From the NCBI RefSeq assembly GCF_003334355.1, contig NZ_QOWP01000023.1: a stretch of DNA of 64,000 bases. The stretch is one strand, 5' to 3'. A program made the position numbers and the translations under genes. A model generated the notes under the pieces. That model saw only the letters and a list, made by a program, of their open reading frames with translations, was not told the DNA's origin and did not search any database. This document shows positions 1 to 64,000 of the stretch, piece after piece. Source of the stretch: Escherichia coli. Lineage in GTDB: Bacteria; Pseudomonadota; Gammaproteobacteria; Enterobacterales; Enterobacteriaceae. How positions within the stretch are numbered: position 1 is the stretch's first letter; each line of letters starts with the position of its first letter.

Positions 1-561
1 AACACTAAGTTGGCTAATCCGGCACCGCTGGGCCTGATGGGCTTCGGCATGACCACCATTCTGCTTAACCTGCACAACGTGGGTTATTTCGCTCTGGACG
101 GTATTATTCTTGCCATGGGCATTTTCTACGGCGGCATCGCGCAAATTTTTGCCGGTCTGCTGGAGTACAAAAAAGGCAACACTTTCGGTTTAACCGCATT
201 CACCTCTTACGGTTCTTTCTGGCTGACGCTGGTTGCGATTCTACTGATGCCGAAACTGGGTCTGACCGATGCGCCAAATGCACAGTTCCTTGGTGTCTAC
301 CTGGGTCTGTGGGGCGTATTTACGCTGTTTATGTTCTTCGGCACGCTGAAAGGCGCACGCGTTCTGCAATTCGTTTTCTTTAGCCTGACCGTGCTGTTTG
401 CCCTGCTGGCGATCGGTAACATTGCCGGTAACGCCGCAATCATCCACTTTGCCGGCTGGATTGGTCTGATCTGCGGTGCCAGCGCAATCTATCTGGCGAT
501 GGGTGAAGTACTGAACGAGCAGTTTGGTCGCACCGTTCTGCCGATTGGTGAATCCCACTAA
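1..561 (+). CDS. satP: Succinate/acetate:H+ symporter SatP (YaaH), 5'-truncated by window edge
   Basis: Frame-1 translation from position 1 (NTKLANPAPLGLMGFG...) matches remembered SatP from residue ~4 to its C-terminus (PIGESH); stop at 559-561. Confidence 0.9.
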   Translation, partial: NTKLANPAPLGLMGFGMTTILLNLHNVGYFALDGIILAMGIFYGGIAQIFAGLLEYKKGNTFGLTAFTSYGSFWLTLVAILLMPKLGLTDAPNAQFLGVYLGLWGVFTLFMFFGTLKGARVLQFVFFSLTVLFALLAIGNIAGNAAIIHFAGWIGLICGASAIYLAMGEVLNEQFGRTVLPIGESH

Positions 562-571
562 TTGTTTTGAG

Positions 572-598
572 ATCCCCCCGCTCGGGGGGATTTTTTTA
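572..598. terminator. Bidirectional rho-independent terminator between convergent satP and mog
   Basis: GC hairpin tccccccg-ctc-ggggggat followed by T7 run. Confidence 0.6.
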
Positions 599-1183
599 TT
601 CGCTAACGTCGCGTCTTGCACTCTTCGGTCTGAATGCAGCAACCACTTCTGGTGCCGTTTCAACGTATGGCCCTTCCAGCAACTGAATGCAGTACGGTAC
701 GCTGGCAAAAATACCGTGTACCACAACGTTACCCTCAGCGTCCTTCACACCTTCCAGCGTCTCTTTAATAGACTTCGGCTGACCGGGTAAGTTAAGGATC
801 AGCGCCTGTTTGCGAATCACGCCCACCTGACGCGAAAGGATCGCAGTTGGTACAAAATGCAGGCTGATCTGGCGCATCTGTTCACCAAAGCCAGGCATCT
901 CGCGGTCCGCTACTGCCAGCGTCGCATCGGGCGTTACGTCACGACGCGCCGGGCCAGTTCCGCCCGTGGTGAGCACCAGATGGCAACTCATTTCATCCAC
1001 CAGCTCACACAACGTTTGCTCGATGATCGCCTGCTCATCGGGGATTAAGCGGGTTTCCAGTTCAAACGGCGTGGTTAGCGCCGATGTCAGCCATTCTTCC
1101 AGTGCAGGGATACCTTTATCCTGATAAACGCCGCTGGATGCGCGATCAGAGATGGAAACTAAGCCAATACGTAAAGTATTCAT
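596..1183 (-). CDS. mog: Molybdopterin adenylyltransferase Mog
   Basis: Translation MNTLRIGLVSISDRASSGVY... matches Mog; start taken at second Met of the listed ORF (195 aa). Confidence 0.9.
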   Translation of the reverse strand: MNTLRIGLVSISDRASSGVYQDKGIPALEEWLTSALTTPFELETRLIPDEQAIIEQTLCELVDEMSCHLVLTTGGTGPARRDVTPDATLAVADREMPGFGEQMRQISLHFVPTAILSRQVGVIRKQALILNLPGQPKSIKETLEGVKDAEGNVVVHGIFASVPYCIQLLEGPYVETAPEVVAAFRPKSARRDVSE

Positions 1184-1297
1184 CAAGATTTTTCCGTTTA
1201 AACAGTCTCGTTAAACAGAATGATACACTGCGAAGGGAGTGACAGACAGGCTTCAGAAGAGGTAGCGTGACCGACTTCCCGGTCACGCTAAGAATGA

Positions 1298-2251
1298 TTA
1301 CAGCAGATCGCCGATCATTTTTTCCAGTTTTTCCTGGTCAATAGCAAACTTACGGATACCTTCCGCCAGTTTATCTACTGCCATTGGATCCTGGTTGTGC
1401 TGCCACAGGAACTCGGACTCAGTGATACGCGCCGGACGCGCTTTCACTTCGCCGGTGTAAGACAGTTTACGTTCAATAGCCCCTTCGCTCTCAGCCAGCT
1501 CTTTCAGCAGTGCCGGTGCGATGGTCAGACGGTCGCAGCCTGCCAGTTCCAGAATTTCGCCGATGTTACGGAAGCTTGCGCCCATAACCACGGTTTCATA
1601 ACCGTGCTCTTTGTAGTACTGGTAGATTTCAGATACAGAAACCACACCCGGATCTTCTGCCGGAGCGTACTCTTTCTTATCGGTATTCGCTTTGTACCAG
1701 TCAAGAATACGGCCAACGAACGGCGAGATCAGGAACACGCCCGCTTCCGCACAAGCACGAGCCTGAGCGAAGGAGAACAGCAGGGTCAGGTTACAGTTGA
1801 TACCTTCTTTTTCCAGCTGTTCTGCAGCACGAATACCCTGCCAGGTAGAAGCCAGTTTGATCAGAATACGATCGTTGCTAATACCTGCATCGTTGTAGAG
1901 TTTGATCAGGCGTTTTGCTTTCGCAATTGACGCTTCGGTGTCATAGGAAAGACGCGCATCAACTTCAGTTGAGATACGGCCCGGAACCAGTTTCAGGATT
2001 TCCAGACCAATATTTACTGCCAGTTTGTCGGTCGCGTCCACGATCTGCTGCGCGCGATCGTTGCTCTGCTGTTTCGCCCAGGCGACAGCATCATCAATCA
2101 ACTTACGGTATTCCGGAATCTGCGCTGCGTTAAGAATGAGAGAAGGGTTGGTTGTGGCATCCTGCGGTTGATACAGCTTCATTGCCGCGATGTCCCCAGT
2201 GTCGGCCACTACGGTGGTGTACTGACGAAGGGAGGTCAATTTGTCCGTCAT
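1298..2251 (-). CDS. talB: Transaldolase B
   Basis: Listed ORF contains [20 protein letters not shown]...; start trimmed to the TalB Met (317 aa). Confidence 0.92.
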
Positions 2252-2529
2252 GATAGTATTTCTCTTTAAACAGCTTGTTAGGGGGATGTAACCGGTCTGC
2301 CCTGATGATATCACGACGCAACGTCAGCGCAACCGCCGACAAGACGGTTATCGCCAGGCGAGACTGTTTCGGATTTCTGACACTGCGTTGATATCGCCCG
2401 CCATTTTTATACAAAACCTCATGTATGCTACGCAGAAGTTATCAAGTACCTCGTAGCGTATATACTTCTTAAACAATTGGTAACGTTTACACAGGAAAGT
2501 CATCGCGACCGGCAATAAGAGGGATATGC

Positions 2530-3960
2530 ATGCCAGATTTTTTCTCCTTTATTAACAGCGTCCTTTGGGGATCGGTAATGATTTACCTGCTCTTCGGCGC
2601 AGGTTGTTGGTTCACTTTTCGCACCGGATTTGTGCAGTTTCGCTACATCCGCCAGTTTGGCAAAAGTCTTAAAAATAGCATTCATCCACAGCCAGGCGGT
2701 TTAACCTCATTTCAGTCATTGTGTACCAGTCTTGCGGCGCGCGTGGGTAGCGGCAACCTGGCCGGCGTTGCGCTGGCAATTACCGCCGGTGGACCTGGAG
2801 CCGTCTTCTGGATGTGGGTTGCCGCGTTTATCGGCATGGCGACCTCGTTTGCCGAATGTTCCCTCGCACAGCTTTATAAAGAACGTGATGCCAATGGGCA
2901 GTTTCGTGGCGGACCGGCATGGTATATGGCGCGCGGGCTGGGGATGCGCTGGATGGGCGTTCTGTTCGCCGTCTTTTTGCTCATCGCCTACGGCATAATT
3001 TTCAGCGGAATTCAGGCGAACGCCGTTGCGCGAGCCCTGAGTTTTTCTTTTGATTTTCCCCCGCTGGTGACAGGTATTATTCTCGCTGTCTTTGCTCTGC
3101 TGGCGATCACTCGCGGTCTTCATGGCGTCGCCCGGCTCATGCAGGGGTTTGTCCCGTTGATGGCGATAATCTGGGTACTGACCAGCCTGGTGATTTGCGT
3201 AATGAATATCGGGCAACTTCCCCACGTCATTTGGTCTATTTTTGAGAGTGCTTTTGGCTGGCAGGAAGCGGCAGGCGGCGCGGCGGGATATACCTTAAGC
3301 CAGGCGATTACTAACGGTTTTCAGCGCAGTATGTTTTCCAATGAGGCGGGAATGGGGTCGACGCCAAACGCGGCAGCGGCAGCGGCGTCCTGGCCTCCGC
3401 ATCCGGCAGCGCAAGGGATTGTCCAGATGATTGGCATTTTTATCGACACCCTGGTCATCTGTACGGCAAGCGCCATGCTGATATTACTGGCGGGTAACGG
3501 CACAACCTACATGCCGCTGGAAGGTATTCAGCTTATCCAGAAGGCGATGCGGGTGCTAATGGGTTCCTGGGGTGCTGAGTTTGTTACCCTCGTGGTTATT
3601 CTGTTTGCCTTCAGCTCCATCGTTGCCAACTACATTTACGCCGAAAACAATCTCTTCTTTTTACGCCTGAACAACCCTAAAGCGATCTGGTGTTTGCGGA
3701 TCTGCACCTTCGCAACGGTCATCGGCGGCACCTTGCTAAGTCTTCCGCTGATGTGGCAACTGGCAGATATCATAATGGCCTGCATGGCTATTACCAATTT
3801 GACCGCCATTTTACTGCTCTCGCCTGTGGTTCATACCATTGCCAGTGATTATCTACGCCAGCGTAAACTCGGCGTGCGCCCGGTGTTTGATCCGTTGCGT
3901 TATCCGGATATCGGCCGCCAGCTTTCTCCGGACGCGTGGGATGATGTTTCGCAGGAGTAA
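2530..3960 (+). CDS. yaaJ: Alanine/glycine:cation symporter family transporter YaaJ
   Basis: 476-aa polytopic membrane protein, AGCS-family hallmarks, position matches yaaJ. Confidence 0.9.
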   Translation: MPDFFSFINSVLWGSVMIYLLFGAGCWFTFRTGFVQFRYIRQFGKSLKNSIHPQPGGLTSFQSLCTSLAARVGSGNLAGVALAITAGGPGAVFWMWVAAFIGMATSFAECSLAQLYKERDANGQFRGGPAWYMARGLGMRWMGVLFAVFLLIAYGIIFSGIQANAVARALSFSFDFPPLVTGIILAVFALLAITRGLHGVARLMQGFVPLMAIIWVLTSLVICVMNIGQLPHVIWSIFESAFGWQEAAGGAAGYTLSQAITNGFQRSMFSNEAGMGSTPNAAAAAASWPPHPAAQGIVQMIGIFIDTLVICTASAMLILLAGNGTTYMPLEGIQLIQKAMRVLMGSWGAEFVTLVVILFAFSSIVANYIYAENNLFFLRLNNPKAIWCLRICTFATVIGGTLLSLPLMWQLADIIMACMAITNLTAILLLSPVVHTIASDYLRQRKLGVRPVFDPLRYPDIGRQLSPDAWDDVSQE

Positions 3961-4029
3961 TCACAACTATCGATCAACTCATTCTCTTTTTTTGCTAAAG
4001 TCGGCATAAATTTCCTGCAAGGACTGGAT

Positions 4030-4806
4030 ATGCTGATTCTTATTTCACCTGCGAAAACGCTTGATTACCAAAGCCCGTTGACCACCACGCGCTATACGCT
4101 GCCGGAGCTGTTAGACAATTCCCAGCAGTTGATCCATGAAGCGCGGAAACTGACGCCTCCGCAGATTAGCACGCTGATGCGCATCAGCGACAAACTGGCG
4201 GGTATCAACGCCGCTCGCTTTCATGACTGGCAGCCAGATTTCACGCCGGAGAATGCCCGCCAGGCGATTCTGGCGTTTAAAGGTGATGTCTACACCGGCT
4301 TGCAGGCCGAAACCTTCAGCGAAGACGATTTCGATTTTGCCCAACAGCATTTGCGAATGCTTTCCGGCTTGTATGGCGTACTGCGCCCGCTCGATTTAAT
4401 GCAGCCTTATCGTCTGGAAATGGGGATCCGTCTTGAGAATGCCCGAGGGAAAGATCTGTATCAATTCTGGGGAGATATCATCACCAACAAGCTGAACGAG
4501 GCGCTCGCAGCACAAGGCGATAATGTGGTGATTAATCTGGCGTCAGATGAGTATTTTAAATCGGTGAAGCCGAAGAAATTGAATGCCGAGATTATCAAGC
4601 CGGTGTTCCTCGATGAGAAGAACGGCAAATTTAAGATAATCAGCTTCTACGCTAAGAAAGCACGCGGTCTGATGAGTCGTTTTATTATTGAAAATCGGCT
4701 GACCAAACCAGAGCAACTGACTGGTTTTAATAGCGAAGGTTACTTCTTTGATGAAGCTTCCTCCAGCAATGGCGAACTGGTGTTTAAACGCTACGAGCAG
4801 CGTTAA
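4030..4806 (+). CDS. yaaA: Peroxide stress protein YaaA (DUF328)
   Basis: 258 aa, [16 protein letters not shown]... matches YaaA. Confidence 0.9.
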
Positions 4807-4818
4807 GTTTGCAGTCAA

Positions 4819-4930
4819 TGCCGGATGCGGCGTGAACGCCTTATCCGGCCTACAAAAGCATGCAGATTCAATATATTGCAGAATTCACGTAGGCCTGATA
4901 AGACGCGCCAGCGTCGCATCAGGCGCTGAA
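4819..4930. repeat. REP (repetitive extragenic palindromic) element pair
   Basis: gccggatgcggcgtgaacgccttatccggcctac motif and its inverted partner. Confidence 0.8.
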
Positions 4931-4958
4931 TGCCGGATTGTTACCCGGCATTTGTCAT

Positions 4959-5255
4959 TTAGCGGTGATGTTTGCCTGGACCATGACCGCCGTGATGATC
5001 ATGAGGAGCTTTCTTATGGTGGCGCGGCGGTGGCGGCGGTCCGTGTGGGTGCCAGCGATTGCCTCGCCATTCATAATGTTGTTTCCACCAGCCGTGGTCG
5101 CGCCAGTGACCTCCATCCCAGTAATAGCCACGATTATCACGATCGCCTATCTGTAATTTTACTGACGGGACTAACGTAATTTCCGCAGCCTGTGCTGCCA
5201 TGGGAGCGACCAGAACCAGGGAAAGTGCGAGTACGATAGATTGCATCTTTTTCAC
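4959..5255 (-). CDS. yaaX: Small secreted His/Trp/Pro-rich protein YaaX (DUF2502)
   Basis: 98 aa with signal peptide [23 protein letters not shown] and [10 protein letters not shown] low-complexity tail. Confidence 0.85.
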
Positions 5256-5468
5256 AGGTTACTCCTTTTATCATTGCCCGTTATGGGTCGATATCCGGAG
5301 ATTACGCGATGAGAACGACGGTTGTTATTCTCCGCAATCCTAATCTCTAAGTTACCGCATTTATTGAGAATTTCTCCTTTTTCCCTGTCGTTTTTCTCCA
5401 TAATTTCTTCATAAAAAAGCCGGGCTGCATAAAAGCAAACCCGGCCTGATTGAGATAATGAATAGATT

Positions 5469-6755
5469 TTACTGATGATTCATCATCAATTTACGCAACG
5501 CAGCAAAATCGGCGGGCAGATTATGTGAAAGCAAGGGTAAATCAGCACGTTCTGCCAGCTCTTTTGGCAGATCCAACGTTTCACCGAGAATCGCTTCCAC
5601 GCTCTCTTTAAATTTCGCCGGATGCGCGGTGCCGAGGAACAAGCCATATTCGCCTGGATTCAACTGGTCACGCAGCGCACGATACGCTACGGCAGCGTGC
5701 GGCTCCGAGGTGTAGCCCAGTTCTTTTAACTCACGCATTGTCTGTTGCGTGGTTTCATCATCCACGGCTGCATAACCCAGCTCTTTCAGTTGCCAGATTT
5801 TGCGGCGGAACAACTCTTCCACACGCGGCCAGTTGTTCGGCTGACTCACGTCCATCGCGTTGGATAACGTCGCCTGAGTCGCTTTGGGTGACCACTGACC
5901 GTCGTGCAGGAAACGTGGCACGGTATCGTTCACGTTGGTCGCAGCAATAAAACGTTTCACCGGCAGACCGAGTGACTTCGCCAGCAGACCCGCCGTCAAA
6001 TCGCCGAAGTTTCCGCTTGGCACCGAGACAACCAGCTGGTTGCGCGCTTCCTGCGGCAGCTGCGCAACTGCTTCAAAGTAGTAGCAAATCTGCGCCAGCA
6101 AACGGCTGATGTTAATCGAGTTAGCTGAGTTTAACCCCAGCGCCACTTTCAGCTCTTCATCATCAAACGCCTGCTTCACCAGCGCCTGACAGGCATCGAA
6201 ATCGCCGTCGATGGCAACAGTTTCGATATTGCCGCCCAATGTACAGAACAGTTTTTCTTGCAGTGGACTGATTTTGCCTCGTGGATAGAGGATAACCACT
6301 TTCACATTCGGTAAACCGTAGAAAGCATGAGCCACTGCCGCTCCGGTATCACCGGAGGTCGCGGTCAGAATGGTCACTGGCTTATCGCCCGCAATATGGG
6401 TCAGCATTTGTGCCATAAAGCGACCGCCGAAATCTTTAAATGCCAGCGTTGGCCCGTGGAACAATTCCAGACAACCGACATCGCTTTCAACATTGGCGAC
6501 CGGAGCCGGGAAGGCAAACGCCGCGCGCACGCGCTCTTCCAGGATTTCCTGCGGGATTTCATCACCAATAAACGCCGAGAGGATCTTCGCACTGCGGGTG
6601 ACAAAATCCAGCTTCAGCATCTCATCAATTTCAGTCAGGCTGAATTCCGGCAGGTCGTGCGGAAAAAACAGCCCCTGATTTTTGCCCAACCCCTGGGTTA
6701 CGGCTTGCGCAAAGCTGACCTGCTCATTGTGATCTTTCAGATTGTAGAGTTTCAT
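5469..6755 (-). CDS. thrC: Threonine synthase
   Basis: 428 aa, MKLYNLKDHNEQVSFAQAVTQGL...; thr operon context. Confidence 0.95.
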   Translation of the reverse strand: MKLYNLKDHNEQVSFAQAVTQGLGKNQGLFFPHDLPEFSLTEIDEMLKLDFVTRSAKILSAFIGDEIPQEILEERVRAAFAFPAPVANVESDVGCLELFHGPTLAFKDFGGRFMAQMLTHIAGDKPVTILTATSGDTGAAVAHAFYGLPNVKVVILYPRGKISPLQEKLFCTLGGNIETVAIDGDFDACQALVKQAFDDEELKVALGLNSANSINISRLLAQICYYFEAVAQLPQEARNQLVVSVPSGNFGDLTAGLLAKSLGLPVKRFIAATNVNDTVPRFLHDGQWSPKATQATLSNAMDVSQPNNWPRVEELFRRKIWQLKELGYAAVDDETTQQTMRELKELGYTSEPHAAVAYRALRDQLNPGEYGLFLGTAHPAKFKESVEAILGETLDLPKELAERADLPLLSHNLPADFAALRKLMMNHQ

Positions 6756-7688
6756 TTAGTTTTCCAGTACTCGTGCGCCCGCCGTATCCAGCCGGCAAAT
6801 ATGAACAAAACCTTCCTGATTTTGCAGGTAGTTCTTACCCAACCAGTCGGCAACGCGCTGGGCGGTATCCGGCTTGTCACACAGAGCGAACAAGGTCGGG
6901 CCGGAGCCGGAGATACCGCTCGCTACCGCGCCGATTTCCGCAACCGCCTGCCGCGCCTGCCGGAAGCCAGGCAGTAACCGTTCACGGTAGGGTTCAGCGA
7001 TAACATCTTTCATCAGCTTCGCGGCAAGCTCAGGCTGACGGGAATAGCAGGCGTGAATGAAGCCAGCCAGATGTCGCCCGTGCGCAATGCAATCCTGGCG
7101 GCGATACTGCGCCGGTAAAATAGCCCTGGCTTCTGCCGTCGAGACTTTAATCCCCGGATACGCCAGCACCCACAGCCACTCATCAAACCCTGGCACTTGC
7201 TGGCTGATGATGTCGTTTTCTTCGATCATCAACTGCATACCACCAAGAAAACACGGTGCCACGTTGTCGTAATGAATGCTGCCGGAGATTCGTCCTTCCA
7301 GCTCGCCCATCAAAGCCAGCAAACGAGTGTCATTAAGCGGCTTGCCACAGTGTTCATTCATCGCCATCAGCGCCGCGACCACCGAACAGGCGCTGGAGCC
7401 TAAGCCCGAACCGATTGGCATATTCTTTTCCAGAGTCATCGCCACTGGAATTTGCTTGCCAAGCTCCTGGCAAAAACGCTCCCAGCACTGATAAACGATA
7501 TTTTCCCGTGGTTCTGACGGCAGCTTATCGGCAAAGCGTCCGAGGTTGTTGAGACTGAATGTCTCTGCCGCCTCAACCGTGACTACATCTCCGAGCAATG
7601 CACCATCAACAGGTGTCACCGCCGCCCCGAGCACATCAAACCCGACGCTCATATTGGCACTGGAAGCCGGGGCATAAACTTTAACCAT
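6756..7688 (-). CDS. thrB: Homoserine kinase
   Basis: 310 aa, [24 protein letters not shown]... Confidence 0.95.
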
Positions 7689-7689
7689 G

Positions 7690-10152
7690 TCAGACTCCTA
7701 ACTTCCATGAGAGGGTACGTAGCAGATCGGCAAAGACACCGGCAGCTGTAACGTCATTGCCCGCACCATATCCGCGCAGCACCAACGGCAGCGGCTGATA
7801 ATAGTGGCTATAAAAGGCCAGGGCGTTTTCGCCATTTTTCACTTTGAACAGCGGATCATTACCATCCACTTCGGCAATCTTCACGCGGCAGGCACCATCT
7901 TCATCAATATTGCCAACATAGCGCAAAACTTTTCCTTCATCACGGGCCTTCGCCACGCGCGCGGCAAAGAGATCGTCGAGCTGTGACAGATTCGCCATAA
8001 AAGCGGCAACATCACCCTCAGCGTTAAACTCTGCGGGCAGCACAGGTTCAATTTCAATATCCGCCAGCTCCAGTTCACGTCCCGTTTCACGAGCGAGAAT
8101 CAATAGCTTACGCGCTACATCCATACCAGAAAGATCATCTCGCGGATCCGGTTCGGTATAACCCATTTCCCGCGCCAGAGTAGTCGCCTCGGAGAAACTC
8201 ATGCCTTCGTCTAACTTGCCGAAGATATAAGAAAGCGAACCTGAAAGAATGCCGGAGAACTTCATCAATTCATCACCAGCATTGAGCAGATTTTGCAGGT
8301 TCTCAATAACCGGTAATCCAGCCCCAACGTTGGTGTCATAGAGGAATTTACGCCGCGATTTTTCCGCCGCATGACGCAACAGATGGTAGTAATCCATCGA
8401 CGAGGTGTTGGCCTTTTTGTTCGGCGTGACAACGTGGAAACCTTCGCGCAAGAAGTCGGCATATTGATCCGCCACTGCCTGGCTGGAAGTGCAGTCAACA
8501 ATGACCGGGTTCAGCAGATGATATTCTTTCACGAGGCGAATTAAGCGCCCGAGATTAAACGGCTCTTTGGCTTGCGCCAGTTCTTCCTGCCAGTTTTCCA
8601 GATTTAGGCCATGCACATTGGTGAGCAGTGCCTTCGAGTTGGCAACACCGCAGACACGTAAGTCGATATGTTTATTCTTCAGCCAGCTTTGTTGACGCTT
8701 CAGTTGCTCCAGCAGCGCACCGCCAACGCCACCGACGCCAATCACAAACACTTCGATAACCTGATCGGTATTGAACAGCATCTGATGAGTAACGCGCACG
8801 CCAGTGGTCGCATCATCGTTATTTACCACGACAGAGATTGAGCGTTCAGAAGATCCCTGAGCAATCGCGACAATGTTGATATTGGCGCGGGCCAGCGCGG
8901 CAAAGAATTTCGCCGAGATCCCACGCAAGGTGCGCATACCATCACCTACCACCGAGATAATGGCCAGCCGTTCCGTCACCGCCAGCGGCTCCAGTAAGCC
9001 TTCTTTCAGTTCCAGGTAGAACTCTTCCTGCATTGCCCGTTCAGCCCGCACACAGTCGCTTTGCGGAACGCAGAAACTGATACTGTATTCGGAAGATGAT
9101 TGCGTAATCAGCACCACGGAAATACGGGCGCGTGACATCGCGGCAAAGACGCGCGCCGCCATGCCGACCATTCCTTTCATCCCCGGGCCGGAAACGCTGA
9201 ACATTGCCATGTTATTCAGATTGGAAATGCCCTTGACCGGTAATTCGTCTTCATCACGACTGGCACCAATGAGCGTACCTGGTGCTTGAGGATTTCCGGT
9301 ATTTTTAATCAGGCAAGGGATCTGGAACTGGGCGATGGGGGTAATGGTGCGGGGGTGAAGAACTTTAGCGCCGAAGTAGGAAAGCTCCATCGCTTCCTGG
9401 TAGGACATCGACTTCAACAACCTCGCATCGGGCACCTGACGCGGGTCGCAGGTATAGACCCCGTCAACGTCCGTCCAAATCTCGCAACAATCGGCGCGTA
9501 AACAGGCAGCCAGCACCGCCGCGGAGTAGTCGGAACCGTTGCGTCCAAGTACCACCAGTTCGCCTTTTTCATTACCGGCGGTGAAGCCTGCCATCAGCAC
9601 CATGTGATCAGCCGGAATACGACTTGCCGCAATACGGCGGGTGGACTCAGCAATATCGACGGTAGATTCGAGGTAATGCCCCACTGCCAGTAGTTTTTCG
9701 ACCGGATCGATAACGGTAACGTTGTGACCACGCGCTTCTAACACGCCGGCCATAATGGCGATCGACATTTTCTCGCCACGGCAAATCAGCGCAGCGTTAA
9801 TGCTATCCGGGCACTGCCCTAACAAACTAATGCCATGCAGGACATGTTTTATTTGGGCAAATTCCTGGTCGACGAAAGTTTTCAATTGCGCCAGCGGGAA
9901 TCCCGGCTGGGCGGCGGCGAGTCCCGTCAAAAGTTCGGCAAAAATACGTTCGGCATCGCTGATATTGGGTAAAGCATCCTGGCCGCTAATGGTTTTTTCA
10001 ATCATCGCCACCAGGTGGTTGGTGATTTTGGCGGGGGCAGAGAGGACGGTGGCCACCTGCCCCTGCCTGGCATTGCTTTCCAGAATATCGGCAACCCGCA
10101 GAAAACGTTCTGCATTTGCCACTGATGTACCGCCGAACTTCAACACTCGCAT
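7690..10152 (-). CDS. thrA: Bifunctional aspartokinase I / homoserine dehydrogenase I
   Basis: 820 aa, [27 protein letters not shown]... Confidence 0.95.
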
Positions 10153-10178
10153 GGTTGTTACCTCGTTACCTTTGGTCG

Positions 10179-10216
10179 AAAAAAAAAGCCCGCACTGTCA
10201 GGTGCGGGCTTTTTTC
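10179..10216 (-). terminator. thr operon attenuator (leader terminator)
   Basis: On minus strand, hairpin gcccgcacctgacagtgcgggc followed by a T-run, immediately downstream of thrL. Confidence 0.85.
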
Positions 10217-10233
10217 TGTGTTTCCTGTACGCG

Positions 10234-10302
<69 letters not shown>

Positions 10303-10512
10303 TGTTGTGTACTCTGTAATTTTTATCTGTCTGTGCGCTATGCCTATATTGGTTAAAGTATTTAGTGACCTAAGTCAATAAAATTTTAATTTACTCACGG
10401 CAGGTAACCAGTTCAGAAGCTGCTGTCAGAGACTCTTTTTTTAATCCACACAGAGACATATTGCCCATTGCAGTCAGAATGAAAAGCTGAAAAATACTTA
10501 CTAAGGCGTTTT

Positions 10513-11199
10513 TTATTTGGTGATATTTTTTTCAATATCATGCAGCAAACGGTGCAACATTGCCGTGTCTCGTTGCTCTAAAAGCCCCAGGCGTTGCTGT
10601 AACCAGTCGACCAGTTTTATGTCATCTGCCACTGCCAGAGTCGTCAGCAATGCCATGACTCGTTCGCGTAAAGCTTGCAGTTGATGTTGGTCTGCCGTTG
10701 TGTCACTTTTCGTCGGTTGTTGTATTAATGTTGCTAATTGATAGCAATAGACCATCACTGCCTGCCCCAGATTGAGCGAAGGATAATCCGCCACCATCGG
10801 CACACCAGTAAGAACGTCAGCCAACGCTAACTCTTCGTTAGTCAACCCGGAATCTTCGCGACCAAACACCAGCGCGGCATGGCTCATCCATGAAGATTTT
10901 TCCTCTAACAGCGGCACCAGTTCAACTGGCGTGGCGTAGTAATGATATTTCGCCCGACTGCGCGCAGTGGTGGCGACAGTGAAATCGACATCGTGTAACG
11001 ATTCAACCAGTGTCGGGAAAACTTTAATATTATCAATAATATCACCAGATCCATGTGCGACCCAGCGAGTGGCTGGCTCCAGATGTGCCTGACTATCGAC
11101 AATCCGCAGTTCGCTAAACCCCATCGTTTTCATTGCCCGCGCCGCTGCCCCAATATTTTCTGCTCTGGCGGGTGCGACCAGAATAATCGTTATACGCAT
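10513..11199 (-). CDS. lasT: SpoU-family tRNA/rRNA methyltransferase LasT (YjtD)
   Basis: Listed ORF contains MRITIILVAPARAENIGAAARAMKTMGF...; start trimmed to 228-aa form. Confidence 0.85.
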   Translation of the reverse strand: MRITIILVAPARAENIGAAARAMKTMGFSELRIVDSQAHLEPATRWVAHGSGDIIDNIKVFPTLVESLHDVDFTVATTARSRAKYHYYATPVELVPLLEEKSSWMSHAALVFGREDSGLTNEELALADVLTGVPMVADYPSLNLGQAVMVYCYQLATLIQQPTKSDTTADQHQLQALRERVMALLTTLAVADDIKLVDWLQQRLGLLEQRDTAMLHRLLHDIEKNITK

Positions 11200-11598
11200 A
11201 TTGCCACTCTTCTTGACCAAATGACCGCGAACAGGGTGATCACTGTCAACTTATTACGCGGTGCGAATTTACAAATCCTTAACGTAAGTCGCAGAAAAAG
11301 CCCTTTACTTAGCTTAAAAAAGGCTAAACTATTTCCTGACTGTACTAACGGTTGAATTGTTAAAAAATGCTACATATCCTTCTGTTTACTTAGGATAATT
11401 TTATAAAAAATAAATCTCGACAATTGGATTCACCACGTTTATTAGTTGTATGATGCAACTAGTTGGATTATTAAAATAATGTGACGAAAGCTAGCATTTA
11501 GATACGATGATTTCATCAAACTGTTAACGTGCTACAATTGAACTTGATATATGTCAACGAAGCGTAGTTTTATTGGGTGTCCGGCCCCTCTTAGCCTG

Positions 11599-11739
11599 TT
11601 ATGTTGCTGTTAAAATGGTTAGGATGACAGCCGTTTTTGACACTGTCGGGTCCTGAGGGAAAGTACCCACGACCAAGCTAATGATGTTGTTGACGTTGAT
11701 GGAAAGTGCATCAAGAACGCAATTACGTACTTTAGTCAT
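11599..11739 (-). CDS. yjjY: Small protein YjjY
   Basis: Hand translation of minus strand: MTKVRNCVLDALSINVNNIISLVVGTFPQDPTVSKTAVILTILTATT-stop; below the ORF-track size cut-off. Confidence 0.7.
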   Translation of the reverse strand: MTKVRNCVLDALSINVNNIISLVVGTFPQDPTVSKTAVILTILTAT

Positions 11740-11834
11740 GTTACGCCGATCATGTTAATTTGCAGCATGCATCAGGCAGGTCAGGGACTTTTGTACTTCC
11801 TGTTTCGATTTAGTTGGCAATTTAGGTAGCAAAC

Positions 11835-12551
11835 ATGCAGACCCCGCACATTCTTATCGTTGAAGACGAGTTGGTAACACGCAACACGTTGAAAAGTATT
11901 TTCGAAGCGGAAGGCTATGATGTTTTCGAAGCGACAGATGGCGCGGAAATGCATCAGATCCTCTCTGAATATGACATCAACCTGGTGATCATGGATATCA
12001 ATCTGCCGGGTAAGAACGGTCTTCTGTTAGCGCGTGAACTGCGCGAGCAGGCGAATGTTGCGTTGATGTTCCTGACTGGCCGTGACAACGAAGTCGATAA
12101 AATTCTCGGCCTCGAAATCGGTGCAGATGACTACATCACCAAACCGTTCAACCCGCGTGAACTGACGATTCGTGCACGCAACCTGCTGTCCCGTACCATG
12201 AATCTGGGTACTGTCAGCGAAGAACGTCGTAGCGTTGAAAGCTACAAGTTCAATGGTTGGGAACTGGACATCAACAGCCGTTCGTTGATCGGCCCTGATG
12301 GCGAGCAGTACAAGCTGCCGCGCAGCGAGTTCCGCGCCATGCTTCACTTCTGTGAAAACCCAGGCAAAATTCAGTCCCGTGCTGAACTGCTGAAGAAAAT
12401 GACCGGCCGTGAGCTGAAACCACACGACCGTACTGTAGACGTGACGATCCGCCGTATTCGTAAACATTTCGAATCTACGCCGGATACGCCGGAAATCATC
12501 GCCACCATCCACGGTGAAGGTTATCGCTTCTGCGGTGATCTGGAAGATTAA
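11835..12551 (+). CDS. arcA: Aerobic respiration control response regulator ArcA
   Basis: 238 aa, [30 protein letters not shown]... Confidence 0.95.
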
Positions 12552-12568
12552 TCGGCGTTACCACCGTC

Positions 12569-12607
12569 AAAAAAAATGGCGCTTTTTAGCGCCGTTTTTA
12601 TTTTTCA
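12569..12607. terminator. Bidirectional terminator between convergent arcA and creD
   Basis: A-run, hairpin ggcgc-ttttta-gcgcc, T-run. Confidence 0.7.
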
Positions 12608-12610
12608 ACC

Positions 12611-13963
12611 TTATTTCCAGATACGTAATTGATCGTCCATTGTAACTTCTTTACTGGCTTTCATTTTCGGCAGTGAAAACGCATACCAGTCGATATTACG
12701 AGTCACAAACATCATGCCGGCCAGCGCCACCACCAGCACACTGGTTCCCAACAACAGCGCGCTATCGGCAGAGTTGAGCAGTCCCCACATCACACCATCC
12801 AGCAACAACAGCGCGAGGGTAAACAACATGCTGTTGCGCCAGCCTTTCAATACCGCCTGCAAATAAATACCGTTCATTAACGCCCCAATCAGACTGGCGA
12901 TTATCCATGCCACGGTAAAACCGATATGTTCAGAAAGCGCCAGCAAGAGCAAATAAAACATCACCAATGAAAGCCCCACCAGCAAATATTGCATTGGGTG
13001 TAAACGTTGCGCGGTGAGCGTTTCAAAAACAAAGAACGCCATAAAAGTCAGTGCAATCAGCAGAATGGCGTACTTAGTCGCCCGGTCCGTTAATTGGTAT
13101 TGATCGGCTGGCGTCGTCACTGCGACGCTAAACGCGGGGAAGTTTTCCCAGCCGGTATCATTGCCTGAAGCAAAACGCTCACCGAGATTATTAGCAAACC
13201 AGCTGCTTTGCCATTGCGCCTGAAAACCTGACTCGCTAACTTCCCGTTTGGCTGGCAAAAAATCACCTAAAAAACTGGGATGCGGCCAGTTGCTGGTTAA
13301 GGTCATTTCGCTATTACGCCCGGCAGGCACCACAGAAAGATCGCCGGTACCGCTTAAATTCAGGGCCATATTCAGCTTCAGGTTCTGCTTCCGCCAGCCC
13401 CCTTCGGGTAAAGGGATATGCACGCCCTGCCCGCCTTGCTCTAACCCGGTGCCGGGTTCAATGGTCAGCGCCGTTCCGTTAACTTCAGGCGCTTTCACCA
13501 CACCAATACCACGCGCATCCCCGACGCTAATCACAATAAAGGGCTTGCCTAAGATGATATTTGGCGCGTTGAGCTCGCTAAGACGCGAAACATCGAAATC
13601 GGCTTTTAGCGTTAAATCACTGTGCCAGACCTGACCGGTATAAATCCCTATCTTGCGTTCTTCCACGTTCTGATTGCCATCAACCATCAATGACTCAGGT
13701 AACCAAAAATGGATAAAACTTCGTTTCCGCTCCACGGTTTTATCCTCTTCCTGCACCGTATAAAGCTCGGTCACAGGAATAGCGATAAGCGGCCCAACGA
13801 GTTTTTGCGGCCCGCTGGTACTTTGGCGAATCGCATCTTCCACATCGCTACGGTAATCGGCACGTTCGACAATCACTTGCCGAATCAGCATTATCGGAAT
13901 CAACAACAGCAATACTGCACCAAACAAGGTGGTCATTTTCCAGAACAGGGGGGATTTCAACAT
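12611..13963 (-). CDS. creD: Inner membrane protein CreD
   Basis: 450 aa membrane protein at the end of the creABCD cluster. Confidence 0.9.
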   Translation of the reverse strand: MLKSPLFWKMTTLFGAVLLLLIPIMLIRQVIVERADYRSDVEDAIRQSTSGPQKLVGPLIAIPVTELYTVQEEDKTVERKRSFIHFWLPESLMVDGNQNVEERKIGIYTGQVWHSDLTLKADFDVSRLSELNAPNIILGKPFIVISVGDARGIGVVKAPEVNGTALTIEPGTGLEQGGQGVHIPLPEGGWRKQNLKLNMALNLSGTGDLSVVPAGRNSEMTLTSNWPHPSFLGDFLPAKREVSESGFQAQWQSSWFANNLGERFASGNDTGWENFPAFSVAVTTPADQYQLTDRATKYAILLIALTFMAFFVFETLTAQRLHPMQYLLVGLSLVMFYLLLLALSEHIGFTVAWIIASLIGALMNGIYLQAVLKGWRNSMLFTLALLLLDGVMWGLLNSADSALLLGTSVLVVALAGMMFVTRNIDWYAFSLPKMKASKEVTMDDQLRIWK

Positions 13964-14020
13964 AGTCTTCTCCTTTGCAATGGCAGCAGGATACGAAGGC
14001 TATGTGGGAAGAATTTGAAG

Positions 14021-15445
14021 CTATGTGAAGTGACGGTGAAGTCGAAGCGAGGCCAGCACGCCACCTTCCTGCACGTTGCGCAGCGTGACTTCGCCGTTAA
14101 ACAAACGGGCGACCTCACTGACGAACGCCAACCCCAGACCGCTGCTTTTTTGCCCATTTGCACGCGGCAAAGAGTAAAAGCGTTCAAAAATACGTGACAG
14201 CGCGTAGTCAGGAATACCACTACCGGTATCCAGCACCTTAAGGGCGACGTGTTCCTGATCCACTTCGGCGCTTAGCGTTATGCGACCGCTCTCGGGGGTA
14301 AAATCGATGGCGTTATCCAGTAAATTCCCCAGCGCCTGCTCCAGTAACGCCGGTTCAGCAGCAACATTAACCTCAGTGGGCATAACATGTAGAGTGATGT
14401 TTTTTTCTGCCAACTGCACGGTGCGCGCTTCGCTGACGCGGCGAAATAATGCCGCCACATCAACAACAGTCAGAACGACTTCCTGACGATTCTCCAGTCT
14501 TGCCTGGCGTAGTAACGTTTCTACCAATGCCTGCATACGCGCATTTTGCGTCAGAATGTTGTCGGTAAAACGAGCCACCACTTCCGGTGGCGGACCTTCG
14601 CGTAAAATTTCCGCCGCGCCACGAATCGCCGCCAGTGGGCTTTTTAGCTCATGGGTTAACGCATAAACATACTGCTCAATATAGTTTTTCCCTTCCAGCT
14701 TCACGCGCATACTTTCCAGCGCCTGCGCAAGCTTACGCAACTCGCTACTGCCGAGTTCAGGAAGAGGAACGGGCTTATTGTCAGTGACGGAATCGGCATA
14801 GCGAGTGAGCCGGGCAATGGAGCGGTTGATCCACCAAACCATGCCTGCGCCAATCACCAGTGCAATCCCCAGCAAAATGGCGCTGGCCCATAAAATTCGC
14901 CGCTCGCTACGCTTAATGACCGGAGCCATCGCCGCGTTCGGTTTGCCTACGCTCAAAACGCCAATAAGCCGCGAGCCGTCCATAATCAGCGCGGCAACAT
15001 ACATCACCGAACTTTCGGGATCGGCAGGATTTTGCAACGTGCTGCGCGCACCATACTGACCACGCAACGTTAGCCAGACGTCATTCCAGCGCGAATAATC
15101 CTGCCCAACGGCTTTATTTGCCGAATCGAACAATACTTTACCCTGCGAATCGGTCATATAGACATGATATTCATTGCGCACTTTGTTAATGCCACCGATA
15201 TTGGCGCGAAACGGGCGATGTTGTAGCTGATTAAACGCCTGCGCCAGTTGCCCATGCGTTGGGTCCCCAGAGAGCAAATCGGGACGCGCCAGCTCCGCCA
15301 GCAACGTTGCGGTATCGATTAACGTCCCCTCCGTTGCTCTTCGCACGCCCGGTTTAACTTCTTTGACAAAAATAGCCAGTACGAACCAGGCCGCCACCGC
15401 CACCAGTAAAAAATAGCCCAGCAGCAACCGCATGCCGATACGCAT
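14021..15445 (-). CDS. creC: Sensor histidine kinase CreC
   Basis: 474 aa; HisKA/HATPase motifs (HELKSPLAAIRGAAE...), overlaps creB stop. Confidence 0.92.
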   Translation of the reverse strand: MRIGMRLLLGYFLLVAVAAWFVLAIFVKEVKPGVRRATEGTLIDTATLLAELARPDLLSGDPTHGQLAQAFNQLQHRPFRANIGGINKVRNEYHVYMTDSQGKVLFDSANKAVGQDYSRWNDVWLTLRGQYGARSTLQNPADPESSVMYVAALIMDGSRLIGVLSVGKPNAAMAPVIKRSERRILWASAILLGIALVIGAGMVWWINRSIARLTRYADSVTDNKPVPLPELGSSELRKLAQALESMRVKLEGKNYIEQYVYALTHELKSPLAAIRGAAEILREGPPPEVVARFTDNILTQNARMQALVETLLRQARLENRQEVVLTVVDVAALFRRVSEARTVQLAEKNITLHVMPTEVNVAAEPALLEQALGNLLDNAIDFTPESGRITLSAEVDQEHVALKVLDTGSGIPDYALSRIFERFYSLPRANGQKSSGLGLAFVSEVARLFNGEVTLRNVQEGGVLASLRLHRHFT

Positions 15446-16134
15446 TACAGGCCCCTCAGGCTATATCCCATGCCGCGATGAGTATTAATCGGTGAAAGAT
15501 CGGGGTTGATGGCGCGCAGCTTGGCACGCAACGTTTTAATGTGGGTATCAATGGTGCGATCGTAGGTGTCCTGCGCATCTTCCCACACGCTATCCATTAG
15601 TTGCTGGCGGGACCAGACGCGGCCTGGCGACTTGAGTAACGTCTTCAGCAATAAAAACTCATACCGCGTCAGCGTTAATGGCGTGTCAAACCAGCTGATC
15701 TGCGCCGCGGGTTCATTCAATTCAAAATGACCAATACGGATGACGGGAGACGGCGACGAGAACTTCTTCACCCGACGCAGTAAGGTGCGCACCCTGGCGC
15801 ACACTTCGCGGGGTGAAAACGGTTTAGCCACATAGTCGTCAGCGCCAATTTCCAGCCCAAGCAGGCGATCGACCTCTTCACTTCGGGCCGTCAGGAACAG
15901 TACAGGTAACGCCGGATGGAGCGCCAGTAACTGGCGGCATAATTCAAAGCCGCTGATATCAGGCAAACCAACATCGAGAATCATGACGTCGGGAGCCTGC
16001 TGGCGAGCTTTATCCAGCACCGGCAAGCCTCGCTCAAAGACCTCGACGGCAAAACCTTCCTGCTGCAACATGTAGACCAGCGTGTCGGCTATCCCTTGCT
16101 CATCTTCCACTAACCAGACCGTTTCCCGTTGCAT
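15445..16134 (-). CDS. creB: Response regulator CreB
   Basis: 229 aa OmpR-family regulator, MQRETVWLVEDEQGIADTL... Confidence 0.92.
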   Translation of the reverse strand: MQRETVWLVEDEQGIADTLVYMLQQEGFAVEVFERGLPVLDKARQQAPDVMILDVGLPDISGFELCRQLLALHPALPVLFLTARSEEVDRLLGLEIGADDYVAKPFSPREVCARVRTLLRRVKKFSSPSPVIRIGHFELNEPAAQISWFDTPLTLTRYEFLLLKTLLKSPGRVWSRQQLMDSVWEDAQDTYDRTIDTHIKTLRAKLRAINPDLSPINTHRGMGYSLRGL

Positions 16135-16146
16135 AAATCGCCTCTG

Positions 16147-16620
16147 TTATTGCCGCCACGGCATGACAGGAACCGCGCTAATCGCGTTTTTCGGCGAACC
16201 TTCTACAACTTTGTCGGAGTAAGCCAGATAAGCGAGCGCGTTGCGTTTGGCGTCATAAAAGCGCACGACCTGTAACGACTTAAAGACCAGGGACGTGCGT
16301 TTTTTGAATACTACCTCGCCCTGAGCTTTGCCGTTTTTAATACGATCCGACAGTTCAATCGGCCCGACTTGCTGACAAGAAATAGCCGCATCGGAGGTAT
16401 CTTCCGCCAGACCCAATCCCCCTTTAATACCACCTGTTTTCGCCCGGCTCACATAACAGGTGACATTTTTCACATCGGGATCGTCAAAGGCTTCCACAAC
16501 AATTTTGTGATCCGGGCCGATCATTTTAAATACGGTGTCGACCGAACCAATCTCTTCTGCATGAGCCAATGGCCCCAGCATTATCAGGCTTAAAGACAGG
16601 ATCAAATGCTTGTATTTCAT
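16147..16620 (-). CDS. creA: Periplasmic protein CreA
   Basis: 157 aa with signal peptide; first gene of the cre cluster. Confidence 0.88.
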
Positions 16621-16830
16621 ATTGTTACCATTTTTATCTATTACACGAGCAATTAGTTCGTCACGGTAAATAACATATTGATTAAGAACAAAATCTCAAT
16701 ACTTTTATTTCCGTCAAGACCTAAAACATACTCTACTAAGAAAAAAACACTGAATGCTAAAACAGCAAAAAATGCTATTATCCAATTACCTGATGTCAGG
16801 TGCTCGTTGTTGAAAGGATGAGGATATTTT

Positions 16831-17700
16831 ATGGATCAGGCCGGCATTATTCGCGACCTTTTAATCTGGCTGGAAGGTCATCTGGATCAGCCCCTGTCGC
16901 TCGACAATGTAGCGGCGAAAGCAGGTTATTCCAAGTGGCACTTACAGAGAATGTTTAAAGATGTCACTGGCCATGCTATTGGCGCGTATATTCGTGCTCG
17001 TCGTTTGTCGAAATCGGCGGTCGCACTACGCCTGACTGCGCGTCCGATTCTGGACATCGCGCTGCAATACCGCTTCGACTCTCAACAGACATTTACCCGC
17101 GCATTCAAGAAGCAGTTTGCCCAGACTCCTGCACTTTACCGCCGTTCTCCTGAATGGAGCGCCTTTGGTATTCGCCCGCCGCTGCGTCTGGGTGAATTCA
17201 CTATGCCAGAGCATAAATTTGTCACCCTGGAAGATACGCCGCTGATTGGTGTTACCCAGAGCTACTCCTGTTCGCTGGAGCAAATCTCTGATTTCCGCCA
17301 TGAAATGCGTTATCAGTTCTGGCACGATTTTCTCGGCAACGCGCCGACCATTCCGCCAGTGCTCTACGGCCTGAATGAAACGCGTCCGAGTCAGGATAAA
17401 GACGACGAACAAGAGGTATTCTATACCACCGCGTTAGCCCAGGATCAGGCAGATGGCTATGTACTGACGGGGCATCCGGTGATGCTGCAGGGCGGCGAAT
17501 ATGTGATGTTTACCTATGAAGGTCTGGGAACCGGCGTGCAGGAGTTTATCCTGACGGTATACGGAACGTGCATGCCAATGCTCAACCTGACGCGCCGTAA
17601 AGGTCAGGATATTGAGCGATACTACCCGGCAGAAGACGCCAAAGCGGGAGATCGCCCAATTAATCTGCGCTGTGAACTGCTGATTCCTATCCGCCGTTAA
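16831..17700 (+). CDS. rob: AraC/XylS-family transcriptional activator Rob
   Basis: 289 aa, MDQAGIIRDLLIWLEGHLDQPLSLDNVAAKAGYSKWHLQRMFK... Confidence 0.95.
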   Translation: MDQAGIIRDLLIWLEGHLDQPLSLDNVAAKAGYSKWHLQRMFKDVTGHAIGAYIRARRLSKSAVALRLTARPILDIALQYRFDSQQTFTRAFKKQFAQTPALYRRSPEWSAFGIRPPLRLGEFTMPEHKFVTLEDTPLIGVTQSYSCSLEQISDFRHEMRYQFWHDFLGNAPTIPPVLYGLNETRPSQDKDDEQEVFYTTALAQDQADGYVLTGHPVMLQGGEYVMFTYEGLGTGVQEFILTVYGTCMPMLNLTRRKGQDIERYYPAEDAKAGDRPINLRCELLIPIRR

Positions 17701-18344
17701 CGCTGCAGCTCATCTAATGCAGGGGCGTCCAGATGCGAGATGTCCCCTGCGGTTTCAACGACCCAGCCAGACGCCAGCCACAGGCTTTCCTGATAATCCA
17801 CGCGCGAAATAGAACAGTTACGCAGACGTAAGCGGCGCTCTGCCCATGCTGGTAATCCGAGAATCGTACTCACCAGGCATCCCAGTGCAATACCATGACT
17901 CACCAGCAGCGGTCGGCTTCCCTGCGGTAAGTCCCGGCAAGATTCCAGTGCCGCATTGACGCGATCGCTGAGCTCCTGCATTGACTCACCTTCAGGAATA
18001 CGCCCGTCAACGGTGCCATTGACCAGCTGCCGACGCCAGTTCTCTTCTTCTTCGGTCAGAGAATCGATATGCCTTTTTTCCAGCACACCCATGTTTAATT
18101 CACGCAGGCGAGAATCAAAGATGATGTCACAGCCGCAGGCCTGGGCGATGATTTCCGCCGTACGCCGGGTGCGTCCTAAATCGCTACTGATAATATGCGT
18201 AATGCCAAGCTCTTTGGCACGGGTTGCCACCTGCATCGCCTGTTGCTCACCTTTGGCGGTCAGCGGGCTGTCAGACTGGCCCTGAATACGTCGCTCGGCG
18301 TTCCACTGCGTTTCACCGTGGCGGACTAGGTATACCTGTAACAT
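17697..18344 (-). CDS. gpmB: Probable phosphoglycerate mutase GpmB
   Basis: 215 aa, MLQVYLVRHGETQWNAERRIQGQSDSPL... (histidine phosphatase motif RHGE). Confidence 0.92.
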   Translation of the reverse strand: MLQVYLVRHGETQWNAERRIQGQSDSPLTAKGEQQAMQVATRAKELGITHIISSDLGRTRRTAEIIAQACGCDIIFDSRLRELNMGVLEKRHIDSLTEEEENWRRQLVNGTVDGRIPEGESMQELSDRVNAALESCRDLPQGSRPLLVSHGIALGCLVSTILGLPAWAERRLRLRNCSISRVDYQESLWLASGWVVETAGDISHLDAPALDELQR

Positions 18345-18383
18345 GCTTTTTTTCCGTATACTGCTGTAACGTTAATTTTCTGA

Positions 18384-18908
<525 letters not shown>

Positions 18909-18910
18909 GC

Positions 18911-19058
18911 GCCTGATGCGACGCTGCCGCGTCTTATCATGCCTACCAAACATATTGAAATTACGGGTATTTGTAGGACGGATAAGGCGTTCACGCCGCA
19001 TCCGGCATTCGGTGCACGATGCCTGATGCGACGCTGCCGCGTCTTATCAGGCCTACAA
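18911..19058. repeat. REP element pair between yjjX and trpR
   Basis: gcctgatgcgacgctgccgcgtcttatca... inverted REP units. Confidence 0.8.
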
Positions 19059-19060
19059 AA

Positions 19061-19402
<342 letters not shown>

Positions 19403-19476
19403 TTAGCGGGGGAAGCAAAATGCCTCCCCCGGTTGTACTCGCTAAAGAGTACGATAGCATATCATAAACGTGCGGA

Positions 19477-21414
19477 TCAGTAACGACGTCCCCATTCCGT
19501 GGCGCTCATCAACGTCGGTTTATCCCCCATGAAATAGCGGTAGTAAGCGTCATAAGCCAGCACGTTCTTCACATAACCGCGCGTCTCGGAGAACGGAATA
19601 CTCTCGACAAATGCCACAGCGTCGATACGCCCGGCGCTGTTGCCAAGCCAGGTTCGCACCCGTCCAGGTCCGGCGTTATAAGCTGCTGAGGAGAAAATAC
19701 GGTTATTGCCAAACTGCTGATAAACATATTGCAGGTAACTGGTGCCAATGTTGATATTCGTTTCCGGATCCAGCAATTGCCCAGGGCTGCTATAACCAGG
19801 AATAGAGAACATCTTCACCGTATGGGTCGCTGTACCAGGCATAATCTGCATCAGGCCGCTGGCCCCTACCGGTGATTTCACTTTCGGATTCCAGGCGCTC
19901 TCCTGACGGGCAATCGCCATCGCATAGCTTTGCGGGATCTCTTTCCCACTGGTGTAACGTTTGAAAAGATCGTTGTAAGCCAGCGGGAATCGCTCTTCCA
20001 GATGATCCCAAAGCTTCCCGGCGATCGTTGCCTGAACGCTAAGATCCCACCATTGGTTATTGAAAGCATACCGAGCCAGTTGAGCCTGCTCTGTTTTTGA
20101 CTTGCTCTTCACCAGATTGGCCCACTCGCTACGCGCGGTGTTATCGAGATTCCAGTACATCAACTCGCGCACGCGCGCCATCTCCGGCCCCTGAGTCAGG
20201 GCGCTGTCAACATTCTGCGGCGCTTTATCAATCTTCAGCTCATACTCTTCTCCGATGCGTTGTGCTGCAACCATCGGGTAGAAACCACGCTGTTGCATGA
20301 GTTGATGCAAAATCTCTTTCGCTTCAGCTTCACGTCCGCGTTCCAGCAATAAATCCGCCTGCCAGTAACGCCATTCATCTTTCTCTTTTGCTTCCATCGG
20401 CAGACGCGCCAGCCAGGTATTCAGGCCGCGACGATCGCCGGTGCCAAGTGCCATTCGCACACGGCGTTCAATCAACGACGTGGATTGCGAGCGCATAATG
20501 GCGTCATCGCGCCATTTCGCCTGCTCGTCGGTGACATCGTTGCCCATCAAACGCCAGGCGACGATATCGCGCAGCTCCTGAATCTGATCTTCATTAAGCT
20601 GCTGCGCCTGGGCAAGCGACGGGATCATCAGCCGTGCATTTTCAGCATCCTGCCGCGCCACACTGGCAAACGCCACCGCCGCCATTTGACGGGTAAAATC
20701 GGTCGCTCCGGTTGTACGCGCGAAGGTCAGTACCGTATTAGGGTTGTTCGCCAGTGAAATGATTGCCGAGGCGATAGTCTGGTAATCGGCAGGCATCTGC
20801 CCTGCCAGCACTGTTACCAGGCCAGTGTTACCCGCTTTCATCGCCAGACGGATACGCTCTAAATAAGCCAGCGGATCTTGTTTACCTGACGCACGCCAGA
20901 CGCTAAATAACTTGTCACAGGCGTTAGGCTGGCTCTTGCCGGTTAGCCACAGCTCTTTCGCCCCTTGCCAGGCTTCTTCACTCTGCCCGGTGTTCCATTT
21001 CGCATAGTAGTAATTACATTGCGCTTCGGTAGTTCCGGGCTTTTCCGGGCTAAAGGCTAACAAGCCACGCCAGTCTTCACGCCGCGCCAGTTCATTGACG
21101 AAACGAGATTGCAGCGTGCGAGCGGGAGGAAGCGTGGGGTTAGCGCGAACAAAGTTAGTGACCGTCACCGCCGGTTGATTCATCAGATCATCGGTGATCT
21201 GGCGGTATTCCAGGTAGGGATAAAGCGGATAATCCTTCAGTCCAGGCATCATTTGTTCGACCACATCCATTTGTCGATTATCCCAGGCCTGCTTGATTTG
21301 CGCGTAACGGCTACGCTGCTCATCCAGTGAGTCGGCTCGCGCCACGCTGCTGACCGTCAGCAGACAGACACCGGCAGCCAACAGCCGCCAGGTAACTTGT
21401 TTGGCTTTTTCCAC
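19477..21414 (-). CDS. slt: Soluble lytic murein transglycosylase Slt70
   Basis: Listed ORF contains VEKAKQVTWRLLAAGVCLLTVSSVARADSL...; start taken at the remembered GTG (645 aa). Confidence 0.9.
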   Translation of the reverse strand: MEKAKQVTWRLLAAGVCLLTVSSVARADSLDEQRSRYAQIKQAWDNRQMDVVEQMMPGLKDYPLYPYLEYRQITDDLMNQPAVTVTNFVRANPTLPPARTLQSRFVNELARREDWRGLLAFSPEKPGTTEAQCNYYYAKWNTGQSEEAWQGAKELWLTGKSQPNACDKLFSVWRASGKQDPLAYLERIRLAMKAGNTGLVTVLAGQMPADYQTIASAIISLANNPNTVLTFARTTGATDFTRQMAAVAFASVARQDAENARLMIPSLAQAQQLNEDQIQELRDIVAWRLMGNDVTDEQAKWRDDAIMRSQSTSLIERRVRMALGTGDRRGLNTWLARLPMEAKEKDEWRYWQADLLLERGREAEAKEILHQLMQQRGFYPMVAAQRIGEEYELKIDKAPQNVDSALTQGPEMARVRELMYWNLDNTARSEWANLVKSKSKTEQAQLARYAFNNQWWDLSVQATIAGKLWDHLEERFPLAYNDLFKRYTSGKEIPQSYAMAIARQESAWNPKVKSPVGASGLMQIMPGTATHTVKMFSIPGYSSPGQLLDPETNINIGTSYLQYVYQQFGNNRIFSSAAYNAGPGRVRTWLGNSAGRIDAVAFVESIPFSETRGYVKNVLAYDAYYRYFMGDKPTLMSATEWGRRY

Positions 21415-21624
21415 AAGCGCATCCTCTAAGTGTAAATACATCAATGCAGCGTCATGCCGCGTAATAGATTTATGCTAACCAGTCATTGCCGTTTACGCCA
21501 CGTTACGGACACTTTTTTACTTTTACTGCGAAGGTGATCGACCAACTGGGATTAGGCGGGGAAAAAGGCTACACTTCGCCTTTGAAAACTCATCATCACG
21601 ATAAACATAGAGGCGAAGTCCAAC

Positions 21625-23292
21625 GTGGCTCAATTCGTTTATACCATGCATCGTGTCGGCAAAGTTGTTCCGCCGAAACGTCATATTTTGAAAAACATCT
21701 CTCTGAGTTTCTTCCCTGGGGCAAAAATTGGTGTCCTGGGTCTGAACGGCGCGGGTAAGTCTACCCTGCTGCGCATTATGGCGGGCATTGATAAAGACAT
21801 CGAAGGTGAAGCGCGTCCGCAGCCAGACATCAAGATTGGTTACCTGCCGCAGGAACCGCAGCTGAACCCGGAACACACCGTGCGTGAGTCCATTGAAGAA
21901 GCGGTTTCTGAAGTGGTTAACGCCCTGAAACGCCTGGATGAAGTGTATGCGCTGTACGCCGATCCGGATGCCGATTTTGACAAGCTGGCCGCTGAACAAG
22001 GCCGTCTGGAAGAGATCATTCAGGCTCACGACGGTCATAACCTGAACGTACAGCTGGAGCGTGCGGCGGATGCGCTACGTCTGCCGGACTGGGACGCGAA
22101 AATCGCTAACCTCTCCGGTGGTGAGCGTCGTCGCGTAGCGTTGTGCCGCCTGCTGCTGGAAAAACCAGACATGCTGCTGCTCGACGAACCGACCAACCAC
22201 CTGGATGCCGAATCCGTGGCCTGGCTGGAACGCTTCCTGCACGACTTCGAGGGCACCGTGGTGGCGATTACCCACGACCGTTACTTCCTCGATAACGTTG
22301 CAGGCTGGATCCTCGAACTTGACCGCGGTGAAGGTATTCCGTGGGAAGGCAACTACTCCTCCTGGCTGGAGCAGAAAGATCAGCGCCTGGCGCAGGAAGC
22401 TTCACAAGAAGCGGCGCGTCGTAAGTCGATCGAGAAAGAGCTGGAGTGGGTACGTCAGGGAACTAAAGGCCGCCAGTCGAAAGGTAAAGCACGTCTGGCA
22501 CGCTTTGAAGAGCTGAACAGCACCGAATATCAGAAACGTAACGAAACCAACGAACTGTTTATTCCACCTGGACCGCGTCTGGGCGATAAAGTGCTGGAAG
22601 TCAGCAACCTGCGTAAATCCTACGGTGATCGCCTGCTGATTGATGACCTGAGCTTCTCGATCCCGAAAGGGGCAATCGTCGGGATCATCGGTCCGAACGG
22701 CGCGGGTAAATCGACCCTGTTCCGTATGATCTCTGGTCAGGAACAGCCGGACAGCGGCACCATCACTTTAGGTGAAACGGTGAAACTGGCATCGGTTGAT
22801 CAGTTCCGTGACTCAATGGATAACAGCAAAACCGTTTGGGAAGAAGTTTCCGGCGGGCTGGATATTATGAAGATCGGCAACACCGAGATGCCAAGCCGCG
22901 CCTACGTTGGCCGCTTTAACTTTAAAGGGGTTGATCAGGGTAAACGCGTTGGTGAACTTTCCGGTGGTGAGCGCGGTCGTCTGCATCTGGCGAAGCTGCT
23001 GCAGGTTGGCGGCAACATGCTGCTGCTCGACGAACCAACCAACGACCTGGATATCGAAACCCTGCGCGCGCTGGAAAACGCCCTGCTGGAGTTCCCGGGC
23101 TGTGCGATGGTTATCTCGCACGACCGTTGGTTCCTCGACCGTATCGCCACGCACATCCTGGACTACCAGGATGAAGGTAAAGTTGAGTTCTTCGAAGGTA
23201 ACTTTACTGAGTACGAAGAGTACAAGAAACGCACGCTGGGCGCAGACGCACTGGAGCCGAAGCGTATCAAGTACAAGCGTATTGCGAAGTAA
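21625..23292 (+). CDS. ettA: ABC-F translational throttle protein EttA (YjjK)
   Basis: 555 aa, two ABC ATPase domains (GLNGAGKST, GPNGAGKST). Confidence 0.95.
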   Translation: MAQFVYTMHRVGKVVPPKRHILKNISLSFFPGAKIGVLGLNGAGKSTLLRIMAGIDKDIEGEARPQPDIKIGYLPQEPQLNPEHTVRESIEEAVSEVVNALKRLDEVYALYADPDADFDKLAAEQGRLEEIIQAHDGHNLNVQLERAADALRLPDWDAKIANLSGGERRRVALCRLLLEKPDMLLLDEPTNHLDAESVAWLERFLHDFEGTVVAITHDRYFLDNVAGWILELDRGEGIPWEGNYSSWLEQKDQRLAQEASQEAARRKSIEKELEWVRQGTKGRQSKGKARLARFEELNSTEYQKRNETNELFIPPGPRLGDKVLEVSNLRKSYGDRLLIDDLSFSIPKGAIVGIIGPNGAGKSTLFRMISGQEQPDSGTITLGETVKLASVDQFRDSMDNSKTVWEEVSGGLDIMKIGNTEMPSRAYVGRFNFKGVDQGKRVGELSGGERGRLHLAKLLQVGGNMLLLDEPTNDLDIETLRALENALLEFPGCAMVISHDRWFLDRIATHILDYQDEGKVEFFEGNFTEYEEYKKRTLGADALEPKRIKYKRIAK

Positions 23293-23301
23293 TGCGTAAA
23301 A

Positions 23302-23455
23302 TGCCGGATGCGGCGTGAACGCCTTATCCGGCCTACAAACCAAGAAATTTCAATACGTTGTGAATCTCCAGGCCTGATAAGACGCGGTAAGCGTCGCATC
23401 AGGCATTGAGCACCGAATGCCGGATACGGCGTGAACGCCTTTTCCGGCCTACAAC
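23302..23455. repeat. REP elements (BIME) between ettA and nadR
   Basis: Three REP-like units gccggatgcggcgtgaacgccttatccggcctac and variants. Confidence 0.8.
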
Positions 23456-23598
23456 AGCCTTAGTATCCGCAATTTCGTAGCGGGTCACCCGTGCAGGTTT
23501 TTTCAAACCTTGTTTAATCTCGACAGCCTCTTCCAGAGAGGTTTTCAACTCATCAAAAAACTTATTTTATACCTCGCCTTTGAGCCGTTTCATCGCGG

Positions 23599-35610: not shown

Positions 35611-36445
35611 GATTATCCCCTTCTCCTGCGTTGACGGGCCAGGCAGTCGTCTGGCTCTGTTTTTGCAGGGCTGCAATCTGCGCTGCAAAAACTGTCACAA
35701 TCCGTGGACGATGGGGCGCTGTAATCATTGCGGAGAGTGCGTGCCACAGTGTCCGCATCAGGCGTTGCAGATTGTTGACGGCAAAGTGGTGTGGAACGCT
35801 GCGGTCTGCGAGCAGTGTGATACCTGCCTGAAGAGGTGTCCGCAACATGCCACGCCGATGGCGCAATCCATGAGCGTGGACGAAGTGCTTAGCCATGTCC
35901 GCAAAGCGGTGCTGTTTATTGAAGGGATAACGGTAAGCGGCGGCGAAGCCACGACCCAACTGCCGTTTGTAGTGGCGCTGTTTACTGCTATCAAAAACGA
36001 TCCGCAACTGCGCCATCTCACCTGTCTGGTGGACAGTAACGGCATGTTGAGCGAAACCGGCTGGGAAAAATTACTCCCGGTGTGTGACGGCGCAATGCTC
36101 GATCTCAAAGCATGGGGTAGCGAATGTCATCAACAATTAACCGGACGCGATAATCAGCAGATTAAGCGCAGCATCTGTTTGCTGGCAGAGCGCGGCAAGC
36201 TGGCGGAACTGCGTTTGCTGGTAATCCCTGGCCAGGTGGATTATTTGCAACACATCGAAGAACTGGCGGCGTTTATCAAGGGACTTGGCGATGTTCCGGT
36301 ACGCCTGAACGCGTTTCATGCCCACGGCGTGTATGGCGAGGCGCAAAGCTGGGCGAGCGCCACGCCGGAAGACGTTGAGCCGTTGGCTGATGCATTAAAG
36401 GTGCGCGGGGGGGGCCGGTTGATATTTCCGGCGCTGTATTTGTGA
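35582..36445 (+). CDS. yjjW: Glycyl-radical enzyme activating protein (radical SAM) YjjW
   Basis: 287 aa; Cys clusters ([12 protein letters not shown]; [13 protein letters not shown]...[12 protein letters not shown]); overlaps yjjI 3' end. Confidence 0.88.
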
Positions 36446-36447
36446 CA

Positions 36448-36950
<503 letters not shown>

Positions 36951-36961
36951 CGAAGGGTAAA

Positions 36962-37744
36962 CTACCCACTAACGCTAAACAACGCATACGTATTATTAAG
37001 CAACACTTCGGCAATCTCATCTTCTGGTTCCGGGCGCAACTCGCAAAGCACGTCAAACACCCGCACAGCCTGTTCCGGTCGGTTAGGCTGCCCCTGAAAG
37101 CCGTTGAGCGGCATATCCGGCGCGTCGGTTTCCAGCAACAACGATGCCAGCGGTAATTTTGCGATGACATCGCGGGTTTTACTGGCGCGTGGATAGGTGA
37201 TAGTACCGCCTACGCCGATTTTGTAGCCCAGCTGTACAAACCGCTCGGCCTGTTGCAGGCTGCCGGAAAAACCGTGAACCACGCCAGTGCACGGTAAATC
37301 GTGACGTTTAAGATGCATCGCCAGTTTGTCGTGTGTACGCCGGGAATGAAGGATCACCGGCAGATCGTAGCGTTTCGCCAGTTTCAGCTGTTCGTCGAGT
37401 AACCACTGCTGCCTCTCAAATTGCGGATCGTCGCCGAAGAGATCCAGACCGATCTCCCCCACCGCCACCACCTTCGCCGGACGCCTTTCCAGCGCCTGCT
37501 GTAGCTGATCAAGAGACACATCGCTATGTTTTTCCAACATCCCCGGATGCAACCCCAATGCGGCATACAGCGGTTGATATTTTTCCGCTAACGCCTGCAC
37601 GCGGGCAAAATTTTCCGCCTCTGTCGCCGGAACAATGATCTTGCCTACGCCCGCTTGTGCCGCGCGTTGCAGGCTGGCCTCTTCATCGCCACTAAACGGC
37701 GGGAAATCAAAATGGCAGTGGGTATCGATAAAACGGCAAATCAA
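36962..37744 (-). CDS. yjjV: TatD-family metal-dependent hydrolase YjjV
   Basis: 260 aa, MICRFIDTHCHFDFPPF... (TatD HxH motif). Confidence 0.88.
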   Translation of the reverse strand: MICRFIDTHCHFDFPPFSGDEEASLQRAAQAGVGKIIVPATEAENFARVQALAEKYQPLYAALGLHPGMLEKHSDVSLDQLQQALERRPAKVVAVGEIGLDLFGDDPQFERQQWLLDEQLKLAKRYDLPVILHSRRTHDKLAMHLKRHDLPCTGVVHGFSGSLQQAERFVQLGYKIGVGGTITYPRASKTRDVIAKLPLASLLLETDAPDMPLNGFQGQPNRPEQAVRVFDVLCELRPEPEDEIAEVLLNNTYALFSVSG

Positions 37745-38850
37745 GCCAGATCCTCATTGTTAAATGTCGGGTCGTTCGCCTGCGGAGCATCGCTCACTTC
37801 GGCAACCAGCGTATCGTTGGCGACTGGCGCAGGCGGAATAACGATCGATTCCGGCGTCACCACTGGCACCAGATGGCGGGTAAGCGGCGCTTTTTCAGTT
37901 AATAGCTTGCCAACCGTGGCGAGGAAATAACGACCGCATAAACGCCCAAGTTTATAGTCTTCACGCAGCGCCGGAATCCGACTGCCAAGCGCGATACTAT
38001 GTAATGGTTTCGGTGGATAAATTTCGAATATCCGCAGCTTGCCCGGTGGTTTCTCAATAAATTGCTGAATGTCACGATAGCTGGTTTCATGATGCTGCAC
38101 CAGATTGACCAGCGGCTGCAGGCTACTGTCACCCAGCCAGCGTTCCATGCGTTTGAACCACTGCGGCGTGTAGTACATTTGTGACGGCACAGTGCGGATG
38201 ACGACCAACGTTTTAGCGCCCTGCCTTGCCGCCTCTTTAACCGGAATCGCATCACTGATCCCGCCATCCAGGTAGTTAATGCCTTCCAGCGACACTCCGC
38301 TACGATAAAAGCCAGGTATCGCACTGGAGGCGCGAATCACATCCAGCCAGTTTTGTTTGGTTGGTAAAAAGTAATTAGGCGCGTAGTCATCCTGACGACA
38401 GGCGCACATATAAAACGATTTGCCGCTGTCAAACAACCGCGCGGCGGTATCCATTTGCAACGGCATCTGGCTTGCGGTGGCCTCCACCAGCCAGTCGAGA
38501 TCGATAAGATTTCCTCCACGGACAAAGCGCAATGGATCGAAAAATTCGCGTTTTGTGGTATAGCACATGATGACTTTGCGCGCGTAACCGGGCTGATTGC
38601 AGATAAACGCCGAGAGGTTCTGCGCCCCGGCAGATGTGCCGAGATAAAGATCGAAAGGATTAAACTGCGCGCGCATAAACTCATCCAGCACGCCAGCCGT
38701 GAAAATTCCACGCTGTCCGCCGCCTTCGCACACCAGAGCTATTCGTCCAGGCTGGAACGGCCTTAGCGACAACGGCGCAATATTACCAAGCGTTACAGGT
38801 ATTCGCTGCCCCACCTCTGCCTTCCTGTTTTTGTTGTGAAAGAATGACAA
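37741..38850 (-). CDS. yjjU: Patatin-like phospholipase family protein YjjU
   Basis: Contains GGGQRG glycine-rich and GTSAG serine-hydrolase motifs; exact start uncertain (K-12 form may begin ~12 codons downstream). Confidence 0.82.
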   Translation of the reverse strand: MSFFHNKNRKAEVGQRIPVTLGNIAPLSLRPFQPGRIALVCEGGGQRGIFTAGVLDEFMRAQFNPFDLYLGTSAGAQNLSAFICNQPGYARKVIMCYTTKREFFDPLRFVRGGNLIDLDWLVEATASQMPLQMDTAARLFDSGKSFYMCACRQDDYAPNYFLPTKQNWLDVIRASSAIPGFYRSGVSLEGINYLDGGISDAIPVKEAARQGAKTLVVIRTVPSQMYYTPQWFKRMERWLGDSSLQPLVNLVQHHETSYRDIQQFIEKPPGKLRIFEIYPPKPLHSIALGSRIPALREDYKLGRLCGRYFLATVGKLLTEKAPLTRHLVPVVTPESIVIPPAPVANDTLVAEVSDAPQANDPTFNNEDLA

Positions 38851-38935
38851 AGTAACGCAATTTATTATTCGCTAAAACCGCAAAAGCCAGTCCGCTGGAC
38901 TGGCTTTGGATAAAATTTTCTTAATGGTCTGAAAT

Positions 38936-39097
38936 CTAGGGTCGTTTTCGGCCCATGAACAAACTCACCAGGAACAGAATAATCCCGACGACAAAGACAA
39001 TTTTAGCTGCGCCTGCAGCGGTACCGGCCAGACCACCAAACCCAAGTGCGGCGGCGATTAACGCGATAACCAGAAATATGATGCCCCAACGAAACAT
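38936..39097 (-). CDS. ytjA: Small membrane protein YtjA (DUF1328)
   Basis: Listed ORF contains [53 protein letters not shown]; start trimmed to the 53-aa form. Confidence 0.8.
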
Positions 39098-39223
39098 AAG
39101 CGTCTCCTTTACCATAGTTAATGTCACCGCTTGATATGAGCGTGAAAATCACTCAATGCGATATTTTTAGTGTGGTGCACATCGCGCCTCCCGACAAAGT
39201 TCGGGAGGACGAATTACGACGAA

Positions 39224-39829
39224 TTACTTAGTTTTCAGATCATTTTTAACGCTTTTCACACCATCTACCGCTTTGGCGATACTTTCAGCACGGTCGCTCT
39301 GTGCCTGGGAATCGACGGTACCGGAGAGCTGAACCACGCCGTCGGTGGTTTCAACTTTCACATGACGGGAAGGGACGATATCGTCCGCCAGCAGTTTGGC
39401 TTTGATTTCACTGGTGGTGGCGGTGTCACCCGCGTAGCCCTTCACAGAGCCTTCTTTAGCGTCGCGAACGTGCAGTTTGTCGCTGACAGAGGTCACCCCT
39501 TCAACGCCTTTCGCCACTTTCACTGCCTCTTCGGCCTGAGCCTGGCTTTCAACGAAACCGCTCAGGGTCACGACTTTTTGATCGGTTTTGACAGAGATAT
39601 CGGTGCTCTTGATGTTGTCATGATCCACCAGGGCCGCCTTCACTTTCGCGGTGATGGCGCTGTCATCCATGAAATTACCGACTTTATTCATAGAGCTATC
39701 GACTTTTTGCCCTGCGCTTTCATTGGTAGTCTGCGCGTTGTTTTCCGCGTAGGCAGAGCCTGTCGCGACGGCAGAGGTCAACATTACAGCCAGCAGAGTT
39801 TTCGAAATCTTCAGTCTTGTCATAGTCAT
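39224..39829 (-). CDS. osmY: Osmotically inducible periplasmic protein OsmY
   Basis: Listed ORF contains [28 protein letters not shown]... and two BON domains; start trimmed to 201-aa form. Confidence 0.92.
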
Positions 39830-40221
39830 CGATTTATTCCTGTAAGTTTGCTCGTAATTTGAGCCTGGCAACACGAGGTTGCATTGCTGAATAGGGAGAG
39901 ACTTCACCCTCTACAGAAGTCAATGGTCGCCATCACAAAAGCGATGGGTGATGAATAACGACCATTACAGCCTCTGAATCAGTTATTAATATCGGTAGAA
40001 TGACAATCTACGGCTTTAGATACTGATATCTACGCATTGAACGGTATTTAACGCCGTCAGAAATGTCATTACTTTGTTAAATATAGATCACAATTTTGAA
40101 ACCGCTCGGGATATCATCGAAAACATAAGCAAAAGTGAATGTTTTAAGAACATTCCGTAAGCGGCTAATAAGGAAGGGAAATTGACAGGGCGCAGCGGCT
40201 ACCGCGCCCTGGAGGCAAGAA

Positions 40222-41811
40222 TTAATGCTCGCGGGTCTGGTGGAACTGAACGTCCGGATAACGTTCCTGCGCCAGGCGCAGGTTGACCATGCTGGTAGCG
40301 ATGTAAGCGAGGTTATCGCCGCCATCAAGCGCCAGTTGGCTTTCGTTCTTACGCTTGAACTCTTCGAATTTCTTCGCGTCTGCACATTCTACCCAGCGGG
40401 CGGTGGCAACGTTGACTGATTCATATACTGCTTCAACGTTGTATTCGCTCTTCAGGCGCGATACCACCACATCAAACTGCAGCACACCAACCGCACCAAC
40501 GATCAGATCGTTGTTGGAGATTGGACGGAACACCTGCACCGCGCCCTCTTCGGAAAGCTGTACCAGCCCTTTGAGCAGCTGTTTTTGCTTCAGCGGATCT
40601 TTCAGGCGGATGCGACGGAACAGTTCTGGCGCGAAGTTCGGAATACCGGTGAACTTCATCATCTCACCCTGGGTAAAGGTGTCGCCAATCTGAATGGTGC
40701 CGTGGTTGTGCAGGCCGAGGATATCGCCCGGATATGCTTCTTCAACGTGCGAACGGTCACCTGCCATAAAGGTCAGCGCGTCGGAGATCACCACATCTTT
40801 CGCAGTGCGCACCTGGCGCAGCTTCATGCCTTTTTCATATTTACCGGATACCACGCGCATAAACGCCACGCGGTCGCGGTGTTTCGGGTCCATGTTGGCC
40901 TGAATTTTAAATACGAAGCCGGTAAATTTGTCTTCGCTCGCCTCTACGGTACGGGTATCAGTCTGACGCGGCATCGGCGCAGGAGCCCACTCCACCAGGC
41001 CATCCAGCATATGATCGACACCGAAGTTACCCAGCGCAGTACCGAAGAATACCGGAGTGATTTCGCCCGCAAGGAACAGCTCTTTGTCGAACTCATTAGA
41101 CGCGCCTTTCACCAGTTCCAGTTCGTCACGCAGCTGCTGTGCCAGATCTTCACCGACCGCTGCATCGAGATCCGGGTTATTCAGCCCTTTAACAATGCGG
41201 ACTTCCTGAATGGTGTGGCCTTTACCGCTCTGATAGAGATAGGTTTCGTCTTTATAAAGGTGGTAAACGCCTTTAAACAGCTTGCCGCAGCCGATCGGCC
41301 AGGTGATCGGTGCGCAGCCGATTTTCAGCTCGTTCTCAACTTCATCGAGCAGTTCCATCGGGTCGCGGATATCACGGTCAAGTTTGTTCATAAAGGTGAG
41401 GATCGGCGTGTCGCGCAGACGGGTAACTTCCATCAGCTTGCGGGTACGATCTTCAACACCTTTTGCGGCGTCGATAACCATCAGACAGCAGTCCACCGCC
41501 GTCAGGGTACGATAGGTATCTTCCGAGAAGTCTTCGTGCCCCGGGGTGTCGAGCAGATTAACCAGGCAATCGTGATACGGAAACTGCATCACAGACGTAG
41601 TAATGGAGATCCCACGCTGCTTTTCCATCTCCATCCAGTCCGACTTAGCGTGCTGGTTAGAGCCACGGCCTTTTACTGTACCGGCGGTCTGAATGGCCTG
41701 TCCGAACAGCAGCACCTTCTCGGTGATGGTAGTCTTACCGGCGTCCGGGTGAGAAATAATGGCAAAAGTGCGGCGCTTCGCCACCTCTTGCAAATAAGGA
41801 GACAACGTCAT
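40222..41811 (-). CDS. prfC: Peptide chain release factor 3
   Basis: Listed ORF contains [37 protein letters not shown]...; GTPase motifs; start trimmed to 529-aa form. Confidence 0.95.
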
Positions 41812-41901
41812 AATTCTTTCTTCTTGAGTAAGCGGCATCGCGCCGCGCTTGTTGAAAACGAAAAATTGCGGCTATTTTACCCATCAACGGGGGGGAGGCA
41901 A

Positions 41902-42579
41902 TCAGTGTTTACACAGGAGCTGCTCCAGTTCGTGCAACGAAGAAACGGTCCAGGTGGGCGCGATGCCTTCTGGTTGCTCGCGATTGTGCGCATTCAGCCA
42001 GCAGGTCGCAAGCCCGGCGTTGATGCCACCGAGAATATCGGACTCGGCAGTGTCGCCAACCATCAGCACGCGTGAACGGTCAGGATTGCCCGCCTGTTCC
42101 AGCGCATAATCGAAAATTTTCTTATTCGGTTTGGCAACGCCAACTTCTTCGGAAATCACCAGCAAATCGAAGTAATCACGCAGGCCCGTGCGTTCCAGAC
42201 GCACCTGTTGCAAGGCACTAAAGCCGTTGGTGATGATGCCGATTTTGGCGTTGCCACGAATGGCGTTAAGCAGAGAAACCGCGCCCGGCAGCGGCGTGCA
42301 GATTTCCGCCATCGCATTAATAAAGGCTTCGTTGAGTTTACCCGGCTCGACGTTCAGCCGTTCGGCCCAGCTCTCGAAACGCCCGTGCTGAAGCTGTAAT
42401 GAAGTGATCGCGCCGTTTTGATAATCCACCCACAGAGGCTTGTTAACGGCCTGATAGTCCTGAAAATCTTCAGCGGTAAAGGTGACGCTGTAATCAAGAA
42501 ACATCCGCTGCAGGCCGGTGAATGAGTCAAAGGTAAACAGCGTTTCATCGGCATCAAAGAAAATCCAGTCCCACTTCAT
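41902..42579 (-). CDS. yjjG: HAD-family pyrimidine 5'-nucleotidase YjjG
   Basis: 225 aa, [15 protein letters not shown]... (HAD DxD motif). Confidence 0.9.
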
Positions 42580-42593
42580 TATTCCACCTTGTC

Positions 42594-43040
42594 TTACATA
42601 CTGATTGGCAACGCCATGATGATGGCGTCTTCGCGACCGTCCGTGGTGGGGTAGTAATTGCGGCGAATCGTCGCCTCGTTAAAGCCTAAACTTTCGTACA
42701 GGGCAATGGCGGCAGCGTTTGAGGCACGGACTTCCAGCCAGAGCGTCGCCACGCCGCGTTTTTCCAGTTCATCGATCAGATGTTCCAGCAGCGCCCTTCC
42801 CAATCCCTGACGCTGATAGTCAGGATCGACCGCAATATTGAACAATGTAGCTTCATCCAGCACCACTTGCGTAATCGCAAACGCCGCCATTTTGCCGTTT
42901 TGCGTTAACTGAAAGTTGAGATAACGCTCGCCCTGGTTGCTGGCAAAGGTTTTTTCACTCCACGGAAAGGCGTGGGCGCGTTGTTCAATGTGGTAAGCCG
43001 CTGGTAAATCAGTCGTTTCGAGGGAAGAAATCGTGTTCAT
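42594..43040 (-). CDS. rimI: Ribosomal protein S18 alanine N-acetyltransferase RimI
   Basis: 148 aa GNAT acetyltransferase, [32 protein letters not shown]... Confidence 0.92.
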
Positions 43041-43422
43041 ATGTGCAAATTTGTTGCCATAACGCGGCGCGTGCCGTTGGGTTTGCCCGTAATTCGGTGA
43101 GCGCCGGTGATGCCACCTGAGCGCCTTCCAGTGATAGCGGTTCGTCAGTACCCAACCGCCAGCTGTTGCAGCGACTGCCTTGCGGCAGCATCGCGATTTT
43201 TTCTGGCGTCAGTTGCAGCACTTGATCGGGGCTGACGGTTAATGCGCGCAGAACATCGCTCACTAAAGGATCAGTCAGGGCGGGAAGATCGTTTGCCACC
43301 ATCACCAGACGGACGTGTGCCGGGATCGCAATGGCAATCTCCCCCTGCAACGCGCCAGGGCGACGCAGCGACCACTGGGTAATGCCCAGTTGCTGTAACT
43401 GCCAGTCTCGTCGGGATGTCAT
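43009..43422 (-). CDS. holD: DNA polymerase III psi subunit HolD
   Basis: 137 aa, MTSRRDWQLQQLGITQWSLRRPGALQGEIAIA...; 3' end overlaps rimI start by 32 bp. Confidence 0.92.
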   Translation of the reverse strand: MTSRRDWQLQQLGITQWSLRRPGALQGEIAIAIPAHVRLVMVANDLPALTDPLVSDVLRALTVSPDQVLQLTPEKIAMLPQGSRCNSWRLGTDEPLSLEGAQVASPALTELRANPTARAALWQQICTYEHDFFPRND

Positions 43423-43524
43423 AGCGAATCGCTCCTGTTGTCAGGGGCGCAAATATAGCAAATTCGTCGATACCGCGCCAACATATGGCTATAATCGCCG
43501 CCAGTATCAATTGAGGAGCATTCC

Positions 43525-44556
43525 ATGTCTGCATTTACCCCGGCAAGTGAAGTCTTGCTGCGTCACAGTGATGATTTCGAACAAAGCCGTATTCTGTTTG
43601 CCGGAGACTTACAGGATGACCTGCCCGCGCGTTTAGATACCGCGGCCAGCCGTGCTCATACCCAGCAATTCCACCACTGGCAGGTATTAAGCCGCCAGAT
43701 GGGGGATAACGCCCGTTTCAGTCTGGTCGCCACGGCGGATGACGTCGCAGATTGCGATACGCTGATTTACTACTGGCCGAAGAACAAACCGGAAGCCCAG
43801 TTCCAGTTGATGAATTTACTTTCTCTGCTGCCAGTGGGGACAGATATTTTTGTCGTTGGCGAGAACCGCAGCGGCGTGCGCAGCGCCGAGCAGATGCTGG
43901 CAGATTATGCGCCGTTGAATAAAGTCGACAGCGCTCGTCGCTGTGGCCTCTATTTTGGTCGTCTGGAAAAACAGCCGGTATTTGATGCCGATAAATTCTG
44001 GGGCGAATACAGCGTCGATGGCCTGACGGTCAAAACGCTGCCTGGCGTGTTTAGCCGCGACGGTCTGGATGTCGGTAGCCAGTTGCTGCTCTCGACGTTA
44101 ACCCCGCACACGAAAGGTAAAGTGCTGGATGTCGGCTGTGGCGCGGGTGTGCTTTCAGTTGCCTTTGCGCGCCATTCGCCGAAAATTCGTCTCACCTTGT
44201 GCGATGTCTCTGCGCCAGCGGTAGAAGCCAGCCGCGCAACACTTGCGGCCAACGGTGTTGAAGGTGAAGTCTTTGCCAGCAACGTCTTTTCCGAGGTGAA
44301 AGGTCGTTTTGATATGATCATCTCCAACCCGCCGTTCCACGATGGGATGCAAACCAGCCTGGATGCGGCGCAAACGCTGATTCGCGGCGCGGTGCGTCAT
44401 CTTAATAGCGGCGGCGAGCTGCGAATTGTAGCGAACGCCTTCCTGCCTTACCCGGACGTGCTGGATGAGACATTTGGCTTCCATGAAGTGATTGCGCAAA
44501 CCGGGCGTTTCAAGGTGTATCGCGCCATTATGACCCGCCAGGCGAAGAAAGGTTAA
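43525..44556 (+). CDS. rsmC: 16S rRNA (guanine1207-N2)-methyltransferase RsmC
   Basis: 343 aa, [32 protein letters not shown]...; SAM-binding motif [12 protein letters not shown]. Confidence 0.92.
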
Positions 44557-44574
44557 TTATCTCGCCGAATACCG

Positions 44575-44730
<156 letters not shown>

Positions 44731-44795
44731 AACCTGCACGTTAGTTTCCTGATGGACATTTTTCCAGCAATTACACCTCCGGCGATAATTAACTA

Positions 44796-44823
44796 TTGAC
44801 GAAAAGCTGAAAACCACTAGAAT
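44796..44823 (+). promoter_or_regulatory. tRNA-Leu (leuV) promoter
   Basis: -35 ttgacg, 16-bp spacer, -10 tagaat, GC-rich discriminator gcgcctcc typical of stringently controlled tRNA promoters. Confidence 0.7.
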
Positions 44824-44864
44824 GCGCCTCCGTGGTAGCAATTCTTTTTAAGAATTGATGGTAT

Positions 44865-44951
44865 GCGAAGGTGGCGGAATTGGTAGACGCGCTAGCTTCA
44901 GGTGTTAGTGTCCTTACGGACGTGGGGGTTCAAGTCCCCCCCCTCGCACCA
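44865..44951 (+). tRNA. leuV: tRNA-Leu (anticodon CAG), single copy
   Basis: 87-nt sequence gcgaaggtggcggaattggtagacgcgctagcttcaggtgttagtgtccttacggacgtgggggttcaagtcccccccctcgcacca with long variable arm and encoded CCA. Confidence 0.93.
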
Positions 44952-44989
44952 ATTATCTTTACTTCCTTTCTTGTTTCTTCCTTGATTTT

Positions 44990-45226
44990 TCATCCCTGAT
45001 TCAAATTCATTATCATCAGCATGATGGCAGCAATAAGCGCCAGGCACGATGGTAGCAAAACGTAATGCCGTAACTGTTTGTGATACAGCATCACCGGCGT
45101 CAATACTAATCCCATCAGAATGACAATCCGCCACTGATCCGGCGATAAATCCGCATACATCAGCCCTGCAATCAGCAATCCCGGCAGCAACACTCCCCAG
45201 CCACTGCCCAGCGTACGTTGCAACAT
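44990..45226 (-). CDS. yjjZ: Small membrane protein YjjZ
   Basis: Listed ORF contains MLQRTLGSGWGVLLPGLLIAGLMYADLSPDQWRIVILMGLVLTPVMLYHKQLRHYVLLPSCLALIAAIMLMIMNLNQG; start trimmed to the 78-aa form. Confidence 0.8.
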   Translation of the reverse strand: MLQRTLGSGWGVLLPGLLIAGLMYADLSPDQWRIVILMGLVLTPVMLYHKQLRHYVLLPSCLALIAAIMLMIMNLNQG

Positions 45227-45242
45227 GGTTTCATCTCTTTCA

Positions 45243-45352
45243 TTGATAATGATAACCAATATCATATGATAATTTTTATCATTTGCAAGCCAGAGAAATC
45301 CCTTGCTATCGGGTAAACCTATCGCTAGGATTAGCAATCATTATCATTTAGA
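45243..45352. promoter_or_regulatory. fhuF promoter region with Fur boxes
   Basis: gataatgataaccaatatcatatgataatttttatc and caatcattatcattta resemble the Fur consensus gataatgataatcattatc. Confidence 0.7.
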
Positions 45353-45366
45353 TTACTATCCCGATT

Positions 45367-46155
45367 ATGGCCTATCGTTCCGCACCGCTCTATGAAGATA
45401 TCATCTGGCGAACGCATCTCCAGCCGCAGGATGCTGGGCTTGCACAAGCCGTACGTGCGACGATCGCCAAACATCGTGAACATTTGCTCGAGTTTATCCG
45501 CCTGGATGAACCCGCTCCGCTTAACGCCATGACGCTGGCGCAATGGTCATCACCGAATGCGCTAAGTTCTCTACTCGCGGTCTATTCCGATCATATCTAT
45601 CGCAACCAACCAACGATGATCCGCGAGAACAAACCGCTGATCTCACTATGGGCACAATGGTATATCGGCCTGATGGTGCCACCATTAATGCTGGCGCTAC
45701 TGACGCAGGAAAAGGCATTAGATGTGTCGCCGGAACATTTCCATGCTGAGTTTCACGAAACCGGACGCGTCGCCTGTTTCTGGGTCGATGTGTGTGAAGA
45801 TAAAAACGCAACACCACATTCGCCGCAGCAGCGAATGGAAACGTTAATCAGCCAGGCGCTGGTTCCGGTTGTGCAGGCACTAGAAGCGACCGGAGAGATC
45901 AACGGCAAACTTATCTGGAGTAATACCGGTTATTTGATCAACTGGTATCTCACTGAGATGAAGCAGCTGCTCGGCGAGGCGACGGTTGAATCGCTGCGCC
46001 ATGCCCTCTTTTTTGAGAAAACGCTCACGAACGGTGAAGATAATCCACTCTGGCGTACCGTGGTACTGCGCGATGGCCTGCTGGTGCGCCGCACTTGCTG
46101 CCAGCGTTATCGCTTACCGGATGTGCAGCAATGTGGCGATTGTACGCTGAAATGA
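45367..46155 (+). CDS. fhuF: Ferric-siderophore reductase FhuF (2Fe-2S)
   Basis: 262 aa; C-terminal Cys cluster CCQRYRLPDVQQCGDCTLK. Confidence 0.92.
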   Translation: MAYRSAPLYEDIIWRTHLQPQDAGLAQAVRATIAKHREHLLEFIRLDEPAPLNAMTLAQWSSPNALSSLLAVYSDHIYRNQPTMIRENKPLISLWAQWYIGLMVPPLMLALLTQEKALDVSPEHFHAEFHETGRVACFWVDVCEDKNATPHSPQQRMETLISQALVPVVQALEATGEINGKLIWSNTGYLINWYLTEMKQLLGEATVESLRHALFFEKTLTNGEDNPLWRTVVLRDGLLVRRTCCQRYRLPDVQQCGDCTLK

Positions 46156-46192
46156 AAGCACTGCCGGGGAAGTAAACCCGGCATCATGCGGA

Positions 46193-46870
46193 TTAATAGG
46201 GATGCAACACATTACTTGCTTCGCAATGCCGCATACATAACAGAATATCTGCGGCCTCCAACAACCCTGCATCAGAACTGACGCCCAGTTTCGACATCAC
46301 ATTAAATTTATGTGCACGGATCGTTTTGATATTGCGTTTAAGCTGCTCGGCAATTTGTGTCATTGAGTAGCCACGCGACATAAAGCGCAATATTTCTCTC
46401 TCCGTGGGGCTTAGCGTCCGGCTTTGGTTAATGTACCACTGATTGTTCAGTCGGTCGGTCGCCTGACGTACACCATTTAATGACAAAAAGAGTTCCTGAT
46501 GAAAAATCTCCAGCGTTGACGCTTTACTTAATACACCGTCCAGCGGTGATGGCGACAATGAACCAATCAGCCGAGCTTCAATATCATCATCCGCAATAAC
46601 TAAACGCCGGGTACGCGGAAACTTAATCGCCAGTTCAGTCAGGCAAGATAATCCCTCTCTGCGCTCACTTCTCATGGCAGAAAAAGAAAAAATGACCGCC
46701 GCAAACGAGATCCGCGACATGGCATCCTGAAATGACTCCTGACTGGTATAGGTATGGAGCTTATAAGGGTTACCCGCAAACTTTCTGAATAAACTCTCAA
46801 TACCGATACTACTCATGACGCATTTTTCTATGAGTGCGACATTTCTCTTCTTAATTCGGCTGTGTTCCAT
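46193..46870 (-). CDS. bglJ: LuxR-family transcriptional regulator BglJ
   Basis: 225 aa; C-terminal LuxR HTH ([44 protein letters not shown]). Confidence 0.9.
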
Positions 46871-47553
46871 TCTGCGGCATCTCCATAAACAGAAGGCAAG
46901 TTAAGTTCTCTTGCACCCTGCGCGCTATTTATCCATGCATACATTTCAGCGTTGCTGTGAATTGCCAGTCGACGCATCGCACTGTTTTTTTGGGCGCTGA
47001 TAGTTTTATTACTTTTCTTAAGCAACGAAGCTATCTGGTTGATGCCCCATCCTTTACCTAATAGCCGCAGTACCTTGCGCTCTGAAAGAGTGAGAATGAC
47101 GGAGCGATAGCTAAAATCATGAGTTTCAGTCATTGCCGGAGAGGTCAGCATGGCGCTGATACGCTCTGCGTGCGTATTGCCGGAACGTACGGTCTTGACC
47201 AGATTCTCAATGGGTTCAACATCAGACAATAACGTCGCCGTAGGGCACATGAGCAATTCTACTGCCTGGGAATACCAGGAGCGTGACACCATGAAAACCC
47301 AGTGAATTTCCCGATATTGTGAGATTAAAGAATAATAATGTTCACAAACAGAACGTGGATCTTCACTTTCACCGGCTAAATCAGCAATGACTAATCCGGA
47401 ACGACGTAATTGTAATAAGGTAAGGTCCTCCGCAGAGGCGCTGGATATTATTTCATATTCAGGGAAGTGAGTCCTCATGACCTCTTTTAACCCTGCTTGC
47501 ATAACAGGTATTTTACTGATAACAATTCCATTTTTGCAGCATCCTGGCAACAT
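46828..47553 (-). CDS. yjjQ: LuxR-family transcriptional regulator YjjQ
   Basis: 241 aa; C-terminal LuxR HTH ([41 protein letters not shown]); overlaps bglJ start. Confidence 0.9.
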
Positions 47554-48171
47554 ATTTCCTCCACATCCACTGTCTAAAAATCATGATGGTTTATTCAGGA
47601 TATTCATTCCTTAAATGTTTCCAGCAAATTAATAGATTAAGCGAATAAATTATCCTTAGCATTCACTTTCATATCAGCATACTCCTGCTGCACAACAACT
47701 CCACTGCATGTGTCAGAAGGTTAGCATCAAATGATAACCTGGTGAAATAGCCTGGAGACATTTAAAATATCTACATTAAGTTGTTAGAAATACTTAATGA
47801 AAAACAGAAATATCATTCATTTAATTTATAATTCAATGATACCTCTTCCCGCAAAATGCAAAATCACACAACCAATATTTATTCAATAAAATCTGATTGT
47901 TTTAACTTGTTGGCATTAAAAAACGCGCCCAGTTATCTATTATCCTGATTCGTAAAGGCCAAACAATAAATTCATTATGGTGATAATATTCATGTGATAA
48001 TTTGTTTGCGGCGAGAGATAATTCGCTTTTTATCACCGAGCTTCTCCCGATAACCAGGATTAATCAGCGCAATTTTGATCTTAACCTACCGCAAAACAAC
48101 CGTGCTTCATGATACAAATGAATTCTCATTATCTGAACAATACGCAGCACGTCTATGACAAAGGGCGAGTT

Positions 48172-48942
48172 ATGCAAACTGAGCAACAGCGAGCCGTAAC
48201 ACGGCTTTGTATCCAGTGTGGATTATTTCTTTTGCAACATGGTGCGGAAAGCGCGTTGGTTGATGAGCTTTCCTCACGACTGGGTCGGGCGCTGGGAATG
48301 GACAGCGTCGAAAGTTCTATCTCTTCGAACGCCATAGTGCTGACAACCATTAAAGATGGGCAATGCCTGACATCGACACGTAAAAATCACGATCGCGGCA
48401 TTAATATGCATGTGGTGACTGAAGTCCAGCACATTGTGATTCTGGCGGAGCACCATCTGCTGGATTACAAAGGCGTAGAGAAACGATTTAGCCAAATTCA
48501 GCCATTACGTTACCCAAGATGGCTGGTAGCCTTAATGGTTGGCCTTTCTTGCGCCTGTTTCTGTAAACTCAATAACGGTGGCTGGGATGGTGCCGTCATC
48601 ACCTTCTTTGCCAGTACGGCCGCGATGTATATCCGCCAGCTACTGGCACAACGTCATCTTCATCCACAGATCAACTTTTGCCTCACCGCTTTCGCCGCCA
48701 CCACTATTTCCGGTTTGCTTTTGCAACTTCCCACCTTCAGCAATACACCCACCATTGCAATGGCCGCCAGCGTTCTGCTGCTGGTGCCGGGCTTTCCGTT
48801 GATTAATGCCGTCGCCGATATGTTTAAAGGCCACATCAATACCGGACTGGCACGCTGGGCGATCGCCAGTCTGCTGACACTGGCTACCTGCGTCGGCGTG
48901 GTGATGGCACTGACGATTTGGGGGCTACGCGGATGGGTGTGA
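48172..48942 (+). CDS. yjjP: ThrE-family inner membrane protein YjjP (succinate exporter subunit)
   Basis: Listed ORF contains [30 protein letters not shown]...; start trimmed to 256-aa form. Confidence 0.85.
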
Positions 48943-49406
48943 TCGAGTTTCTGTTTGCATTGGCGCAGGATATGATCCTCGCCGCCATTCCAGCGGTCGG
49001 CTTTGCGATGGTGTTCAACGTTCCCGTTCGGGCATTACGCTGGTGTGCGCTGCTTGGCGCGATTGGTCATGGTTCCCGAATGATCTTAATGACCAGCGGG
49101 CTGAATATTGAGTGGTCAACCTTTATGGCTTCTATGCTGGTCGGCACCATTGGTATTCAATGGTCGCGCTGGTATCTGGCGCATCCGAAAGTGTTTACCG
49201 TGGCGGCTGTTATCCCTATGTTTCCTGGCATATCAGCTTATACTGCAATGATTTCGGCGGTAAAAATCAGTCAGCTAGGCTACAGCGAACCGTTGATGAT
49301 TACCCTGTTAACCAACTTTCTTACAGCTTCATCAATTGTTGGTGCGTTATCCATCGGTCTTTCCATTCCTGGATTATGGTTGTACCGCAAGCGCCCTCGC
49401 GTATAA
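48933..49406 (+). CDS. yjjB: Inner membrane protein YjjB (partner of YjjP)
   Basis: Listed ORF contains [30 protein letters not shown]...; overlaps yjjP stop. Confidence 0.85.
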
Positions 49407-49513
49407 AATTGCCTCACTTAAAGCACGCGGATGAGAGACAGCCTCCTCTCCTCCGTGTGTTACTATAAAAGTTATCTCCCTTCTCGTTCATCGTTCCATA
49501 TTTGAGAAACAGT

Positions 49514-50053
49514 ATGTCTTCCAGAGTTTTGACCCCGGACGTCGTTGGTATTGACGCCCTGGTACAGGATCACCAAACCGTTCTGGCAAAAGCTGAAGGC
49601 GGTGTGGTTGCCGTATTTGCTAACAATGCCCCGGCGTTTTATGCCGTCACGCCTGCACGCCTGGCTGAACTGCTGGCGCTGGAAGAAAAGCTGGCGCGTC
49701 CGGGAAGCGATGTCGCTCTGGACGATCAACTCTATCAGGAACCGCAAGCCGCTCCCGTTGCTGTACCCATGGGGAAATTCGCCATGTATCCGGACTGGCA
49801 ACCCGATGCCGACTTTATCCGCCTGGCGGCGCTATGGGGCGTGGCGCTAAGAGAGCCGGTGACCACCGAAGAACTGGCCTCATTCATTGCCTACTGGCAG
49901 GCGGAAGGTAAAGTCTTTCACCATGTGCAGTGGCAACAAAAACTGGCGCGCAGCCTGCAAATCGGTCGTGCCAGCAACGGCGGACTGCCGAAACGAGATG
50001 TGAATACGGTCAGCGAACCTGACAGCCAAATTCCACCAGGATTCAGAGGGTAA
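49514..50053 (+). CDS. dnaT: Primosomal protein DnaT
   Basis: Listed ORF contains [30 protein letters not shown]...; start trimmed to 179-aa form. Confidence 0.92.
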
Positions 50054-50055
50054 CG

Positions 50056-50793
50056 ATGAAAAACGTTGGCGACCTGATGCAACGCCTGCAAAAAATGATG
50101 CCTGCCCATATCAAACCTGCATTCAAAACGGGTGAAGAGCTACTGGCCTGGCAGAAAGAACAAGGGGCGATCCGCTCCGCCGCTCTCGAACGTGAAAATC
50201 GGGCGATGAAAATGCAGCGCACCTTTAACCGCTCCGGTATTCGTCCACTGCATCAGAACTGCTCCTTTGAGAACTATCGCGTTGAGTGTGAAGGGCAGAT
50301 GAATGCGTTAAGCAAAGCGCGCCAGTATGTCGAAGAGTTTGACGGCAACATCGCCAGCTTCATCTTTTCTGGTAAGCCAGGAACCGGCAAAAACCATCTG
50401 GCGGCGGCAATCTGCAACGAGCTGCTGCTACGCGGTAAATCCGTATTGATCATCACCGTGGCCGATATTATGTCGGCGATGAAAGATACCTTCAGGAATA
50501 GCGGTACCAGCGAAGAACAACTGCTTAACGATCTGAGCAACGTTGATCTGCTGGTGATCGATGAGATCGGCGTGCAGACCGAATCGAAATACGAAAAAGT
50601 GATCATCAACCAGATCGTCGATCGCCGCTCTTCTTCCAAACGCCCAACCGGGATGCTGACCAACAGTAATATGGAAGAGATGACCAAGTTGCTGGGCGAA
50701 CGCGTGATGGACCGTATGCGCCTGGGTAACAGTTTGTGGGTGATCTTCAACTGGGATAGCTACCGTAGCCGGGTAACAGGTAAAGAGTATTAA
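50056..50793 (+). CDS. dnaC: Replicative helicase loader DnaC
   Basis: 245 aa, MKNVGDLMQRLQKMMPAHIKPAFKTGEELLAWQKEQ...; Walker A GKPGTGKNHLA. Confidence 0.95.
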   Translation: MKNVGDLMQRLQKMMPAHIKPAFKTGEELLAWQKEQGAIRSAALERENRAMKMQRTFNRSGIRPLHQNCSFENYRVECEGQMNALSKARQYVEEFDGNIASFIFSGKPGTGKNHLAAAICNELLLRGKSVLIITVADIMSAMKDTFRNSGTSEEQLLNDLSNVDLLVIDEIGVQTESKYEKVIINQIVDRRSSSKRPTGMLTNSNMEEMTKLLGERVMDRMRLGNSLWVIFNWDSYRSRVTGKEY

Positions 50794-50838
50794 TCCCCGT
50801 TTCTGGCGGTATACTGCGACACAATTCCACCTTGAGTA

Positions 50839-51336
50839 ATGATGATGAAAACTGTTAAACATCTTCTGTGCTGTGCCATTGCCGCCAGCGCATTAATTTC
50901 CACTGGGGTGCATGCTGCGTCCTGGAAAGATGCGCTCTCCAGCGCCGCCAGCGAACTTGGCAACCAAAACAGCACGACACAGGAAGGCGGTTGGTCGCTC
51001 GCGTCATTAACTAACTTGCTTAGCAGCGGGAACCAGGCCTTAAGCGCAGATAACATGAACAACGCCGCAGGCATTCTGCAATACTGCGCGAAGCAAAAGC
51101 TGGCGTCGGTAACCGATGCCGAAAACATCAAGAACCAGGTGCTGGAAAAACTGGGCCTGAACAGTGAAGAGCAAAAAGAAGACACCAACTATCTGGATGG
51201 CATTCAGGGTTTGCTGAAAACCAAAGATGGTCAGCAACTCAATCTGGATAATATCGGAACGACTCCGCTGGCAGAAAAGGTGAAAACCAAAGCCTGCGAT
51301 CTGGTGTTAAAGCAGGGGCTGAACTTCATTTCCTGA
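50839..51336 (+). CDS. yjjA: Secreted protein of unknown function YjjA
   Basis: ~165 aa with signal peptide; exact start among the MMM codons uncertain. Confidence 0.8.
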   Translation: MMMKTVKHLLCCAIAASALISTGVHAASWKDALSSAASELGNQNSTTQEGGWSLASLTNLLSSGNQALSADNMNNAAGILQYCAKQKLASVTDAENIKNQVLEKLGLNSEEQKEDTNYLDGIQGLLKTKDGQQLNLDNIGTTPLAEKVKTKACDLVLKQGLNFIS

Positions 51337-51589
51337 ACCGCGAAACGCCGCGTTTTAGCTGTTACCCGGCTGACGCGGCTCTCTCCTGCCCTTTTCCCTG
51401 CTCCTGGACGGTTTTCCCCCTGTTACACGGGAAGCGACCGTAATCAAAAAAGTCTGTTTATAAACTAATTCCTAACAACATCGCATTTTTTTGACACTAG
51501 AATTGCAGCAATATGGCGACGCCATTACATTGTGCTTCTCAAAAAGCTTAAACGTTGGCTAAACGGCCCGGTTTAGTGAGGATCGCCCG

Positions 51590-53881
51590 TTGTCAGAACT
51601 ACTCTCTTTCGCCCTTTTTCTCGCCTCTGTGCTGATTTACGCATGGAAAGCGGGACGTAACACCTGGTGGTTTGCAGCCACGTTAACGGTGCTGGGGCTA
51701 TTTGTCGTTTTAAATATCACCCTGTTTGCCAGCGACTATTTTACTGGCGATGGTATTAACGACGCGGTTCTCTATACCTTAACCAACAGCCTGACCGGTG
51801 CTGGTGTCAGCAAATACATTCTTCCGGGTATCGGCATTGTGCTGGGGCTGACGGCGGTGTTCGGTGCGCTGGGCTGGATCCTGCGCCGTCGTCGCCATCA
51901 TCCGCACCATTTTGGTTACAGCCTGCTGGCACTCTTACTGGCGCTGGGTTCAGTGGATGCCAGCCCGGCATTTCGTCAGATAACGGAACTGGTGAAATCC
52001 CAGTCACGCGATGGCGACCCGGACTTTGCGGCTTATTATAAAGAGCCGTCGAAAACTATCCCTGACCCGAAACTCAACCTGGTTTATATCTACGGCGAAA
52101 GTCTCGAGCGGACCTATTTTGATAACGAAGCTTTCCCGGATCTCACGCCTGAACTGGGCGCGTTGAAAAATGAAGGCCTGGATTTCAGCCACACGCAGCA
52201 GCTGCCAGGAACGGATTACACGATTGCGGGCATGGTGGCTTCTCAGTGCGGCATACCGCTGTTTGCCCCCTTTGAAGGCAACGCCTCCGCCTCTGTCTCC
52301 AGCTTCTTCCCGCAGAACATCTGTCTGGGCGATATCCTGAAAAACTCGGGTTATCAGAACTATTTCGTGCAGGGCGCGAATCTGCGTTTTGCCGGTAAAG
52401 ATGTGTTCCTGAAGTCGCATGGCTTCGACCACTTATACGGCTCAGAAGAGCTGAAAAGCGTGGTGGCCGACCCGCACTATCGCAACGACTGGGGATTCTA
52501 CGACGATACCGTTCTCGATGAAGCGTGGAAAAAGTTTGAAGAGCTTTCCCGCTCAGGTCAGCGATTCTCACTGTTTACCCTGACAGTCGATACCCATCAC
52601 CCGGATGGTTTTATCTCGCGTACCTGTAACCGCAAAAAATATGATTTTGACGGTAAGCCGAACCAGTCATTCAGCGCGGTAAGTTGCAGCCAGGAGAATA
52701 TCGCGGCGTTTATCAACAAAATCAAAGCGTCACCGTGGTTTAAAGATACCGTCATCGTCGTCTCTTCTGACCATTTAGCGATGAACAACACGGCGTGGAA
52801 ATACCTTAATAAGCAGGATCGCAATAACCTGTTTTTTGTCATTCGTGGCGACAAGCCGCAGCAAGAGACGCTGGCAGTGAAGCGTAACACGATGGATAAC
52901 GGCGCGACGGTGCTGGACATTCTCGGTGGCGATAACTATCTCGGACTTGGTCGTAGCAGTTTATCCGGGCAGTCAATGTCGGAAATCTTCCTCAATATCA
53001 AAGAGAAAACATTGGCGTGGAAGCCGGATATCATCCGCCTGTGGAAATTCCCTAAAGAGATGAAAGAGTTCACCATCGACCAGCAGAAAAACATGATTGC
53101 CTTCTCGGGTAGCCATTTCCGTTTGCCACTGCTGTTGCGGGTTTCAGACAAACGCGTGGAACCGCTGCCGGAAAGCGAATACTCAGCACCGCTGCGTTTC
53201 CAGCTGGCCGATTTCGCTCCACGCGACAATTTCGTCTGGGTTGACCGTTGCTATAAGATGGCACAACTCTGGGCTCCGGAACTGGCACTCTCCACCGACT
53301 GGTGTGTCTCGCAAGGGCAGCTTGGCGGTCAGCAAATTGTTCAGCATGTTGACAAAACAACATGGCAGGGCAAAACGGCATTTAAAGATACGGTCATCGA
53401 CATGGCGCGTTATAAAGGCAATGTCGATACGCTGAAAATTGTTGATAACGATATTCGCTACAAAGCCGACAGTTTCATCTTCAACGTCGCCGGTGCGCCA
53501 GAAGAGGTGAAACAGTTTAGTGGGATTTCCCGTCCAGAGTCGTGGGGCCGCTGGTCCAACGCGCAGCTGGGCGATGAAGTAAAAATCGAGTACAAGCATC
53601 CGCTGCCGAAGAAATTTGACCTGGTGATTACCGCCAAAGCATACGGCAATAACGCCAGCCGTCCTATTCCGGTACGCGTAGGCAATGAAGAACAAACTCT
53701 TGTGCTGGGCAATGAAGTGACCACCACCACACTGCATTTCGATAACCCAACCGATGCCGACACACTGGTAATTGTGCCGCCGGAACCTGTCTCAACCAAC
53801 GAAGGGAATATCCTCGGACACTCGCCGCGTAAGCTCGGGATCGGCATGGTGGAAATTAAAGTTGTGGAACGTGAAGGGTAA
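51590..53881 (+). CDS. opgB: Phosphoglycerol transferase I (OpgB/MdoB)
   Basis: 763 aa; N-terminal TM helices plus sulfatase-like domain. Confidence 0.92.
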
Positions 53882-53892
53882 TTTCTGACTGA

Positions 53893-53945
53893 TGTGTAGG
53901 TCGCATAAGGTGCGACCTACACATCTTCTCCGGCCTACAAAACAT
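53893..53945. repeat. Palindromic REP-like element / terminator downstream of opgB
   Basis: gtgtaggtcgcataaggtgcgacctacac hairpin followed by ccggcctacaaaa REP half. Confidence 0.7.
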
Positions 53946-54020
53946 CATTGAGAAACAGAAAAAAAACAGCGCCCAACACTTCCCCGGACGCTGCATGGCA
54001 ACTTTAATAATCTCGCCTTA

Positions 54021-55043
54021 TCAGAAAGTAATTACACCCTTAATCAACTCACGATTGTTAATCACATCGCGCTCGTAGGTTTCTGCCAGCGTGGCGAACG
54101 GATAGCGATGGGTTAACATCATGTCGGCAGTGATTTTTCCTTCCGCCATCAGTCGACCGACTTTAGCAAAATCTTCCGGCGTGGCGTTGCGGCTGCCCAT
54201 CATCGTCGTTTCTTTTTTATGGAATTCCGGATCGGAGAACTGCAACTCACCTTTAAACAGGCCGACAAATACCACCGTGCCGCCGTGACGAATCAAATTC
54301 ACGGTGTTATTCATCGCATGTTGATTACCTGTCGCGTCGATCACTTTCTGCGCCAGCGAACCACCAAACTGCGCCCGTAGCTGCGCGTCAAAATCTTCGG
54401 CTGACGGGTCCAGTAAAGGTAATTCCAGACGCGTTGCCACATGTTCACGGCGCGCCGGACTGGTATCCGCCACCACCACCTGTGCGCCATCGGCTTTAGC
54501 GATTGCCGCCGCGCCCAGACCGATTGGCCCCGCCCCGACCACCAGCACCTGCTCGCCGGGAGCAATGGCTGCGCGACGCACCGCATGAGCGCTAATAGCG
54601 AAAGGTTCAATCAATGCTGCCGCCTGCGGGTCAATACCGTCTGCGGGCAAAATGTTCGCCACCGGCACGCTCAAATACTCACTAAAACCGCCATCCTGAT
54701 GCACGCCAATGACTGAAATTTTTTCACAGCAATTGGTACGCCCGCTTTTACACGCCGGGCATTGCTGACAGGCAACATAAGGGATCACAGCAACTTGCTG
54801 ACCATTTTTAAGATCAGCAATATTTTTACCCAGCCCAACAATCTCCCCACATATTTCATGGCCTAAAACACGTGGATAACTAAAAAATGGTTGATTTCCA
54901 CCCCAGGCATGAATATCGGTACCACAAATCCCGACAGACTTAATTTTTATTAATGCTTCATTGTCACCCGGAATAGGTATCTCGCGTTGTTTCCAGACTA
55001 ATTCTTTCGGCTGCTGGCAAATTAAAACATTCATCGTAGACAT
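54021..55043 (-). CDS. lgoD: L-galactonate 5-dehydrogenase LgoD (YjjN), Zn-dependent MDR family
   Basis: Listed ORF contains MSTMNVLICQQPKELVWKQREIPIPGDNEALIKIKSVGICGTDIHAWGGNQPF...; start trimmed to 340-aa form. Confidence 0.9.
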   Translation of the reverse strand: MSTMNVLICQQPKELVWKQREIPIPGDNEALIKIKSVGICGTDIHAWGGNQPFFSYPRVLGHEICGEIVGLGKNIADLKNGQQVAVIPYVACQQCPACKSGRTNCCEKISVIGVHQDGGFSEYLSVPVANILPADGIDPQAAALIEPFAISAHAVRRAAIAPGEQVLVVGAGPIGLGAAAIAKADGAQVVVADTSPARREHVATRLELPLLDPSAEDFDAQLRAQFGGSLAQKVIDATGNQHAMNNTVNLIRHGGTVVFVGLFKGELQFSDPEFHKKETTMMGSRNATPEDFAKVGRLMAEGKITADMMLTHRYPFATLAETYERDVINNRELIKGVITF

Positions 55044-55181
55044 GATTCGGCTCTCCATTTTTTGTTGCCTTAGATATCAATAAAAATGAAAAATGGCAGC
55101 GGAACGGAAAATCTGTTTTGTGAAAACACACGCATAAAAATGTTTTAAATCGGGTTTTAATGGACTCACAAGGAGGAAAAT

Positions 55182-56096
55182 ATGAGTCGTTCACAAAATT
55201 TACGCCACAATGTGATTAACCAGGTCATTGATGATATGGTGCGGGGTCATATCCCTTCCCCACTTCCATCGCAAAGTGCGCTGGCGGAAATGTACAACAT
55301 CAGCCGCACTACAGTGCGTCATATTCTCAGCCACTTACGCGAATGCGGCGTCTTAACGCAGGTTGGAAACGACTATGTGATTGCGCGTAAACCTGACCAT
55401 GATGACGGTTTCGCCTGTACTACCGCTTCAATGAGTGAACAAAACAAAGTGTTTGAGCAGGCTTTTTTCACGATGATAAACCAGCGCCAGTTACGCCCTG
55501 GGGAAACTTTTTCTGAACTGCAACTGGCTCGGGCCGCGGGTGTCAGCCCGGTTGTAGTAAGAGAATATCTTTTAAAATTCGGCCGTTATAATCTTATTCA
55601 AAGCGAAAAGCGCGGCCAGTGGAGCATGAAGCAATTCGATCAATCCTACGCCGAGCAGCTGTTTGAACTACGCGAAATGCTCGAAACACATTCACTTCAG
55701 CACTTTCTCAACCTGCCTGATCATGATCCCCGCTGGCTGCAGGCGAAAACCATGCTCGAACGTCATCGGCTACTGCGTGACAACATCGGCAATAGCTTTC
55801 GCATGTTCTCGCAACTTGACAGAGATTTTCACTCCTTACTGCTTTCAGCTGCCGACAATATCTTTTTTGATCAATCTCTTGAGATCATCTCAGTCATCTT
55901 TCATTTTCACTATCAATGGGACGAAAGCGATCTTAAACAGCGCAATATCATTGCCGTCGATGAGCATATGACCATTCTCAGCGCTCTGATTTGCCGCAGT
56001 GACCTTGATGCCACCCTTGCGCTCCGTAACCATTTGAATTCAGCTAAACAATCAATGATTCGATCCATTAATGAGAACACGCGTTATGCTCATTAA
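55182..56096 (+). CDS. lgoR: GntR-family regulator LgoR (YjjM)
   Basis: 304 aa; N-terminal GntR-like HTH. Confidence 0.88.
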   Translation: MSRSQNLRHNVINQVIDDMVRGHIPSPLPSQSALAEMYNISRTTVRHILSHLRECGVLTQVGNDYVIARKPDHDDGFACTTASMSEQNKVFEQAFFTMINQRQLRPGETFSELQLARAAGVSPVVVREYLLKFGRYNLIQSEKRGQWSMKQFDQSYAEQLFELREMLETHSLQHFLNLPDHDPRWLQAKTMLERHRLLRDNIGNSFRMFSQLDRDFHSLLLSAADNIFFDQSLEIISVIFHFHYQWDESDLKQRNIIAVDEHMTILSALICRSDLDATLALRNHLNSAKQSMIRSINENTRYAH

Positions 56097-56309
56097 GTAC
56101 GGATTAAAAACAGCAAACTATTAGCGGTGCACGGTTTTATCAAAAGATAAATACCGGGAAATTCCCGCTTACCTATGCTCACAATCAGTCGACTAAAAAT
56201 GTTTTTGTGAGCGGTAGTAAAGTCCTAAAACTTTAACCTGCCGTTAATGTCAACCTTGCGTAATGCACAATTACGTAAACAATTAAAATTATAAATACAG
56301 GAGTCCGGC

Positions 56310-57671
56310 GTGGAAAAAGAAAATATCACCCTCGATCCGCGTTCTTCATTTACTCCATCTTCGTCGGCAGATATTCCCGTGCCACCAGATGGATTAGTTC
56401 AACGCAGTACCCGAATTAAACGCATTCAAACCACCGCCATGTTGTTATTATTTTTTGCGGCGGTAATCAATTATCTCGACCGCAGTTCGCTGTCGGTAGC
56501 AAATTTAACGATTCGTGAAGAATTGGGATTAAGTGCCACCGAAATCGGCGCTTTGCTCTCCGTGTTTTCACTCGCTTACGGGATTGCGCAACTTCCTTGC
56601 GGCCCACTATTGGATCGTAAAGGCCCACGCCTGATGCTGGGACTGGGGATGTTCTTCTGGTCACTGTTCCAGGCCATGTCTGGCATGGTGCACAGCTTTA
56701 CGCAGTTCGTGTTGGTGCGTATCGGTATGGGGATTGGTGAAGCGCCGATGAACCCATGTGGCGTAAAAGTCATTAACGACTGGTTCAACATCAAAGAGCG
56801 CGGACGCCCGATGGGCTTCTTCAACGCAGCTTCTACCATTGGCGTTGCCGTAAGCCCACCGATTCTGGCGGCGATGATGCTGGTGATGGGCTGGCGTGGG
56901 ATGTTTATTACCATTGGTGTGCTGGGGATTTTTCTCGCCATTGGCTGGTATATGCTCTATCGCAACCGCGAGCACGTAGAACTGACTGCCGTTGAACAAG
57001 CTTATCTCAATGCAGGTAGCGTCAATGCCCGCCGAGATCCGCTCAGTTTTGCCGAATGGCGCAGCCTGTTCCGTAACCGCACAATGTGGGGAATGATGCT
57101 CGGATTCAGTGGCATCAACTACACTGCGTGGCTGTATCTGGCCTGGCTTCCTGGTTACCTGCAAACAGCCTATAACCTGGATTTAAAAAGCACAGGGTTG
57201 ATGGCGGCTATCCCTTTCCTGTTTGGGGCTGCCGGGATGCTGGTCAACGGTTACGTTACTGACTGGCTGGTCAAAGGGGGAATGGCTCCGATTAAAAGCC
57301 GTAAGATCTGCATTATTGCCGGGATGTTCTGTTCTGCCGCCTTTACGCTGGTCGTACCGCAAGCGACAACATCCATGACGGCGGTTCTGCTGATTGGCAT
57401 GGCACTGTTCTGTATTCACTTTGCCGGAACATCCTGCTGGGGCTTGATCCACGTCGCAGTTGCTTCTCGCATGACGGCGTCGGTGGGCAGTATCCAGAAC
57501 TTTGCCAGCTTCATCTGCGCCTCTTTTGCGCCGATCATTACTGGTTTTATTGTTGATACCACCCACTCATTCCGTCTGGCACTAATCATCTGCGGTTGCG
57601 TCACCGCAGCGGGAGCACTGGCGTACATCTTCCTGGTTCGTCAGCCGATCAACGACCCGCGTAAAGATTAA
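56310..57671 (+). CDS. lgoT: L-galactonate:H+ symporter LgoT (YjjL), MFS
   Basis: 453 aa MFS transporter. Confidence 0.9.
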   Translation: MEKENITLDPRSSFTPSSSADIPVPPDGLVQRSTRIKRIQTTAMLLLFFAAVINYLDRSSLSVANLTIREELGLSATEIGALLSVFSLAYGIAQLPCGPLLDRKGPRLMLGLGMFFWSLFQAMSGMVHSFTQFVLVRIGMGIGEAPMNPCGVKVINDWFNIKERGRPMGFFNAASTIGVAVSPPILAAMMLVMGWRGMFITIGVLGIFLAIGWYMLYRNREHVELTAVEQAYLNAGSVNARRDPLSFAEWRSLFRNRTMWGMMLGFSGINYTAWLYLAWLPGYLQTAYNLDLKSTGLMAAIPFLFGAAGMLVNGYVTDWLVKGGMAPIKSRKICIIAGMFCSAAFTLVVPQATTSMTAVLLIGMALFCIHFAGTSCWGLIHVAVASRMTASVGSIQNFASFICASFAPIITGFIVDTTHSFRLALIICGCVTAAGALAYIFLVRQPINDPRKD

Positions 57672-57678
57672 ACTCCCT

Positions 57679-57713
57679 ATGCCCGATAACATTTTGCTTA
57701 TCGGGCATTTTTA
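57679..57713. terminator. Bidirectional terminator between convergent lgoT and tsr
   Basis: Hairpin atgcccgataa-N9-ttatcgggcat followed by T-run. Confidence 0.7.
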
Positions 57714-57719
57714 TGGCGA

Positions 57720-59384
57720 TTAAAACGTTTCCCAGTTCTCCCCGCTATCTGCCACTGCCATTTTACGCGGCGTAGCTGGCGTCACGTTTTTTACCACAGC
57801 CGATGTTTCACGCTGCTGTTGCTGCTGTTGCTGAATCCGGAACACTGCCACAGCTTCGGTCAGGCGACTGGCCTGCTCTTCCAGCGCGGCGGCGGCAGCG
57901 GCAGATTCTTCCACCAGCGCAGCGTTCTGTTGAGTTACCCGGTCCATCTCAGCAACCGCTAAGCCAACCTGATCGATACCACGGCTCTGCTCATCAGAAG
58001 CAGAAGCAATTTCGCCCATAATGTCCGTCACGCGGGTCACGGCACTGACAATCTCCGCCATTGTTTCCCCTGCGCTTTCGACCAGCGTAGAGCCAACATC
58101 TACTTTCCCCACCGAGTCTTCAATCAGGCTTTTAATTTCACGAGCCGCCTGAGCGCTGCGCTGGGCCAGATTACGCACTTCACCCGCGACCACCGCAAAA
58201 CCGCGCCCTTGCTCACCCGCGCGCGCTGCTTCAACCGCCGCGTTCAAAGCCAGAATATTGGTCTGGAAGGCAATGCCGTCAATTACGCTGATAATATCGG
58301 CGATTTTCTGCGAACTGGTGGAGATATCGCGCATAGTCTGCACCACGTTATCTACCACTTTGCCGCCGCGTTGCGCCGTTTCAGAAGCACTTAACGCCAG
58401 GTGGCTGGCCTGGCGCGCATTTTCGGCGTTCTGTTTCACCGTTGCGGTCAGTTGCTCCATGCTGGCTGCCGTCTCTTCCAGCGAAGCGGCCTGTTGCTCG
58501 GTGCGCGAAGAGAGATCGTTATTGCCGGTAGCGATTTCGCTGGCACCGCTATAGATGGCATTGGCCCCGTTGCGCACATCACCGACGGTACGCATCAGCT
58601 CTCCCTGCATATAGCGCAAACTCTCTGCCAGTTGCCCCATCTCATTAGAGCCATCCACCTCAATCGGTTTCACCAGATCGCCGCCTGCAATATGACGAAT
58701 GCTGTCAATCAGGCGATTCATTGGCGCTACCAACGAGGCTTTAATACCGAACCAGACGGCGAAGATGACTGCCAGTACGACGATCATCACGCCCACCAGA
58801 ATCCACATCGCCTGGCTGTAGGAGGCATTATTATCGCTGACGGCGATATCATAGAGCCGATCGTTTTGCTCCATGTAAGCCACATACTGCTTCTCGAAAC
58901 CGTCCTGATATCCCTGGGTCGGCTGATCAAAGAACTCGTTGATTTTGCCTGCACCTAACAGTTGGATCAGCTCCGCCAGCGCATTGTGATAAATATCGTA
59001 ATTACGTTTGATCTCTGCCGCTGCGGCGGTGCTCTGACGCGGGTCACGCGGCAACGCTTCGTAATCCGCCCAGTTTTTTTCCGCCTGTTTCAGCGAAATA
59101 CTGGCACTCTCCATCAGCTCAGCAACGGTTGAACCGCTACCAATATTATTCTGATCCATCATGTAGCGGATACCCGCGCGGTTGAGGGTGTTACGCGTCT
59201 GCAACAACGCGACCCAGCTGCCATTCAGCGTGGATTGCTGCTGGCGAATAGTTTGTAAAACAGTGAAATTTTCTTTGTCATTCTTTAAGGCATTAAAGAA
59301 CAGACCGCCTGATGTCAGTTGTAAAAGGCCAAAAACGGCCAAAACCAGCAGTAAGCTGGTCACAATTTTGATACGTTTTAACAT
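57720..59384 (-). CDS. tsr: Methyl-accepting chemotaxis protein I (serine chemoreceptor) Tsr
   Basis: 554 aa, [40 protein letters not shown]...; C-terminal NWETF pentapeptide. Confidence 0.95.
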
Positions 59385-59532
59385 GGTTTCTCTTTCCTGT
59401 GGACCGATGCAAGATTTTCGGCCAGGAAAGGAAAAACTTTATGAATATCCCGCGGAGATTACGCCGAGTAATTTTATTCACACTCTGAATTTAAAAAGCC
59501 ATTATTTACATAAATTACTCACAATATAAATA

Positions 59533-59548
59533 TGTGATATGAATCACA
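59533..59548. promoter_or_regulatory. CRP-like binding site in the tsr-btsT intergenic region
   Basis: tgtgatatgaatcaca matches the CRP consensus TGTGA-N6-TCACA. Confidence 0.5.
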
Positions 59549-59760
59549 TATTTATCGTCACTTAAACGACGCCTTTGCCGCTCAACCGCAAAGCTGACCG
59601 CTTACATCCCTAAAATAACCACTCAGTTATTTACCTTACTTTACGCGCGCGTAACTCTGGCAACATCACTACAGGATAGCGGTCAATTTACCTCCTCAAA
59701 CGCAACGCAAACCTAGAACGGCTTCGGCCAACTATTAATCAATACATGCCAGGTTTTACT

Positions 59761-61911
59761 ATGGATACTAAAAAGATATTCAAGCACATACCCTGGGTGA
59801 TTCTCGGAATCATCGGTGCATTCTGCCTCGCGGTAGTTGCATTACGTCGGGGGGAGCACGTCAGCGCCCTGTGGATCGTGGTCGCCTCTGTGTCGGTGTA
59901 TCTGGTGGCGTATCGCTACTACAGTCTGTACATCGCCCAGAAGGTGATGAAACTCGACCCCACGCGCGCGACGCCTGCGGTTATTAACAACGACGGTCTG
60001 AACTACGTTCCGACCAACCGTTACGTGTTGTTTGGTCACCACTTCGCCGCTATCGCCGGTGCTGGTCCGCTGGTGGGTCCGGTTCTCGCCGCGCAGATGG
60101 GCTACCTGCCTGGCACGCTGTGGCTGCTGGCGGGGGTCGTGCTGGCCGGTGCGGTTCAGGACTTTATGGTGCTGTTTATCTCCTCTCGCCGTAATGGCGC
60201 ATCTCTTGGTGAGATGATCAAAGAAGAGATGGGACCAGTACCGGGGACTATCGCGCTGTTTGGCTGTTTCTTAATCATGATCATCATCCTCGCCGTCCTG
60301 GCGCTGATTGTGGTTAAAGCCCTGGCCGAAAGTCCGTGGGGTGTCTTCACCGTTTGCTCAACCGTACCGATTGCGCTGTTTATGGGTATCTACATGCGCT
60401 TTATCCGTCCGGGGCGTGTGGGTGAAGTCTCTGTCATTGGTATCGTGCTGCTGGTTGCCTCTATCTACTTCGGTGGCGTGATTGCTCACGATCCGTACTG
60501 GGGTCCGGCACTGACCTTTAAAGACACCACCATTACCTTCGCGCTGATTGGCTATGCGTTTGTTTCCGCACTGCTGCCGGTGTGGCTGATCCTCGCACCG
60601 CGCGACTATCTGGCAACCTTCCTGAAAATCGGCGTTATCGTCGGCCTGGCGCTGGGTATCGTGGTGCTGAACCCGGAACTGAAAATGCCTGCGATGACCC
60701 AGTACATTGACGGTACTGGCCCGCTGTGGAAAGGCGCTCTGTTCCCGTTCCTGTTCATCACCATCGCCTGTGGTGCGGTATCTGGCTTCCACGCGCTGAT
60801 CTCTTCCGGTACGACGCCGAAACTGCTGGCTAACGAAACCGACGCGCGTTTCATTGGCTACGGCGCAATGCTGATGGAGTCCTTCGTGGCGATTATGGCG
60901 CTGGTTGCTGCGTCCATCATCGAACCGGGTCTTTACTTCGCGATGAATACCCCGCCTGCGGGCCTTGGCATCACCATGCCTAACCTGCATGAAATGGGTG
61001 GCGAGAACGCGCCGATCATCATGGCGCAGCTGAAAGACGTTACCGCACACGCGGCGGCGACCGTCAGCTCCTGGGGCTTCGTGATTTCGCCAGAGCAGAT
61101 CCTGCAAACCGCGAAAGACATTGGTGAGCCTTCTGTCCTGAACCGTGCAGGTGGTGCGCCGACGCTGGCGGTAGGTATCGCTCATGTGTTCCACAAAGTG
61201 CTGCCGATGGCTGACATGGGCTTCTGGTATCACTTCGGTATTCTGTTCGAAGCCCTGTTCATCCTGACCGCGCTGGATGCGGGTACCCGTTCTGGCCGCT
61301 TTATGCTGCAAGACCTGCTGGGTAACTTCATCCCGTTCCTGAAAAAAACCGACTCTCTGGTTGCCGGTATCATCGGTACTGCGGGCTGTGTGGGTCTGTG
61401 GGGCTACCTGCTGTATCAGGGCGTGGTCGATCCGCTGGGCGGCGTTAAGAGCCTGTGGCCGCTGTTCGGTATCTCCAACCAGATGCTGGCAGCCGTAGCG
61501 CTGGTACTGGGCACCGTTGTGCTGATTAAGATGAAGCGCACCCAATACATCTGGGTAACTGTTGTTCCGGCTGTATGGCTGCTTATCTGCACCACCTGGG
61601 CGCTGGGTCTGAAACTGTTCAGCACCAACCCGCAGATGGAAGGCTTCTTCTACATGGCAAGCCAGTACAAAGAGAAGATTGCTAACGGTACTGACCTGAC
61701 GGCGCAGCAGATTGCCAACATGAACCACATCGTTGTGAACAACTACACCAACGCGGGCCTGAGTATTCTGTTCCTGATTGTGGTGTACAGCATCATCTTC
61801 TACGGTTTCAAAACCTGGCTTGCGGTGCGTAACAGCGACAAACGTACTGACAAAGAAACACCGTACGTTCCAATCCCGGAAGGCGGCGTGAAGATCTCTT
61901 CGCACCACTAA
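59761..61911 (+). CDS. btsT: CstA-family pyruvate/H+ symporter BtsT (YjiY)
   Basis: Listed ORF contains MDTKKIFKHIPWVILGIIGAFCLAVVALRRGEH...; start trimmed to 716-aa form. Confidence 0.92.
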   Translation: MDTKKIFKHIPWVILGIIGAFCLAVVALRRGEHVSALWIVVASVSVYLVAYRYYSLYIAQKVMKLDPTRATPAVINNDGLNYVPTNRYVLFGHHFAAIAGAGPLVGPVLAAQMGYLPGTLWLLAGVVLAGAVQDFMVLFISSRRNGASLGEMIKEEMGPVPGTIALFGCFLIMIIILAVLALIVVKALAESPWGVFTVCSTVPIALFMGIYMRFIRPGRVGEVSVIGIVLLVASIYFGGVIAHDPYWGPALTFKDTTITFALIGYAFVSALLPVWLILAPRDYLATFLKIGVIVGLALGIVVLNPELKMPAMTQYIDGTGPLWKGALFPFLFITIACGAVSGFHALISSGTTPKLLANETDARFIGYGAMLMESFVAIMALVAASIIEPGLYFAMNTPPAGLGITMPNLHEMGGENAPIIMAQLKDVTAHAAATVSSWGFVISPEQILQTAKDIGEPSVLNRAGGAPTLAVGIAHVFHKVLPMADMGFWYHFGILFEALFILTALDAGTRSGRFMLQDLLGNFIPFLKKTDSLVAGIIGTAGCVGLWGYLLYQGVVDPLGGVKSLWPLFGISNQMLAAVALVLGTVVLIKMKRTQYIWVTVVPAVWLLICTTWALGLKLFSTNPQMEGFFYMASQYKEKIANGTDLTAQQIANMNHIVVNNYTNAGLSILFLIVVYSIIFYGFKTWLAVRNSDKRTDKETPYVPIPEGGVKISSHH

Positions 61912-61918
61912 CCGTGTT

Positions 61919-61947
61919 TAGCCCCGCTTCGGCGGGGCTTTGTTCTT
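61919..61947 (+). terminator. Rho-independent terminator downstream of btsT
   Basis: Hairpin agccccgc-ttcg-gcggggct followed by a T-rich tract. Confidence 0.65.
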
Positions 61948-61960
61948 ATCAGAGTGAACT

Positions 61961-62164
61961 ATGTTTGGTAACTTAGGACAGGCAAAAAAATATCTCGGCC
62001 AGGCGGCAAAGATGTTGATTGGCATTCCAGACTACGACAACTACGTCGAGCATATGAAGACCAACCATCCCGACAAGCCGTACATGAGCTATGAAGAATT
62101 CTTCCGCGAACGCCAGAACGCGCGCTACGGCGGCGATGGTAAAGGCGGTATGCGCTGTTGTTAA
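61961..62164 (+). CDS. yjiX: Small protein YjiX (DUF466), CstA-associated
   Basis: 67 aa, [58 protein letters not shown]... Confidence 0.88.
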
Positions 62165-62174
62165 TGGAGAGAGC

Positions 62175-63131
62175 ATGAACCCGATTGCAGTTACCCTACT
62201 CACCGGTTTTTTAGGCGCGGGAAAAACCACCCTGCTGCGCCATATTCTTAACGAACAACACGGCTACAAGATTGCCGTGATTGAAAACGAATTCGGCGAA
62301 GTCTCCGTTGATGATCAACTAATTGGCGACCGCGCCACGCAGATCAAAACGCTGACCAACGGCTGCATCTGCTGTTCGCGCTCCAACGAGCTGGAAGACG
62401 CACTACTCGACCTGCTGGATAATCTCGACAAGGGCAATATTCAGTTTGACCGTCTGGTCATTGAATGCACCGGCATGGCCGATCCCGGCCCGATTATTCA
62501 GACCTTTTTCTCCCATGAGATTTTATGCCAGCGTTACCTGCTGGACGGTGTGATTGCGCTGGTGGATGCGGTACATGCCGACGAGCAGATGAACCAGTTC
62601 ACCATCGCCCAGTCCCAGGTTGGCTACGCCGACCGTATTCTGCTGACCAAAACCGACGTCGCAGGCGAAGCAGAAAAACTGCGTGAACGCCTGGCGCGCA
62701 TCAACGCCCGTGCACCGGTCTACACCGTCACCCACGGCGACATCGACCTGGGCCTGCTGTTCAACACCAACGGTTTTATGCTGGAAGAGAACGTCGTCAG
62801 CACCAAACCGCGTTTCCACTTTATCGCGGATAAACAAAACGATATTTCGTCGATTGTGGTGGAACTGGATTACCCGGTAGATATCAGCGAAGTTTCCCGG
62901 GTGATGGAAAACCTGCTTCTGGAATCGGCAGATAAACTGCTGCGTTACAAAGGGATGCTGTGGATTGACGGCGAACCTAACCGCCTGCTGTTCCAGGGCG
63001 TCCAGCGCCTCTACAGCGCCGACTGGGACCGCCCGTGGGGCGATGAAAAACCGCATAGCACAATGGTGTTTATCGGGATTCAGTTGCCGGAGGAAGAGAT
63101 TCGGGCAGCGTTTGCGGGGTTGAGGAAGTAA
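62175..63131 (+). CDS. yjiA: COG0523-family GTPase / metal chaperone YjiA
   Basis: Listed ORF contains MNPIAVTLLTGFLGAGKTTLLRHILNEQHGYKIAVIENEFGEVSVDDQL...; CxCC motif GCICCS; start trimmed to 318-aa form. Confidence 0.92.
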   Translation: MNPIAVTLLTGFLGAGKTTLLRHILNEQHGYKIAVIENEFGEVSVDDQLIGDRATQIKTLTNGCICCSRSNELEDALLDLLDNLDKGNIQFDRLVIECTGMADPGPIIQTFFSHEILCQRYLLDGVIALVDAVHADEQMNQFTIAQSQVGYADRILLTKTDVAGEAEKLRERLARINARAPVYTVTHGDIDLGLLFNTNGFMLEENVVSTKPRFHFIADKQNDISSIVVELDYPVDISEVSRVMENLLLESADKLLRYKGMLWIDGEPNRLLFQGVQRLYSADWDRPWGDEKPHSTMVFIGIQLPEEEIRAAFAGLRK

Positions 63132-63164
63132 TTTTGGATGATGGCCGCCATGTGGCGGCCTGAA

Positions 63165-63467
63165 TTATTTTTTGTTCTGATCGCGCAGCATCGCTTCACG
63201 TAAAATTGCGTTCAGGCGAGTTTGATAGCCTTTACCTGGTCGCTTCAACCATTCCATCACATCAGCATCAATACGCACCGAAGCCTGAGTTTTCAATGGC
63301 CGATAAAACTTACCGCGTTCGGCGTTAGACCATTGCTCATCGCTGGAAGGTGGGATATCACTGTAATCAATATCTTCGTCGGATTTATTCGTCAGCGCCT
63401 TCAGTTCGGCCTCATGCTGCACATCGAGTGTAGAGGAGGTCCCTCGTTTATGTTTAACCATGCTCAT
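63165..63467 (-). CDS. BrnA-like antitoxin (COG3514/DUF4415-type)
   Basis: C-terminal signature VRIDADVMEWLKRPGKGYQTRLNAILREAM; start chosen at the Met preceded by SD-like gaggaa, overlapping the upstream toxin stop (100 aa). Confidence 0.75.
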   Translation of the reverse strand: MSMVKHKRGTSSTLDVQHEAELKALTNKSDEDIDYSDIPPSSDEQWSNAERGKFYRPLKTQASVRIDADVMEWLKRPGKGYQTRLNAILREAMLRDQNKK

Positions 63468-63741
63468 AGCGATTCCTCTCTTTACGATCTGCTTTTCGTG
63501 CACTGATGATTCGAATAATTTCATTTCCGCTTTCGAAACGGATGGTATGCGCAACCAGAATAACCACGATGCCGTAAACCAGGCCGATTGTCTGCCAGCG
63601 ATACTCACCGTTTTCTATGCGTTCTTGCTGTGACAAATGTTGTGGATCATCAAACAATAACACCGCATCTTCAAAGCGGATGCCATGTTTCACCCGATTA
63701 CTTTTGGCCTTGTTTTCATCCCATTCAAACTCCATTGGCAT
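63454..63741 (-). CDS. BrnT-like toxin (DUF497 ribonuclease-type)
   Basis: MPMEFEWDENKAKSNRVKHGIRFEDAVLLFDDP...IRIISARKADRKERNRYE matches the BrnT/DUF497 pattern; start at the ATG with SD-like aggga 8 nt upstream (listed ORF begins at an upstream TTG). Confidence 0.75.
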   Translation of the reverse strand: MPMEFEWDENKAKSNRVKHGIRFEDAVLLFDDPQHLSQQERIENGEYRWQTIGLVYGIVVILVAHTIRFESGNEIIRIISARKADRKERNRYEHG

Positions 63742-63924
63742 AATTGCCATCCCTAATTGTATATACAAAAATGTATCTACAATTATTCTGCAATTATAGC
63801 GTTGATGTTGGAAATAGCATCACGTTTCGAATAATCAACCATGAAATTGACAATGAGTAAGTTGGACTTGATTCATCCAATAGAATTTCTCGCCTGACAT
63901 GGCACACTAAACACCTCGCTGTCG

Positions 63925-64000
63925 GGTAATGACTCCAACTTACTGATAGTGTTTTATGTTCAGATAATGCCCGATGACCTTGTCATGCAGCTCCACCGAT
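63925..64000 (-). mobile_element. IS1 insertion sequence, terminal 76 bp (truncated by window end)
   Basis: ggtaatgactccaacttactgatagtgttttatgttcagataatgcccgatgaccttgtcatgcagctccaccgat matches the remembered IS1 inverted repeat and adjacent insB-distal sequence. Confidence 0.85.

What the first reader, a model, noticed from the sequence alone, without database searches (positions are those of the whole stretch)
44796..44989. Single tRNA-Leu(CAG) gene where K-12 has the leuQ-leuP-leuV triplet
Only one 87-nt tRNA-Leu lies between its promoter and yjjZ; as I recall, K-12 has three near-identical tandem copies here. This is either a genuine copy-number difference affecting Leu-CUG decoding capacity or an assembly collapse of tandem repeats.
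Basis: partly seen in the sequence, partly recalled or inferred. Interest (0 to 1): 0.3.

Follow-up and report, generated by a model that had tools for sequence, protein, structure and literature searches.

The report
One-copy allele of leuQPV tRNA array
This E. coli sequence has one leucine tRNA gene where the K-12 reference has three in a row; about 8% of finished E. coli genomes, including the O157:H7 clade, share this ordinary copy-number variant, so it is not a new biological feature.

Summary
The window has exactly one tRNA-Leu(CAG) gene (44865-44951, +) between rsmC and yjjZ. It is identical to K-12 leuQ/leuV and sits behind an intact leuQPV promoter (TTGACG-16-TAGAAT, 44796-44823). K-12 has leuQ-leuP-leuV at this position.

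The window differs by a clean 236-bp loss: spacer 1, leuP, spacer 2 and one tRNA. That is the product expected from an unequal exchange or slippage between the identical 87-bp leuQ and leuV repeats.

Among 5,426 complete E. coli genomes, about 4,963 carry both inter-tRNA spacers, about 20 carry one, and about 443 (8%) carry neither. About 317 genomes carry the single-copy O157:H7-type haplotype, so that clade probably accounts for most of the 443. Two-copy and five-copy alleles also exist, the five-copy one being the reciprocal product. One-copy alleles sit on at least four different flanking haplotypes, so contraction is recurrent.

The window's own flanks are identical to three-copy strains (KCTC 2571, PSS-12). 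Its contraction is therefore private and recent, or else an assembler skipped the repeat loop. The sequence cannot separate these two; I estimate about 70% real and 30% collapse.

The feature is ordinary and of a known kind, and interest is low.

The parts
43525..44556 (+). rsmC (16S rRNA m2G1207 methyltransferase), the upstream neighbour that fixes the synteny
   Evidence: ORF of 343 aa. The same position is annotated as rsmC in K-12, AVS0750, KCTC 2571 and PSS-12.
44558..44760 (.). REP/BIME-type palindromic repeat region between rsmC and the leu promoter. It has one extra unit of about 41 nt compared with K-12.
   Evidence: Rfam naRNA4 (RF02564) matches 44635-44717 on the - strand at 70.3 bits. 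The alignment shows a 41-nt insertion relative to K-12 that AVS0750 shares.
44796..44823 (+). leuQPV (leuV) operon promoter: -35 TTGACG, 16-nt spacer, -10 TAGAAT, followed by a GC-rich discriminator (GCGCCTCC)
   Evidence: Best promoter-like site in the region, 10 of 12 matches. From 44784 to the tRNA, which includes the promoter and leader, every base is identical in the window, K-12 and AVS0750.
44824..44864 (+). 5' leader of the pre-tRNA, identical to the K-12 leuQ leader and removed by RNase P
   Evidence: Invariant in the alignment. RNase P-dependent maturation of this operon is reported in PMC2190699. The transcription start itself is inferred, not mapped here.
44865..44951 (+). The single tRNA-Leu(CAG) gene (tRNA-Leu1), 87 nt with encoded CCA, carrying the leuQ/leuV allele. 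The deletion junction lies somewhere inside it and cannot be located, because the recombining repeats are identical.
   Evidence: ARAGORN and Rfam. It is 100% identical to K-12 leuQ and leuV and 98.85% to leuP.
44952..44989 (+). 3' trailer, identical to the sequence downstream of K-12 leuV. It has no intrinsic terminator.
   Evidence: Alignment. No terminator-like site was found on the + strand. Rho-dependent termination of this operon is proposed in PMC2190699.
44990..45226 (-). yjjZ (DUF1435), the convergent downstream neighbour
   Evidence: Annotated as yjjZ at the equivalent position in AVS0750, KCTC 2571, PSS-12 and K-12. It lies within the - strand ORF 44990-45337.

Best explanation
The window carries the one-copy allele of a copy-number-variable tandem array of tRNA-Leu(CAG) genes, the leuQ-leuP-leuV operon of K-12. 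The ancestral and majority state in E. coli is three 87-bp genes separated by unique 28- and 34-nt spacers. leuQ and leuV are identical, so a misaligned exchange between them removes exactly 236 bp (spacer 1, leuP, spacer 2 and one tRNA length). The exchange could be unequal sister-chromatid recombination or replication slippage. It leaves the promoter, the leuQ leader, one intact tRNA and the leuV trailer. The remaining gene is expressed as a monocistronic pre-tRNA from the unchanged promoter and is matured by RNase P and 3' exonucleases. The expected consequence is lower gene dosage for the major CUG-decoding tRNA: this locus contributes one copy instead of three, in addition to leuT elsewhere in the genome. 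Shown here: the anatomy, the exact 236-bp difference, the population frequencies, and the recurrence on different haplotypes. Inferred: the exchange mechanism, the expression and processing of the single gene, and that the event happened in the cell rather than in the assembler.
For: The anatomy is promoter, one tRNA and the leuV trailer, with a 236-bp gap relative to K-12 and no scar. The tRNA carries the leuQ/leuV allele, not the leuP allele. Of 5,426 complete E. coli genomes, spacer 1 is present in 4,965, spacer 2 in 4,981 and both in 4,963, so about 443 have neither. One-copy genomes were checked by their annotation or sequence: AVS0750, with more than 20 sister AVS strains listed with a single tRNA-Leu, O157:H7 Z1814, and spread rows of O157:H7-type genomes, where 317 genomes are at least 99% identical to that haplotype. 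Other copy numbers exist. Z1323CEC0018 has two copies. L015 has five copies in a Q-P-V-P-V pattern with 28/34/28/34-nt spacers, which is the reciprocal product of the same 236-bp-register exchange. Four one-copy alleles sit on four different flanking haplotypes, and two of them have flanks identical to a three-copy allele over 1,510 bp, which indicates recurrent contraction. Of the 12 draft contigs retrieved without regard to tRNA number, 11 carry the triplet, so short-read assemblers usually resolve this locus. A strain deleted for all three genes is viable (PMC9981150).
Against: The window's haplotype has only 3 SNPs against KCTC 2571 over 35000-49000. It shows no difference from KCTC 2571 or PSS-12 in 1,510 bp of immediate flanks, and both strains carry three copies. 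No complete genome combines the window's flanks with one copy; the best one-copy match is 99.6% identical. The contraction is therefore private to this sequence, which is also what an assembly artefact would look like. The window's source genome is not in the complete-genome set, so the sequencing technology is unknown.
Confidence: 0.7

Rival explanations
1. Assembly collapse. The strain really has three copies, and the assembler skipped the loop (spacer 1, leuP, spacer 2) that starts and ends in the identical 87-bp leuQ/leuV node. The resulting sequence is indistinguishable from a true deletion.
For: The nearest haplotypes, KCTC 2571 and PSS-12, have three copies and identical flanks. No complete genome shares the window's flanks together with one copy. 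The window's genome is not among the 5,426 complete RefSeq assemblies, so it may be a draft. The identical leuQ/leuV repeat of 87 bp is longer than common k-mer sizes (inference).
Against: Of 12 unselected draft contigs, 11 carry the full triplet, so collapse is not usual at this locus. Reads of 100-150 nt can span the 87-bp repeat (inference). Genuine one-copy alleles are common and recurrent in finished genomes. The same window keeps a 4.8-copy 101-bp tandem array at 36457-36944 uncollapsed, although those copies are only 94% alike.
Confidence: 0.28
2. The one-copy allele was imported by homologous recombination from a lineage that already had it, such as the AVS type or the O157:H7 type, rather than arising by a new deletion.
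For: E. coli haplotypes in this region are mosaic. The window switches relatedness near 49.4-50.5 kb. One-copy donor lineages are common.
Against: The AVS one-copy haplotype differs from the window at six sites, 45013-45107, which begin 62 bp downstream of the tRNA. The nearest difference upstream is at 43736. The O157 haplotype differs at 30 of 1,510 flank positions, and L023 at 9. An imported tract would have to end within 61 bp of the tRNA and leave no donor SNP.
Confidence: 0.02

Closest known systems
leuQ-leuP-leuV operon of E. coli K-12 MG1655 (b4370, b4369, b4368)
   Same: Same locus between rsmC and yjjZ/fhuF. The promoter, leader and trailer are identical, and the tRNA sequence is identical to leuQ and leuV.
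   Different: One gene instead of three. The 28-nt and 34-nt spacers and the leuP allele are absent, and the upstream repeat region has one extra REP unit of about 41 nt.
One-copy allele annotated in complete E. coli genomes (O157:H7 clade such as Z1814 and Xuzhou21, and Swiss AVS wastewater strains such as AVS0750)
   Same: Same architecture: promoter, one tRNA-Leu(CAG), yjjZ. The tRNA sequence is identical.
   Different: The flanking haplotypes differ: 6 differences for AVS and 30 for O157 in 1,510 bp. The window's contraction is therefore an independent event, or an artefact.
Expanded five-copy allele (L015, GCA_013943745.2 CP180008.1) and two-copy allele (Z1323CEC0018)
   Same: Same array and same repeat units. 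The five-copy allele is the reciprocal product of the 236-bp-register exchange, and the two-copy allele comes from a 115-bp-register exchange, having lost spacer 1 and kept spacer 2.
   Different: The copy number changes in the opposite direction or by a smaller step.
Engineered delta-leuVPQ strain of MG1655 (Raval et al. 2023, PMC9981150)
   Same: Reduced tRNA-Leu(CAG) gene dosage at the same locus. The strain is viable, and the paper reports that tRNA redundancy is beneficial in rich medium and costly under nutrient limitation.
   Different: The engineered strain lacks all three genes, whereas the window retains one.

Membership tests
tRNA-Leu(CAG), tRNA-Leu1 (leuQ/leuV allele) | tRNA cloverleaf with anticodon CAG | tested here: met
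   ARAGORN calls tRNA-Leu with anticodon cag at position 35, 87 nt. Rfam RF00005 scores 48.5 bits against a gathering score of 29.
tRNA-Leu(CAG), tRNA-Leu1 (leuQ/leuV allele) | Sequence identity to the K-12 genes, including the encoded 3' CCA | tested here: met
   100% identity over 87 nt to K-12 leuQ and leuV, and one mismatch to leuP.
leuQPV operon locus | Synteny rsmC - leu tRNA(s) - yjjZ - fhuF | tested here: met
   Same gene order as K-12, KCTC 2571, PSS-12 and AVS0750.
leuQPV operon locus | Operon promoter and leader conserved | tested here: met
   TTGACG-16-TAGAAT at 44796-44823. The promoter and leader are invariant against K-12 in the alignment.
leuQPV operon locus | Three tandem tRNA genes separated by 28-nt and 34-nt spacers | tested here: not met
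   There is one gene, and both spacers are absent.
Direct-repeat-mediated deletion (unequal exchange or slippage) | Missing segment equals a whole number of repeat periods, with end points inside identical repeats and no scar | tested here: met
   The 236 bp missing equal 115 + 121. The flanks are otherwise base-for-base identical to three-copy KCTC 2571 and PSS-12.
Direct-repeat-mediated deletion (unequal exchange or slippage) | Reciprocal (expanded) and intermediate products exist in the population | tested here: met
   A five-copy allele with a Q-P-V-P-V pattern and a two-copy allele were found. Up to 3 places per genome match each spacer.
Assembly collapse of a tandem repeat | Excess read depth over the retained copy, or reads containing the missing spacers | not testable with these tools
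   No reads are available. The sequence alone is identical under both hypotheses.

The most novel reading that the evidence does not exclude
The leuQPV array could act as a dosage-tuning locus. Frequent contraction and expansion between 1 and 5 or more copies through the identical leuQ/leuV repeats would be sorted by selection on growth regime. One-copy alleles would then be favoured in nutrient-poor or slow-growth niches, and would have become fixed in O157:H7 for that reason, rather than being neutral accidents.
Probability: 0.1. Interest if true: 0.35.

Novelty: already known. Interest (0 to 1): 0.1.

Why it matters
The finding matters little beyond bookkeeping. tRNA-Leu(CAG) reads CUG, the commonest E. 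coli codon, and in K-12 three quarters of this tRNA comes from the leuQPV operon (PMC2190699). A one-copy strain therefore probably has about half the K-12 gene dosage, which may slightly lower its maximum growth rate in rich medium (PMC9981150). The practical points are these. The locus is a recurrent copy-number polymorphism, found in 1, 2, 3 and 5 copies. K-12 is not the universal state. A one-copy call in an assembly of unknown technology should be checked against the reads before it is interpreted.

Tried and rejected
1. I tried to find the window's source genome or lineage. The best matches in the 5,426-genome set are KCTC 2571 (99.7% over 35000-55000) and PSS-12 (about 2 mismatches over 1-25000). 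Neither is the source.

2. Exact-protein look-ups with the window's opgB and lgoD alleles hit tens of thousands of assemblies, so they are too common to identify the lineage. The loci they returned did serve as an unselected sample of copy number.

3. Import of a ready-made one-copy allele by recombination is rejected on the flanking SNPs.

4. A mobile element or island inserted at the tRNA is rejected, because both flanks run on exactly as in K-12.

5. A pseudogene or degraded tRNA is rejected, because the gene is identical to leuQ/leuV.

6. Literature searches for an explicit description of leuQPV copy-number polymorphism among E. coli strains found none in the held library. I recall that Withers et al. 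2006 (RNA 12:933) compared tRNA gene sets of K-12, CFT073 and O157:H7, but I could not check it.

7. I could not list all 443 one-copy genomes by lineage, because the search tool lists at most 60 rows. The O157:H7 share (about 317) is estimated from the identity band.

Full report
**What is there**

ARAGORN finds a single tRNA gene in the 64-kb window: tRNA-Leu with anticodon CAG at 44865-44951 on the + strand. Rfam's tRNA model matches the same place. The gene lies between rsmC (43525-44556, +) and yjjZ (44990-45226, -), followed by fhuF. This is the gene order of the K-12 leuQPV locus read on the opposite strand.

The best sigma-70-like site in the region is TTGACG-16-TAGAAT at 44796-44823, followed by a GC-rich discriminator. 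This is where the finding starts. No intrinsic terminator follows the tRNA on the + strand. That agrees with the published view that this operon ends by Rho-dependent termination and is matured by RNase P, PNPase and RNase II (PMC2190699).

**Comparison with K-12**

MG1655 has leuQ, leuP and leuV here, three 87-nt genes separated by 28 and 34 nt. Aligned, the window equals the K-12 promoter and leader, one tRNA, and the leuV trailer, with 236 bp missing and no other scar. Those 236 bp are spacer 1 (28 nt), leuP (87 nt), spacer 2 (34 nt) and one more tRNA length (87 nt).

The retained gene is 100% identical to leuQ and leuV. It lacks the single T that marks leuP. This is the product expected from a misaligned exchange between the identical leuQ and leuV repeats. 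The size difference is 236 bp rather than 250-300 bp: the rsmC-yjjZ gap is 433 bp here and 669 bp in a three-copy relative.

**How common the one-copy state is**

I searched 5,426 complete E. coli genomes with junction probes that can only match if a spacer is present.

| Probe | Genomes matched |
|---|---|
| Spacer 1 | 4,965 |
| Spacer 2 | 4,981 |
| Both spacers in one place | 4,963 |

By inclusion-exclusion, about 443 genomes (8.2%) have neither spacer and about 20 have only one. Two independent counts are of the same order. 501 genomes cover at least 80% of the window's locus in one place, and 509 do so for an O157:H7 one-copy query.

One-copy genomes checked directly include AVS0750, with more than 20 sister AVS strains listed in the search with a single tRNA-Leu, and O157:H7 Z1814. 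About 317 genomes are at least 99% identical to the O157:H7 haplotype, and every sampled row among them shows one tRNA-Leu. The allele therefore appears fixed in that clade.

Other copy numbers also exist. Z1323CEC0018 has two copies and keeps spacer 2. A five-copy allele shows the pattern Q-P-V-P-V (L015), which is the reciprocal product of the same 236-bp-register exchange.

**Recurrence**

Over 1,510 bp of flanks, excluding the repeat region and the array, four one-copy alleles lie on four different haplotypes (6 to 32 pairwise differences). These are the window, AVS0750, O157:H7 Z1814 and the draft contig L023. Two of them, the window and L023, have flanks identical to a three-copy allele. 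Contraction has therefore happened several times.

**The window's own case**

From 35000 to 49000 the window differs from KCTC 2571 by 3 SNPs plus the 236-bp indel. It differs from PSS-12 by 2 SNPs between 36.8 and 50.5 kb, and by about 2 mismatches over 1-25000. Both strains have three copies.

The AVS one-copy haplotype differs at six sites starting 62 bp downstream of the tRNA, so import of that allele by recombination is unlikely. No complete genome has the window's flanks together with one copy, and the window's genome is not in the collection. The contraction is thus private to this sequence.

It is either a recent genuine deletion or an assembler skipping the loop that begins and ends in the identical 87-bp repeat. 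The two give the same sequence, so only reads, PCR or long reads can decide.

I favour a genuine deletion, at about 0.7, for three reasons:
- Real one-copy alleles are common and recurrent.
- Of 12 unselected draft contigs, 11 carry the intact triplet.
- Ordinary reads can span 87 bp.

**Function**

Published work shows that the operon's transcript is processed by RNase P independently of RNase E, and that three quarters of tRNA-Leu1 in K-12 derives from it (PMC2190699). A strain lacking all three genes is viable. In that study, tRNA redundancy helped in rich medium and was costly under nutrient limitation (PMC9981150).

A one-copy strain should therefore express a monocistronic pre-tRNA from the unchanged promoter. 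It should have roughly half the K-12 gene dosage for the CUG decoder, assuming leuT is present elsewhere in the genome. This is inference; nothing in the window tests it.

**Verdict**

This is a correctly observed, ordinary and already annotated copy-number polymorphism of a tandem tRNA array. It is not a new feature. Interest is low. The only open point is whether this particular instance is biological or an assembly artefact.

Noticed in passing
window 36457-36944: Tandem array of a 101-bp REP/BIME-like unit, 4.8 copies at 94% matches, in the yjjW-yjjV intergenic region. KCTC 2571 has the same gap length, while the otherwise near-identical PSS-12 has a gap 303 bp shorter, which is three units. 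This is a second copy-number-variable repeat in the window.
   Followed up: partly
window 44558-44760: REP-type palindromic repeats between rsmC and the leu promoter. Rfam naRNA4 (RF02564) matches 44635-44717 on the - strand at 70.3 bits. The window, AVS0750 and KCTC 2571 carry one unit of about 41 nt more than K-12.
   Followed up: partly
window about 49460-59445 and beyond: The haplotype is mosaic. The window is near-identical to KCTC 2571 up to about 49.4 kb and to PSS-12 up to about 50.5 kb, then diverges from both. Collinearity with PSS-12 ends at 59445, and PSS-12 carries the hpa operon beyond tsr. The window instead continues like L012, which has cstA there.
   Followed up: partly
L005 3001-3086 (O157:H7 strain Z1814) and FORC_044: The single tRNA-Leu in these two records has a run of 7 C instead of 8 in the T arm, giving an 86-nt gene. 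The other sampled O157:H7 rows are one base longer over the same query, consistent with 8 C. This run is a documented indel hotspot (PMC8510543). It could be a real frameshift-like tRNA mutation or a homopolymer sequencing error.
   Followed up: no
L015 1288-1846 (GCA_013943745.2, CP180008.1): A five-copy expansion of the same tRNA-Leu array, in which the leuP-type copies carry a second mismatch (97.7% identity). The same locus also has an IS1 insertion near yjjQ/bglJ.
   Followed up: no

Follow-up and report, generated by a model that had tools for sequence, protein, structure and literature searches.

The AT-rich yjjQ-yjjP spacer of Escherichia coli: the known H-NS/LeuO control region, with conserved edges around a variable AT-rich centre

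The AT-rich gap separating yjjQ from yjjP in an Escherichia coli contig is, very probably, the control region that the divergent operons yjjQ-bglJ and yjjP-yjjB share, and contains no further gene. It is the already known H-NS/LeuO control region and, in that respect, ordinary. The initial annotation of this DNA had called the region expected rather than new, and it has indeed been described previously.

The window is the whole stretch of 64,000 nucleotides that was analysed, and all coordinates refer to it. In the RefSeq annotation, yjjQ is a minus-strand gene (46828-47553) and yjjP a plus-strand gene (48172-48942), bglJ lying beyond yjjQ and yjjB beyond yjjP, so that the operons yjjQ-bglJ and yjjP-yjjB are divergent. 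Because yjjQ ends at 47553 and yjjP starts at 48172, the gap is exactly 47554-48171, and no feature is present within these limits in the RefSeq annotation of the window:

47554-48171, unstranded: whole yjjQ-yjjP intergenic control region, 618 bp, GC 0.34, from annotation and composition.

By sequence comparison, 47400-48300 is 100% identical to E. coli strain 214-4 (NZ_CP025840), and a counterpart of this segment was found in 5,425 of 5,426 complete E. coli genomes. The MG1655 counterpart of the gap, 4602859-4603476, is likewise 618 bp in length and 97.1% identical to the gap analysed here. It is devoid of annotation, as are the counterparts in each of 60 records drawn from across 5,424 E. 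coli genomes. The allele carried by this strain is a minority one, being matched at 99% identity or more in only 243 of the 5,424 genomes.

Annotation and composition agree with the initial description of the gap as an AT-rich 618-bp divergent region between the two operons, gap GC being 0.340 vs 0.520 for the whole 64-kb window. Across the whole window, 618-bp stretches with a GC below 0.37 form a single cluster which includes the gap, with starts at 47245-47657, and the minimum GC of any 618-bp stretch in the 64 kb is 0.332, at 47509. The gap ranks third by length among the annotated gaps of the window and is the longest outside the lambdoid prophage, which occupies the first ~41 kb. That it holds no ORF of 60 aa or more was also correctly stated at the outset, the longest internal ORF detected by the ORF scan being 44 aa, and two longer ORFs merely touch its right edge. 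One of these uses an in-frame upstream ATG at 48109 and would yield a 277-aa YjjP, and the other is an antisense ORF of 65 aa at 48153-48350.

The length of 618 bp depends on the yjjP start; a start at 48109 would give 555 bp. Stratmann et al. 2008 reportedly counted 555 bp, using an older yjjP start. Comparison of the loci supports 48172, rather than 48109, as the probable start of yjjP. This start is favoured because a cAGGG ribosome-binding sequence is conserved in front of it, indels break the upstream frame in other Escherichia and a conserved -10-like element lies over 48109.

Regulation of the locus by H-NS and LeuO is documented. In PMC5025477 and PMC3950696, two later publications by the group behind Stratmann et al. 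2008, yjjQ-bglJ is described, with citation of that study, as repressed by H-NS and activated by LeuO, and the title of the 2008 study also names the divergent yjjP as H-NS/LeuO-regulated. Genomic SELEX further located an RNA polymerase site flagged 'HNS' in the yjjP-yjjQ spacer (PMC3946193). All three reports agree with the initial identification of the region as H-NS-silenced and LeuO-activated. The low GC content of the gap is that of an H-NS-silenced region, and 54 related loci are similarly AT-rich. Stratmann 2008 reportedly places H-NS binding in the centre and distal to the promoters. The centre of the gap, 47804-48053, is presumably the H-NS nucleation zone. A search with the H-NS high-affinity motif TCGATAAATT was not informative, its three loose matches in 618 bp being no more than AT-richness predicts.

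For LeuO, the core ATATTCA-N5-TGAATAT was derived by comparing the cas and leuO spacers of K-12, in which the palindromes ATATTCA-TACTG-TGAATAT and ATATTGA-TTTGG-TGAATAT, respectively, were found. The search was guided by the verbal description of the core palindrome in PMC6698644. Because the motif was reconstructed in this analysis, the LeuO sites are candidates only:

47600-47618, plus strand: candidate LeuO-core-like 7-5-7 sequence ATATTCA-TTCCT-TAAATGT, with mismatches at 2 of 14 positions.
47986-47992, plus strand: candidate LeuO-like half-site ATATTCA, inside the Escherichia-conserved block ATGATAATATTCAT.

The first candidate is one of three pattern matches in 64 kb, a number no greater than expected by chance window-wide. 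The half-site is located 186-187 nt upstream of yjjP in all Escherichia, and the ATATTCA 7-mer occurs in 24 of 54 intergenic regions vs 8.5 in shuffles. A Fur box at 47983-48001 was discarded, only 9 of 19 positions matching by eye.

Conservation was investigated among 10 E. coli alleles (95.3-100% identity) and 80 Enterobacteriaceae loci recovered by a YjjP search. At nearly all 80 loci, yjjQ-bglJ lies upstream of yjjP-yjjB in divergent orientation. The operons face each other directly at 54 loci from many genera, across 347-709 bp with a GC of 0.30-0.44, and a pobA-pobR pair is situated in between at 22 loci (Klebsiella, Raoultella, Kluyvera, the Citrobacter amalonaticus group and others). 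Four-fold sites of yjjQ and yjjP, of which 35 of 237 are variable, served as the neutral reference. Among the 10 alleles, the gap has a three-part pattern:

47604-47803, minus strand: nearly invariant yjjQ promoter/leader zone, 3 of 201 columns variable (p = 2e-7 vs four-fold sites).
47804-48053, unstranded: fast-evolving AT-rich centre with a GC of ~0.32 in every allele, pi 0.04-0.085, 50 of 252 columns variable (p = 0.15 vs four-fold sites).
48054-48171, plus strand: conserved yjjP promoter/leader zone, 4 of 118 columns variable (p = 0.001 vs four-fold sites).

The low variation observed in the outer zones indicates strong purifying selection on both edges. Substitutions accumulate in the centre at an approximately neutral rate, yet its composition is kept, GC remaining at 0.30-0.34 in all alleles and in three further Escherichia species in which most of the central sequence differs. 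The layout is that of divergent promoters, with outer zones carrying ribosome-binding sequences and -10-like footprints on either side of a neutral-rate centre, the promoter positions themselves being predicted. Derivation of the centre from a decayed pobR-pobA remnant was considered and rejected; tblastn matches were at chance level only (E >= 2) and nucleotide similarity did not rise above shuffles except in the yjjP-proximal 100 bp.

The assignment of promoters on both sides of the gap is a prediction from the footprints. On the yjjQ side, alignment of the yjjQ-proximal 270 nt and a promoter scan yielded the following features:

47558-47562, minus strand: yjjQ Shine-Dalgarno sequence GGAGG, 4 nt before the ATG, from sequence; GGAGg is conserved in 76 Enterobacteriaceae loci.
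47649-47677, minus strand: predicted proximal yjjQ promoter-like site CTGATA-17-GATAAT, from the promoter scan.
47723-47728, minus strand: predicted distal yjjQ -10-like element GATGCT, from the cross-genus footprint.
47756-47797, unstranded: conserved block TTTAAAAT ... TTAGAAAT upstream of the yjjQ promoters, from the alignments.

An identical prediction of the proximal promoter has been published (PMC3946193), and the sequence AAGGATAA, which is conserved in Escherichia, Citrobacter and Salmonella, matches the predicted -10. The distal GATGCT is aligned to an extended -10 in other genera (TGnGATATT/TGTGATAAT). That element reads TGCGATATT or TGTGATAAT there and only TTTGATGCT in E. coli, in which the predicted distal -10 is weak. 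The block at 47756-47797 is identical across Escherichia species and partly conserved across genera.

On the yjjP side, the footprints are derived from an alignment of the yjjP-proximal 170 nt from 76 loci, and 48075-48170 is similar to Citrobacter loci:

48074-48079, plus strand: TTGATC, conserved in >90% of the 76 loci, from the alignment.
48110-48119, plus strand: extended -10-like element TGATACAAAT, consensus tG.tAaAa, from the cross-genus footprint.
48162-48165, plus strand: yjjP Shine-Dalgarno sequence AGGG, 6 nt before the ATG at 48172; cAGGG is conserved in the 76 loci.

Transcription of yjjP is predicted to start at ~48125, a position which agrees with the observation that an IS1 insertion at ~48061 leaves yjjP expressed. 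The predicted -10 (TACAAA/ACAAAT) is weak and lacks the canonical -7T. TTGATCT is found in 51 of the 54 short intergenic regions. TTGATC was rejected as a sigma-70 -35, being accompanied by no -10 at 15-19 nt in any genus, and fits poorly by eye as a sigma-54, FNR or CRP site.

The yjjQ-side zone also contains a site for MarA. A MarA ChIP-seq peak with the site gcatcaaatgataac has been reported in the yjjP-yjjQ spacer of ETEC H10407 (PMC5684230 Table 1), and purified MarA bound this site at 0.3 uM, the lowest concentration tested (PMC5684230). The published sequence corresponds to 47724-47738 of the window, where it was scored with a marbox PWM built from 32 other MarA ChIP sites:

47724-47738, plus strand: marbox GCATCAAATGATAAC, MarA binding site, from published ChIP-seq and in vitro binding and from the PWM.
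47849-47863, plus strand: predicted second marbox-like sequence CCGCAAAATGCAAAA, PWM score 13.4, rank 1 in the 64-kb window.

The published site has a PWM score of 11.2 and ranks 14 in the 64-kb window. Only E. coli and its closest relative possess it, a G-to-A change lowering the score in other Escherichia species (L004-L006). The second marbox-like sequence sits in the variable centre and carries, in this strain, one change relative to K-12 (A at 47854). To our knowledge, no MarA-dependent change in the expression of either yjjQ or yjjP is known.

IS insertions in the yjjP/yjjQ spacer recur, and are beneficial, as K-12 adapts to the mouse gut (PMC5094792, PMC4674774), and one such insertion raised yjjP expression ~2-fold (PMC5094792). 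The positions given are -256/-363, -185/-430 and -111/-500, the first figure of each pair being the distance from yjjP (PMC5094792 supplementary tables). In the window these correspond to:

47916-48061, unstranded: span of the three gut-selected K-12 IS points, IS5 at ~47916, IS2 at ~47983-47987 and IS1 at ~48061.

All three points precede the conserved yjjP promoter zone, lying either inside the centre or on its right-hand boundary. Combined, the IS positions and the conservation zones fit a model in which a central H-NS platform is flanked by promoters at the edges and an insertion frees yjjP. The initial annotation mentioned neither the MarA site nor the recurrent adaptive IS insertions nor the three-part conservation.

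The explanation we propose is as follows. The core promoters and leaders would be contained in the conserved outer zones, 47554-47803 for yjjQ and 48054-48171 for yjjP, and the ~250-bp centre would be kept AT-rich with its sequence free to change. H-NS would nucleate on the centre, spread and silence both promoters, LeuO would bind within and beside this central platform and restructure the H-NS complex, and MarA would bind the marbox on the yjjQ side. An IS inserted between the centre and the yjjP promoter would separate the promoter from the silencing platform, resulting in more yjjP expression, as at bgl. The present analysis shows the identities of the genes, the composition, the three-part conservation and the conserved promoter and ribosome-binding motifs, published work supplies H-NS repression, LeuO activation, MarA binding and the IS sites with their effect on yjjP, and we infer the exact promoter hexamers, the transcription starts, the identities of the LeuO sites and the nucleation of H-NS in the centre.

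A possible, although rather unlikely, alternative is that the centre is a neutrally drifting spacer at AT-biased mutation equilibrium, on which H-NS binding is a by-product and not selected. Variation of the centre at the rate of four-fold sites is consistent with drift, as are the wide variation in spacer length between genera (347-709 bp) and a GC of ~0.32, which is near the value expected under AT-biased mutation. Such a mutational bias in bacteria is reportedly the subject of Hershberg and Petrov 2010 and of Hildebrand et al. 2010. Drift does not readily account for the presence of a long AT-rich spacer in nearly every genus with the direct arrangement, nor for genus-conserved elements located in the centre, for example ATGATAATATTCAT. 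In addition, the IS insertions that separate the centre from yjjP are selected and alter expression, indicating that the centre acts on the yjjP promoter. Drift of the centre addresses why the region is AT-rich rather than what role it has, and is compatible with the control region proposed above.

The initial annotation had further pointed to the gap as a natural location for a small RNA or small protein missing from the annotation, and neither suggestion was borne out. With respect to a small RNA, the gap has no annotation, Rfam match, covariation or convincing promoter-terminator pair. No Rfam 15 match with E <= 1 was obtained for 46500-49500 on either strand, and a convincing pairing of a separate promoter with a Rho-independent terminator was recognised on neither strand. 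Folding of the yjjQ leader alignment gave a covariation term of +0.56 with 1 of 51 pairs compensatory, and even among Escherichia the centre lacks conservation. In a sliding-window fold scan of both strands the mean z was -0.29, and the sole strong signal was an AT inverted repeat, at which both strands fold because it is a DNA palindrome:

47806-47846, unstranded: AT inverted repeat, followed on the minus strand by GUUUUUC.
48010-48027, plus strand: weak terminator-like hairpin, -5.4 kcal/mol, z -0.7, not significant.

The hairpin at 48010-48027 is not conserved, and 47 of 200 shuffles fold as well. Two further candidates were rejected, a putative 92-nt RNA whose folding is not significant and a long-range 14-nt inverted repeat (47611-47624 / 47752-47765) which is lost in L004-L006. 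Full-text literature searches revealed no paper mentioning a small RNA or small ORF at the yjjQ/yjjP locus. Entries for yjjP or yjjQ are absent from the Nakahigashi 2016, PIRT-seq 2025, Kim 2012 and Adams 2021 supplements, the locus being silent in laboratory culture. Absence from start-site, 3'-end and translation tables says little because the locus is silent under laboratory conditions. With respect to a small protein, a scan of ORFs of at least 8 aa, with Shine-Dalgarno energies and intactness across 14 Escherichia sequences, detected no conserved ORF. The candidates included the following:

47637-47672, minus strand: 11-aa upstream ORF MKVNAKDNLFA, probably due to chance, with Shine-Dalgarno sequence AGCAGGAGU, -6.9 kcal/mol, spacing 8.

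Two readings would nevertheless place an additional element in the gap, one at the AT palindrome and the other in an ORF. The palindrome core, 47819-47837, has a 7-5-7 architecture that is perfect in K-12 (ATTTAAT-TTATA-ATTAAAT), is altered by one change in this strain (C at 47834) and has half-sites that differ from the inferred LeuO core. On the minus strand, the hairpin 47846->47806 together with GUUUUUC could form an intrinsic terminator, representing a cis-acting RNA element or belonging to an unannotated yjjQ-sense transcript, which we consider very improbable. Such a terminator might keep spurious or divergent transcription that begins in the AT-rich centre or at the yjjP promoter from reaching the yjjQ promoters, or it might be where a non-coding RNA of ~300 nt, silenced by H-NS, has its 3' end. 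The hairpin is stable (-11.9 kcal/mol, z -4.7), a value reached by none of 200 shuffles, and a hairpin of -8.8 to -13.2 kcal/mol with its U-run is retained in 11 of 11 E. coli-like alleles despite several substitutions. The minus strand also has promoter-like sites, 48155->48128 and 48137->48109, which are arranged divergently from the yjjP promoter. However, the stem, with no more than two G-C pairs, was not accepted by the terminator scan, and the hairpin is absent in the other Escherichia species L004-L006, in a zone that evolves at a neutral rate. No nearby 3' end is present in the Term-seq tables searched, a weak argument as the locus is silent. A dimeric DNA-binding protein would account for the 7-5-7 architecture no less well, and the palindrome at 47806-47846 more likely represents a protein-binding site than a terminator.

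A small protein encoded in the gap by an ORF of 11 aa (47672->47637), 30 aa (47761->47669) or 44 aa (48036->47902) is very improbable. Predicted Shine-Dalgarno duplexes of -6.9 and -7.4 kcal/mol, the best among the ORFs scanned, precede the 11-aa and 44-aa ORFs, respectively, and the reading frame of the 30-aa ORF is uninterrupted in 13 of 14 Escherichia sequences. The 11-aa ORF, which could couple translation to yjjQ-bglJ expression, is positioned within the zone under strong purifying selection and is intact in E. coli and at locus L003, where variation with which the ORF could be tested is nil. Against this, a 1-nt deletion cuts the 11-aa ORF to 2 codons in L004-L006, no counterpart is found in other genera, and the promoter and MarA sites explain why this zone is constrained. 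Just 6 of the 14 sequences keep the 44-aa ORF intact. The 30-aa ORF lacks a Shine-Dalgarno sequence, ~50% of its residues are common to E. coli and L004/L005, and its pN/pS of 0.74-0.81 resembles that of out-of-frame controls (0.75-1.67). None of the candidate ORFs is annotated in MG1655 or the 60 sampled genomes, and the locus has no entries in the TetRP or PIRT-seq tables, which says little for a silent locus. Overall, we regard it as improbable that either the palindrome and U-run are a working terminator insulating yjjQ-bglJ or the 11-aa ORF is translated and gates yjjQ-bglJ.

The shared control region proposed here corresponds directly to the E. coli K-12 yjjQ-bglJ/yjjP region (Stratmann, Madhusudan and Schnetz 2008, J Bacteriol 190:926), being the same locus with the same flanking genes. 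It resembles the bgl operon, in which an AT-rich silencing region adjoins a weak promoter and silencing is relieved by IS elements and LeuO (PMC9678765, PMC2646131). The bgl operon has a single promoter, with upstream and downstream H-NS sites that are thought to loop, whereas the gap has two divergent promoters on one central platform and the IS effect on yjjP is only ~2-fold. bgl is also activated by BglJ-RcsB. We know of no BglJ-RcsB site in the yjjQ/yjjP spacer. The leuL-leuO spacer is similarly a long AT-rich divergent spacer (659 bp in K-12) that is H-NS/StpA-repressed and LeuO-bound, and it is also a MarA ChIP-seq target (PMC5684230); leuO is activated by BglJ-RcsB and autoregulated (PMC5025477). 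Like the promoters of the mar/sox/rob regulon, the gap contains a marbox bound by MarA in vivo and in vitro (PMC5684230). Unlike textbook class I and class II sites, this marbox is backwards relative to yjjQ and overlaps the predicted distal -10.

The locus, where silencing by H-NS and its relief by LeuO have already been described, carries little weight as a discovery. If either the terminator or the ORF were real, a terminator/insulator or a leader peptide would be added to the control of BglJ and YjjQ, regulators which feed the leuO, bgl and flagellar circuits, and an RNA-level layer would be imposed on a locus at which control has been attributed to DNA-binding proteins alone. The comparison illustrates the evolution of such a region, two constrained promoter zones being maintained around a centre that is constrained in composition and free in sequence, and ties this three-part pattern to the published mouse-gut IS positions and the published MarA site.

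Over 90% of the 76 aligned Enterobacteriaceae loci retain the hexamer TTGATC (window 48074-48079) upstream of yjjP, approximately 95 nt 5' of the yjjP start codon. The extended form TTGATCT is present in 51 of the 54 short spacers, in which yjjQ directly faces yjjP, and GCACAAA often occurs before TTGATC in the aligned loci. A role for TTGATC as the sigma-70 -35 of the conserved -10-like element is excluded by the spacing. Within the variable spacer centre, one allele (L089) carries ATA in place of TAT at window 47827-47829, precisely at the midpoint of the AT palindrome, such that the spacer of the palindrome is inverted while its symmetry is retained. This inversion would be the expected product of template switching at the hairpin.

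Diversity differed between the divergent genes, four-fold-site values being 0.021 for yjjQ (window 46828-47553) and 0.068 for yjjP (window 48172-48942), despite a separation of only 618 bp. The YjjQ protein WP_000936635.1 has the same sequence in nearly all sampled E. coli. Low yjjQ diversity could be explained if the yjjQ side had undergone a sweep or spread recently, or if its DNA were under constraint. In the E. coli genome collection, alleles at least 99% identical to the window's spacer were detected in only 243 genomes and 3 of the ∼5,440 spacer matches were plasmid-labelled records.

In other genera, the two genes are separated by a pobA and pobR pair, observed in 22 loci and located in one of them as follows:

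L060 1375-4001: pobA-pobR pair between yjjQ and yjjP

The 21 further loci are L007, L008, L014, L022, L037, L038, L041, L043, L046-L051, L064, L065, L067, L072, L073, L078 and L079, and the hosts include Klebsiella, Raoultella, Kluyvera and the Citrobacter amalonaticus group. pobA codes for 4-hydroxybenzoate 3-monooxygenase and pobR for an AraC-type protein. At these loci the yjjQ and yjjP promoters lie ∼2.6 kb apart and do not have a common spacer. No pob remnants were found in the E. coli yjjQ/yjjP gap.

Elsewhere, window 1 to about 41400 (∼41 kb) is occupied by a lambdoid prophage inserted beside yjjG. It contains tail, head, lysis and Q-antiterminator genes, an insertion of the IS66-family element ISEc43, a 133-aa CDS bearing the odd name 'valyl-tRNA synthetase' and an integrase:

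Window about 40168-41391: prophage integrase

The tsr-hpaR spacer (window 59474-59533) contains adjacent loose matches, TTATTCACACTCTGAATTT and TTACTCACAATATAAATAT, to the inferred LeuO-type palindrome ATATTCA-N5-TGAATAT, the remaining two such matches within the 64-kb window. The pair could serve as an operator for HpaR or a different regulator.

Disruptions of the locus were also observed. In L084 3792-5000 (strain PS3Tanimalfeces2, cat source), a natural IS1 insertion is accompanied by a deletion which removed the bglJ 5' end, the entire yjjQ gene, the full spacer and the first yjjP codons. E. coli K-12 strain PG20180053, from mouse gut, carries the nonsense mutation W117* in yjjP (L002 4773-5543), whereas in laboratory evolution IS insertions 5' of yjjP are reported to increase its expression in mouse gut (PMC5094792, PMC4674774). 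W117* and the expression-raising insertions point to opposite directions for selection at the yjjP locus.

Follow-up and report, generated by a model that had tools for sequence, protein, structure and literature searches.

The seven-glutamine tract in the C-terminal tether of Tsr is a common length allele of an in-frame 9-bp repeat in Escherichia coli

The window, that is, the whole stretch of 64,000 nucleotides of Escherichia coli DNA analysed here, carries on its minus strand an ORF encoding a chemoreceptor with a run of seven glutamines close to its C-terminus. The features of this locus are the following.

57720..59384, minus strand: tsr, encoding the serine chemoreceptor (methyl-accepting chemotaxis protein I), 554 amino acids with an NWETF end; assigned from the ORF and from DNA identity to annotated tsr
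57813..57833, minus strand: Q7 tract, residues 518-524, CAG followed by two copies of CAACAGCAG; two-unit allele of an in-frame 9-bp tandem repeat
57735..57812, minus strand: tail after the Q tract, with three residues differing from K-12 (T to N, A to T, E to G)
57723..57737, minus strand: codons of the NWETF pentapeptide, unchanged; from the ORF and the K-12 comparison

In 5386 of the 5426 complete E. coli genomes the ORF matched RefSeq-annotated tsr with 97-99.9% DNA identity, and it was 99.9% identical over the whole gene to tsr of strain ET745. A 26 kb segment around the gene was collinear with the btsT-tsr-lgoT-lgoR-lgoD region of ET745 (98.3-99.5% identity). Sequence and gene neighbourhood both identified the ORF as the orthologue of E. 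coli tsr. Pfam domains PF02203, PF00672 and PF00015, precomputed on a database protein identical to the Tsr of the window, gave the architecture of a class I MCP: a TarH-type periplasmic 4-helix-bundle sensor, a HAMP domain and an MCP signalling domain. The ORF ends with ...SGENWETF and a stop codon, and thus has an xWxxF pentapeptide at its extreme C-terminus. NWETF is the docking site of CheR and CheB (PMC4692393, PMC7390727).

The gene converges with lgoT, from which it is separated by 48 bp. This gap contains an 11-pair hairpin (ATGCCCGATAA...TTATCGGGCAT) followed by TTTTT (57679..57708, plus strand), which was found by a consensus scan as a pattern match only and is a probable shared terminator of the two genes. 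Downstream, tsr is followed by lgoT (MFS transporter) in the window, K-12, O157 and HS, and by a gene for a TRAP-transporter large permease in SF-173, clone D i2, LF82, A13 and BEN2908. On the upstream side there is btsT in ET745, hpaR in HS, BL21 and ATCC 8739, and a hypothetical gene in O157 and ET350. These differences between strains place tsr at a junction of variable gene content. A second short repeat in the gene, GCGGCA present in 3.2 copies (57886-57904, minus strand), encodes a run of six alanines in the methylation helix (residues about 495-500). One 553-aa Tsr in the database (P0060) has five alanines instead of six; this form, in which the heptad register would be displaced, may reflect an error or represent a defective allele.

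The reverse complement of 57813-57833 reads CAG CAA CAG CAG CAA CAG CAG, coding for QQQQQQQ, and is flanked by ATT (Ile517) and CGT (Arg). A seven-glutamine run had been reported in an earlier note at 57812-57835; the run is real, and its exact span is narrower by one base on one side and by two on the other. It is the longest single-amino-acid run in the six reading frames of the 64-kb window. Tandem Repeats Finder detected a repeat at 57812-57833 with a period of 9, 2.4 copies and 100% match, in agreement with two head-to-tail copies of the unit CAACAGCAG, which encodes QQQ. The tract contains a 13-nt direct repeat, CAGCAACAGCAGC, whose copies are offset by 9 nt. Some antisense or off-frame ORFs in the mechanical ORF list (57803-58021 and 37333-37638) carry Leu, Cys or Pro runs. 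The first, on the plus strand, was rejected as a gene because it is the mirror image of the tsr repeat, with Leu or Cys runs, and the second, also on the plus strand, because it is an other-frame reading of a 260-aa minus-strand ORF (36962-37744).

Comparison with K-12 MG1655 showed that the tract is indeed longer in the window. The K-12 tsr gene (b4355) has 1656 nt and encodes 551 amino acids, with CAG CAA CAG CAG (QQQQ) at the corresponding place, exactly one copy of the 9-bp unit fewer than in the window. Outside the repeat 26 of 1644 nucleotide positions differ between the two genes. The substitutions that the earlier note had recognized in the nearby tail are also present: the tail reads KNVTPATP...SGENWETF in the window and KTVTPAAP...SEENWETF in K-12 (T/N, A/T, E/G). 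Both receptor genes lie between btsT and lgoT, and the proteins agree in domains, methylation region and NWETF; they differ in that K-12 has one unit, Q4 and a linker of 29 residues, whereas the window has two units, Q7 and 32 residues.

To classify the tract length in the species, the complete E. coli genomes were searched with allele-specific junction queries that seed only on an exact match (the Q7 query consisted of GGATT, the 21 nt of the tract and CGTGAA, 32 nt in all). The exact Q7 junction was present in 3801 of 5426 genomes and the exact Q4 junction of K-12 in 1208 of 5426. Searches with longer queries, evaluated by identity bands, agreed with these counts, giving about 4050-4140 genomes with a tract of Q7 length and about 1100-1290 with one of Q4 length. 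Neither junction was matched exactly in about 380 genomes, among them carriers of Q10, Q13 and point variants. Three units (Q10) were found in at least 60 genomes, including HS, LF82 and O104:H21 strains, as well as ET350 and FDAARGOS_1283. The total for Q10 is roughly 170, a figure obtained by arithmetic (1273 records at ≥95% identity minus 1102 partial-coverage records) and not by direct count. Four units (Q13) were found in strain A13, and thus in at least one genome. The window's exact 92-nt tail haplotype with all three substitutions was found in 1039 complete genomes. All differences in the tract and in the tail to which attention had been drawn are therefore common natural polymorphism. 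What had been described as a variant is the majority tract length, and it is K-12 that carries the minority allele, with the shortest tether, about 70% of sequenced E. coli having a tether of 32 or 33 residues.

Among the strains whose sequence was read only Q4, Q7, Q10 and Q13 occurred, so that the alleles with one, two, three and four units, represented by K-12, the window, ET350/HS/LF82 and A13, respectively, differ by whole units. Rare triplet-step alleles (Q5, Q6, Q8 or Q9) may exist beyond the strains read. A protein search revealed point variants inside the run (QQQQQHQ and QQQQQQH) and a few odd lengths; its best 120 matches came exclusively from E. coli or Shigella, as near-identical proteins, and carry no information on other species. 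The earlier suggestion of a slippage-prone CAG/CAA repeat was thus correct as to length instability but not as to the unit, which is the 9-bp CAACAGCAG, with no triplet steps among the strains checked.

The distribution of the alleles was examined on a neighbour-joining tree of 16 tsr genes from which the repeat had been removed. On this tree Q4 occurred in two clades, K-12/BL21/ETEC1747 and SF-173/BEN2908, the latter only 6 substitutions away from the Q7 strain clone D i2. Q10 appeared at four places, and Q13 adjoined the Q10 strain LF82. Moreover, Q4, Q7 and Q10 were each found both with the lgoT neighbour and with the TRAP-permease neighbour. The tract length is thus homoplasious, that is, subject to recurrent change, on the 16-taxon gene tree, with recombination as an alternative cause: the two clades of Q4 and the four places of Q10 indicate that gain and loss of units recur, either by slippage or by recombination. 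The simplest reading of the allele scatter would be repeated gain and loss of one unit, although homologous recombination within tsr could move alleles between lineages and make independent events seem more numerous than they are. In a sequence labelled strain EcN (NZ_CM187577.1) Tsr was identical to that of ATCC 8739 (WP_000919544.1) and the lgoT allele was the same (WP_000410144.1); apart from the repeat, only 2 nucleotide positions distinguish the two tsr genes.

For comparison with other Enterobacteriaceae, one genome per species was scanned for the back-translated motif AVAVFRIQQ. This yielded 60 loci, 55 of which had Tsr-type tails ending in xWExF. The linker between the Ile and the pentapeptide was 32 residues long in 36 of the 55 species, with a range of 29-34, and 26 of the 36 full-length Tsr orthologues had exactly 554 amino acids. 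Measured against this distribution, the Q7 linker (32) is at the family mode, the Q4 linker of K-12 (29) at the bottom of the range, and the Q10 and Q13 linkers (35 and 38) are above it. In most genera the tail starts with QQEQQ(K/R)AR, whereas the tail of Escherichia whittamii starts with QQT followed by two copies of CAACAGCAG, showing that the two-unit state also exists in a sister species. A glycine two positions before NWETF was present in nearly all orthologues (family pattern xG[DE]NWETF). The SGENWETF end of the window is therefore typical of the family and the SEENWETF end of K-12 is the departure.

These results bear on the direction of the change. As Q7 is the majority allele of the species and gives the family-modal length of both the tail (32) and the protein (554), the K-12 allele is probably derived. 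The sequence comparison suggests an ancestral Q7 in E. coli, from which the Q4 of K-12 would have arisen by deletion; the basis for this direction is a single sister species together with the conserved length, and not a rooted phylogeny of the species.

When 39 Tsr sequences from about 36 species were aligned, the signalling domain proved almost completely invariant over its last 50 residues, up to I517. Past I517 conservation collapsed, except for Q518, Q519, Q521, an RK motif and the pentapeptide. This boundary coincides with published work from the Parkinson laboratory, in which conservation reaches as far as residue 517, followed in K-12 Tsr by a C-terminus of 34 residues (PMC4692393). Since conservation ends at I517, the Q run, starting at residue 518, opens the tether by which CheR and CheB-P are kept close to the methylation sites, as had been proposed when the repeat was assigned to the linker carrying NWETF. 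With its 32 residues and the loss of conservation after I517 the tether agrees in length and in sequence variability with the C-terminal linker of the high-abundance receptors Tar and Tsr, about 30-35 non-conserved residues followed by NWETF, and it retains the positively charged RK motif and the acidic end (bioRxiv 10.1101/2024.03.07.583918). It does not differ in kind from the known tethers: the allele of the window is at the modal length, and it is the textbook K-12 tether that is three residues shorter.

Taken together, the data are very probably explained by Q7 being the common two-unit allele of an in-frame 9-bp repeat of the slippage type, near-neutral and encoding a receptor that would behave like the wild type. 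According to this explanation, the number of units would change by misalignment of the direct repeats, through replication slippage, which we infer from the sequence, or through unequal exchange, and the resulting Q4, Q7, Q10 and Q13 alleles would have tethers of 29, 32, 35 and 38 residues between the signalling domain and NWETF. The self-identity of the tract at offset 9 increases from 4 nt in Q4 to 13 nt in Q7, 22 nt in Q10 and 31 nt in Q13. In Q7 and in the longer alleles this identity would allow both loss and gain of a unit. With only 4 nt available for misalignment as opposed to the 13 nt of Q7, Q4 is predicted to be a near-absorbing state, in which lineages such as K-12 would be nearly locked. 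Locking at Q4 fits the observation that Q4 is found in coherent clades and Q10 is scattered. The repeat resembles in-frame coding VNTRs that evolve by slipped-strand mispairing in being a perfect tandem repeat with whole-unit alleles that are scattered on the gene tree. It differs from them in that it is very short (1-4 units of 9 bp), has no on/off effect, and is located in a cytoplasmic signalling protein rather than in a surface antigen.

The expected effect of one unit can be estimated from Tar. With Tar tethers of 22, 29, 34 and 46 amino acids the peak of the CheR distribution was found to shift linearly by 0.128 ± 0.048 nm per amino acid (0.233 in an alternative fit), and the distances between sites and anchor are 2-7 nm (PMC10561060). 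At these slopes three residues would move the reach of CheR by about 0.4-0.7 nm. Relative to K-12, CheR and CheB would thus be held on a tether three residues longer, and their reach along the methylation helices would be moved by well under 1 nm. An effect of the three residues on adaptation is plausible in principle, but the published Tar data suggest that it would be small, and we infer that Q7 is functionally near-neutral with respect to Q4. The Tsr of the window is expected to be a normal wild-type serine receptor with behaviour close to that of K-12. The tether length of 32 conserved across genera may be one hint that length is not entirely free.

A different view of the tract is that the glutamines continue the last methylation helix, so that each QQQ would extend a rigid rod by about 4.5 Å and move the anchor of the tether. 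Poly-Q beside a coiled coil can be helical. Q518, Q519 and Q521 are nearly invariant in the orthologues, and the AlphaFold2 model computed with the 39-sequence alignment extends the last helix across the Q run as far as residue 528. However, this is a low-confidence monomer model (mean pLDDT 57, pTM 0.33), with pLDDT values of 53-67 in this stretch and below 50 from about residue 528 on, and the structure of a dimeric four-helix bundle is beyond what a monomer model can assess. The residues after 516/517 are treated as tether in the literature (PMC4692393, PMC10561060). The equivalent region of Tar was reportedly disordered in EPR experiments by Bartelli and Hazelbauer in 2011. On balance a helical continuation is unlikely.

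It is also conceivable that tether length is under selection, Q4, Q7, Q10 and Q13 tuning the reach of CheR and CheB and hence the speed or precision of serine adaptation by niche. The position of the CheR peak scales with tether length in Tar (PMC10561060), several alleles persist at appreciable frequency, and a linker of about 32 residues is kept across genera despite sequence divergence, which indicates that length is not free. But the same strong conservation argues for stabilising selection on 32 and not for diversification. The off-mode alleles are distributed according to clonal descent and to the asymmetry with which the repeat mutates, the small sample read showed no evident relation of allele to host or pathotype, and the shift predicted for three residues is only about 0.4-0.7 nm. 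Niche-specific tuning therefore appears improbable. That the nine additional bases result from faulty sequencing or assembly, to which short repeats are prone, is effectively excluded by the identical 32-nt junction in 3801 independently assembled complete genomes, and the gene is 99.9% identical to ET745 tsr, with frame and NWETF intact. A phase-variable contingency locus switching Tsr on and off, which a coding-region repeat with strain-variable copy number might bring to mind, was likewise rejected as having next to no likelihood: the unit is 9 bp, so that a change in copy number never disturbs the frame or the NWETF end and no on/off switch results, Q4, Q7, Q10 and Q13 are all in frame at only 1-4 copies, and no frameshifted forms were seen among the alleles read.

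The common in-frame allele that is preferred here makes the tsr of the window normal and typical of the species, with nothing new in kind. It is of some consequence for K-12, the strain behind nearly all quantitative chemotaxis models, because its Tsr tether has 29 or 30 residues by the usual counts as opposed to 32 or 33 in most related genera. In PMC10561060 the Tsr linker (30 aa, counted from I517) was taken to be shorter than that of Tar (34 aa), and this difference was argued to match methylation-site geometry. Reasoning from the tail length of K-12 reads differently with the common allele, where Tsr has 33 residues against the 30 of PMC10561060 and the 34 of Tar. A more far-reaching, and in our estimate doubtful, proposal is that the 9-bp repeat acts as a natural dial of tether length, with selection holding most Enterobacteriaceae at 32 and slipped lineages (29, 35 and 38) having altered adaptation kinetics or an altered size of the assistance neighbourhood. 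If such a dial operated, conclusions based on K-12, for instance the linker argument of PMC10561060, would fail for typical E. coli. A literature search of incomplete coverage did not find a paper describing the length polymorphism of tsr, which is no proof that there is none.

A minor observation was made elsewhere in the window. A single tRNA-Leu(CAG) gene is present at 44865-44951 (plus strand), where the otherwise collinear ET745 has three tandem copies; K-12 also has three (the leuQPV array). The single copy of the window could be an assembly collapse in this genome. A near-full-length match to 44650-45170 was obtained in only 509 of 5426 complete genomes. The single-piece matches to this segment include HS30-1 and O157:H7 6535NalR, indicating that a reduced tRNA-Leu array exists in nature.

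Follow-up and report, generated by a model that had tools for sequence, protein, structure and literature searches.

The tsr-btsT intergenic region

We analysed a 64,000-nt stretch of Escherichia coli DNA, here called the window, in which positions 59385-59760 are the exact intergenic spacer between the start codon of tsr and the start codon of btsT (ATG at 59761). To the left lies the coding sequence of the serine chemoreceptor gene tsr (57720..59384, minus strand), a 554-aa open reading frame whose homologue in strain DH1 is annotated tsr. To the right lies btsT (yjiY; 59761..61911, plus strand), the gene for a pyruvate/H+ symporter, which is annotated btsT in a homologous E. coli record and encodes a protein 90-100% identical to orthologues from 80 species. 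The initial annotation of this DNA, made from the sequence alone, had described the spacer as a tsr-btsT divergent region, and the identities of both flanking genes bear this out. Other genera do not share the in-frame ATG that lies upstream of the btsT start, at 59746.

In E. coli strain X14-3 the spacer has the same sequence (100% identity); in K-12 DH1, whose homologous stretch is annotated as tsr (minus strand), btsT, and then yjiX and yjiA, identity is 98.9%. Four spacer positions (59424, ~59470, 59518 and 59593) distinguish the window from DH1; they include a 1-bp indel, a difference within the spacer of the tsr sigma28 promoter, and another between the BtsR repeats R1 and R2 described below. 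The CRP core and the BtsR repeats are untouched by these four differences. The sigma28 (FliA) promoter of tsr occupies 59415..59441 on the minus strand and reads TAAAGTTT-N11-GCCGAAAA, one mismatch away from TAAAGTTT-N11-GCCGATAA, and a genomic SELEX peak of the RpoF holoenzyme has been reported in the yjiY/tsr spacer (PMC5493296).

Three alleles of the DNA upstream of btsT occur in E. coli. The K-12-type allele, to which the window belongs, was found in 2754 genomes and has tsr directly upstream, while the O157-type allele (363 genomes) carries a 180-aa open reading frame between tsr and btsT, and the hpa-type allele (2227 genomes) has the hpa cluster upstream, ending in hpaBC and a terminator. 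Searches of the 180-aa frame against NCBIfam, PADLOC and Pfam returned no credible family.

Expression of btsT is already known to depend on two signals. Work from the Jung laboratory (including PMC10653868) describes btsT/yjiY as the sole target of BtsR, requiring both cAMP-CRP and BtsS/BtsR, and as being repressed by LeuO and controlled post-transcriptionally by CsrA. Loss of crp abolishes activity of the btsT promoter, a delta-crp strain having no PbtsT-lux activity (PMC7730263). The yjiY/btsT promoter of K-12 was described by Kraxenberger et al. in 2012 (J Bacteriol 194:4272), a study cited by PMC5431176, PMC4847170 and PMC10653868. Additionally, the PhyloScan supplement contains a weak CRP site, attcgtgagtacgatcactcaa (q=0.066), upstream of yehU/btsS in the yehV/yehU spacer (PMC1794230). 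Given this weak predicted site, CRP may also act on the sensor and regulator genes.

A near-consensus CRP site upstream of btsT

A near-consensus CRP palindrome, TGTGATATGAATCACA, had been reported at 59533-59548 in the initial annotation, and it is present at exactly that position. It forms the core of a predicted cAMP-CRP site, the 22-mer ATATGTGATATGAATCACATAT (59530..59551, unstranded), with its dyad at 59540.5. The core sits inside a perfect inverted repeat spanning 59526-59555, with 13-nt arms at 59526-59538 and 59543-59555. No other exact TGTGA-N6-TCACA occurs in the 64 kb window, and dinucleotide-preserving shuffles predict 0.07 such matches.

A position-weight-matrix (PWM) scan had been proposed as a check on this site, with the absence of any match counting against it. 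We ran the scan with a matrix trained on the 36 sites labelled 'known' in the PhyloScan supplementary table, the yjiY entry excluded, and a match was clearly returned: the 22-mer at 59530-59551 scored 26.3 bits, the top score in the window. All 36 training sites score lower (11.3-23.6 bits), and among 200 shuffled windows the highest maximum was 20.6 bits, so that none reached 26.3. The next-best matches in the window are the deoP2 CRP sites upstream of deoC, at 33877-33898 (11.7 bits) and 33930-33951 (19.2 bits). Both equal the 'yjjI/deoC' entries of PhyloScan, so the window spans the deo region too; as members of the training set, they serve only as a check that the scan works.

The site has been predicted before. 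PhyloScan (Carmack et al. 2007, PMC1794230) has an entry 'yjiY/tsr 4589059-4589080' giving the 22-mer atatgtgatatgaatcacatat as a CRP site, and the 22-mer in the window is identical to it. The q value of that entry was 0.0025-0.0038 from E. coli alone and ~2e-5 with cross-species evidence, and the region ranked 4th to 7th genome-wide (PMC1794230). The entry was a computational prediction labelled 'novel', and differs from the present analysis in being given without positional or mechanistic analysis. Our literature search for CRP ChIP or SELEX data naming yjiY found nothing usable.

Two other identities for the palindrome were tried and rejected. A terminator scan found no terminator there, and an Rfam scan of 59300-59900 for structured RNA gave just one sub-threshold match, to the Pistol ribozyme (E=0.22; 20.4 bits, where the gathering score is 34.5), which overlaps the palindrome and was treated as chance.

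A direct-repeat array for BtsR

To the right of the CRP box lies an array of octamers related to ACCRCTYA. The initial annotation had pointed to a candidate BtsR half-site, ACCACTCA, at ~59599-59606. The motif is real and its attribution to BtsR/YehT correct; its true position is 59618-59625, ~19 bp further right, and the term half-site understates what is a complete direct-repeat operator of three repeats, possibly four. The motif quoted there is R3 (59618-59625, plus strand), a match to the published motif. It is preceded by R2, ACCGCTTA (59597-59604, plus strand), the first half of the published direct repeat and the octamer that lies close to the coordinates first given, and by R1, GCCGCTCA (59577-59584, plus strand), a conserved octamer that reads ACCGCTCA in the O157-type and hpa-type alleles. 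Together, R2 and R3 (59597-59625) match ACCRCTYA-N13-ACCRCTYA without a mismatch, where 0.00 such matches are expected by chance. The 2012 study of Kraxenberger and colleagues is said, at the level of its abstract, to name two repeats separated by 13 bp.

All three repeats lie within DNA that has been used experimentally. The 57 bases at 59573-59629 equal the 'yjiY YehT binding site' oligonucleotide ('yjiY YehT bs') used in PMC4847170 but for one base, a G for A at 59593, which falls between repeats. By published accounts BtsR binds this fragment, and binding of phosphorylated BtsR is covered by gel-shift and SPR work cited in PMC4847170 and PMC5552118. Conservation of the BtsR motif across gamma-proteobacteria has been described (PMC5552118). 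The initial annotation had considered the control of this region to be known rather than novel, a reading upheld by the PhyloScan 22-mer, the match to the YehT oligonucleotide and the effect of crp loss.

A further octamer, R0 (GTCACTTA, 59557-59564, plus strand), may be a degenerate fourth BtsR repeat. It carries two mismatches and is weakly indicated by comparison across loci: at +23 to +25 from the CRP core, an octamer with at most two mismatches to ACCRCTYA occurs in 30/80 loci, as against 3% at background positions. Across species, R0-like octamers at this place, 24 bp past the beginning of the core, are about ten times as frequent as at background positions.

Predicted core promoter and btsT leader

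Between R3 and the putative -10 element lies a conserved block, ATTTACCTTACTTTACGCGCGCG (59629..59651, plus strand), in which TTTAC occurs twice, 10 bp apart. The block has high information content in an R3-anchored profile and is invariant among the E. coli alleles; it may serve as a weak -35 region. Further right, TGgCAACAT (59658..59666, plus strand; TG, one base and the hexamer CAACAT) would form an extended -10 element. The pattern TG-N-[CT]A-NN-[AT]T is found 39-40 bp after the start of R3 in 66/78 species, and its conserved positions are those important for sigma70 -10 recognition. We infer a btsT transcription start at 59673 (plus strand), 7 nt after the -10 hexamer.

This start agrees with the name of a published btsT reporter, 'PbtsT -212/+88' (PMC10653868), if +88 is the base before the ATG. 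On that reading the reporter would cover 59461-59760, CRP box included. Were the numbering counted from the ATG, its left end would be 59549, just beyond the CRP core, and the box could not account for the effect of crp loss on the reporter.

Counted from the predicted start, the repeats are centred at about -92.5 (R1), -72.5 (R2) and -51.5 (R3), with the CRP dyad at about -132.5. With the start so placed, the CRP centre is far from the classical activating positions and would fit only a co-activator arrangement. A closer promoter, which would place the CRP box at -41.5 or -61.5, was considered and rejected, the 28 bp between the box and R1 being without sequence conservation. A generic promoter scan yielded two weak sigma70-like matches, at 59477-59505 (plus strand) and 59530-59501 (minus strand), where 1.3 were expected, so that the yield does not exceed chance, and both fall in the allele-specific segment.

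The conserved CTGGCA had suggested a sigma54 promoter for btsT, a candidate that we also rejected. The pattern tested was GG-N10-GC (TGGCAC-N5-TTGCA); both the window (TGGCAACATCACTACA) and the other genera lack the -12 GC. Mimicry of the pattern is confined to the O157-type and hpa-type alleles, the window having CTACA in place of TTGCA. Promoters of the sigma54 class need an activator with an ATPase module. By its published description BtsR has only a receiver and a LytTR DNA-binding domain, and thus lacks a sigma54-activating ATPase module. In the O157-type allele, the btsT -10 region (fetched locus L002, 2583-2598, equivalent to window 59658-59673) reads TGGCAGCATCATTGCA, a near-perfect sigma54 -24/-12 look-alike, and this resemblance is probably coincidental.

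The predicted fold of the 5' UTR (59673-59790) is no more stable than that of shuffled sequences (z=+1.15), and we propose no leader structure other than a small hairpin, GGC-UUCG-GCC (59720..59729, plus strand). Compensatory variants of this hairpin are found in other genera; in Salmonella and Kluyvera it reads CAGC-TTCG-GCTG. A short UUCG-type leader hairpin occurs in 42/78 upstream regions and in none of the Enterobacter loci. Some loci (L003, at 2655-2792, and also L004, L006 and L016) carry a ~124-nt ERIC-like dispersed repeat directly after this hairpin, which extends the btsT leader from ~88 to ~211 nt and does not occur in the window. The insert is found in 2065 E. coli genomes, about the same as the 2066 that match the hpa-type query at full length, and the ERIC-like element has a median of eight diverged copies per E. 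coli genome.

Conservation across Enterobacterales

Orthologues of btsT (90-100% protein identity) with upstream DNA were collected from 80 Enterobacterales species, and 78 upstream regions were analysed, namely that of the window and those of the 77 fetched loci for which sufficient upstream DNA was available. In the 600 nt before btsT, the best match to the 10 positions of the CRP core had no mismatch in 29 regions, one in 46 and two in 3. A core with at most one mismatch was therefore present in 75/78 species, compared with 1.7% of shuffles and 0/78 coding-region segments. We used core-mismatch counts as the main measure of conservation, the PWM scores of orthologous boxes (median 16.8 bits) being depressed by the 36-site training set; many boxes whose left half is CGTGA or AGTGA have modest scores.

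The BtsR repeats hold an equally regular position. With offsets counted from the T of TGTGA in the CRP core to the start of each repeat, ACCRCTYA-like octamers with at most one mismatch cluster at +44 (68 loci), +64 (64 loci) and +84/85 (43 and 23 loci). Three repeats stand in register in 77/78 species, and an R1-like octamer begins at +43 to +45 in 77/78 species. The 28 bp that separate the CRP box from R1 keep their length while their sequence diverges. The layout of CRP box, three repeats and extended -10 pattern is thus fixed across the 78 Enterobacterales species.

The CRP box belongs to btsT

Everything to the left of the CRP box varies among the three E. coli alleles, and in each of them a perfect core precedes R2 by exactly 64 bp. 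Even within the core, the central six bases vary by allele (TATGAA, TCATCA and TCTCAA), and the flanks differ as well. The CRP box marks the fixed right-hand edge of a gene-content hotspot. The hotspot lies directly to its left, the variable segment being 59442-59525 in the window as against 1680-2455 in L002 and 1-2455 in L003.

The position of the palindrome exactly at this edge, together with its perfect 13-bp arms and the overlapping sub-threshold Pistol match, raises the question of whether it is a chance or structural feature, such as the scar of an island junction, a hairpin, a terminator or a segment of an RNA, rather than a protein-binding site. Conservation, however, falls on the CRP half-sites (GTGA/TCACA) and not on the arm extensions or the centre. 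The scan gave no terminator-like site, the arms are AT-rich with no T-tract after them, and the Rfam match is far below threshold. The 78-species conservation and the PWM score effectively refute a chance or structural origin, and we regard it as exceedingly improbable.

Upstream neighbours vary just as freely between genera. Salmonella, Citrobacter and Kosakonia have tsr in this position, whereas Kluyvera has a gene for an ABC substrate-binding protein, Lelliottia (L052) a WYL-domain regulator, Pluralibacter gergoviae (L062) an anti-phage dCTP deaminase and Rahnella a lactonase-like gene. In hpa-type E. coli, the CRP box directly follows the hpaC terminator and tsr is no longer adjacent. Because the box is kept whatever the upstream gene, across alleles and genera, we conclude that it travels with btsT.

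These comparisons bear on the proposal that the CRP box is functional but acts on tsr, or on the two divergent genes together, and not only on btsT. The box does lie in a shared divergent spacer in the K-12-type allele, with its dyad about equidistant from the two predicted starts, and PhyloScan labels it 'yjiY/tsr'. However, it is kept in the 2227 hpa-type genomes that have lost tsr as a neighbour, other genera with unrelated upstream genes keep the 44-bp spacing from box to repeat, and tsr has its own sigma28 promoter. Catabolite control of genes with such promoters is usually routed through flhDC. We therefore consider a role at tsr improbable. In the K-12-type allele the dyad at 59540.5 is midway, ~133 bp from the predicted starts of tsr (~59407, as judged by its sigma28 promoter) and btsT (~59673); the other alleles and genera lack such symmetry, and the midpoint position is probably fortuitous.

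Discussion

We have delimited the regulatory elements between tsr and btsT, and found that the CRP and BtsR sites are present, statistically exceptional, and kept in order and spacing across Enterobacterales. We put a probability of about 85% on the reading that the btsT promoter is co-activated by BtsR, bound near a sigma70 promoter, and by distal cAMP-CRP. Under this model, BtsS would sense external pyruvate, and the LytTR-type regulator BtsR (YehT) would bind the ACCRCTYA array R1-R3, whose repeats, spaced by 20-21 bp, would place the array on one helix face. The array would stand just upstream of a sigma70 promoter with a poor -35 and an extended -10 (59658-59666). The near-consensus cAMP-CRP site at about -132.5, a fixed distance from the array, would tie transcription to catabolite de-repression, such that expression of btsT would require both the presence of pyruvate and the lack of better carbon sources. 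Acting from 59530-59551, CRP would be a distal co-activator that bends DNA or helps BtsR or the alpha-CTD of RNA polymerase, rather than a classical class I or class II activator.

The dependence of btsT on crp could also be read as indirect, in which case CRP would act by way of btsSR expression or of pyruvate overflow metabolism, and btsT could do without the palindrome. The weak predicted CRP site upstream of yehU/btsS points this way, as does the unusually large distance of the box from the promoter (about -132.5), and our literature search retrieved no CRP binding, footprint or ChIP data for the box. It is difficult to reconcile a dispensable palindrome with a core that has at most one mismatch and a fixed 44-bp offset in ~75/78 species, while the intervening 28 bp diverge freely, or with a box that ranks so high among CRP matches genome-wide in E. 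coli. A wholly indirect route is thus very improbable in our assessment, and the crp effect could be partly indirect, given the weak predicted site at yehU/btsS.

Within the co-activation model, a bolder version can be formulated, in which the CRP box and a BtsR array of three or four units make up a rigidly spaced module, with repeats at +24(?), +44, +64 and +84/85, and CRP has an architectural role in bending DNA or stabilizing a higher-order BtsR oligomer instead of making the classical contact with RNA polymerase. Repeats three and four, like the spacing, would in that case be determinants of btsT induction that had not been described before. We offer this version tentatively and think it rather doubtful. 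If it were true, these repeats and the invariant spacing would help set the known all-or-none, heterogeneous induction of btsT.

The CRP box and the BtsR operator of btsT were already known, and our additions are modest: a conserved third repeat and an invariant spacing between CRP box and repeats across Enterobacterales. Additionally, the true coordinates of all elements are now fixed and the CRP box is assigned to btsT, not tsr. The region represents the input stage of the BtsS/BtsR pyruvate-sensing circuit, joining catabolite repression and external pyruvate to a high-affinity importer. Its invariant spacing suits a phase-insertion study of how a LytTR regulator and CRP cooperate. Beyond correct annotation, the importance of these findings is small.

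Comparison with known systems

The published K-12 yjiY/btsT promoter is the same locus, and the BtsR motif and the cAMP-CRP dependence seen here are as described for it. As far as that description is conveyed by its abstract and by the papers that cite it, nothing substantive differs; the present data add that the third repeat, R1, and the fixed distance between CRP box and repeats are conserved.

Other promoters combine a specific activator with distal CRP, including uhpT (UhpA, CRP at -103.5), araBAD (AraC, CRP at -93.5), rhaSR (CRP at -111.5) and acs (CRP at -122.5 and -69.5). As in our model of btsT, the specific activator of these systems is bound by the promoter, CRP lies further upstream and both signals are needed. 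In contrast, btsT would use a LytTR-type activator on an array of repeats spaced by 20-21 bp, and its CRP centre, at about -132.5 from the predicted start, would lie further upstream than in most of them.

Among LytTR-type regulators, AgrA (P2/P3), ComE, PlnC/D and VirR have operators made of direct repeats 11-13 bp apart, upstream of a weak -35. Where these usually have a pair, the btsT operator has three repeats and possibly a fourth, and it is coupled to a CRP site. The YpdB operator at yhjX likewise consists of short direct repeats just upstream of a weak -35 (PMC4847170).

The promoter of cstA, which encodes a paralogous pyruvate transporter, is CRP-dependent, with a CRP site ~80 nt before the transcription start, and is under CsrA control (PMC7730263). 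It thus shares with btsT the dependence on CRP, a CRP site unusually far upstream and post-transcriptional control by CsrA. Unlike btsT, cstA lacks control by BtsR and is instead modulated by Fis.

What the first reader, a model, noticed from the sequence alone, without database searches (positions are those of the whole stretch)
63132..64000. Window ends at the edge of the immigration-control-region hotspot: TA pair and IS1 replace K-12 mrr after yjiA
Synteny with K-12 holds through yjiA and then breaks. Where K-12 has mrr-hsdRMS-symE-mcrBC, this sequence has a brnTA-like pair and the end of an IS1 running off the window. This yjiA-flanked locus is a known hypervariable site for restriction and other defence genes, so any strain-specific system most likely sits just beyond position 64000. 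Nothing inside the window shows what it is.
Basis: partly seen in the sequence, partly recalled or inferred. Interest (0 to 1): 0.6.

Follow-up and report, generated by a model that had tools for sequence, protein, structure and literature searches.

The report
IS1 scar of deleted restriction island
The window ends at a common, already annotated E. coli arrangement in which an old IS1 copy next to a BrnT/BrnA toxin-antitoxin pair marks where the restriction-gene island was deleted, so no hidden defence system is expected beyond the window.

Summary
K-12 synteny stops at the yjiA stop codon (63131). A BrnA/BrnT pair follows on the minus strand (63165-63741). The last 76 bases (63925-64000) are the end of an IS1.

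The inference that a strain-specific defence system lies just beyond 64000 is not supported. The same brnT-IS1 junction occurs in 1113 of 5426 complete E. coli genomes. In at least 1010 of them one 767-768 bp IS1F-type element runs straight into mdtM-yjiN. Relatives without the IS1 carry brnT, an Mrr-like nuclease, hsdM, hsdS, hsdR, symE, yjiS, yjiR and rpnD before mdtM. The IS1 replaces exactly that 11.3 kb and has no target-site duplication. One left junction is paired with several right junctions, which fits IS1-mediated adjacent deletion and rearrangement.

The window matches 100% a draft contig (GCA_002190165.1) that ends 28 bases past the window, inside the IS1. Its own continuation therefore cannot be read. 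Its haplotype is the one that joins mdtM 259 bp after the IS1.

The immigration control region, brnAT as one of its toxin-antitoxin pairs, and IS1 deletions are all established. This is ordinary and of low interest.

The parts
62175..63131 (+). yjiA (GTPase), the last gene syntenic with K-12 and the left anchor of the immigration control region
   Evidence: The alignment to K-12 ends at 63131. Annotated as yjiA in identical relatives.
63143..63160 (+). GC-rich hairpin followed by a T-rich tail, between the convergent genes yjiA and brnA. It looks like a terminator and belongs to the non-K-12 segment.
   Evidence: Consensus scan only. Function is inferred.
63165..63467 (-). brnA, antitoxin of a type II BrnT/BrnA pair (100 aa)
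   Evidence: Pfam PF14384, E 3.1e-17, full model. RefSeq WP_000063160.1 'BrnA antitoxin family protein' in M217, which is identical here.
63454..63741 (-). brnT, ribonuclease-type toxin (95 aa). It lies upstream of brnA and overlaps it by 14 nt.
   Evidence: Pfam PF04365, E 4.7e-24. PDB 7vd7 'toxin' E 4e-52 and 3u97 Brucella BrnT E 1.6e-4. The exact protein is very widespread.
63754..63785 (.). Imperfect palindrome TAATTGTATATACA / TGTATCTACAATTA, 13 nt upstream of the brnT start. A candidate operator for autoregulation.
   Evidence: Inverted repeat of 14 nt, 93% complementary. The operator role is inferred and untested.
63742..63924 (-). The retained 183 bp of the brnT upstream intergenic region. 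The left deletion breakpoint lies between 63924 and 63925.
   Evidence: Homology to genomes with an intact island (L003, L004) ends at 63924, which is 13 bp before the start codon of their Mrr-like nuclease gene.
63925..64000 (-). First 76 nt (insB-distal inverted repeat end) of an IS1F-type IS1. It runs off the window.
   Evidence: 76/76 identical to the complete element in M217. That element is 99% identical to K-12 IS1F and has an internal stop in insB.

Best explanation
The window ends on the scar of a deleted immigration control region.

The ancestral arrangement is still present in many E. coli: yjiA, brnA-brnT, an Mrr-like type IV nuclease, a type I system (hsdM, hsdS, hsdR), symE, yjiS, yjiR, rpnD, then mdtM. 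An IS1F-type IS1 sits 183 bp upstream of brnT. Everything from 13 bp before the Mrr-like gene to about 260 bp before mdtM (11.3 kb) is gone. What remains is yjiA-brnAT-IS1-mdtM.

The most likely mechanism is IS1-mediated adjacent deletion by intramolecular transposition from the IS1 end that faces away from brnT. Recombination between two IS1 copies is a lesser alternative.

The BrnTA pair is a surviving edge gene pair of the lost cassette. By family knowledge, BrnT is a RelE-fold ribonuclease neutralised by BrnA, and the pair probably represses itself through the palindrome upstream. It is not a sign of a further system.

In the window's own genome the next gene after the IS1 is most probably mdtM. 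That step is inferred from relatives. What is shown directly: the gene identities, the junction, the missing target duplication in relatives, and the population counts.
For: - **Junction frequency.** yjiA plus brnAT occurs in 1781 of 5426 complete E. coli genomes. The brnT-IS1 junction occurs in 1113. yjiA-brnAT-IS1-mdtM lies in one place in at least 1010.
- **Right junctions.** 450 genomes have the M217 type and 664 the AVS0973 type, 1114 in total.
- **Annotation.** brnT, one IS1 pseudogene, then mdtM-yjiN-yjiM-yjiL.
- **Intact relatives.** L003 and L004 carry the nuclease, hsdMSR, symE, yjiS, yjiR and rpnD between the same flanks. The breakpoints map to L003 20926 and 32196, an 11,269-bp loss.
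- **No target duplication.** The left flank is TCGCTGTCG and the right flank is AAATTTTAA.
- **One left junction, at least five right junctions.** These are the M type, the A type, L019, L020 (reaching iraD) and L022 (dcm-vsr).
- **A related rearrangement.** Strain 720632 has the IS1 duplicated in inverted orientation, with mdtM-yjiK inverted between the copies. This is the classic product of intramolecular replicative transposition.
- **Window haplotype.** There are 6 mismatches in the last 11 kb against M217. The genomes that are 100% identical to 63100-64000 are the same ones that carry the M-type right junction.
- **Literature.** IS1-promoted adjacent deletions are established knowledge. 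brnAT is listed among the ICR toxin-antitoxin systems (PMC12707154).
Against: - The window's own continuation is unreadable. The 100%-identical contig LYBG01000752.1 stops inside the IS1.
- No complete genome is more than 99.2% identical over 39-64 kb, so the lineage is rare and mosaic.
- Other right-hand contexts exist. L019 is as close to the window as M217 in the last 10 kb, yet continues into amino-acid permease and decarboxylase genes.
- The IS1's insB has an internal stop, and M217 adds a frameshift. The element may not have been able to act alone. Timing, or transposase supplied in trans, has to be assumed.
- No intermediate with the IS1 inserted and the island intact was found, so the order of events is inferred.
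- The A-type flank contains 273 nt of yghX-yghW DNA, which a single simple adjacent deletion does not explain.
Confidence: 0.85

Rival explanations
1. One reading: the IS1 sits at the edge of an occupied island, and a strain-specific restriction or other defence system lies within 20-40 kb beyond position 64000.
For: The ICR is a true defence hotspot (PMC12707154). 668 genomes carry brnAT followed by an Mrr-like nuclease and a type I system (1781 minus 1113). The source contig ends in the IS1, so this cannot be excluded directly.
Against: No inspected genome with this exact brnT-IS1 junction has defence genes after the IS1. A search for an IS1-nuclease-gene junction found none. The only hit, Ec-91, is an independent IS1 insertion inside brnT. 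The right-junction counts (1114) match the left-junction count (1113).
Confidence: 0.04
2. In the source genome this IS1 has taken part in a further IS1-mediated inversion, larger deletion or translocation. Unrelated chromosomal DNA, not mdtM and not a defence island, would then follow.
For: Such cases exist: 720632 (inversion of mdtM-yjiK), L020 (deletion reaching iraD), L022 (joined to dcm-vsr) and L019 (joined to permease and decarboxylase genes). The source assembly is highly fragmented, since the contig number is at least 752. That may reflect many IS copies.
Against: These cases are a small minority. At least 91% of complete genomes with the junction are contiguous with mdtM.
Confidence: 0.1
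3. The deletion arose by homologous recombination between two directly repeated IS1F-type copies, one upstream of brnT and one upstream of mdtM, rather than by transposase-driven adjacent deletion.
For: The element's insB carries an internal stop. A second identical IS1F-type copy occurs nearby in some genomes (L020). Missing target duplications are expected under this model as well.
Against: No genome with two flanking copies around an intact island was found. Several different right junctions share one left junction. The duplicative inversion in 720632 points to transposition from one resident copy.
Confidence: 0.15

Closest known systems
E. coli K-12 immigration control region (mrr-hsdRMS-symE-mcrBC-yjiV/T/S/R-rpnD)
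   Same: The chromosomal site and the left anchor are the same. Homology runs through tsr, btsT, yjiX and yjiA up to the yjiA stop codon. In relatives, the mdtM upstream region on the far side is also shared.
   Different: About 19.1 kb of K-12 DNA between yjiA and the mdtM upstream region is replaced by 793 bp (brnAT and its flanks) plus one IS1. No restriction genes remain.
brnAT-linked ICR cassette (for example strains Ecol_AZ153 and Z1323HEC0462)
   Same: yjiA-brnA-brnT with the same intergenic sequence up to window position 63924, at 96-97% identity.
   Different: Those genomes keep the Mrr-like nuclease, hsdM, hsdS, hsdR, symE, yjiS, yjiR and rpnD. In the window's haplotype the IS1 replaces all of them.
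E. coli C 'empty site' ICR (Sibley and Raleigh 2004, as cited in PMC12707154)
   Same: It is an ICR without a working type I system at the same locus.
   Different: The structure differs: yjiA, a DUF262 (GmrSD-like) gene, an hsdR remnant, yjiS, yjiR. There is no brnAT and no IS1.
IS1F of E. coli K-12 (next to fecI)
   Same: 99% nucleotide identity over the whole element in relatives, with the same internal stop in insB. The 76 nt in the window are identical to that type.
   Different: The chromosomal position differs. Here there is no target duplication, and the element borders a deletion.
BrnT/BrnA of Brucella abortus (PDB 3u97) and the BrnT-like toxin of PDB 7vd7
   Same: Full-length Pfam BrnT and BrnA matches, toxin-first operon order, and sequence similarity to both solved toxins.
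   Different: Similarity to the Brucella protein is only distant (E 1.6e-4). Activity of the E. coli pair was not tested here. It does not match any PADLOC defence model.

Membership tests
BrnT/BrnA type II toxin-antitoxin | Toxin with the BrnT (PF04365) domain | tested here: met
   E 4.7e-24, model positions 1-77 of 77. PDB 7vd7 E 4e-52 and 3u97 E 1.6e-4.
BrnT/BrnA type II toxin-antitoxin | Antitoxin with the BrnA (PF14384) domain encoded next to the toxin | tested here: met
   E 3.1e-17, model positions 1-68 of 68.
BrnT/BrnA type II toxin-antitoxin | Toxin gene upstream of the antitoxin gene in one operon | tested here: met
   brnT at 63741-63454 precedes brnA at 63467-63165 on the minus strand, with a 14-nt overlap.
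BrnT/BrnA type II toxin-antitoxin | Ribonuclease toxicity that is neutralised by the antitoxin | not testable with these tools
   This needs expression and rescue experiments.
IS1 family insertion sequence | Terminal inverted repeat of IS1 and identity to a complete element of about 768 bp | tested here: met
   76/76 identical to the 767-bp element of M217. Both inverted repeats are present in relatives. The element is 99% identical to K-12 IS1F.
IS1 family insertion sequence | Intact insA and insB reading frames | tested here: not met
   In relatives insB has an internal stop, and M217 adds a frameshift. The element is a defective copy. These genes lie beyond the window.
IS1 family insertion sequence | 8-9 bp target-site duplication, expected for a simple insertion | tested here: not met
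   The flanks are TCGCTGTCG and AAATTTTAA (M type) or CGGATTCCA (A type). This fits deletion or rearrangement, not simple insertion.
Immigration control region / defence hotspot 36 | Located between the anchor genes yjiA and yjiN | tested here: met
   yjiA is in the window. mdtM-yjiN follow the IS1 in relatives. The anchors are as defined in PMC12707154.
Immigration control region / defence hotspot 36 | Occupied by restriction or other defence genes | tested here: not met
   None lie between yjiA and mdtM in relatives with this junction. BrnT and BrnA match no PADLOC model. This could not be read in the source genome itself.

The most novel reading that the evidence does not exclude
The BrnTA pair may act as an addiction 'stopper' that fixes the left boundary of the island. 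The same brnT-IS1 junction is kept while the other IS1 end has produced at least five different deletions or inversions. IS1 events that would remove brnTA may be counter-selected. The resulting lineages without ICR restriction genes include many carbapenem-resistant clinical isolates among the identical hits, and they may take up foreign plasmids more easily. Separately, the window's own rare lineage could still carry something unusual after the IS1.
Probability: 0.12. Interest if true: 0.35.

Novelty: already known. Interest (0 to 1): 0.08.

Why it matters
It matters little beyond bookkeeping. This window should not be followed up as a lead to a new defence system.

The finding does show that about one fifth of complete E. 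coli genomes carry an immigration control region emptied of all restriction genes by an IS1-associated deletion. A toxin-antitoxin pair is the only remnant. This is useful context when interpreting restriction phenotypes, or plasmid uptake, in those lineages.

Tried and rejected
- **NCBIfam and PADLOC** scans of BrnT and BrnA gave no families. One search used a toxin range starting one codon upstream of the annotated start codon. Pfam gave the clear assignment.
- **First exact-protein look-up.** It used a 96-aa translation with one extra N-terminal residue and returned only contigs cut at that point. I repeated it with the correct 95 aa.
- **Finding the source genome among complete genomes.** No complete genome exceeds 99.2% identity over 39-64 kb. 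A look-up of the window's rare Tsr variant found the 100%-identical draft contig, but it ends inside the IS1. The true continuation could not be read.
- **Search for an intermediate** (brnT-IS1-nuclease gene with the island intact). None was found. The single hit, Ec-91, is an independent IS1 insertion within brnT.
- **E. coli C.** I tested whether the published 'empty site' has the same structure. It does not. The original paper (PMC373321) is not held.
- **Hotspot paper PMC10121019.** It holds no text on yjiA or mdtM.
- **Rfam.** The scan of 62900-64000 gave only a sub-threshold chance hit.
- **Promoter scan.** It found no minus-strand sigma-70 match for brnT, so the promoter is not located.
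- **Substitution counts.** Synonymous and nonsynonymous counts for brnT and brnA are too small to infer selection.

Full report
**What is in the sequence.**

The last 6 kb of the window reads tsr (minus strand), btsT, yjiX and yjiA (plus strand). The alignment to K-12 MG1655 runs from 55033 to 63131 and stops at the final base of the yjiA stop codon. In K-12 the next gene is mrr, followed by hsdRMS, symE and mcrBC.

In the window, yjiA is followed by these features:
- A GC-rich hairpin with a T-rich tail at 63143-63160.
- brnA at 63165-63467 on the minus strand.
- brnT at 63454-63741 on the minus strand.
- A 183-bp upstream region that holds a 14-nt imperfect palindrome at 63754-63785.
- From 63925 to the end, 76 nt that are 76/76 identical to the end of a complete IS1.

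Pfam assigns the two proteins over the full models. BrnT matches PF04365 at E 4.7e-24 and BrnA matches PF14384 at E 3.1e-17. BrnT also matches two solved toxins: 7vd7 at E 4e-52 and Brucella BrnT 3u97 at E 1.6e-4.

**What lies beyond the window in relatives.**

Counts among the 5426 complete E. coli genomes:

| Feature | Genomes |
|---|---|
| yjiA end plus brnAT | 1781 |
| brnT-IS1 junction | 1113 |
| yjiA end, brnAT, whole IS1 and mdtM start in one place | at least 1010 |
| Right junction, M217 type (M) | 450 |
| Right junction, AVS0973 type (A) | 664 |

- The figure of 1010 is a lower bound. IS1-rich genomes hit the 40-piece reporting cap. T28R scored only 68%, yet its annotation shows brnT-IS1-mdtM.
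- The two right-junction types sum to 1114, which matches the 1113 left junctions.
- The annotation of M217, AVS0973 and T28R shows the same order: brnA, brnT, one IS1 pseudogene, mdtM, yjiN, yjiM, yjiL.
- No restriction or other defence gene follows the IS1 in any genome I inspected.

**What was there before.**

Genomes that carry brnAT without the IS1 (668 by subtraction) have a longer gene series between the same flanks. Ecol_AZ153 and Z1323HEC0462 carry brnT, a 389-aa 'restriction endonuclease', hsdM, hsdS, hsdR, symE, yjiS, yjiR, rpnD and then mdtM. A related locus shows Mrr_cat in the nuclease.

Mapping the IS1 flanks onto Ecol_AZ153 places the breakpoints at 20926 and 32196. The missing stretch is 11,269 bp. 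It begins 13 bp before the nuclease start codon and ends about 260 bp before mdtM. Measured against K-12, about 19.1 kb is replaced.

**How it probably happened.**

- The IS1 has no target-site duplication. The left flank is TCGCTGTCG. The right flank is AAATTTTAA in the M type and CGGATTCCA in the A type.
- The left junction is identical everywhere, but at least five right junctions exist: M, A, L019, L020 (reaching iraD) and L022 (joined to dcm-vsr).
- In strain 720632 the element is duplicated in inverted orientation inside yjiJ, and mdtM-yjiK is inverted between the copies. This is the expected product of intramolecular replicative transposition.
- Together these results fit the established behaviour of IS1, which promotes adjacent deletions and inversions from one end.
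- One caveat: the element is IS1F-like (99% identical to K-12 IS1F), and its insB has an internal stop. It may have acted before it decayed, or with transposase supplied in trans. IS1-IS1 recombination may also have contributed.
- No intermediate with the IS1 inserted and the island intact was found.

**The window's own genome.**

No complete genome is more than 99.2% identical across 39-64 kb, and the window is a mosaic. Its Tsr variant is rare. A look-up of that variant found contig LYBG01000752.1 of GCA_002190165.1 (69,181 bp). The contig is 100% identical over 16,281 bases and ends 28 bases past the window, inside the IS1. The continuation therefore cannot be read from that record.

The last 11 kb differ from M217 at only 6 positions. 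The genomes that are 100% identical to 63100-64000 are the same ones that carry the M-type right junction. I infer, with about 85% confidence, that mdtM follows 259 bp after the IS1. The main alternative is a further IS1-mediated rearrangement, not a hidden defence island.

**Comparison with what is known.**

The ICR (hotspot 36) is a long-studied defence island anchored by yjiA and yjiN. A recent review lists brnAT among its toxin-antitoxin systems (PMC12707154). Framework genes yjiPRS and yjiAXY are described in PMC4498929. The classical 'empty site' of E. coli C has a different structure: a DUF262 gene plus an hsdR remnant.

BrnT and BrnA match no PADLOC defence model, and no Rfam family is present. 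The arrangement is annotated routinely by RefSeq in more than a thousand genomes.

**Verdict.**

The feature is real, correctly described and ordinary. The inference that made it interesting is not supported.

Noticed in passing
L005 37695-37967 (strain AVS0973; not in the window): In the more common right-junction variant (664 complete genomes), the IS1 is followed by 273 nt copied from the yghX 3' end, the intergenic region and the first codons of yghW. This DNA is fused in frame to mdtM at a short microhomology. As a result mdtM has a foreign promoter region and a different N-terminus (MAGLKATH instead of MPRFFARH).
   Followed up: partly
L036 3775-11548 (strain 720632): The locus IS1 is duplicated in inverted orientation within yjiJ, and the mdtM-yjiK segment is inverted between the two copies. 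This shows that the supposedly defective element has driven a further rearrangement.
   Followed up: partly
L019, L020 and L022 (positions below about 9050 in each): The same brnT-IS1 left junction joins other DNA in a few assemblies. L019 joins amino-acid permease and decarboxylase genes with a group II intron. L020 joins iraD, a larger deletion, and has a second identical IS1 between tsr and lgoD. L022 joins dcm-vsr.
   Followed up: no
window 33000-36999 and 45000-49999: The window is a recombination mosaic. These segments differ by about 2-4% from the closest complete genomes, while 50-64 kb is nearly identical to M217. No complete E. coli genome exceeds 99.2% identity over 39-64 kb.
   Followed up: partly
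window 36457-36944: A tandem array of 4.8 copies of a 101-bp unit containing REP-like palindromes lies in the region that corresponds to the yjjW-yjjV intergenic gap of the relative AVS0973 (L005). The same array is present in that relative.
   Followed up: partly
window 44865-44951: Only one tRNA-Leu(CAG) gene is present. M217 and Ecol_AZ153 each have three tandem tRNA-Leu copies at this site, and AVS0973 also has one.
   Followed up: partly
window 57720-59384: Tsr is 554 aa, against 551 aa in K-12. This exact protein variant is rare (7 contigs on record). The same protein also occurs in a genome only 98.9% identical in DNA that keeps the intact brnAT-linked restriction island (L027).
   Followed up: partly
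window 59385-59745, compared with L004 and L034: Some strains, including E. coli C, carry the 12-kb hpa (4-hydroxyphenylacetate) cluster between tsr and btsT. The window, like K-12, lacks it.
   Followed up: no

What the first reader, a model, noticed from the sequence alone, without database searches (positions are those of the whole stretch)
63165..63768. BrnT/BrnA-like type II toxin-antitoxin module next to yjiA
Two overlapping minus-strand genes in toxin-first order: a DUF497 BrnT-like protein and a BrnA-like antitoxin with the GKGYQTRxNAILR C-terminal signature. Both have plausible SD sequences, and the antitoxin start overlaps the toxin stop, suggesting translational coupling. A perfect 12-bp palindrome ttgtatatacaa (63757-63768) sits just upstream of the toxin RBS and is a candidate autoregulatory operator. 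I do not recall this pair at this position in K-12.
Basis: partly seen in the sequence, partly recalled or inferred. Interest (0 to 1): 0.5.

Follow-up and report, generated by a model that had tools for sequence, protein, structure and literature searches.

The report
Known BrnT/BrnA toxin-antitoxin pair
This is an ordinary, already-annotated BrnT/BrnA toxin-antitoxin gene pair found next to yjiA in about a third of complete E. coli genomes. The one modest addition is that the 12-bp palindrome in front of it is conserved across genera in the way a repressor binding site would be.

Summary

- **The genes.** Two minus-strand genes overlap by 14 nt. The toxin (63454-63741, 95 aa) matches Pfam BrnT_toxin at E 5e-24. 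The antitoxin (63165-63467, 100 aa) matches BrnA_antitoxin at E 3e-17.
- **Toxin integrity.** The toxin is about 86% identical to the toxin of a solved Salmonella Typhimurium toxin-antitoxin complex (PDB 7VD7). It keeps all eight residues reported as needed for toxicity or RNase activity in Brucella BrnT.
- **Already annotated.** RefSeq names exactly these proteins "BrnT family toxin" and "BrnA antitoxin family protein". The module lies at this position in 1781-2113 of 5426 complete E. coli genomes. K-12 lacks it.
- **The palindrome.** TTGTATATACAA (63757-63768) is not statistically unusual on its own. It is, however, nearly invariant in 19 distinct enterobacterial upstream regions whose flanks have diverged, and it is paired with a second imperfect copy 14 nt upstream. 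A TGT-N4-ACA core occurs upstream of 23 of 26 relatives, against 0.6% of control windows. This supports an operator for BrnA.
- **Setting.** The module marks the edge of the variable restriction-gene region beyond yjiA. In this window an IS1 element replaces that region.

Interest is low. Toxicity, rescue by the antitoxin and DNA binding remain untested.

The parts
63454..63741 (-). brnT, a type II toxin of 95 aa in the BrnT/DUF497 family (RelE-like RNase)
   Evidence: Pfam PF04365 at E 5.3e-24. PDB 7vd7_A at E 4.8e-52 and Brucella BrnT 3u97_A at E 1.3e-4. RefSeq WP_001297643.1 'BrnT family toxin'. dN/dS is about 0.04-0.06 against Citrobacter and Klebsiella orthologues.
63165..63467 (-). brnA, an antitoxin of 100 aa. 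The N-terminal part (about residues 14-57) binds the toxin. The C-terminal part (about residues 58-95) is a putative ribbon-helix-helix DNA-binding domain carrying GKGYQTRLNAILR.
   Evidence: Pfam PF14384 at E 3.1e-17. 7vd7_B aligns to residues 14-57. The AF2 model shows an extended 60-67 segment, then helices 68-75 and 81-99. RefSeq WP_000063160.1 'BrnA antitoxin family protein'.
63454..63467 (-). 14-nt overlap between the toxin 3' end and the antitoxin 5' end, suggesting translational coupling. The antitoxin SD GAGAGGA lies at 63474-63480.
   Evidence: Sequence read directly. The same 14-nt overlap (antitoxin starting MSxVK...) is seen in enterobacterial orthologues, directly in L020 and L023 and by inspection of the reading frames in the others.
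63757..63768 (.). Site 2: the perfect 12-bp palindrome TTGTATATACAA, the putative high-affinity BrnA operator. It ends 15 nt upstream of the toxin ATG and 2 nt upstream of the SD AGGGA (63750-63754).
   Evidence: Perfect in 17 of 19 distinct enterobacterial upstream regions, with one mismatch in the other two. Information is 1.95 bits per column against 0.56-0.87 in the flanks. Also present upstream of plasmid-borne relatives in Klebsiella and Xenorhabdus.
63771..63782 (.). Site 1: the imperfect copy TTGTAGATACAT (minus strand), 14 nt start-to-start upstream of site 2 and joined to it by a T-run. Putative second operator.
   Evidence: Conserved as TTGTMTATRC at 1.69 bits per column. Together with site 2 it forms the 14-nt-arm inverted repeat I3, 93% complementary.
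63793..63798 (-). Candidate -10 hexamer TATAAT of the brnTA promoter, with a weak -35 (ATGCTA, 16-nt spacer). This would place both operator sites just downstream of the transcription start.
   Evidence: Own relaxed scan. The stock scan finds no minus-strand promoter. The hexamer is conserved as TATAAT, TATACT or TATTAT only in the Escherichia/Citrobacter/Klebsiella group. The assignment is tentative.
63143..63160 (+). GC-rich hairpin between the convergent yjiA and brnA genes. It is the yjiA intrinsic terminator and lies 4 nt beyond the brnA stop codon.
   Evidence: Terminator scan: 7 GC pairs followed by a T-run on the + strand.
63926..64000 (-). End of an IS1 element that bounds the brnTA upstream region. 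It replaces the restriction/hsd region found at this place in other strains.
   Evidence: Alignment with IS1-free strains breaks at 63925/63926. Annotated as IS1 family transposase and followed by mdtM in identical genomes. The junction is present in 1113 of 5426 genomes.

Best explanation
This is a chromosomal type II toxin-antitoxin operon of the BrnT/BrnA family.

- **Toxin.** BrnT is a small RelE-like ribonuclease that arrests translation when free.
- **Antitoxin.** BrnA is translated from an overlapping reading frame immediately after the toxin. Its N-terminal segment (about residues 14-57) wraps the toxin and neutralises it. Its C-terminal ribbon-helix-helix domain is proposed to dimerise and bind DNA.
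- **Operators.** The proposed binding sites are two tandem AT-rich sites in front of the operon: the perfect palindrome TTGTATATACAA (63757-63768) and an imperfect copy (63771-63782).
- **Regulation.** Binding there, between a probable -10 element (TATAAT, 63793-63798) and the ribosome-binding site, would repress the operon's own transcription.

What is shown here: family membership of both proteins, conservation of the reported toxicity residues, gene order and overlap, purifying selection, and a cross-genus footprint on the two sites.

What is inferred: RNase activity and toxicity in E. coli, neutralisation, DNA binding by BrnA, and the exact promoter.
For: - **Family.** Pfam hits for both proteins.
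- **Solved relatives.** The toxin is about 86% identical to the toxin of the solved Salmonella Typhimurium toxin-antitoxin complex 7VD7, and the antitoxin N-terminus matches its partner chain.
- **Functional residues.** Brucella BrnT residues reported as needed for toxicity or RNase activity are D6, E7, K9, R41, E78 (PMC5086665) and K16, H17, R72 (PMC13284704). Through the alignment they map to D8, E9, K11, R48, E88, K18, H19 and R82. All eight are present, and seven are invariant in 15 orthologues.
- **Selection.** dN/dS is 0.04-0.06 for both genes with synonymous sites near saturation.
- **Partner gene.** A BrnA-like ORF follows the toxin in all 18 enterobacterial loci and in 37 of 80 relatives by single-sequence search.
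- **Operator footprint.** Site 2 carries 1.95 bits per column and site 1 1.69, against 0.56-0.87 in the flanks, over 19 distinct upstream sequences.
- **Wider motif.** TGT-N4-ACA lies within 70 nt upstream of the toxin start in 23 of 26 relatives, against 13 of 2051 control windows.
- **Plasmid copies.** The same palindrome sits upstream of plasmid copies with unrelated flanks.
- **Strand and operator vary together.** In the RHH strand, QASVRID goes with TTGTATATACAA and STTVR(V/L)D goes with AAATGTAGTAACATTT. The sample is small.
Against: - No experiment on the E. coli pair was found in the searchable literature.
- No promoter passes the standard consensus scan on the minus strand.
- The candidate -10 is not shared by the Enterobacter/Pluralibacter/Silvania group.
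- NCBIfam and PADLOC have no model that matches either protein.
- The in vivo target of BrnT toxins is unsettled. A structurally related toxin, RelS, cleaves 16S rRNA rather than mRNA (PMC13284704).
Confidence: 0.88

Rival explanations
1. The conserved inverted repeat acts at the RNA level. Site 1 and site 2 would pair in the 5' leader to form a hairpin just upstream of the ribosome-binding site, controlling mRNA stability or translation rather than serving as a DNA operator.
For: The leader folds into a 13-pair hairpin with dG -16.4 kcal/mol and a z-score of -3.95 against shuffles. Across 16 distinct sequences, 82% of cells can pair.
Against: There is no covariation above the shuffled controls: score 0.060 against 0.055, reached by 122 of 500 shuffles. 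Changes in site 1 are not compensated in the invariant site 2. Each site is a palindrome by itself, so two similar sites will look complementary regardless. Distant relatives often keep a single TGT-N4-ACA palindrome, which fits a dimeric DNA-binding protein better than a hairpin. Whether the sites are transcribed at all depends on an uncertain promoter.
Confidence: 0.08
2. The module is an inert remnant. The genes are intact but the toxin is no longer toxic, or the operon is silent, so it has no present function in this strain.
For: Chromosomal toxin-antitoxin modules often decay. In E. coli, 332 of the 2113 genomes with a match carry only part of the locus. Examples are a truncated toxin pseudogene in strain D8 and an orphan antitoxin in strain LSC52. 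K-12 lacks the locus entirely.
Against: In this window both ORFs are intact, and all eight residues tied to toxicity are present. dN/dS is about 0.05 for both genes. The operator sites are conserved. Decay always spares the antitoxin, which is what one expects if the toxin is active.
Confidence: 0.07
3. The pair works mechanistically as a toxin-antitoxin module, but its biological role is defence. It would either abort phage infection or stabilise the adjacent restriction-modification island against deletion.
For: It sits at the very edge of the variable restriction region. In IS1-free strains brnT diverges from a restriction endonuclease gene followed by type I hsdMSR and symE. In another strain the antitoxin is followed by Fic and GmrSD genes. 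Homology to K-12 ends exactly at the yjiA stop codon. In the window lineage the IS1-associated replacement of the restriction region stops 184 bp short of brnT.
Against: Neither protein hits PADLOC. No phage record carries a relative; the single hit in that collection is a Salmonella genome contig. The module persists in 1113 genomes after the restriction island was replaced by IS1, so it is not tied to that island. In Klebsiella, Enterobacter and Raoultella the orthologue is not next to yjiA. No phage data exist.
Confidence: 0.15

Closest known systems
Toxin-antitoxin complex of Salmonella enterica serovar Typhimurium, PDB 7VD7 (released 2022)
   Same: The toxin aligns end to end with 7vd7_A at about 86% identity (E 4.8e-52). 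Antitoxin residues 14-57 align with the whole of chain B (E 4.9e-16). The Salmonella cluster representative P0009 belongs to the same 95-aa orthologue group.
   Different: Different species. The crystallised antitoxin fragment lacks the C-terminal DNA-binding part, so it says nothing about the operator. No publication describing it was found in the searchable library.
BrnT/BrnA of Brucella abortus (Heaton et al. 2012; PDB 3U97)
   Same: Same Pfam families, toxin-first operon and C-terminal RHH antitoxin. It is reported to form a 2:2 complex that represses its own promoter (PMC5086665; PMC11980606). All eight residues tied to toxicity or RNase activity are conserved.
   Different: It is only a distant relative (E 1.3e-4, with gaps in the alignment). 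The operator sequence of the Brucella system was not compared here because the original paper is not held.
HigB/HigA and MqsR/MqsA (other toxin-first RelE-superfamily modules)
   Same: Reverse gene order, with the toxin upstream of the antitoxin. The toxins are RelE-superfamily RNases, and the antitoxin autoregulates through palindromic operators (PMC13284704; PMC11980606).
   Different: Their antitoxins use helix-turn-helix domains. Pfam assigns this pair to BrnT/BrnA only.
Plasmid-borne BrnTA modules (for example Klebsiella aerogenes p35_E, Xenorhabdus XD_p, and many Acinetobacter plasmids)
   Same: Same two genes with the same overlap. The closest plasmid copies (70-72% toxin identity) carry the same TTGTATATACAA site before the toxin gene.
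   Different: They are located on small plasmids, where a maintenance role is the usual assumption. The window copy is chromosomal and syntenic with yjiA in Escherichia, Citrobacter and Pluralibacter.

Membership tests
BrnT toxin family (Pfam PF04365, formerly DUF497) | Significant full-length match to the family profile | tested here: met
   PF04365 at E 5.3e-24, model positions 1-77 of 77. PHROG 4399 'ribonuclease toxin of AT system' at E 6.4e-23.
BrnT toxin family (Pfam PF04365, formerly DUF497) | Conservation of residues shown to be needed for toxicity or RNase activity in Brucella BrnT (D6, E7, K9, K16, H17, R41, R72, E78) | tested here: met
   The alignment maps them to D8, E9, K11, K18, H19, R48, R82 and E88. 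All are present, and seven are invariant among 15 orthologues; E9 varies. The residue lists come from PMC5086665 and PMC13284704.
BrnT toxin family (Pfam PF04365, formerly DUF497) | RelE-like fold (four-stranded sheet packed on short helices) | not tested
   No model of the toxin was built. The fold is inferred from about 86% identity to the solved chain 7vd7_A and the sequence match to 3u97_A.
BrnT toxin family (Pfam PF04365, formerly DUF497) | Ribonuclease activity and growth inhibition | not testable with these tools
   Requires expression and RNA cleavage assays.
BrnA antitoxin family (Pfam PF14384, formerly DUF4415) | Significant match to the family profile, including the GKGYQT(R/K)xNxxLR motif | tested here: met
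   PF14384 at E 3.1e-17, model positions 1-68 of 68. The motif is conserved in the 19-sequence alignment A3, with Y81, N86, L89 and R90 invariant.
BrnA antitoxin family (Pfam PF14384, formerly DUF4415) | C-terminal ribbon-helix-helix DNA-binding domain | tested here: inconclusive
BrnA antitoxin family (Pfam PF14384, formerly DUF4415) | N-terminal segment that binds and neutralises the toxin | tested here: met
   Residues 14-57 align with the entire antitoxin chain co-crystallised with the toxin in 7VD7, at E 4.9e-16. This is by homology only.
Type II toxin-antitoxin operon | Two small adjacent co-oriented genes, overlapping or closely spaced, encoding a toxin and a cognate protein antitoxin | tested here: met
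   14-nt overlap with toxin-first order. The same arrangement is annotated in RefSeq genomes and plasmids.
Type II toxin-antitoxin operon | Autoregulation through an operator in the promoter region | tested here: inconclusive
   The comparative footprint on two sites is strong. Binding and repression cannot be tested here, and the promoter itself is uncertain.
Known anti-phage defence systems (PADLOC-DB v2) | Match to a defence-system protein model | tested here: not met
   No family at E <= 0.01 for either protein.

The most novel reading that the evidence does not exclude
The brnTA pair at the yjiA border could be more than a selfish module. It could act as a boundary or anchor element of the hypervariable restriction region, limiting how far IS-mediated deletions and island swaps can reach, or as an abortive-infection partner of the neighbouring restriction systems. 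Separately, the deeply conserved two-site operator (TGT-N4-ACA) shared by chromosomal and plasmid copies could allow cross-regulation between a chromosomal BrnA and incoming plasmid brnTA modules, an anti-addiction effect.
Probability: 0.1. Interest if true: 0.4.

Novelty: already known. Interest (0 to 1): 0.15.

Why it matters
It matters little beyond correct annotation.

- The pair is a standard member of a characterised toxin-antitoxin family and is already named in RefSeq.
- The useful by-products are a precise, testable operator prediction for the enterobacterial BrnA branch (two sites, 63757-63768 and 63771-63782) and the placement of the module at the exact edge of the variable restriction region.
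- These could help anyone studying how this island turns over, or whether chromosomal BrnA cross-talks with the plasmid-borne BrnTA modules common in Klebsiella and Acinetobacter.

Tried and rejected
- **NCBIfam.** No model matches either protein, so PGAP's names must come from another rule. This is not evidence against membership.
- **PADLOC.** No hit.
- **Literature.** Searches for 7VD7, for an E. coli or Salmonella BrnTA study and for the RefSeq accessions found nothing specific. The original Brucella paper (PMC3320955) is not held, so its residue data were taken from two later papers.
- **Structure search.** Searches with the BrnA model found only 7vd7_B and noise, so the RHH fold is not confirmed that way.
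- **Promoter.** The consensus scan found no minus-strand promoter. A relaxed scan gave no candidate shared by all genera. The embedded TTGTMT-15-TACAAT alternative was rejected because transcripts from it would start downstream of the conserved ribosome-binding site.
- **RNA hairpin.** The reading was tested and found unsupported by covariation.
- **Palindrome rarity.** Treating the palindrome as significant by rarity was rejected.
- **Phage origin.** Rejected: the one hit in the phage collection is a 501-kb Salmonella contig.

Full report
**Observation**

The minus strand of 63165-63768 carries two overlapping ORFs.
- The upstream one runs 63454-63741 from its ATG and encodes 95 aa (MPMEFEWDENK...). 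A TTG-started extension reaches 63768.
- The downstream one runs 63165-63467 and encodes 100 aa, containing GKGYQTRLNAILR at residues 77-89.
- The antitoxin ATG lies 14 nt before the end of the toxin stop codon.
- Purine-rich Shine-Dalgarno-like sequences precede both starts: AGGGA 8 nt before the toxin ATG, and GAGAGGA 6 nt before the antitoxin ATG.
- TTGTATATACAA occupies exactly 63757-63768, is a perfect palindrome, and ends 15 nt before the toxin ATG.

Every factual element of the finding is therefore confirmed.

A perfect 12-bp palindrome is not by itself unusual. The window has 13 of them, against 19 +/- 5 in Markov-1 simulations. The chance of at least one in a 184-bp stretch of this AT-rich composition is about 0.075.

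**Identity of the proteins**

The upstream protein matches Pfam BrnT_toxin (PF04365) over the full model at E 5.3e-24. The downstream protein matches BrnA_antitoxin (PF14384) over the full model at E 3.1e-17. PHROGs give concordant toxin and antitoxin families.

Against the PDB:
- The toxin aligns end to end with chain A of 7VD7 (E 4.8e-52, about 86% identical by inspection).
- It aligns more distantly with Brucella abortus BrnT 3U97 (E 1.3e-4).
- Antitoxin residues 14-57 align with the whole of 7VD7 chain B.
- 7VD7 is described as a toxin-antitoxin complex from Salmonella Typhimurium, released in 2022.

Residues reported as needed for toxicity or RNase activity in Brucella BrnT are D6, E7, K9, R41 and E78 (review PMC5086665) and K16, H17 and R72 (PMC13284704). 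Through the alignment they map to D8, E9, K11, R48, E88, K18, H19 and R82. All are present here. All but E9 are invariant in 15 orthologues.

**The antitoxin's DNA-binding part**

BrnA is described in the literature as carrying a C-terminal ribbon-helix-helix domain that controls brnTA transcription (PMC11980606).
- An AlphaFold model built on 19 homologues (mean pLDDT 76.5) shows an extended segment at 60-67, followed by helices 68-75 and 81-99. This is the strand-helix-helix order.
- A profile search of the PDB gave only a weak hit to the NikR RHH domain (E 0.9).

I rate this defining feature as inconclusive by my own tests, and inferred from the family.

**Already annotated**

Megablast of the 636-bp module against 5426 complete E. 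coli genomes finds it in 2113. It is always single-copy and almost always chromosomal. Of these, 1781 hold at least 80% of it.

RefSeq labels the two genes "BrnT family toxin" (WP_001297643.1) and "BrnA antitoxin family protein" (WP_000063160.1). The exact protein sequences occur on at least 1000 contigs each in the public collection under those names.

K-12 MG1655 lacks the pair. yjiA and mrr are 45 bp apart there, and homology with the window ends exactly at the yjiA stop codon.

**Evidence of function from evolution**

Orthologues at 78-94% identity exist in E. albertii, Citrobacter, Klebsiella, Raoultella, Enterobacter, Pluralibacter, Kosakonia and Salmonella.
- In all 18 enterobacterial loci fetched, a BrnA-like gene follows the toxin. 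The same 14-nt overlap is seen where the start is unambiguous.
- dN/dS against Citrobacter and Klebsiella orthologues is 0.04-0.06 for both genes, while synonymous sites are near saturation.
- Within E. coli, 332 genomes carry only part of the locus. In the examples examined the toxin is truncated or lost while brnA stays intact. This is the usual decay route when a toxin is active.

**The palindrome as operator**

I anchored 19 distinct upstream sequences on the palindrome.
- It is perfect in 17 and has one mismatch in 2.
- It lies at a near-constant 13-17 nt from the ATG.
- Fourteen nucleotides upstream lies a second, imperfect copy (TTGTMTATRC; in the window TTGTAGATACAT, 63771-63782), joined to the first by a T-run.
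- Information content is 1.95 bits per column for site 2 and 1.69 for site 1, against 0.56-0.87 for the flanks.
- Further upstream the sequences fall into two unrelated groups, so the footprint is not just recent common ancestry.

More distant relatives (56-72% toxin identity) from Neisseriaceae, Betaproteobacteria, Moraxella, Xenorhabdus and small Klebsiella plasmids also carry TGT-N4-ACA palindromes just before the toxin gene. The motif occurs within 70 nt upstream in 23 of 26 loci, against 13 of 2051 control windows in the same loci.

Loci whose BrnA strand reads STTVR(V/L)D share AAATGTAGTAACATTT. Those with QASVRID share TTGTATATACAA. This suggests protein and site vary together, though on few cases.

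**RNA hairpin alternative**

The two sites could also pair in a transcript (dG -16.4 kcal/mol, z -3.95). A pair count on the 19-sequence alignment shows no covariation beyond the shuffled controls, and changes in site 1 are never compensated in site 2. Because each site is itself palindromic, mutual complementarity is automatic. I consider the DNA-operator reading much more likely.

**Promoter**

The standard scan finds no sigma-70-like site on the minus strand. A relaxed scan gives ATGCTA-16-TATAAT, with the perfect -10 at 63793-63798. That would place both sites just after the transcription start. This -10 is conserved only in the Escherichia/Citrobacter/Klebsiella group, so the assignment is tentative.

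**Setting**

- The operon is convergent with yjiA and shares a GC-rich hairpin with it (63143-63160).
- Synteny with yjiA holds in Citrobacter and Pluralibacter, but not in Klebsiella, Enterobacter or Raoultella.
- In IS1-free E. coli, brnT diverges from a restriction endonuclease gene followed by hsdM, hsdS, hsdR and symE. Another strain has Fic and GmrSD genes there. brnTA is thus the first element of the variable restriction region.
- In the window, the native sequence breaks at 63925/63926 into an IS1 end. In identical genomes mdtM follows the IS1. This junction is present in 1113 genomes.
- Neither protein matches PADLOC, and phage genomes do not carry relatives.
- Relatives are common on plasmids, mostly in Acinetobacter.

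**Verdict**

This is a correct call of an ordinary, already-annotated BrnT/BrnA type II toxin-antitoxin module. The only increment is a well-supported comparative prediction of a two-site operator. Interest is low.

Noticed in passing
window 63926-64000 (and beyond the window end): An IS1 end begins at 63926. In genomes identical over this stretch, the IS1 is followed directly by mdtM. The whole restriction/hsd/symE region present in other strains is therefore missing. The exact junction occurs in 1113 of 5426 complete E. coli genomes.
   Followed up: partly
window 63850-63866 versus 63934-63950: A 17-nt stretch of the native brnT upstream region is 88% complementary to the IS1 terminal repeat (ACAATGAGTAAGTTGGA / TCCAACTTACTGATAGT). 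It is also present in strains without the IS1. It could be an old solo IS1 end or a coincidence.
   Followed up: partly
window 63776-63797; L005 (strain D8): There is a tandem 11-bp direct repeat (TCTACAATTAT / TCTGCAATTAT) between site 1 and the candidate -10. Strain D8 has lost exactly 11 bp here and also carries a truncated toxin pseudogene.
   Followed up: partly
window 63806-63823: The block TGTTGGAAATAGCATCAC is conserved upstream of brnT in Escherichia, Citrobacter, Klebsiella and Raoultella. It overlaps a plus-strand promoter-like site (TTGGAA-16-AATAAT, 63808-63835) pointing away from brnT, towards the restriction gene of IS1-free strains. It may be a divergent promoter.
   Followed up: no
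window 63129-63131 / K-12 L002: Homology between the window and K-12 MG1655 stops exactly at the yjiA stop codon. K-12 continues with a REP-like sequence and the 3' end of mrr. The variable region therefore starts immediately after yjiA.
   Followed up: yes
L006 (strain LSC52), locus 6001-9319: An orphan brnA with no toxin gene is followed by a Fic family gene and a GmrSD restriction gene. This is a different cargo at the same chromosomal site.
   Followed up: no
window 62091-63131: The mechanical ORF list starts yjiA at 62091 (346 aa). RefSeq starts it 84 nt later (318 aa, MNPIAV...). The longer ORF overlaps the end of yjiX and is probably not used.
   Followed up: no

What the first reader, a model, noticed from the sequence alone, without database searches (positions are those of the whole stretch)
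63925..64000. IS1 terminus about 180 bp upstream of the TA module
The last 76 bp match an IS1 end in inverted orientation. An insertion sequence at an island boundary can mark a recent rearrangement or disrupt a neighbouring gene. The 156 bp between the TA promoter and IS1 (63769-63924) has no obvious coding content and may be a remnant of whatever IS1 interrupted.
Basis: seen in the sequence. Interest (0 to 1): 0.35.

Follow-up and report, generated by a model that had tools for sequence, protein, structure and literature searches.

The report
Defective IS1 marking a deleted restriction island
The last 76 bases of the window are the end of an ordinary IS1 insertion sequence, a long-dead copy that in about a fifth of complete E. 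coli genomes sits where the restriction-enzyme gene cluster next to the BrnT/BrnA toxin-antitoxin pair has been deleted; this is a known kind of event.

Summary
Window 63925-64000 is the outer 76 bp of the IRR end of IS1: 74/76 identical to K-12 IS1A and 76/76 to an IS1F-type copy. It reads towards brnT and lies 183 bp from the brnT start.

The window is E. coli chromosome at the immigration control region (ICR, defence hotspot 36): ...tsr-btsT-yjiX-yjiA-brnA-brnT-IS1.

- **Shared junction.** The identical brnT-side junction occurs in 1113 of 5426 complete E. coli genomes.
- **Full element.** In genomes identical to the window's last 901 bp, the element is a complete 767-bp IS1F-type copy. It has an internal stop and a 1-bp deletion in insB.
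- **No target-site duplication.** The flanks are TCGCTGTCG and AAATTTTAA. The far end abuts DNA 258 bp upstream of mdtM.
- **What is missing.** Compared with IS1-free relatives, 11.3 kb are gone: an Mrr-like nuclease gene, hsdMSR, symE, yjiS, yjiR and rpnD.
- **The 156-bp spacer.** It is the intact native brnT/mrr-like intergenic region, not a gene remnant. IS1 sits 13 bp before where the mrr-like gene started.

So the IS1 marks an old, inherited deletion, most likely IS1-mediated, and not a recent event. It is ordinary, already annotated and of low interest.

The parts
63925..64000 (-). Outer 76 bp of an IS1 element (IS1F type), IRR end. The rest of the element lies beyond the window edge. 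From 63940 onward it includes the last codons of insB on the - strand.
   Evidence: 74/76 to IS1A and 76/76 to the M217 copy. The full M217 copy is 99.0% identical to K-12 IS1F. PGAP annotates an IS1 family transposase pseudogene from L001:10841, which is window 63940.
63925..63947 (.). 23-bp terminal inverted repeat (IRR): GGTAATGACTCCAACTTACTGAT
   Evidence: In M217 it pairs with IRL at L001:11570-11592, 87% complementary with 721 nt between the arms (I1).
63916..63924 (.). The 9 bp flanking IS1 (TCGCTGTCG), where one copy of a target-site duplication would lie. No matching copy exists at the other end in relatives.
   Evidence: The other flank in M217, F9792 and ECONIH4 is AAATTTTAA.
63769..63924 (.). 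Native intergenic spacer between brnT and the now-deleted divergent Mrr-family nuclease gene. Non-coding.
   Evidence: Present in 2001 genomes, with no feature annotated under the match in the 40 sampled rows. Colinear with IS1-free PSUO2 and JCM 20135 up to 63924, then diverges.
63853..63865 (+). 13-mer ATGAGTAAGTTGG matching the inner core of the IS1 terminal repeat at 12/13. It is native sequence and a possible target-attracting site.
   Evidence: 2 hits in 64 kb (this one and the IRR itself) against 0.06 expected. Also present in IS1-free genomes. The rest of the spacer is not IS1-like.
63454..63741 (-). brnT (type II toxin, 95 aa)
   Evidence: Pfam BrnT_toxin, E = 4.7e-24. PGAP annotation in the identical M217 sequence.
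63165..63467 (-). brnA (antitoxin, 100 aa)
   Evidence: Pfam BrnA_antitoxin, E = 3.1e-17. PGAP annotation.
62175..63131 (+). yjiA, the conserved anchor gene on one side of the immigration control region
   Evidence: PGAP annotation in M217, which differs from the window at 6 of the last 10,901 bases. The ICR is defined as the variable stretch between yjiA and yjiN/mdtM (PMC12707154).

Best explanation
The 76 bp are the IRR terminus of a chromosomal IS1 of the IS1F subtype, lying in the immigration control region (ICR, defence hotspot 36) of E. coli.

In the lineage the window belongs to (type A), a complete but defective 767-bp IS1 occupies the place of an 11.3-kb block. That block held an Mrr-family type IV nuclease gene, a type I R-M operon (hsdM-hsdS-hsdR), symE, yjiS, yjiR and rpnD. 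Only brnTA remains between the anchors yjiA and mdtM.

Most likely mechanism (inferred): an IS1 copy inserted at one of the two present junctions. One of its ends, supplied with transposase in trans or before the copy decayed, was then transferred to a second site 11 kb away on the same molecule. This is intramolecular replicative transposition, the classical IS1 'adjacent deletion'. It removes the intervening DNA, keeps one IS1 and leaves no target-site duplication.

Today the element is an immobile scar. It no longer encodes a transposase and it interrupts no gene in the window. Its lasting consequence is loss of the ICR restriction genes in the lineage that inherited it.

Shown: identity, position and orientation of the IS1 end; the shared junction; the absent duplication; the missing genes; and the inactivating mutations in relatives. 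Inferred: that the window's own genome continues like its identical relatives, and the mechanism and order of events.
For: - **Identity of the end.** (74/76 to IS1A, 76/76 to the M217 copy, no match in 100 shuffles).
- **Subtype.** 99.0% to K-12 IS1F and about 91% to IS1A.
- **Locus.** The window differs from M217 at 6 of 10,901 bases with no gaps. Annotation there runs opgB...tsr-btsT-yjiX-yjiA-brnA-brnT-IS1-mdtM.
- **Left junction.** Present in 1113 of 5426 genomes. The spacer alone is in 2001 genomes.
- **IS1-free state.** The other 887 or so carry the spacer without IS1, followed after 13 bp by the nuclease gene and hsdMSR (Mrr_cat E = 3.8e-29).
- **Right junction.** The M217-type junction is in 448 genomes, and every listed one that is also's list is 100% identical to the window's last 901 bp. 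It lies in the rpnD-mdtM spacer, 258 bp before mdtM.
- **Missing DNA.** 11,344 bp relative to JCM 20135.
- **No target-site duplication.** Three type A genomes all have TCGCTGTCG and AAATTTTAA.
- **Precise termini.** Both junctions fall exactly at IS1 termini, within 1 nt. A transposase-made joint is expected to look like this.
- **Defective copy.** An insB stop shared with K-12 IS1F, plus a type-A-specific 1-bp deletion. PGAP notes 'frameshifted; internal stop'. IS1F-type copies do not transpose detectably in K-12 (PMC12428005).
- **Context already described.** The ICR is a known variable defence island that includes brnAT (PMC12707154). ICR loss or alteration linked to IS elements has been reported for strain Crooks (PMC3032704).
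Against: - The window ends 76 bp into the element. The full length, the far junction and the deletion are all read from relatives, not from this genome.
- No intermediate was found among 5426 genomes: no IS1 at either junction with the ICR still present. The order of events and the mechanism therefore remain inferred.
- The copy carries a nonsense mutation shared with other IS1F elements. If it was already defective when it arrived, the deletion needed transposase in trans, which IS1 uses poorly because it acts preferentially in cis.
- A second class of locus (type B, 663 genomes) has the same left junction but a different right side. This shows the site has a more complex history than a single event.
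Confidence: 0.8

Rival explanations
1. The deletion arose by homologous recombination between two directly oriented IS1 copies. One was inserted upstream of the mrr-like gene (duplicating TCGCTGTCG). The other was in the rpnD-mdtM spacer (duplicating AAATTTTAA). RecA-dependent crossover between them excised the ICR and left one hybrid IS1 flanked by non-matching 9-mers.
For: This gives the same end product: one IS1, precise termini and no matching duplication. AAATTTTAA is an AT-rich site of the kind IS1 prefers (27% GC over 30 bp). The neighbourhood does attract IS1, since Ec-91 has an independent insertion in brnT. IS x IS recombination is a common source of deletions in E. coli (PMC5009759, listed).
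Against: No genome among 5426 carries IS1 at either site with the ICR still present. It needs two independent insertions of a poorly mobile IS1F-type copy within 11 kb in the same orientation.
Confidence: 0.25
2. IS1 was captured during repair of a double-strand break or gap that had already removed the ICR. Insertion into an existing break produces an IS with no target-site duplication together with a large deletion.
For: IS insertions without duplications and associated with large deletions have been observed directly in E. coli C and in the LTEE, although for IS5/IS1182 and IS150 (bioRxiv 10.1101/2024.06.02.596822). The absence of a duplication here fits.
Against: This has not been shown for IS1. 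The present data cannot distinguish it from adjacent deletion. Both junctions are exactly at IS1 ends, which classical intramolecular transposition also predicts.
Confidence: 0.1
3. In this particular genome the IS1 is a simple, recent insertion with a 9-bp duplication, and the restriction genes lie intact beyond the window edge.
For: The window itself cannot exclude it, because only 76 bp of the element are visible.
Against: 0 of 5426 complete genomes have IS1 at this position followed by TCGCTGTCG and the mrr-like gene. The window differs at only 6 of 10,901 bases from M217, which has the deletion. 1111 of the 1113 genomes with this junction are accounted for by the two deletion classes.
Confidence: 0.02

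Closest known systems
IS1F of E. coli K-12 (the divergent IS1 copy next to the fec operon)
   Same: 99.0% nucleotide identity over the full element in relatives. Same 23-bp inverted repeats, the same A6C frameshift motif and the same internal stop in insB. It has 73 mismatches to the IS1A consensus, as published (PMC12428005).
   Different: It sits at a different locus (ICR, not fec). The type A copy is 767 bp with an extra 1-bp deletion in insB. It has no target-site duplication.
IS1-promoted adjacent deletions (intramolecular replicative transposition; classical gal/Tn9 genetics, recalled from established knowledge)
   Same: The IS is retained. The deletion starts exactly at an IS1 terminus. 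Contiguous host DNA is lost and there is no flanking duplication.
   Different: This is a natural event inherited in more than 1000 sequenced genomes, inferred only from comparison. Transposase dependence is untested and the resident copy is now defective.
'Empty' or reduced states of the E. coli immigration control region / defence hotspot 36 (E. coli C, W, Crooks)
   Same: The same anchors (yjiA ... mdtM/yjiN), the same loss of hsd/mrr-type restriction genes, and brnAT listed as an ICR toxin-antitoxin (PMC12707154; PMC3032704; bioRxiv 10.1101/2022.06.09.495481).
   Different: The haplotype differs from Crooks, which has no brnTA and an IS3-disrupted hsd. W carries pac instead. Here the only occupants are brnTA and a dead IS1. 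I could not read the original E. coli C paper.

Membership tests
IS1 family insertion sequence | About 23-bp imperfect terminal inverted repeats beginning GGT(A/G)ATG | tested here: met
   IRR at window 63925-63947. In M217 the IRR and IRL are 23 nt and 87% complementary.
IS1 family insertion sequence | Element length of about 768 bp with high identity to reference IS1 | tested here: met
   The visible 76 bp are 74/76 to IS1A. The full copy in relatives is 767-768 bp, 99.0% to IS1F and about 91% to IS1A. The window itself holds only 76 bp.
IS1 family insertion sequence | insA and insB' reading frames joined by an A6C -1 frameshift site, encoding the InsAB' transposase | tested here: inconclusive
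   In relatives insA is open and AAAAAAC is present. insB has an internal stop in all IS1F-type copies, and type A adds a 1-bp deletion. The gene layout is present but the transposase is not intact. This cannot be seen in the window.
IS1 family insertion sequence | 8-9 bp target-site duplication flanking a simple insertion | tested here: not met
   TCGCTGTCG versus AAATTTTAA in M217, F9792 and ECONIH4. The associated 11.3-kb deletion explains this, so it does not argue against the element being IS1.
IS1-mediated adjacent deletion | IS retained; the deletion endpoint coincides with an IS terminus; contiguous DNA is missing relative to IS-free relatives | tested here: met
   Homology to IS1-free genomes breaks at 63924/63925 and resumes 11,344 bp later, exactly at the IRL end within 1 nt.
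IS1-mediated adjacent deletion | Dependence on IS1 transposase and independence from RecA | not testable with these tools
   This needs genetics. No intermediates were found in 5426 genomes.
Immigration control region / defence hotspot 36 | Variable segment bounded by yjiA on one side and mdtM (yjiO)/yjiN on the other | tested here: met
   yjiA lies at window 62175-63131. mdtM and yjiN follow IS1 in the near-identical M217. Definition taken from PMC12707154 and bioRxiv 10.1101/2022.06.09.495481.

The most novel reading that the evidence does not exclude
The dead IS1F copy is the footprint of a single ancient event that stripped the whole restriction cluster (Mrr-like nuclease plus type I R-M) from the ICR. 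About one fifth of sequenced E. coli have inherited or received it by recombination. A later recombination anchored in this same IS1 (type B, 663 genomes) pasted a 262-bp copy of yghX'-yghW' in front of mdtM. That made an in-frame YghW(1-16)-MdtM fusion driven by a foreign promoter. If so, one inert IS both lowered a lineage's barrier to foreign DNA and rewired an efflux pump.
Probability: 0.35. Interest if true: 0.35.

Novelty: already known. Interest (0 to 1): 0.15.

Why it matters
It matters little in itself. IS1 is one of the commonest E. coli insertion sequences (median about 10 matching places per genome), and this copy is already annotated as an IS1 pseudogene in over a thousand RefSeq genomes.

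Its practical value is as a marker. The brnT-IS1 junction identifies a widespread ICR haplotype that lacks the chromosomal Mrr-like and type I restriction genes. That may be relevant to how readily these strains accept foreign DNA. It is also a clean natural example of an IS1 scar with no target-site duplication left by a deletion.

For annotation of this window:
- Nothing in the window is disrupted.
- The 156-bp spacer is native intergenic DNA.
- The window or contig end inside IS1 is what one expects at a repeated element.

Tried and rejected
- **Spacer as a decayed IS1 or gene remnant.** Local alignment of 63742-63924 against IS1 on both strands scored 15, against 12.6 +/- 1.6 (maximum 20) for shuffles. 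The spacer is colinear with IS1-free genomes. Rejected.
- **Intermediates.** I searched for IS1 plus TCGCTGTCG plus the mrr-like gene, and for the native rpnD-mdtM spacer plus AAATTTTAA plus IS1 IRR. None was found in 5426 genomes. The one apparent hit, Ec-91, is an independent IS1 inside brnT.
- **Strain Crooks (ATCC 8739).** It is reported to have an IS-altered ICR, so I checked whether it has this arrangement. It does not: no brnTA, and an IS3 in hsd.
- **NCBIfam.** No hits for BrnT, BrnA or the nuclease. Pfam identified all three.
- **Literature.** Sibley & Raleigh 2004 on the E. coli C 'empty' ICR is not held. One literature query was not run because of a queue error.
- **Promoter and terminator scan of 63100-64000.** It found no more sites than in shuffles and was not used.
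- **Type B as an independent deletion.** I first read it as a second deletion from a common IS1-plus-ICR ancestor. I dropped this in favour of type B deriving from type A, because that needs replacement of only about 280 bp.

Full report
**1. What is at the coordinates**

The window ends with GGTAATGACTCCAACTTACTGATAGTGTTTTATGTTCAGATAATGCCCGATGACCTTGTCATGCAGCTCCACCGAT at 63925-64000. I fetched IS1A of K-12 MG1655. These 76 bases align without gaps to its IRR-side terminus at 74/76. They are 76/76 identical to the IS1 found at the same place in strain M217. The first 28 bases occur once in the window, and no match appeared in 100 dinucleotide-preserving shuffles. On the + strand the element starts with IRR, so insA/insB read on the - strand towards brnT. 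The brnT start annotated in identical sequence is at window 63741, which leaves 183 bp between brnT and IS1.

**2. Where the window comes from**

The last 901 bp have 100% matches in many complete E. coli chromosomes. The last 10,901 bp differ from strain M217 at 6 positions with no gaps. The annotation there runs opgB, lgoDRT, tsr, btsT, yjiX, yjiA, brnA, brnT, IS1 (pseudogene), mdtM, yjiN. Pfam confirms BrnT (E = 4.7e-24) and BrnA (E = 3.1e-17).

The stretch between yjiA and mdtM/yjiN is the immigration control region, also called defence hotspot 36. It is a well-described variable island that normally carries type I and type IV restriction systems. brnAT is listed as one of its toxin-antitoxin modules (PMC12707154; bioRxiv 10.1101/2022.06.09.495481).

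**3. The whole element, read in relatives**

In M217 the IS1 spans L001:10826-11592. It is 767 bp with 23-nt inverted repeats that are 87% complementary. It is 99.0% identical to K-12 IS1F and about 91% to IS1A.

All IS1F-type copies I compared, including K-12 IS1F, share a stop codon inside insB (...VVV*MTDGW...). The M217-type copy additionally has a 1-bp deletion. PGAP labels it 'frameshifted; internal stop' in three genomes. IS1F-type copies do not transpose detectably in K-12 (PMC12428005). The published count of 73 mismatches between IS1F and the consensus matches mine. The element is therefore a dead copy with intact ends.

**4. Target-site duplication and what is missing**

The 9 bp outside the two ends are TCGCTGTCG and AAATTTTAA in M217, F9792 and ECONIH4. 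There is no duplication.

The 156-bp spacer 63769-63924 occurs in 2001 of 5426 genomes, always once, with no feature annotated under it in the 40 sampled rows. A junction-spanning query (75 bp spacer plus 76 bp IS1) is covered in 1113 genomes. The remaining 887 or so genomes, with 95-99% spacer identity, have the spacer without IS1.

In two of these, PSUO2 and JCM 20135, the spacer runs on for 13 bp to the GTG start of a 388-aa 'restriction endonuclease'. That protein has an Mrr_cat domain (E = 3.8e-29). It is followed by hsdM, hsdS, hsdR, symE, yjiS, yjiR, rpnD and then mdtM. Homology between the window and these genomes breaks exactly at 63924/63925.

On the other side, the DNA after IRL in M217 is the rpnD-mdtM spacer, starting 258 bp before mdtM. 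The junction is exact to within one base. Relative to JCM 20135, 11,344 bp are replaced by the 767-bp IS1.

So the 156 bp is intact native intergenic DNA. Everything that was lost lay beyond the IS1.

**5. Two classes share the left junction**

- **Type A.** The M217-type right junction is present in 448 genomes.
- **Type B.** A second right junction is present in 663 genomes. Together these account for 1111 of the 1113.

In type B, IS1 is 768 bp and differs from type A at 5 positions. It is followed by a 262-bp second copy of the 3' end of yghX, the yghX-yghW spacer and the first 16 codons of yghW. This patch is joined in frame to codon 8 of mdtM at the microhomology CATGCCG.

Type B can be derived from type A by replacing only about 280 bp. 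One crossover would lie in IS1 and one illegitimate joint at the microhomology. That is the pattern of homology-facilitated illegitimate recombination (an inference).

The window matches type A. It carries the type A base at 63392 and is about 1% diverged from type B in btsT-yjiA. The genomes 100% identical to its last 901 bp recur in the type A list.

**6. Mechanism**

Both junctions coincide with IS1 termini, there is no duplication, and contiguous DNA is missing. This is what intramolecular replicative transposition by IS1 produces, the 'adjacent deletion' of classical genetics. I take it as the most likely mechanism, at about 0.5 of the probability mass.

Recombination between two IS1 copies gives the same product and cannot be excluded (about 0.25). 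Capture of IS1 at a pre-existing break, described for other IS elements, is a third option (about 0.1).

Synthetic queries for the expected intermediates found none in 5426 genomes. Which junction is the original insertion site is therefore unresolved. The right site is AT-rich (27% GC), as IS1 prefers, and the left site is 50% GC. However, the left site lies 60 bp from a native 13-mer that matches the inner core of the IS1 inverted repeat at 12/13 (2 hits in 64 kb against 0.06 expected). The area attracts IS1 independently: strain Ec-91 has an intact IS1 inside brnT with the ICR present.

**7. Age**

The junction is shared by a fifth of complete genomes. The A and B copies have diverged by 0.65%, which is comparable to the roughly 1% divergence of the flanking core genes between the two classes. 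Each class carries its own additional changes. One type A copy shows a cluster of 10 substitutions, most simply explained by conversion from another IS1 variant. This is an old, inherited scar and not a recent rearrangement.

**8. Comparison with what is known, and verdict**

IS1, IS1F, IS1-associated deletions and gain or loss of restriction genes in the ICR are all established. IS-linked alteration of the ICR has been reported for strain Crooks (PMC3032704), although Crooks has a different haplotype. The element is already annotated in RefSeq.

I found no paper describing this particular brnTA-IS1-mdtM haplotype or the type B yghW'-mdtM fusion. I could not read the original E. coli C paper.

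The finding is real, correctly located and ordinary. Novelty is 'already known' and interest is about 0.15. The only mildly new points are:
- the population-scale frequency of the scar;
- the absent target-site duplication, explained by an 11.3-kb deletion of restriction genes;
- the type B patch.

Noticed in passing
L007:5925-6186 (type B relatives; not in the window): In 663 genomes the IS1 is followed by a 262-bp second copy of the yghX 3' end, the yghX-yghW spacer and the first 16 codons of yghW. This is joined in frame to mdtM codon 8 at the microhomology CATGCCG. It predicts a YghW(1-16)-MdtM fusion behind the yghW promoter.
   Followed up: partly
window 63853-63865: ATGAGTAAGTTGG matches the inner core of the IS1 inverted repeat at 12/13, 60 bp outside the IS1 end. 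It is native, being present in IS1-free genomes too. It may have attracted IS1 to this spot.
   Followed up: partly
L012:2296-3063 (strain Ec-91): An independent and apparently intact IS1 (programmed frameshift, not a pseudogene) is inserted in the 5' end of brnT. The mrr-like gene and hsd operon are still present. The brnT neighbourhood is therefore hit by IS1 more than once.
   Followed up: partly
NZ_CP025842.1 (strain 720632) 2397603-2404870: The brnT-side and mdtM-side junctions lie 6.8 kb apart in opposite orientation, and the IS1 abuts an MFS transporter gene. This looks like an IS1-associated inversion at the locus.
   Followed up: no
L017:2326-3092 (strain F9792 IS1 copy): Ten substitutions cluster at element positions 316-404 relative to the M217 copy, with identical flanks and the same 1-bp deletion. 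This suggests gene conversion from another IS1 variant.
   Followed up: no
window 63754-63767 and 63772-63785: A 14-nt inverted repeat (TAATTGTATATACA / TGTATCTACAATTA, 93% complementary, 4-nt gap) lies within about 45 bp upstream of the annotated brnT start codon. It is plausibly the BrnA operator. IS1 leaves it untouched (I7, converted from L001 coordinates).
   Followed up: no
L003 / L011 (strain JCM 20135): The record's source line reads 'feces from diphtheria convalescent', which is the K-12 origin story. Its ICR, however, is the brnTA / mrr-like (pseudogene) / hsdMSR haplotype, unlike K-12 W3110 and MG1655.
   Followed up: no
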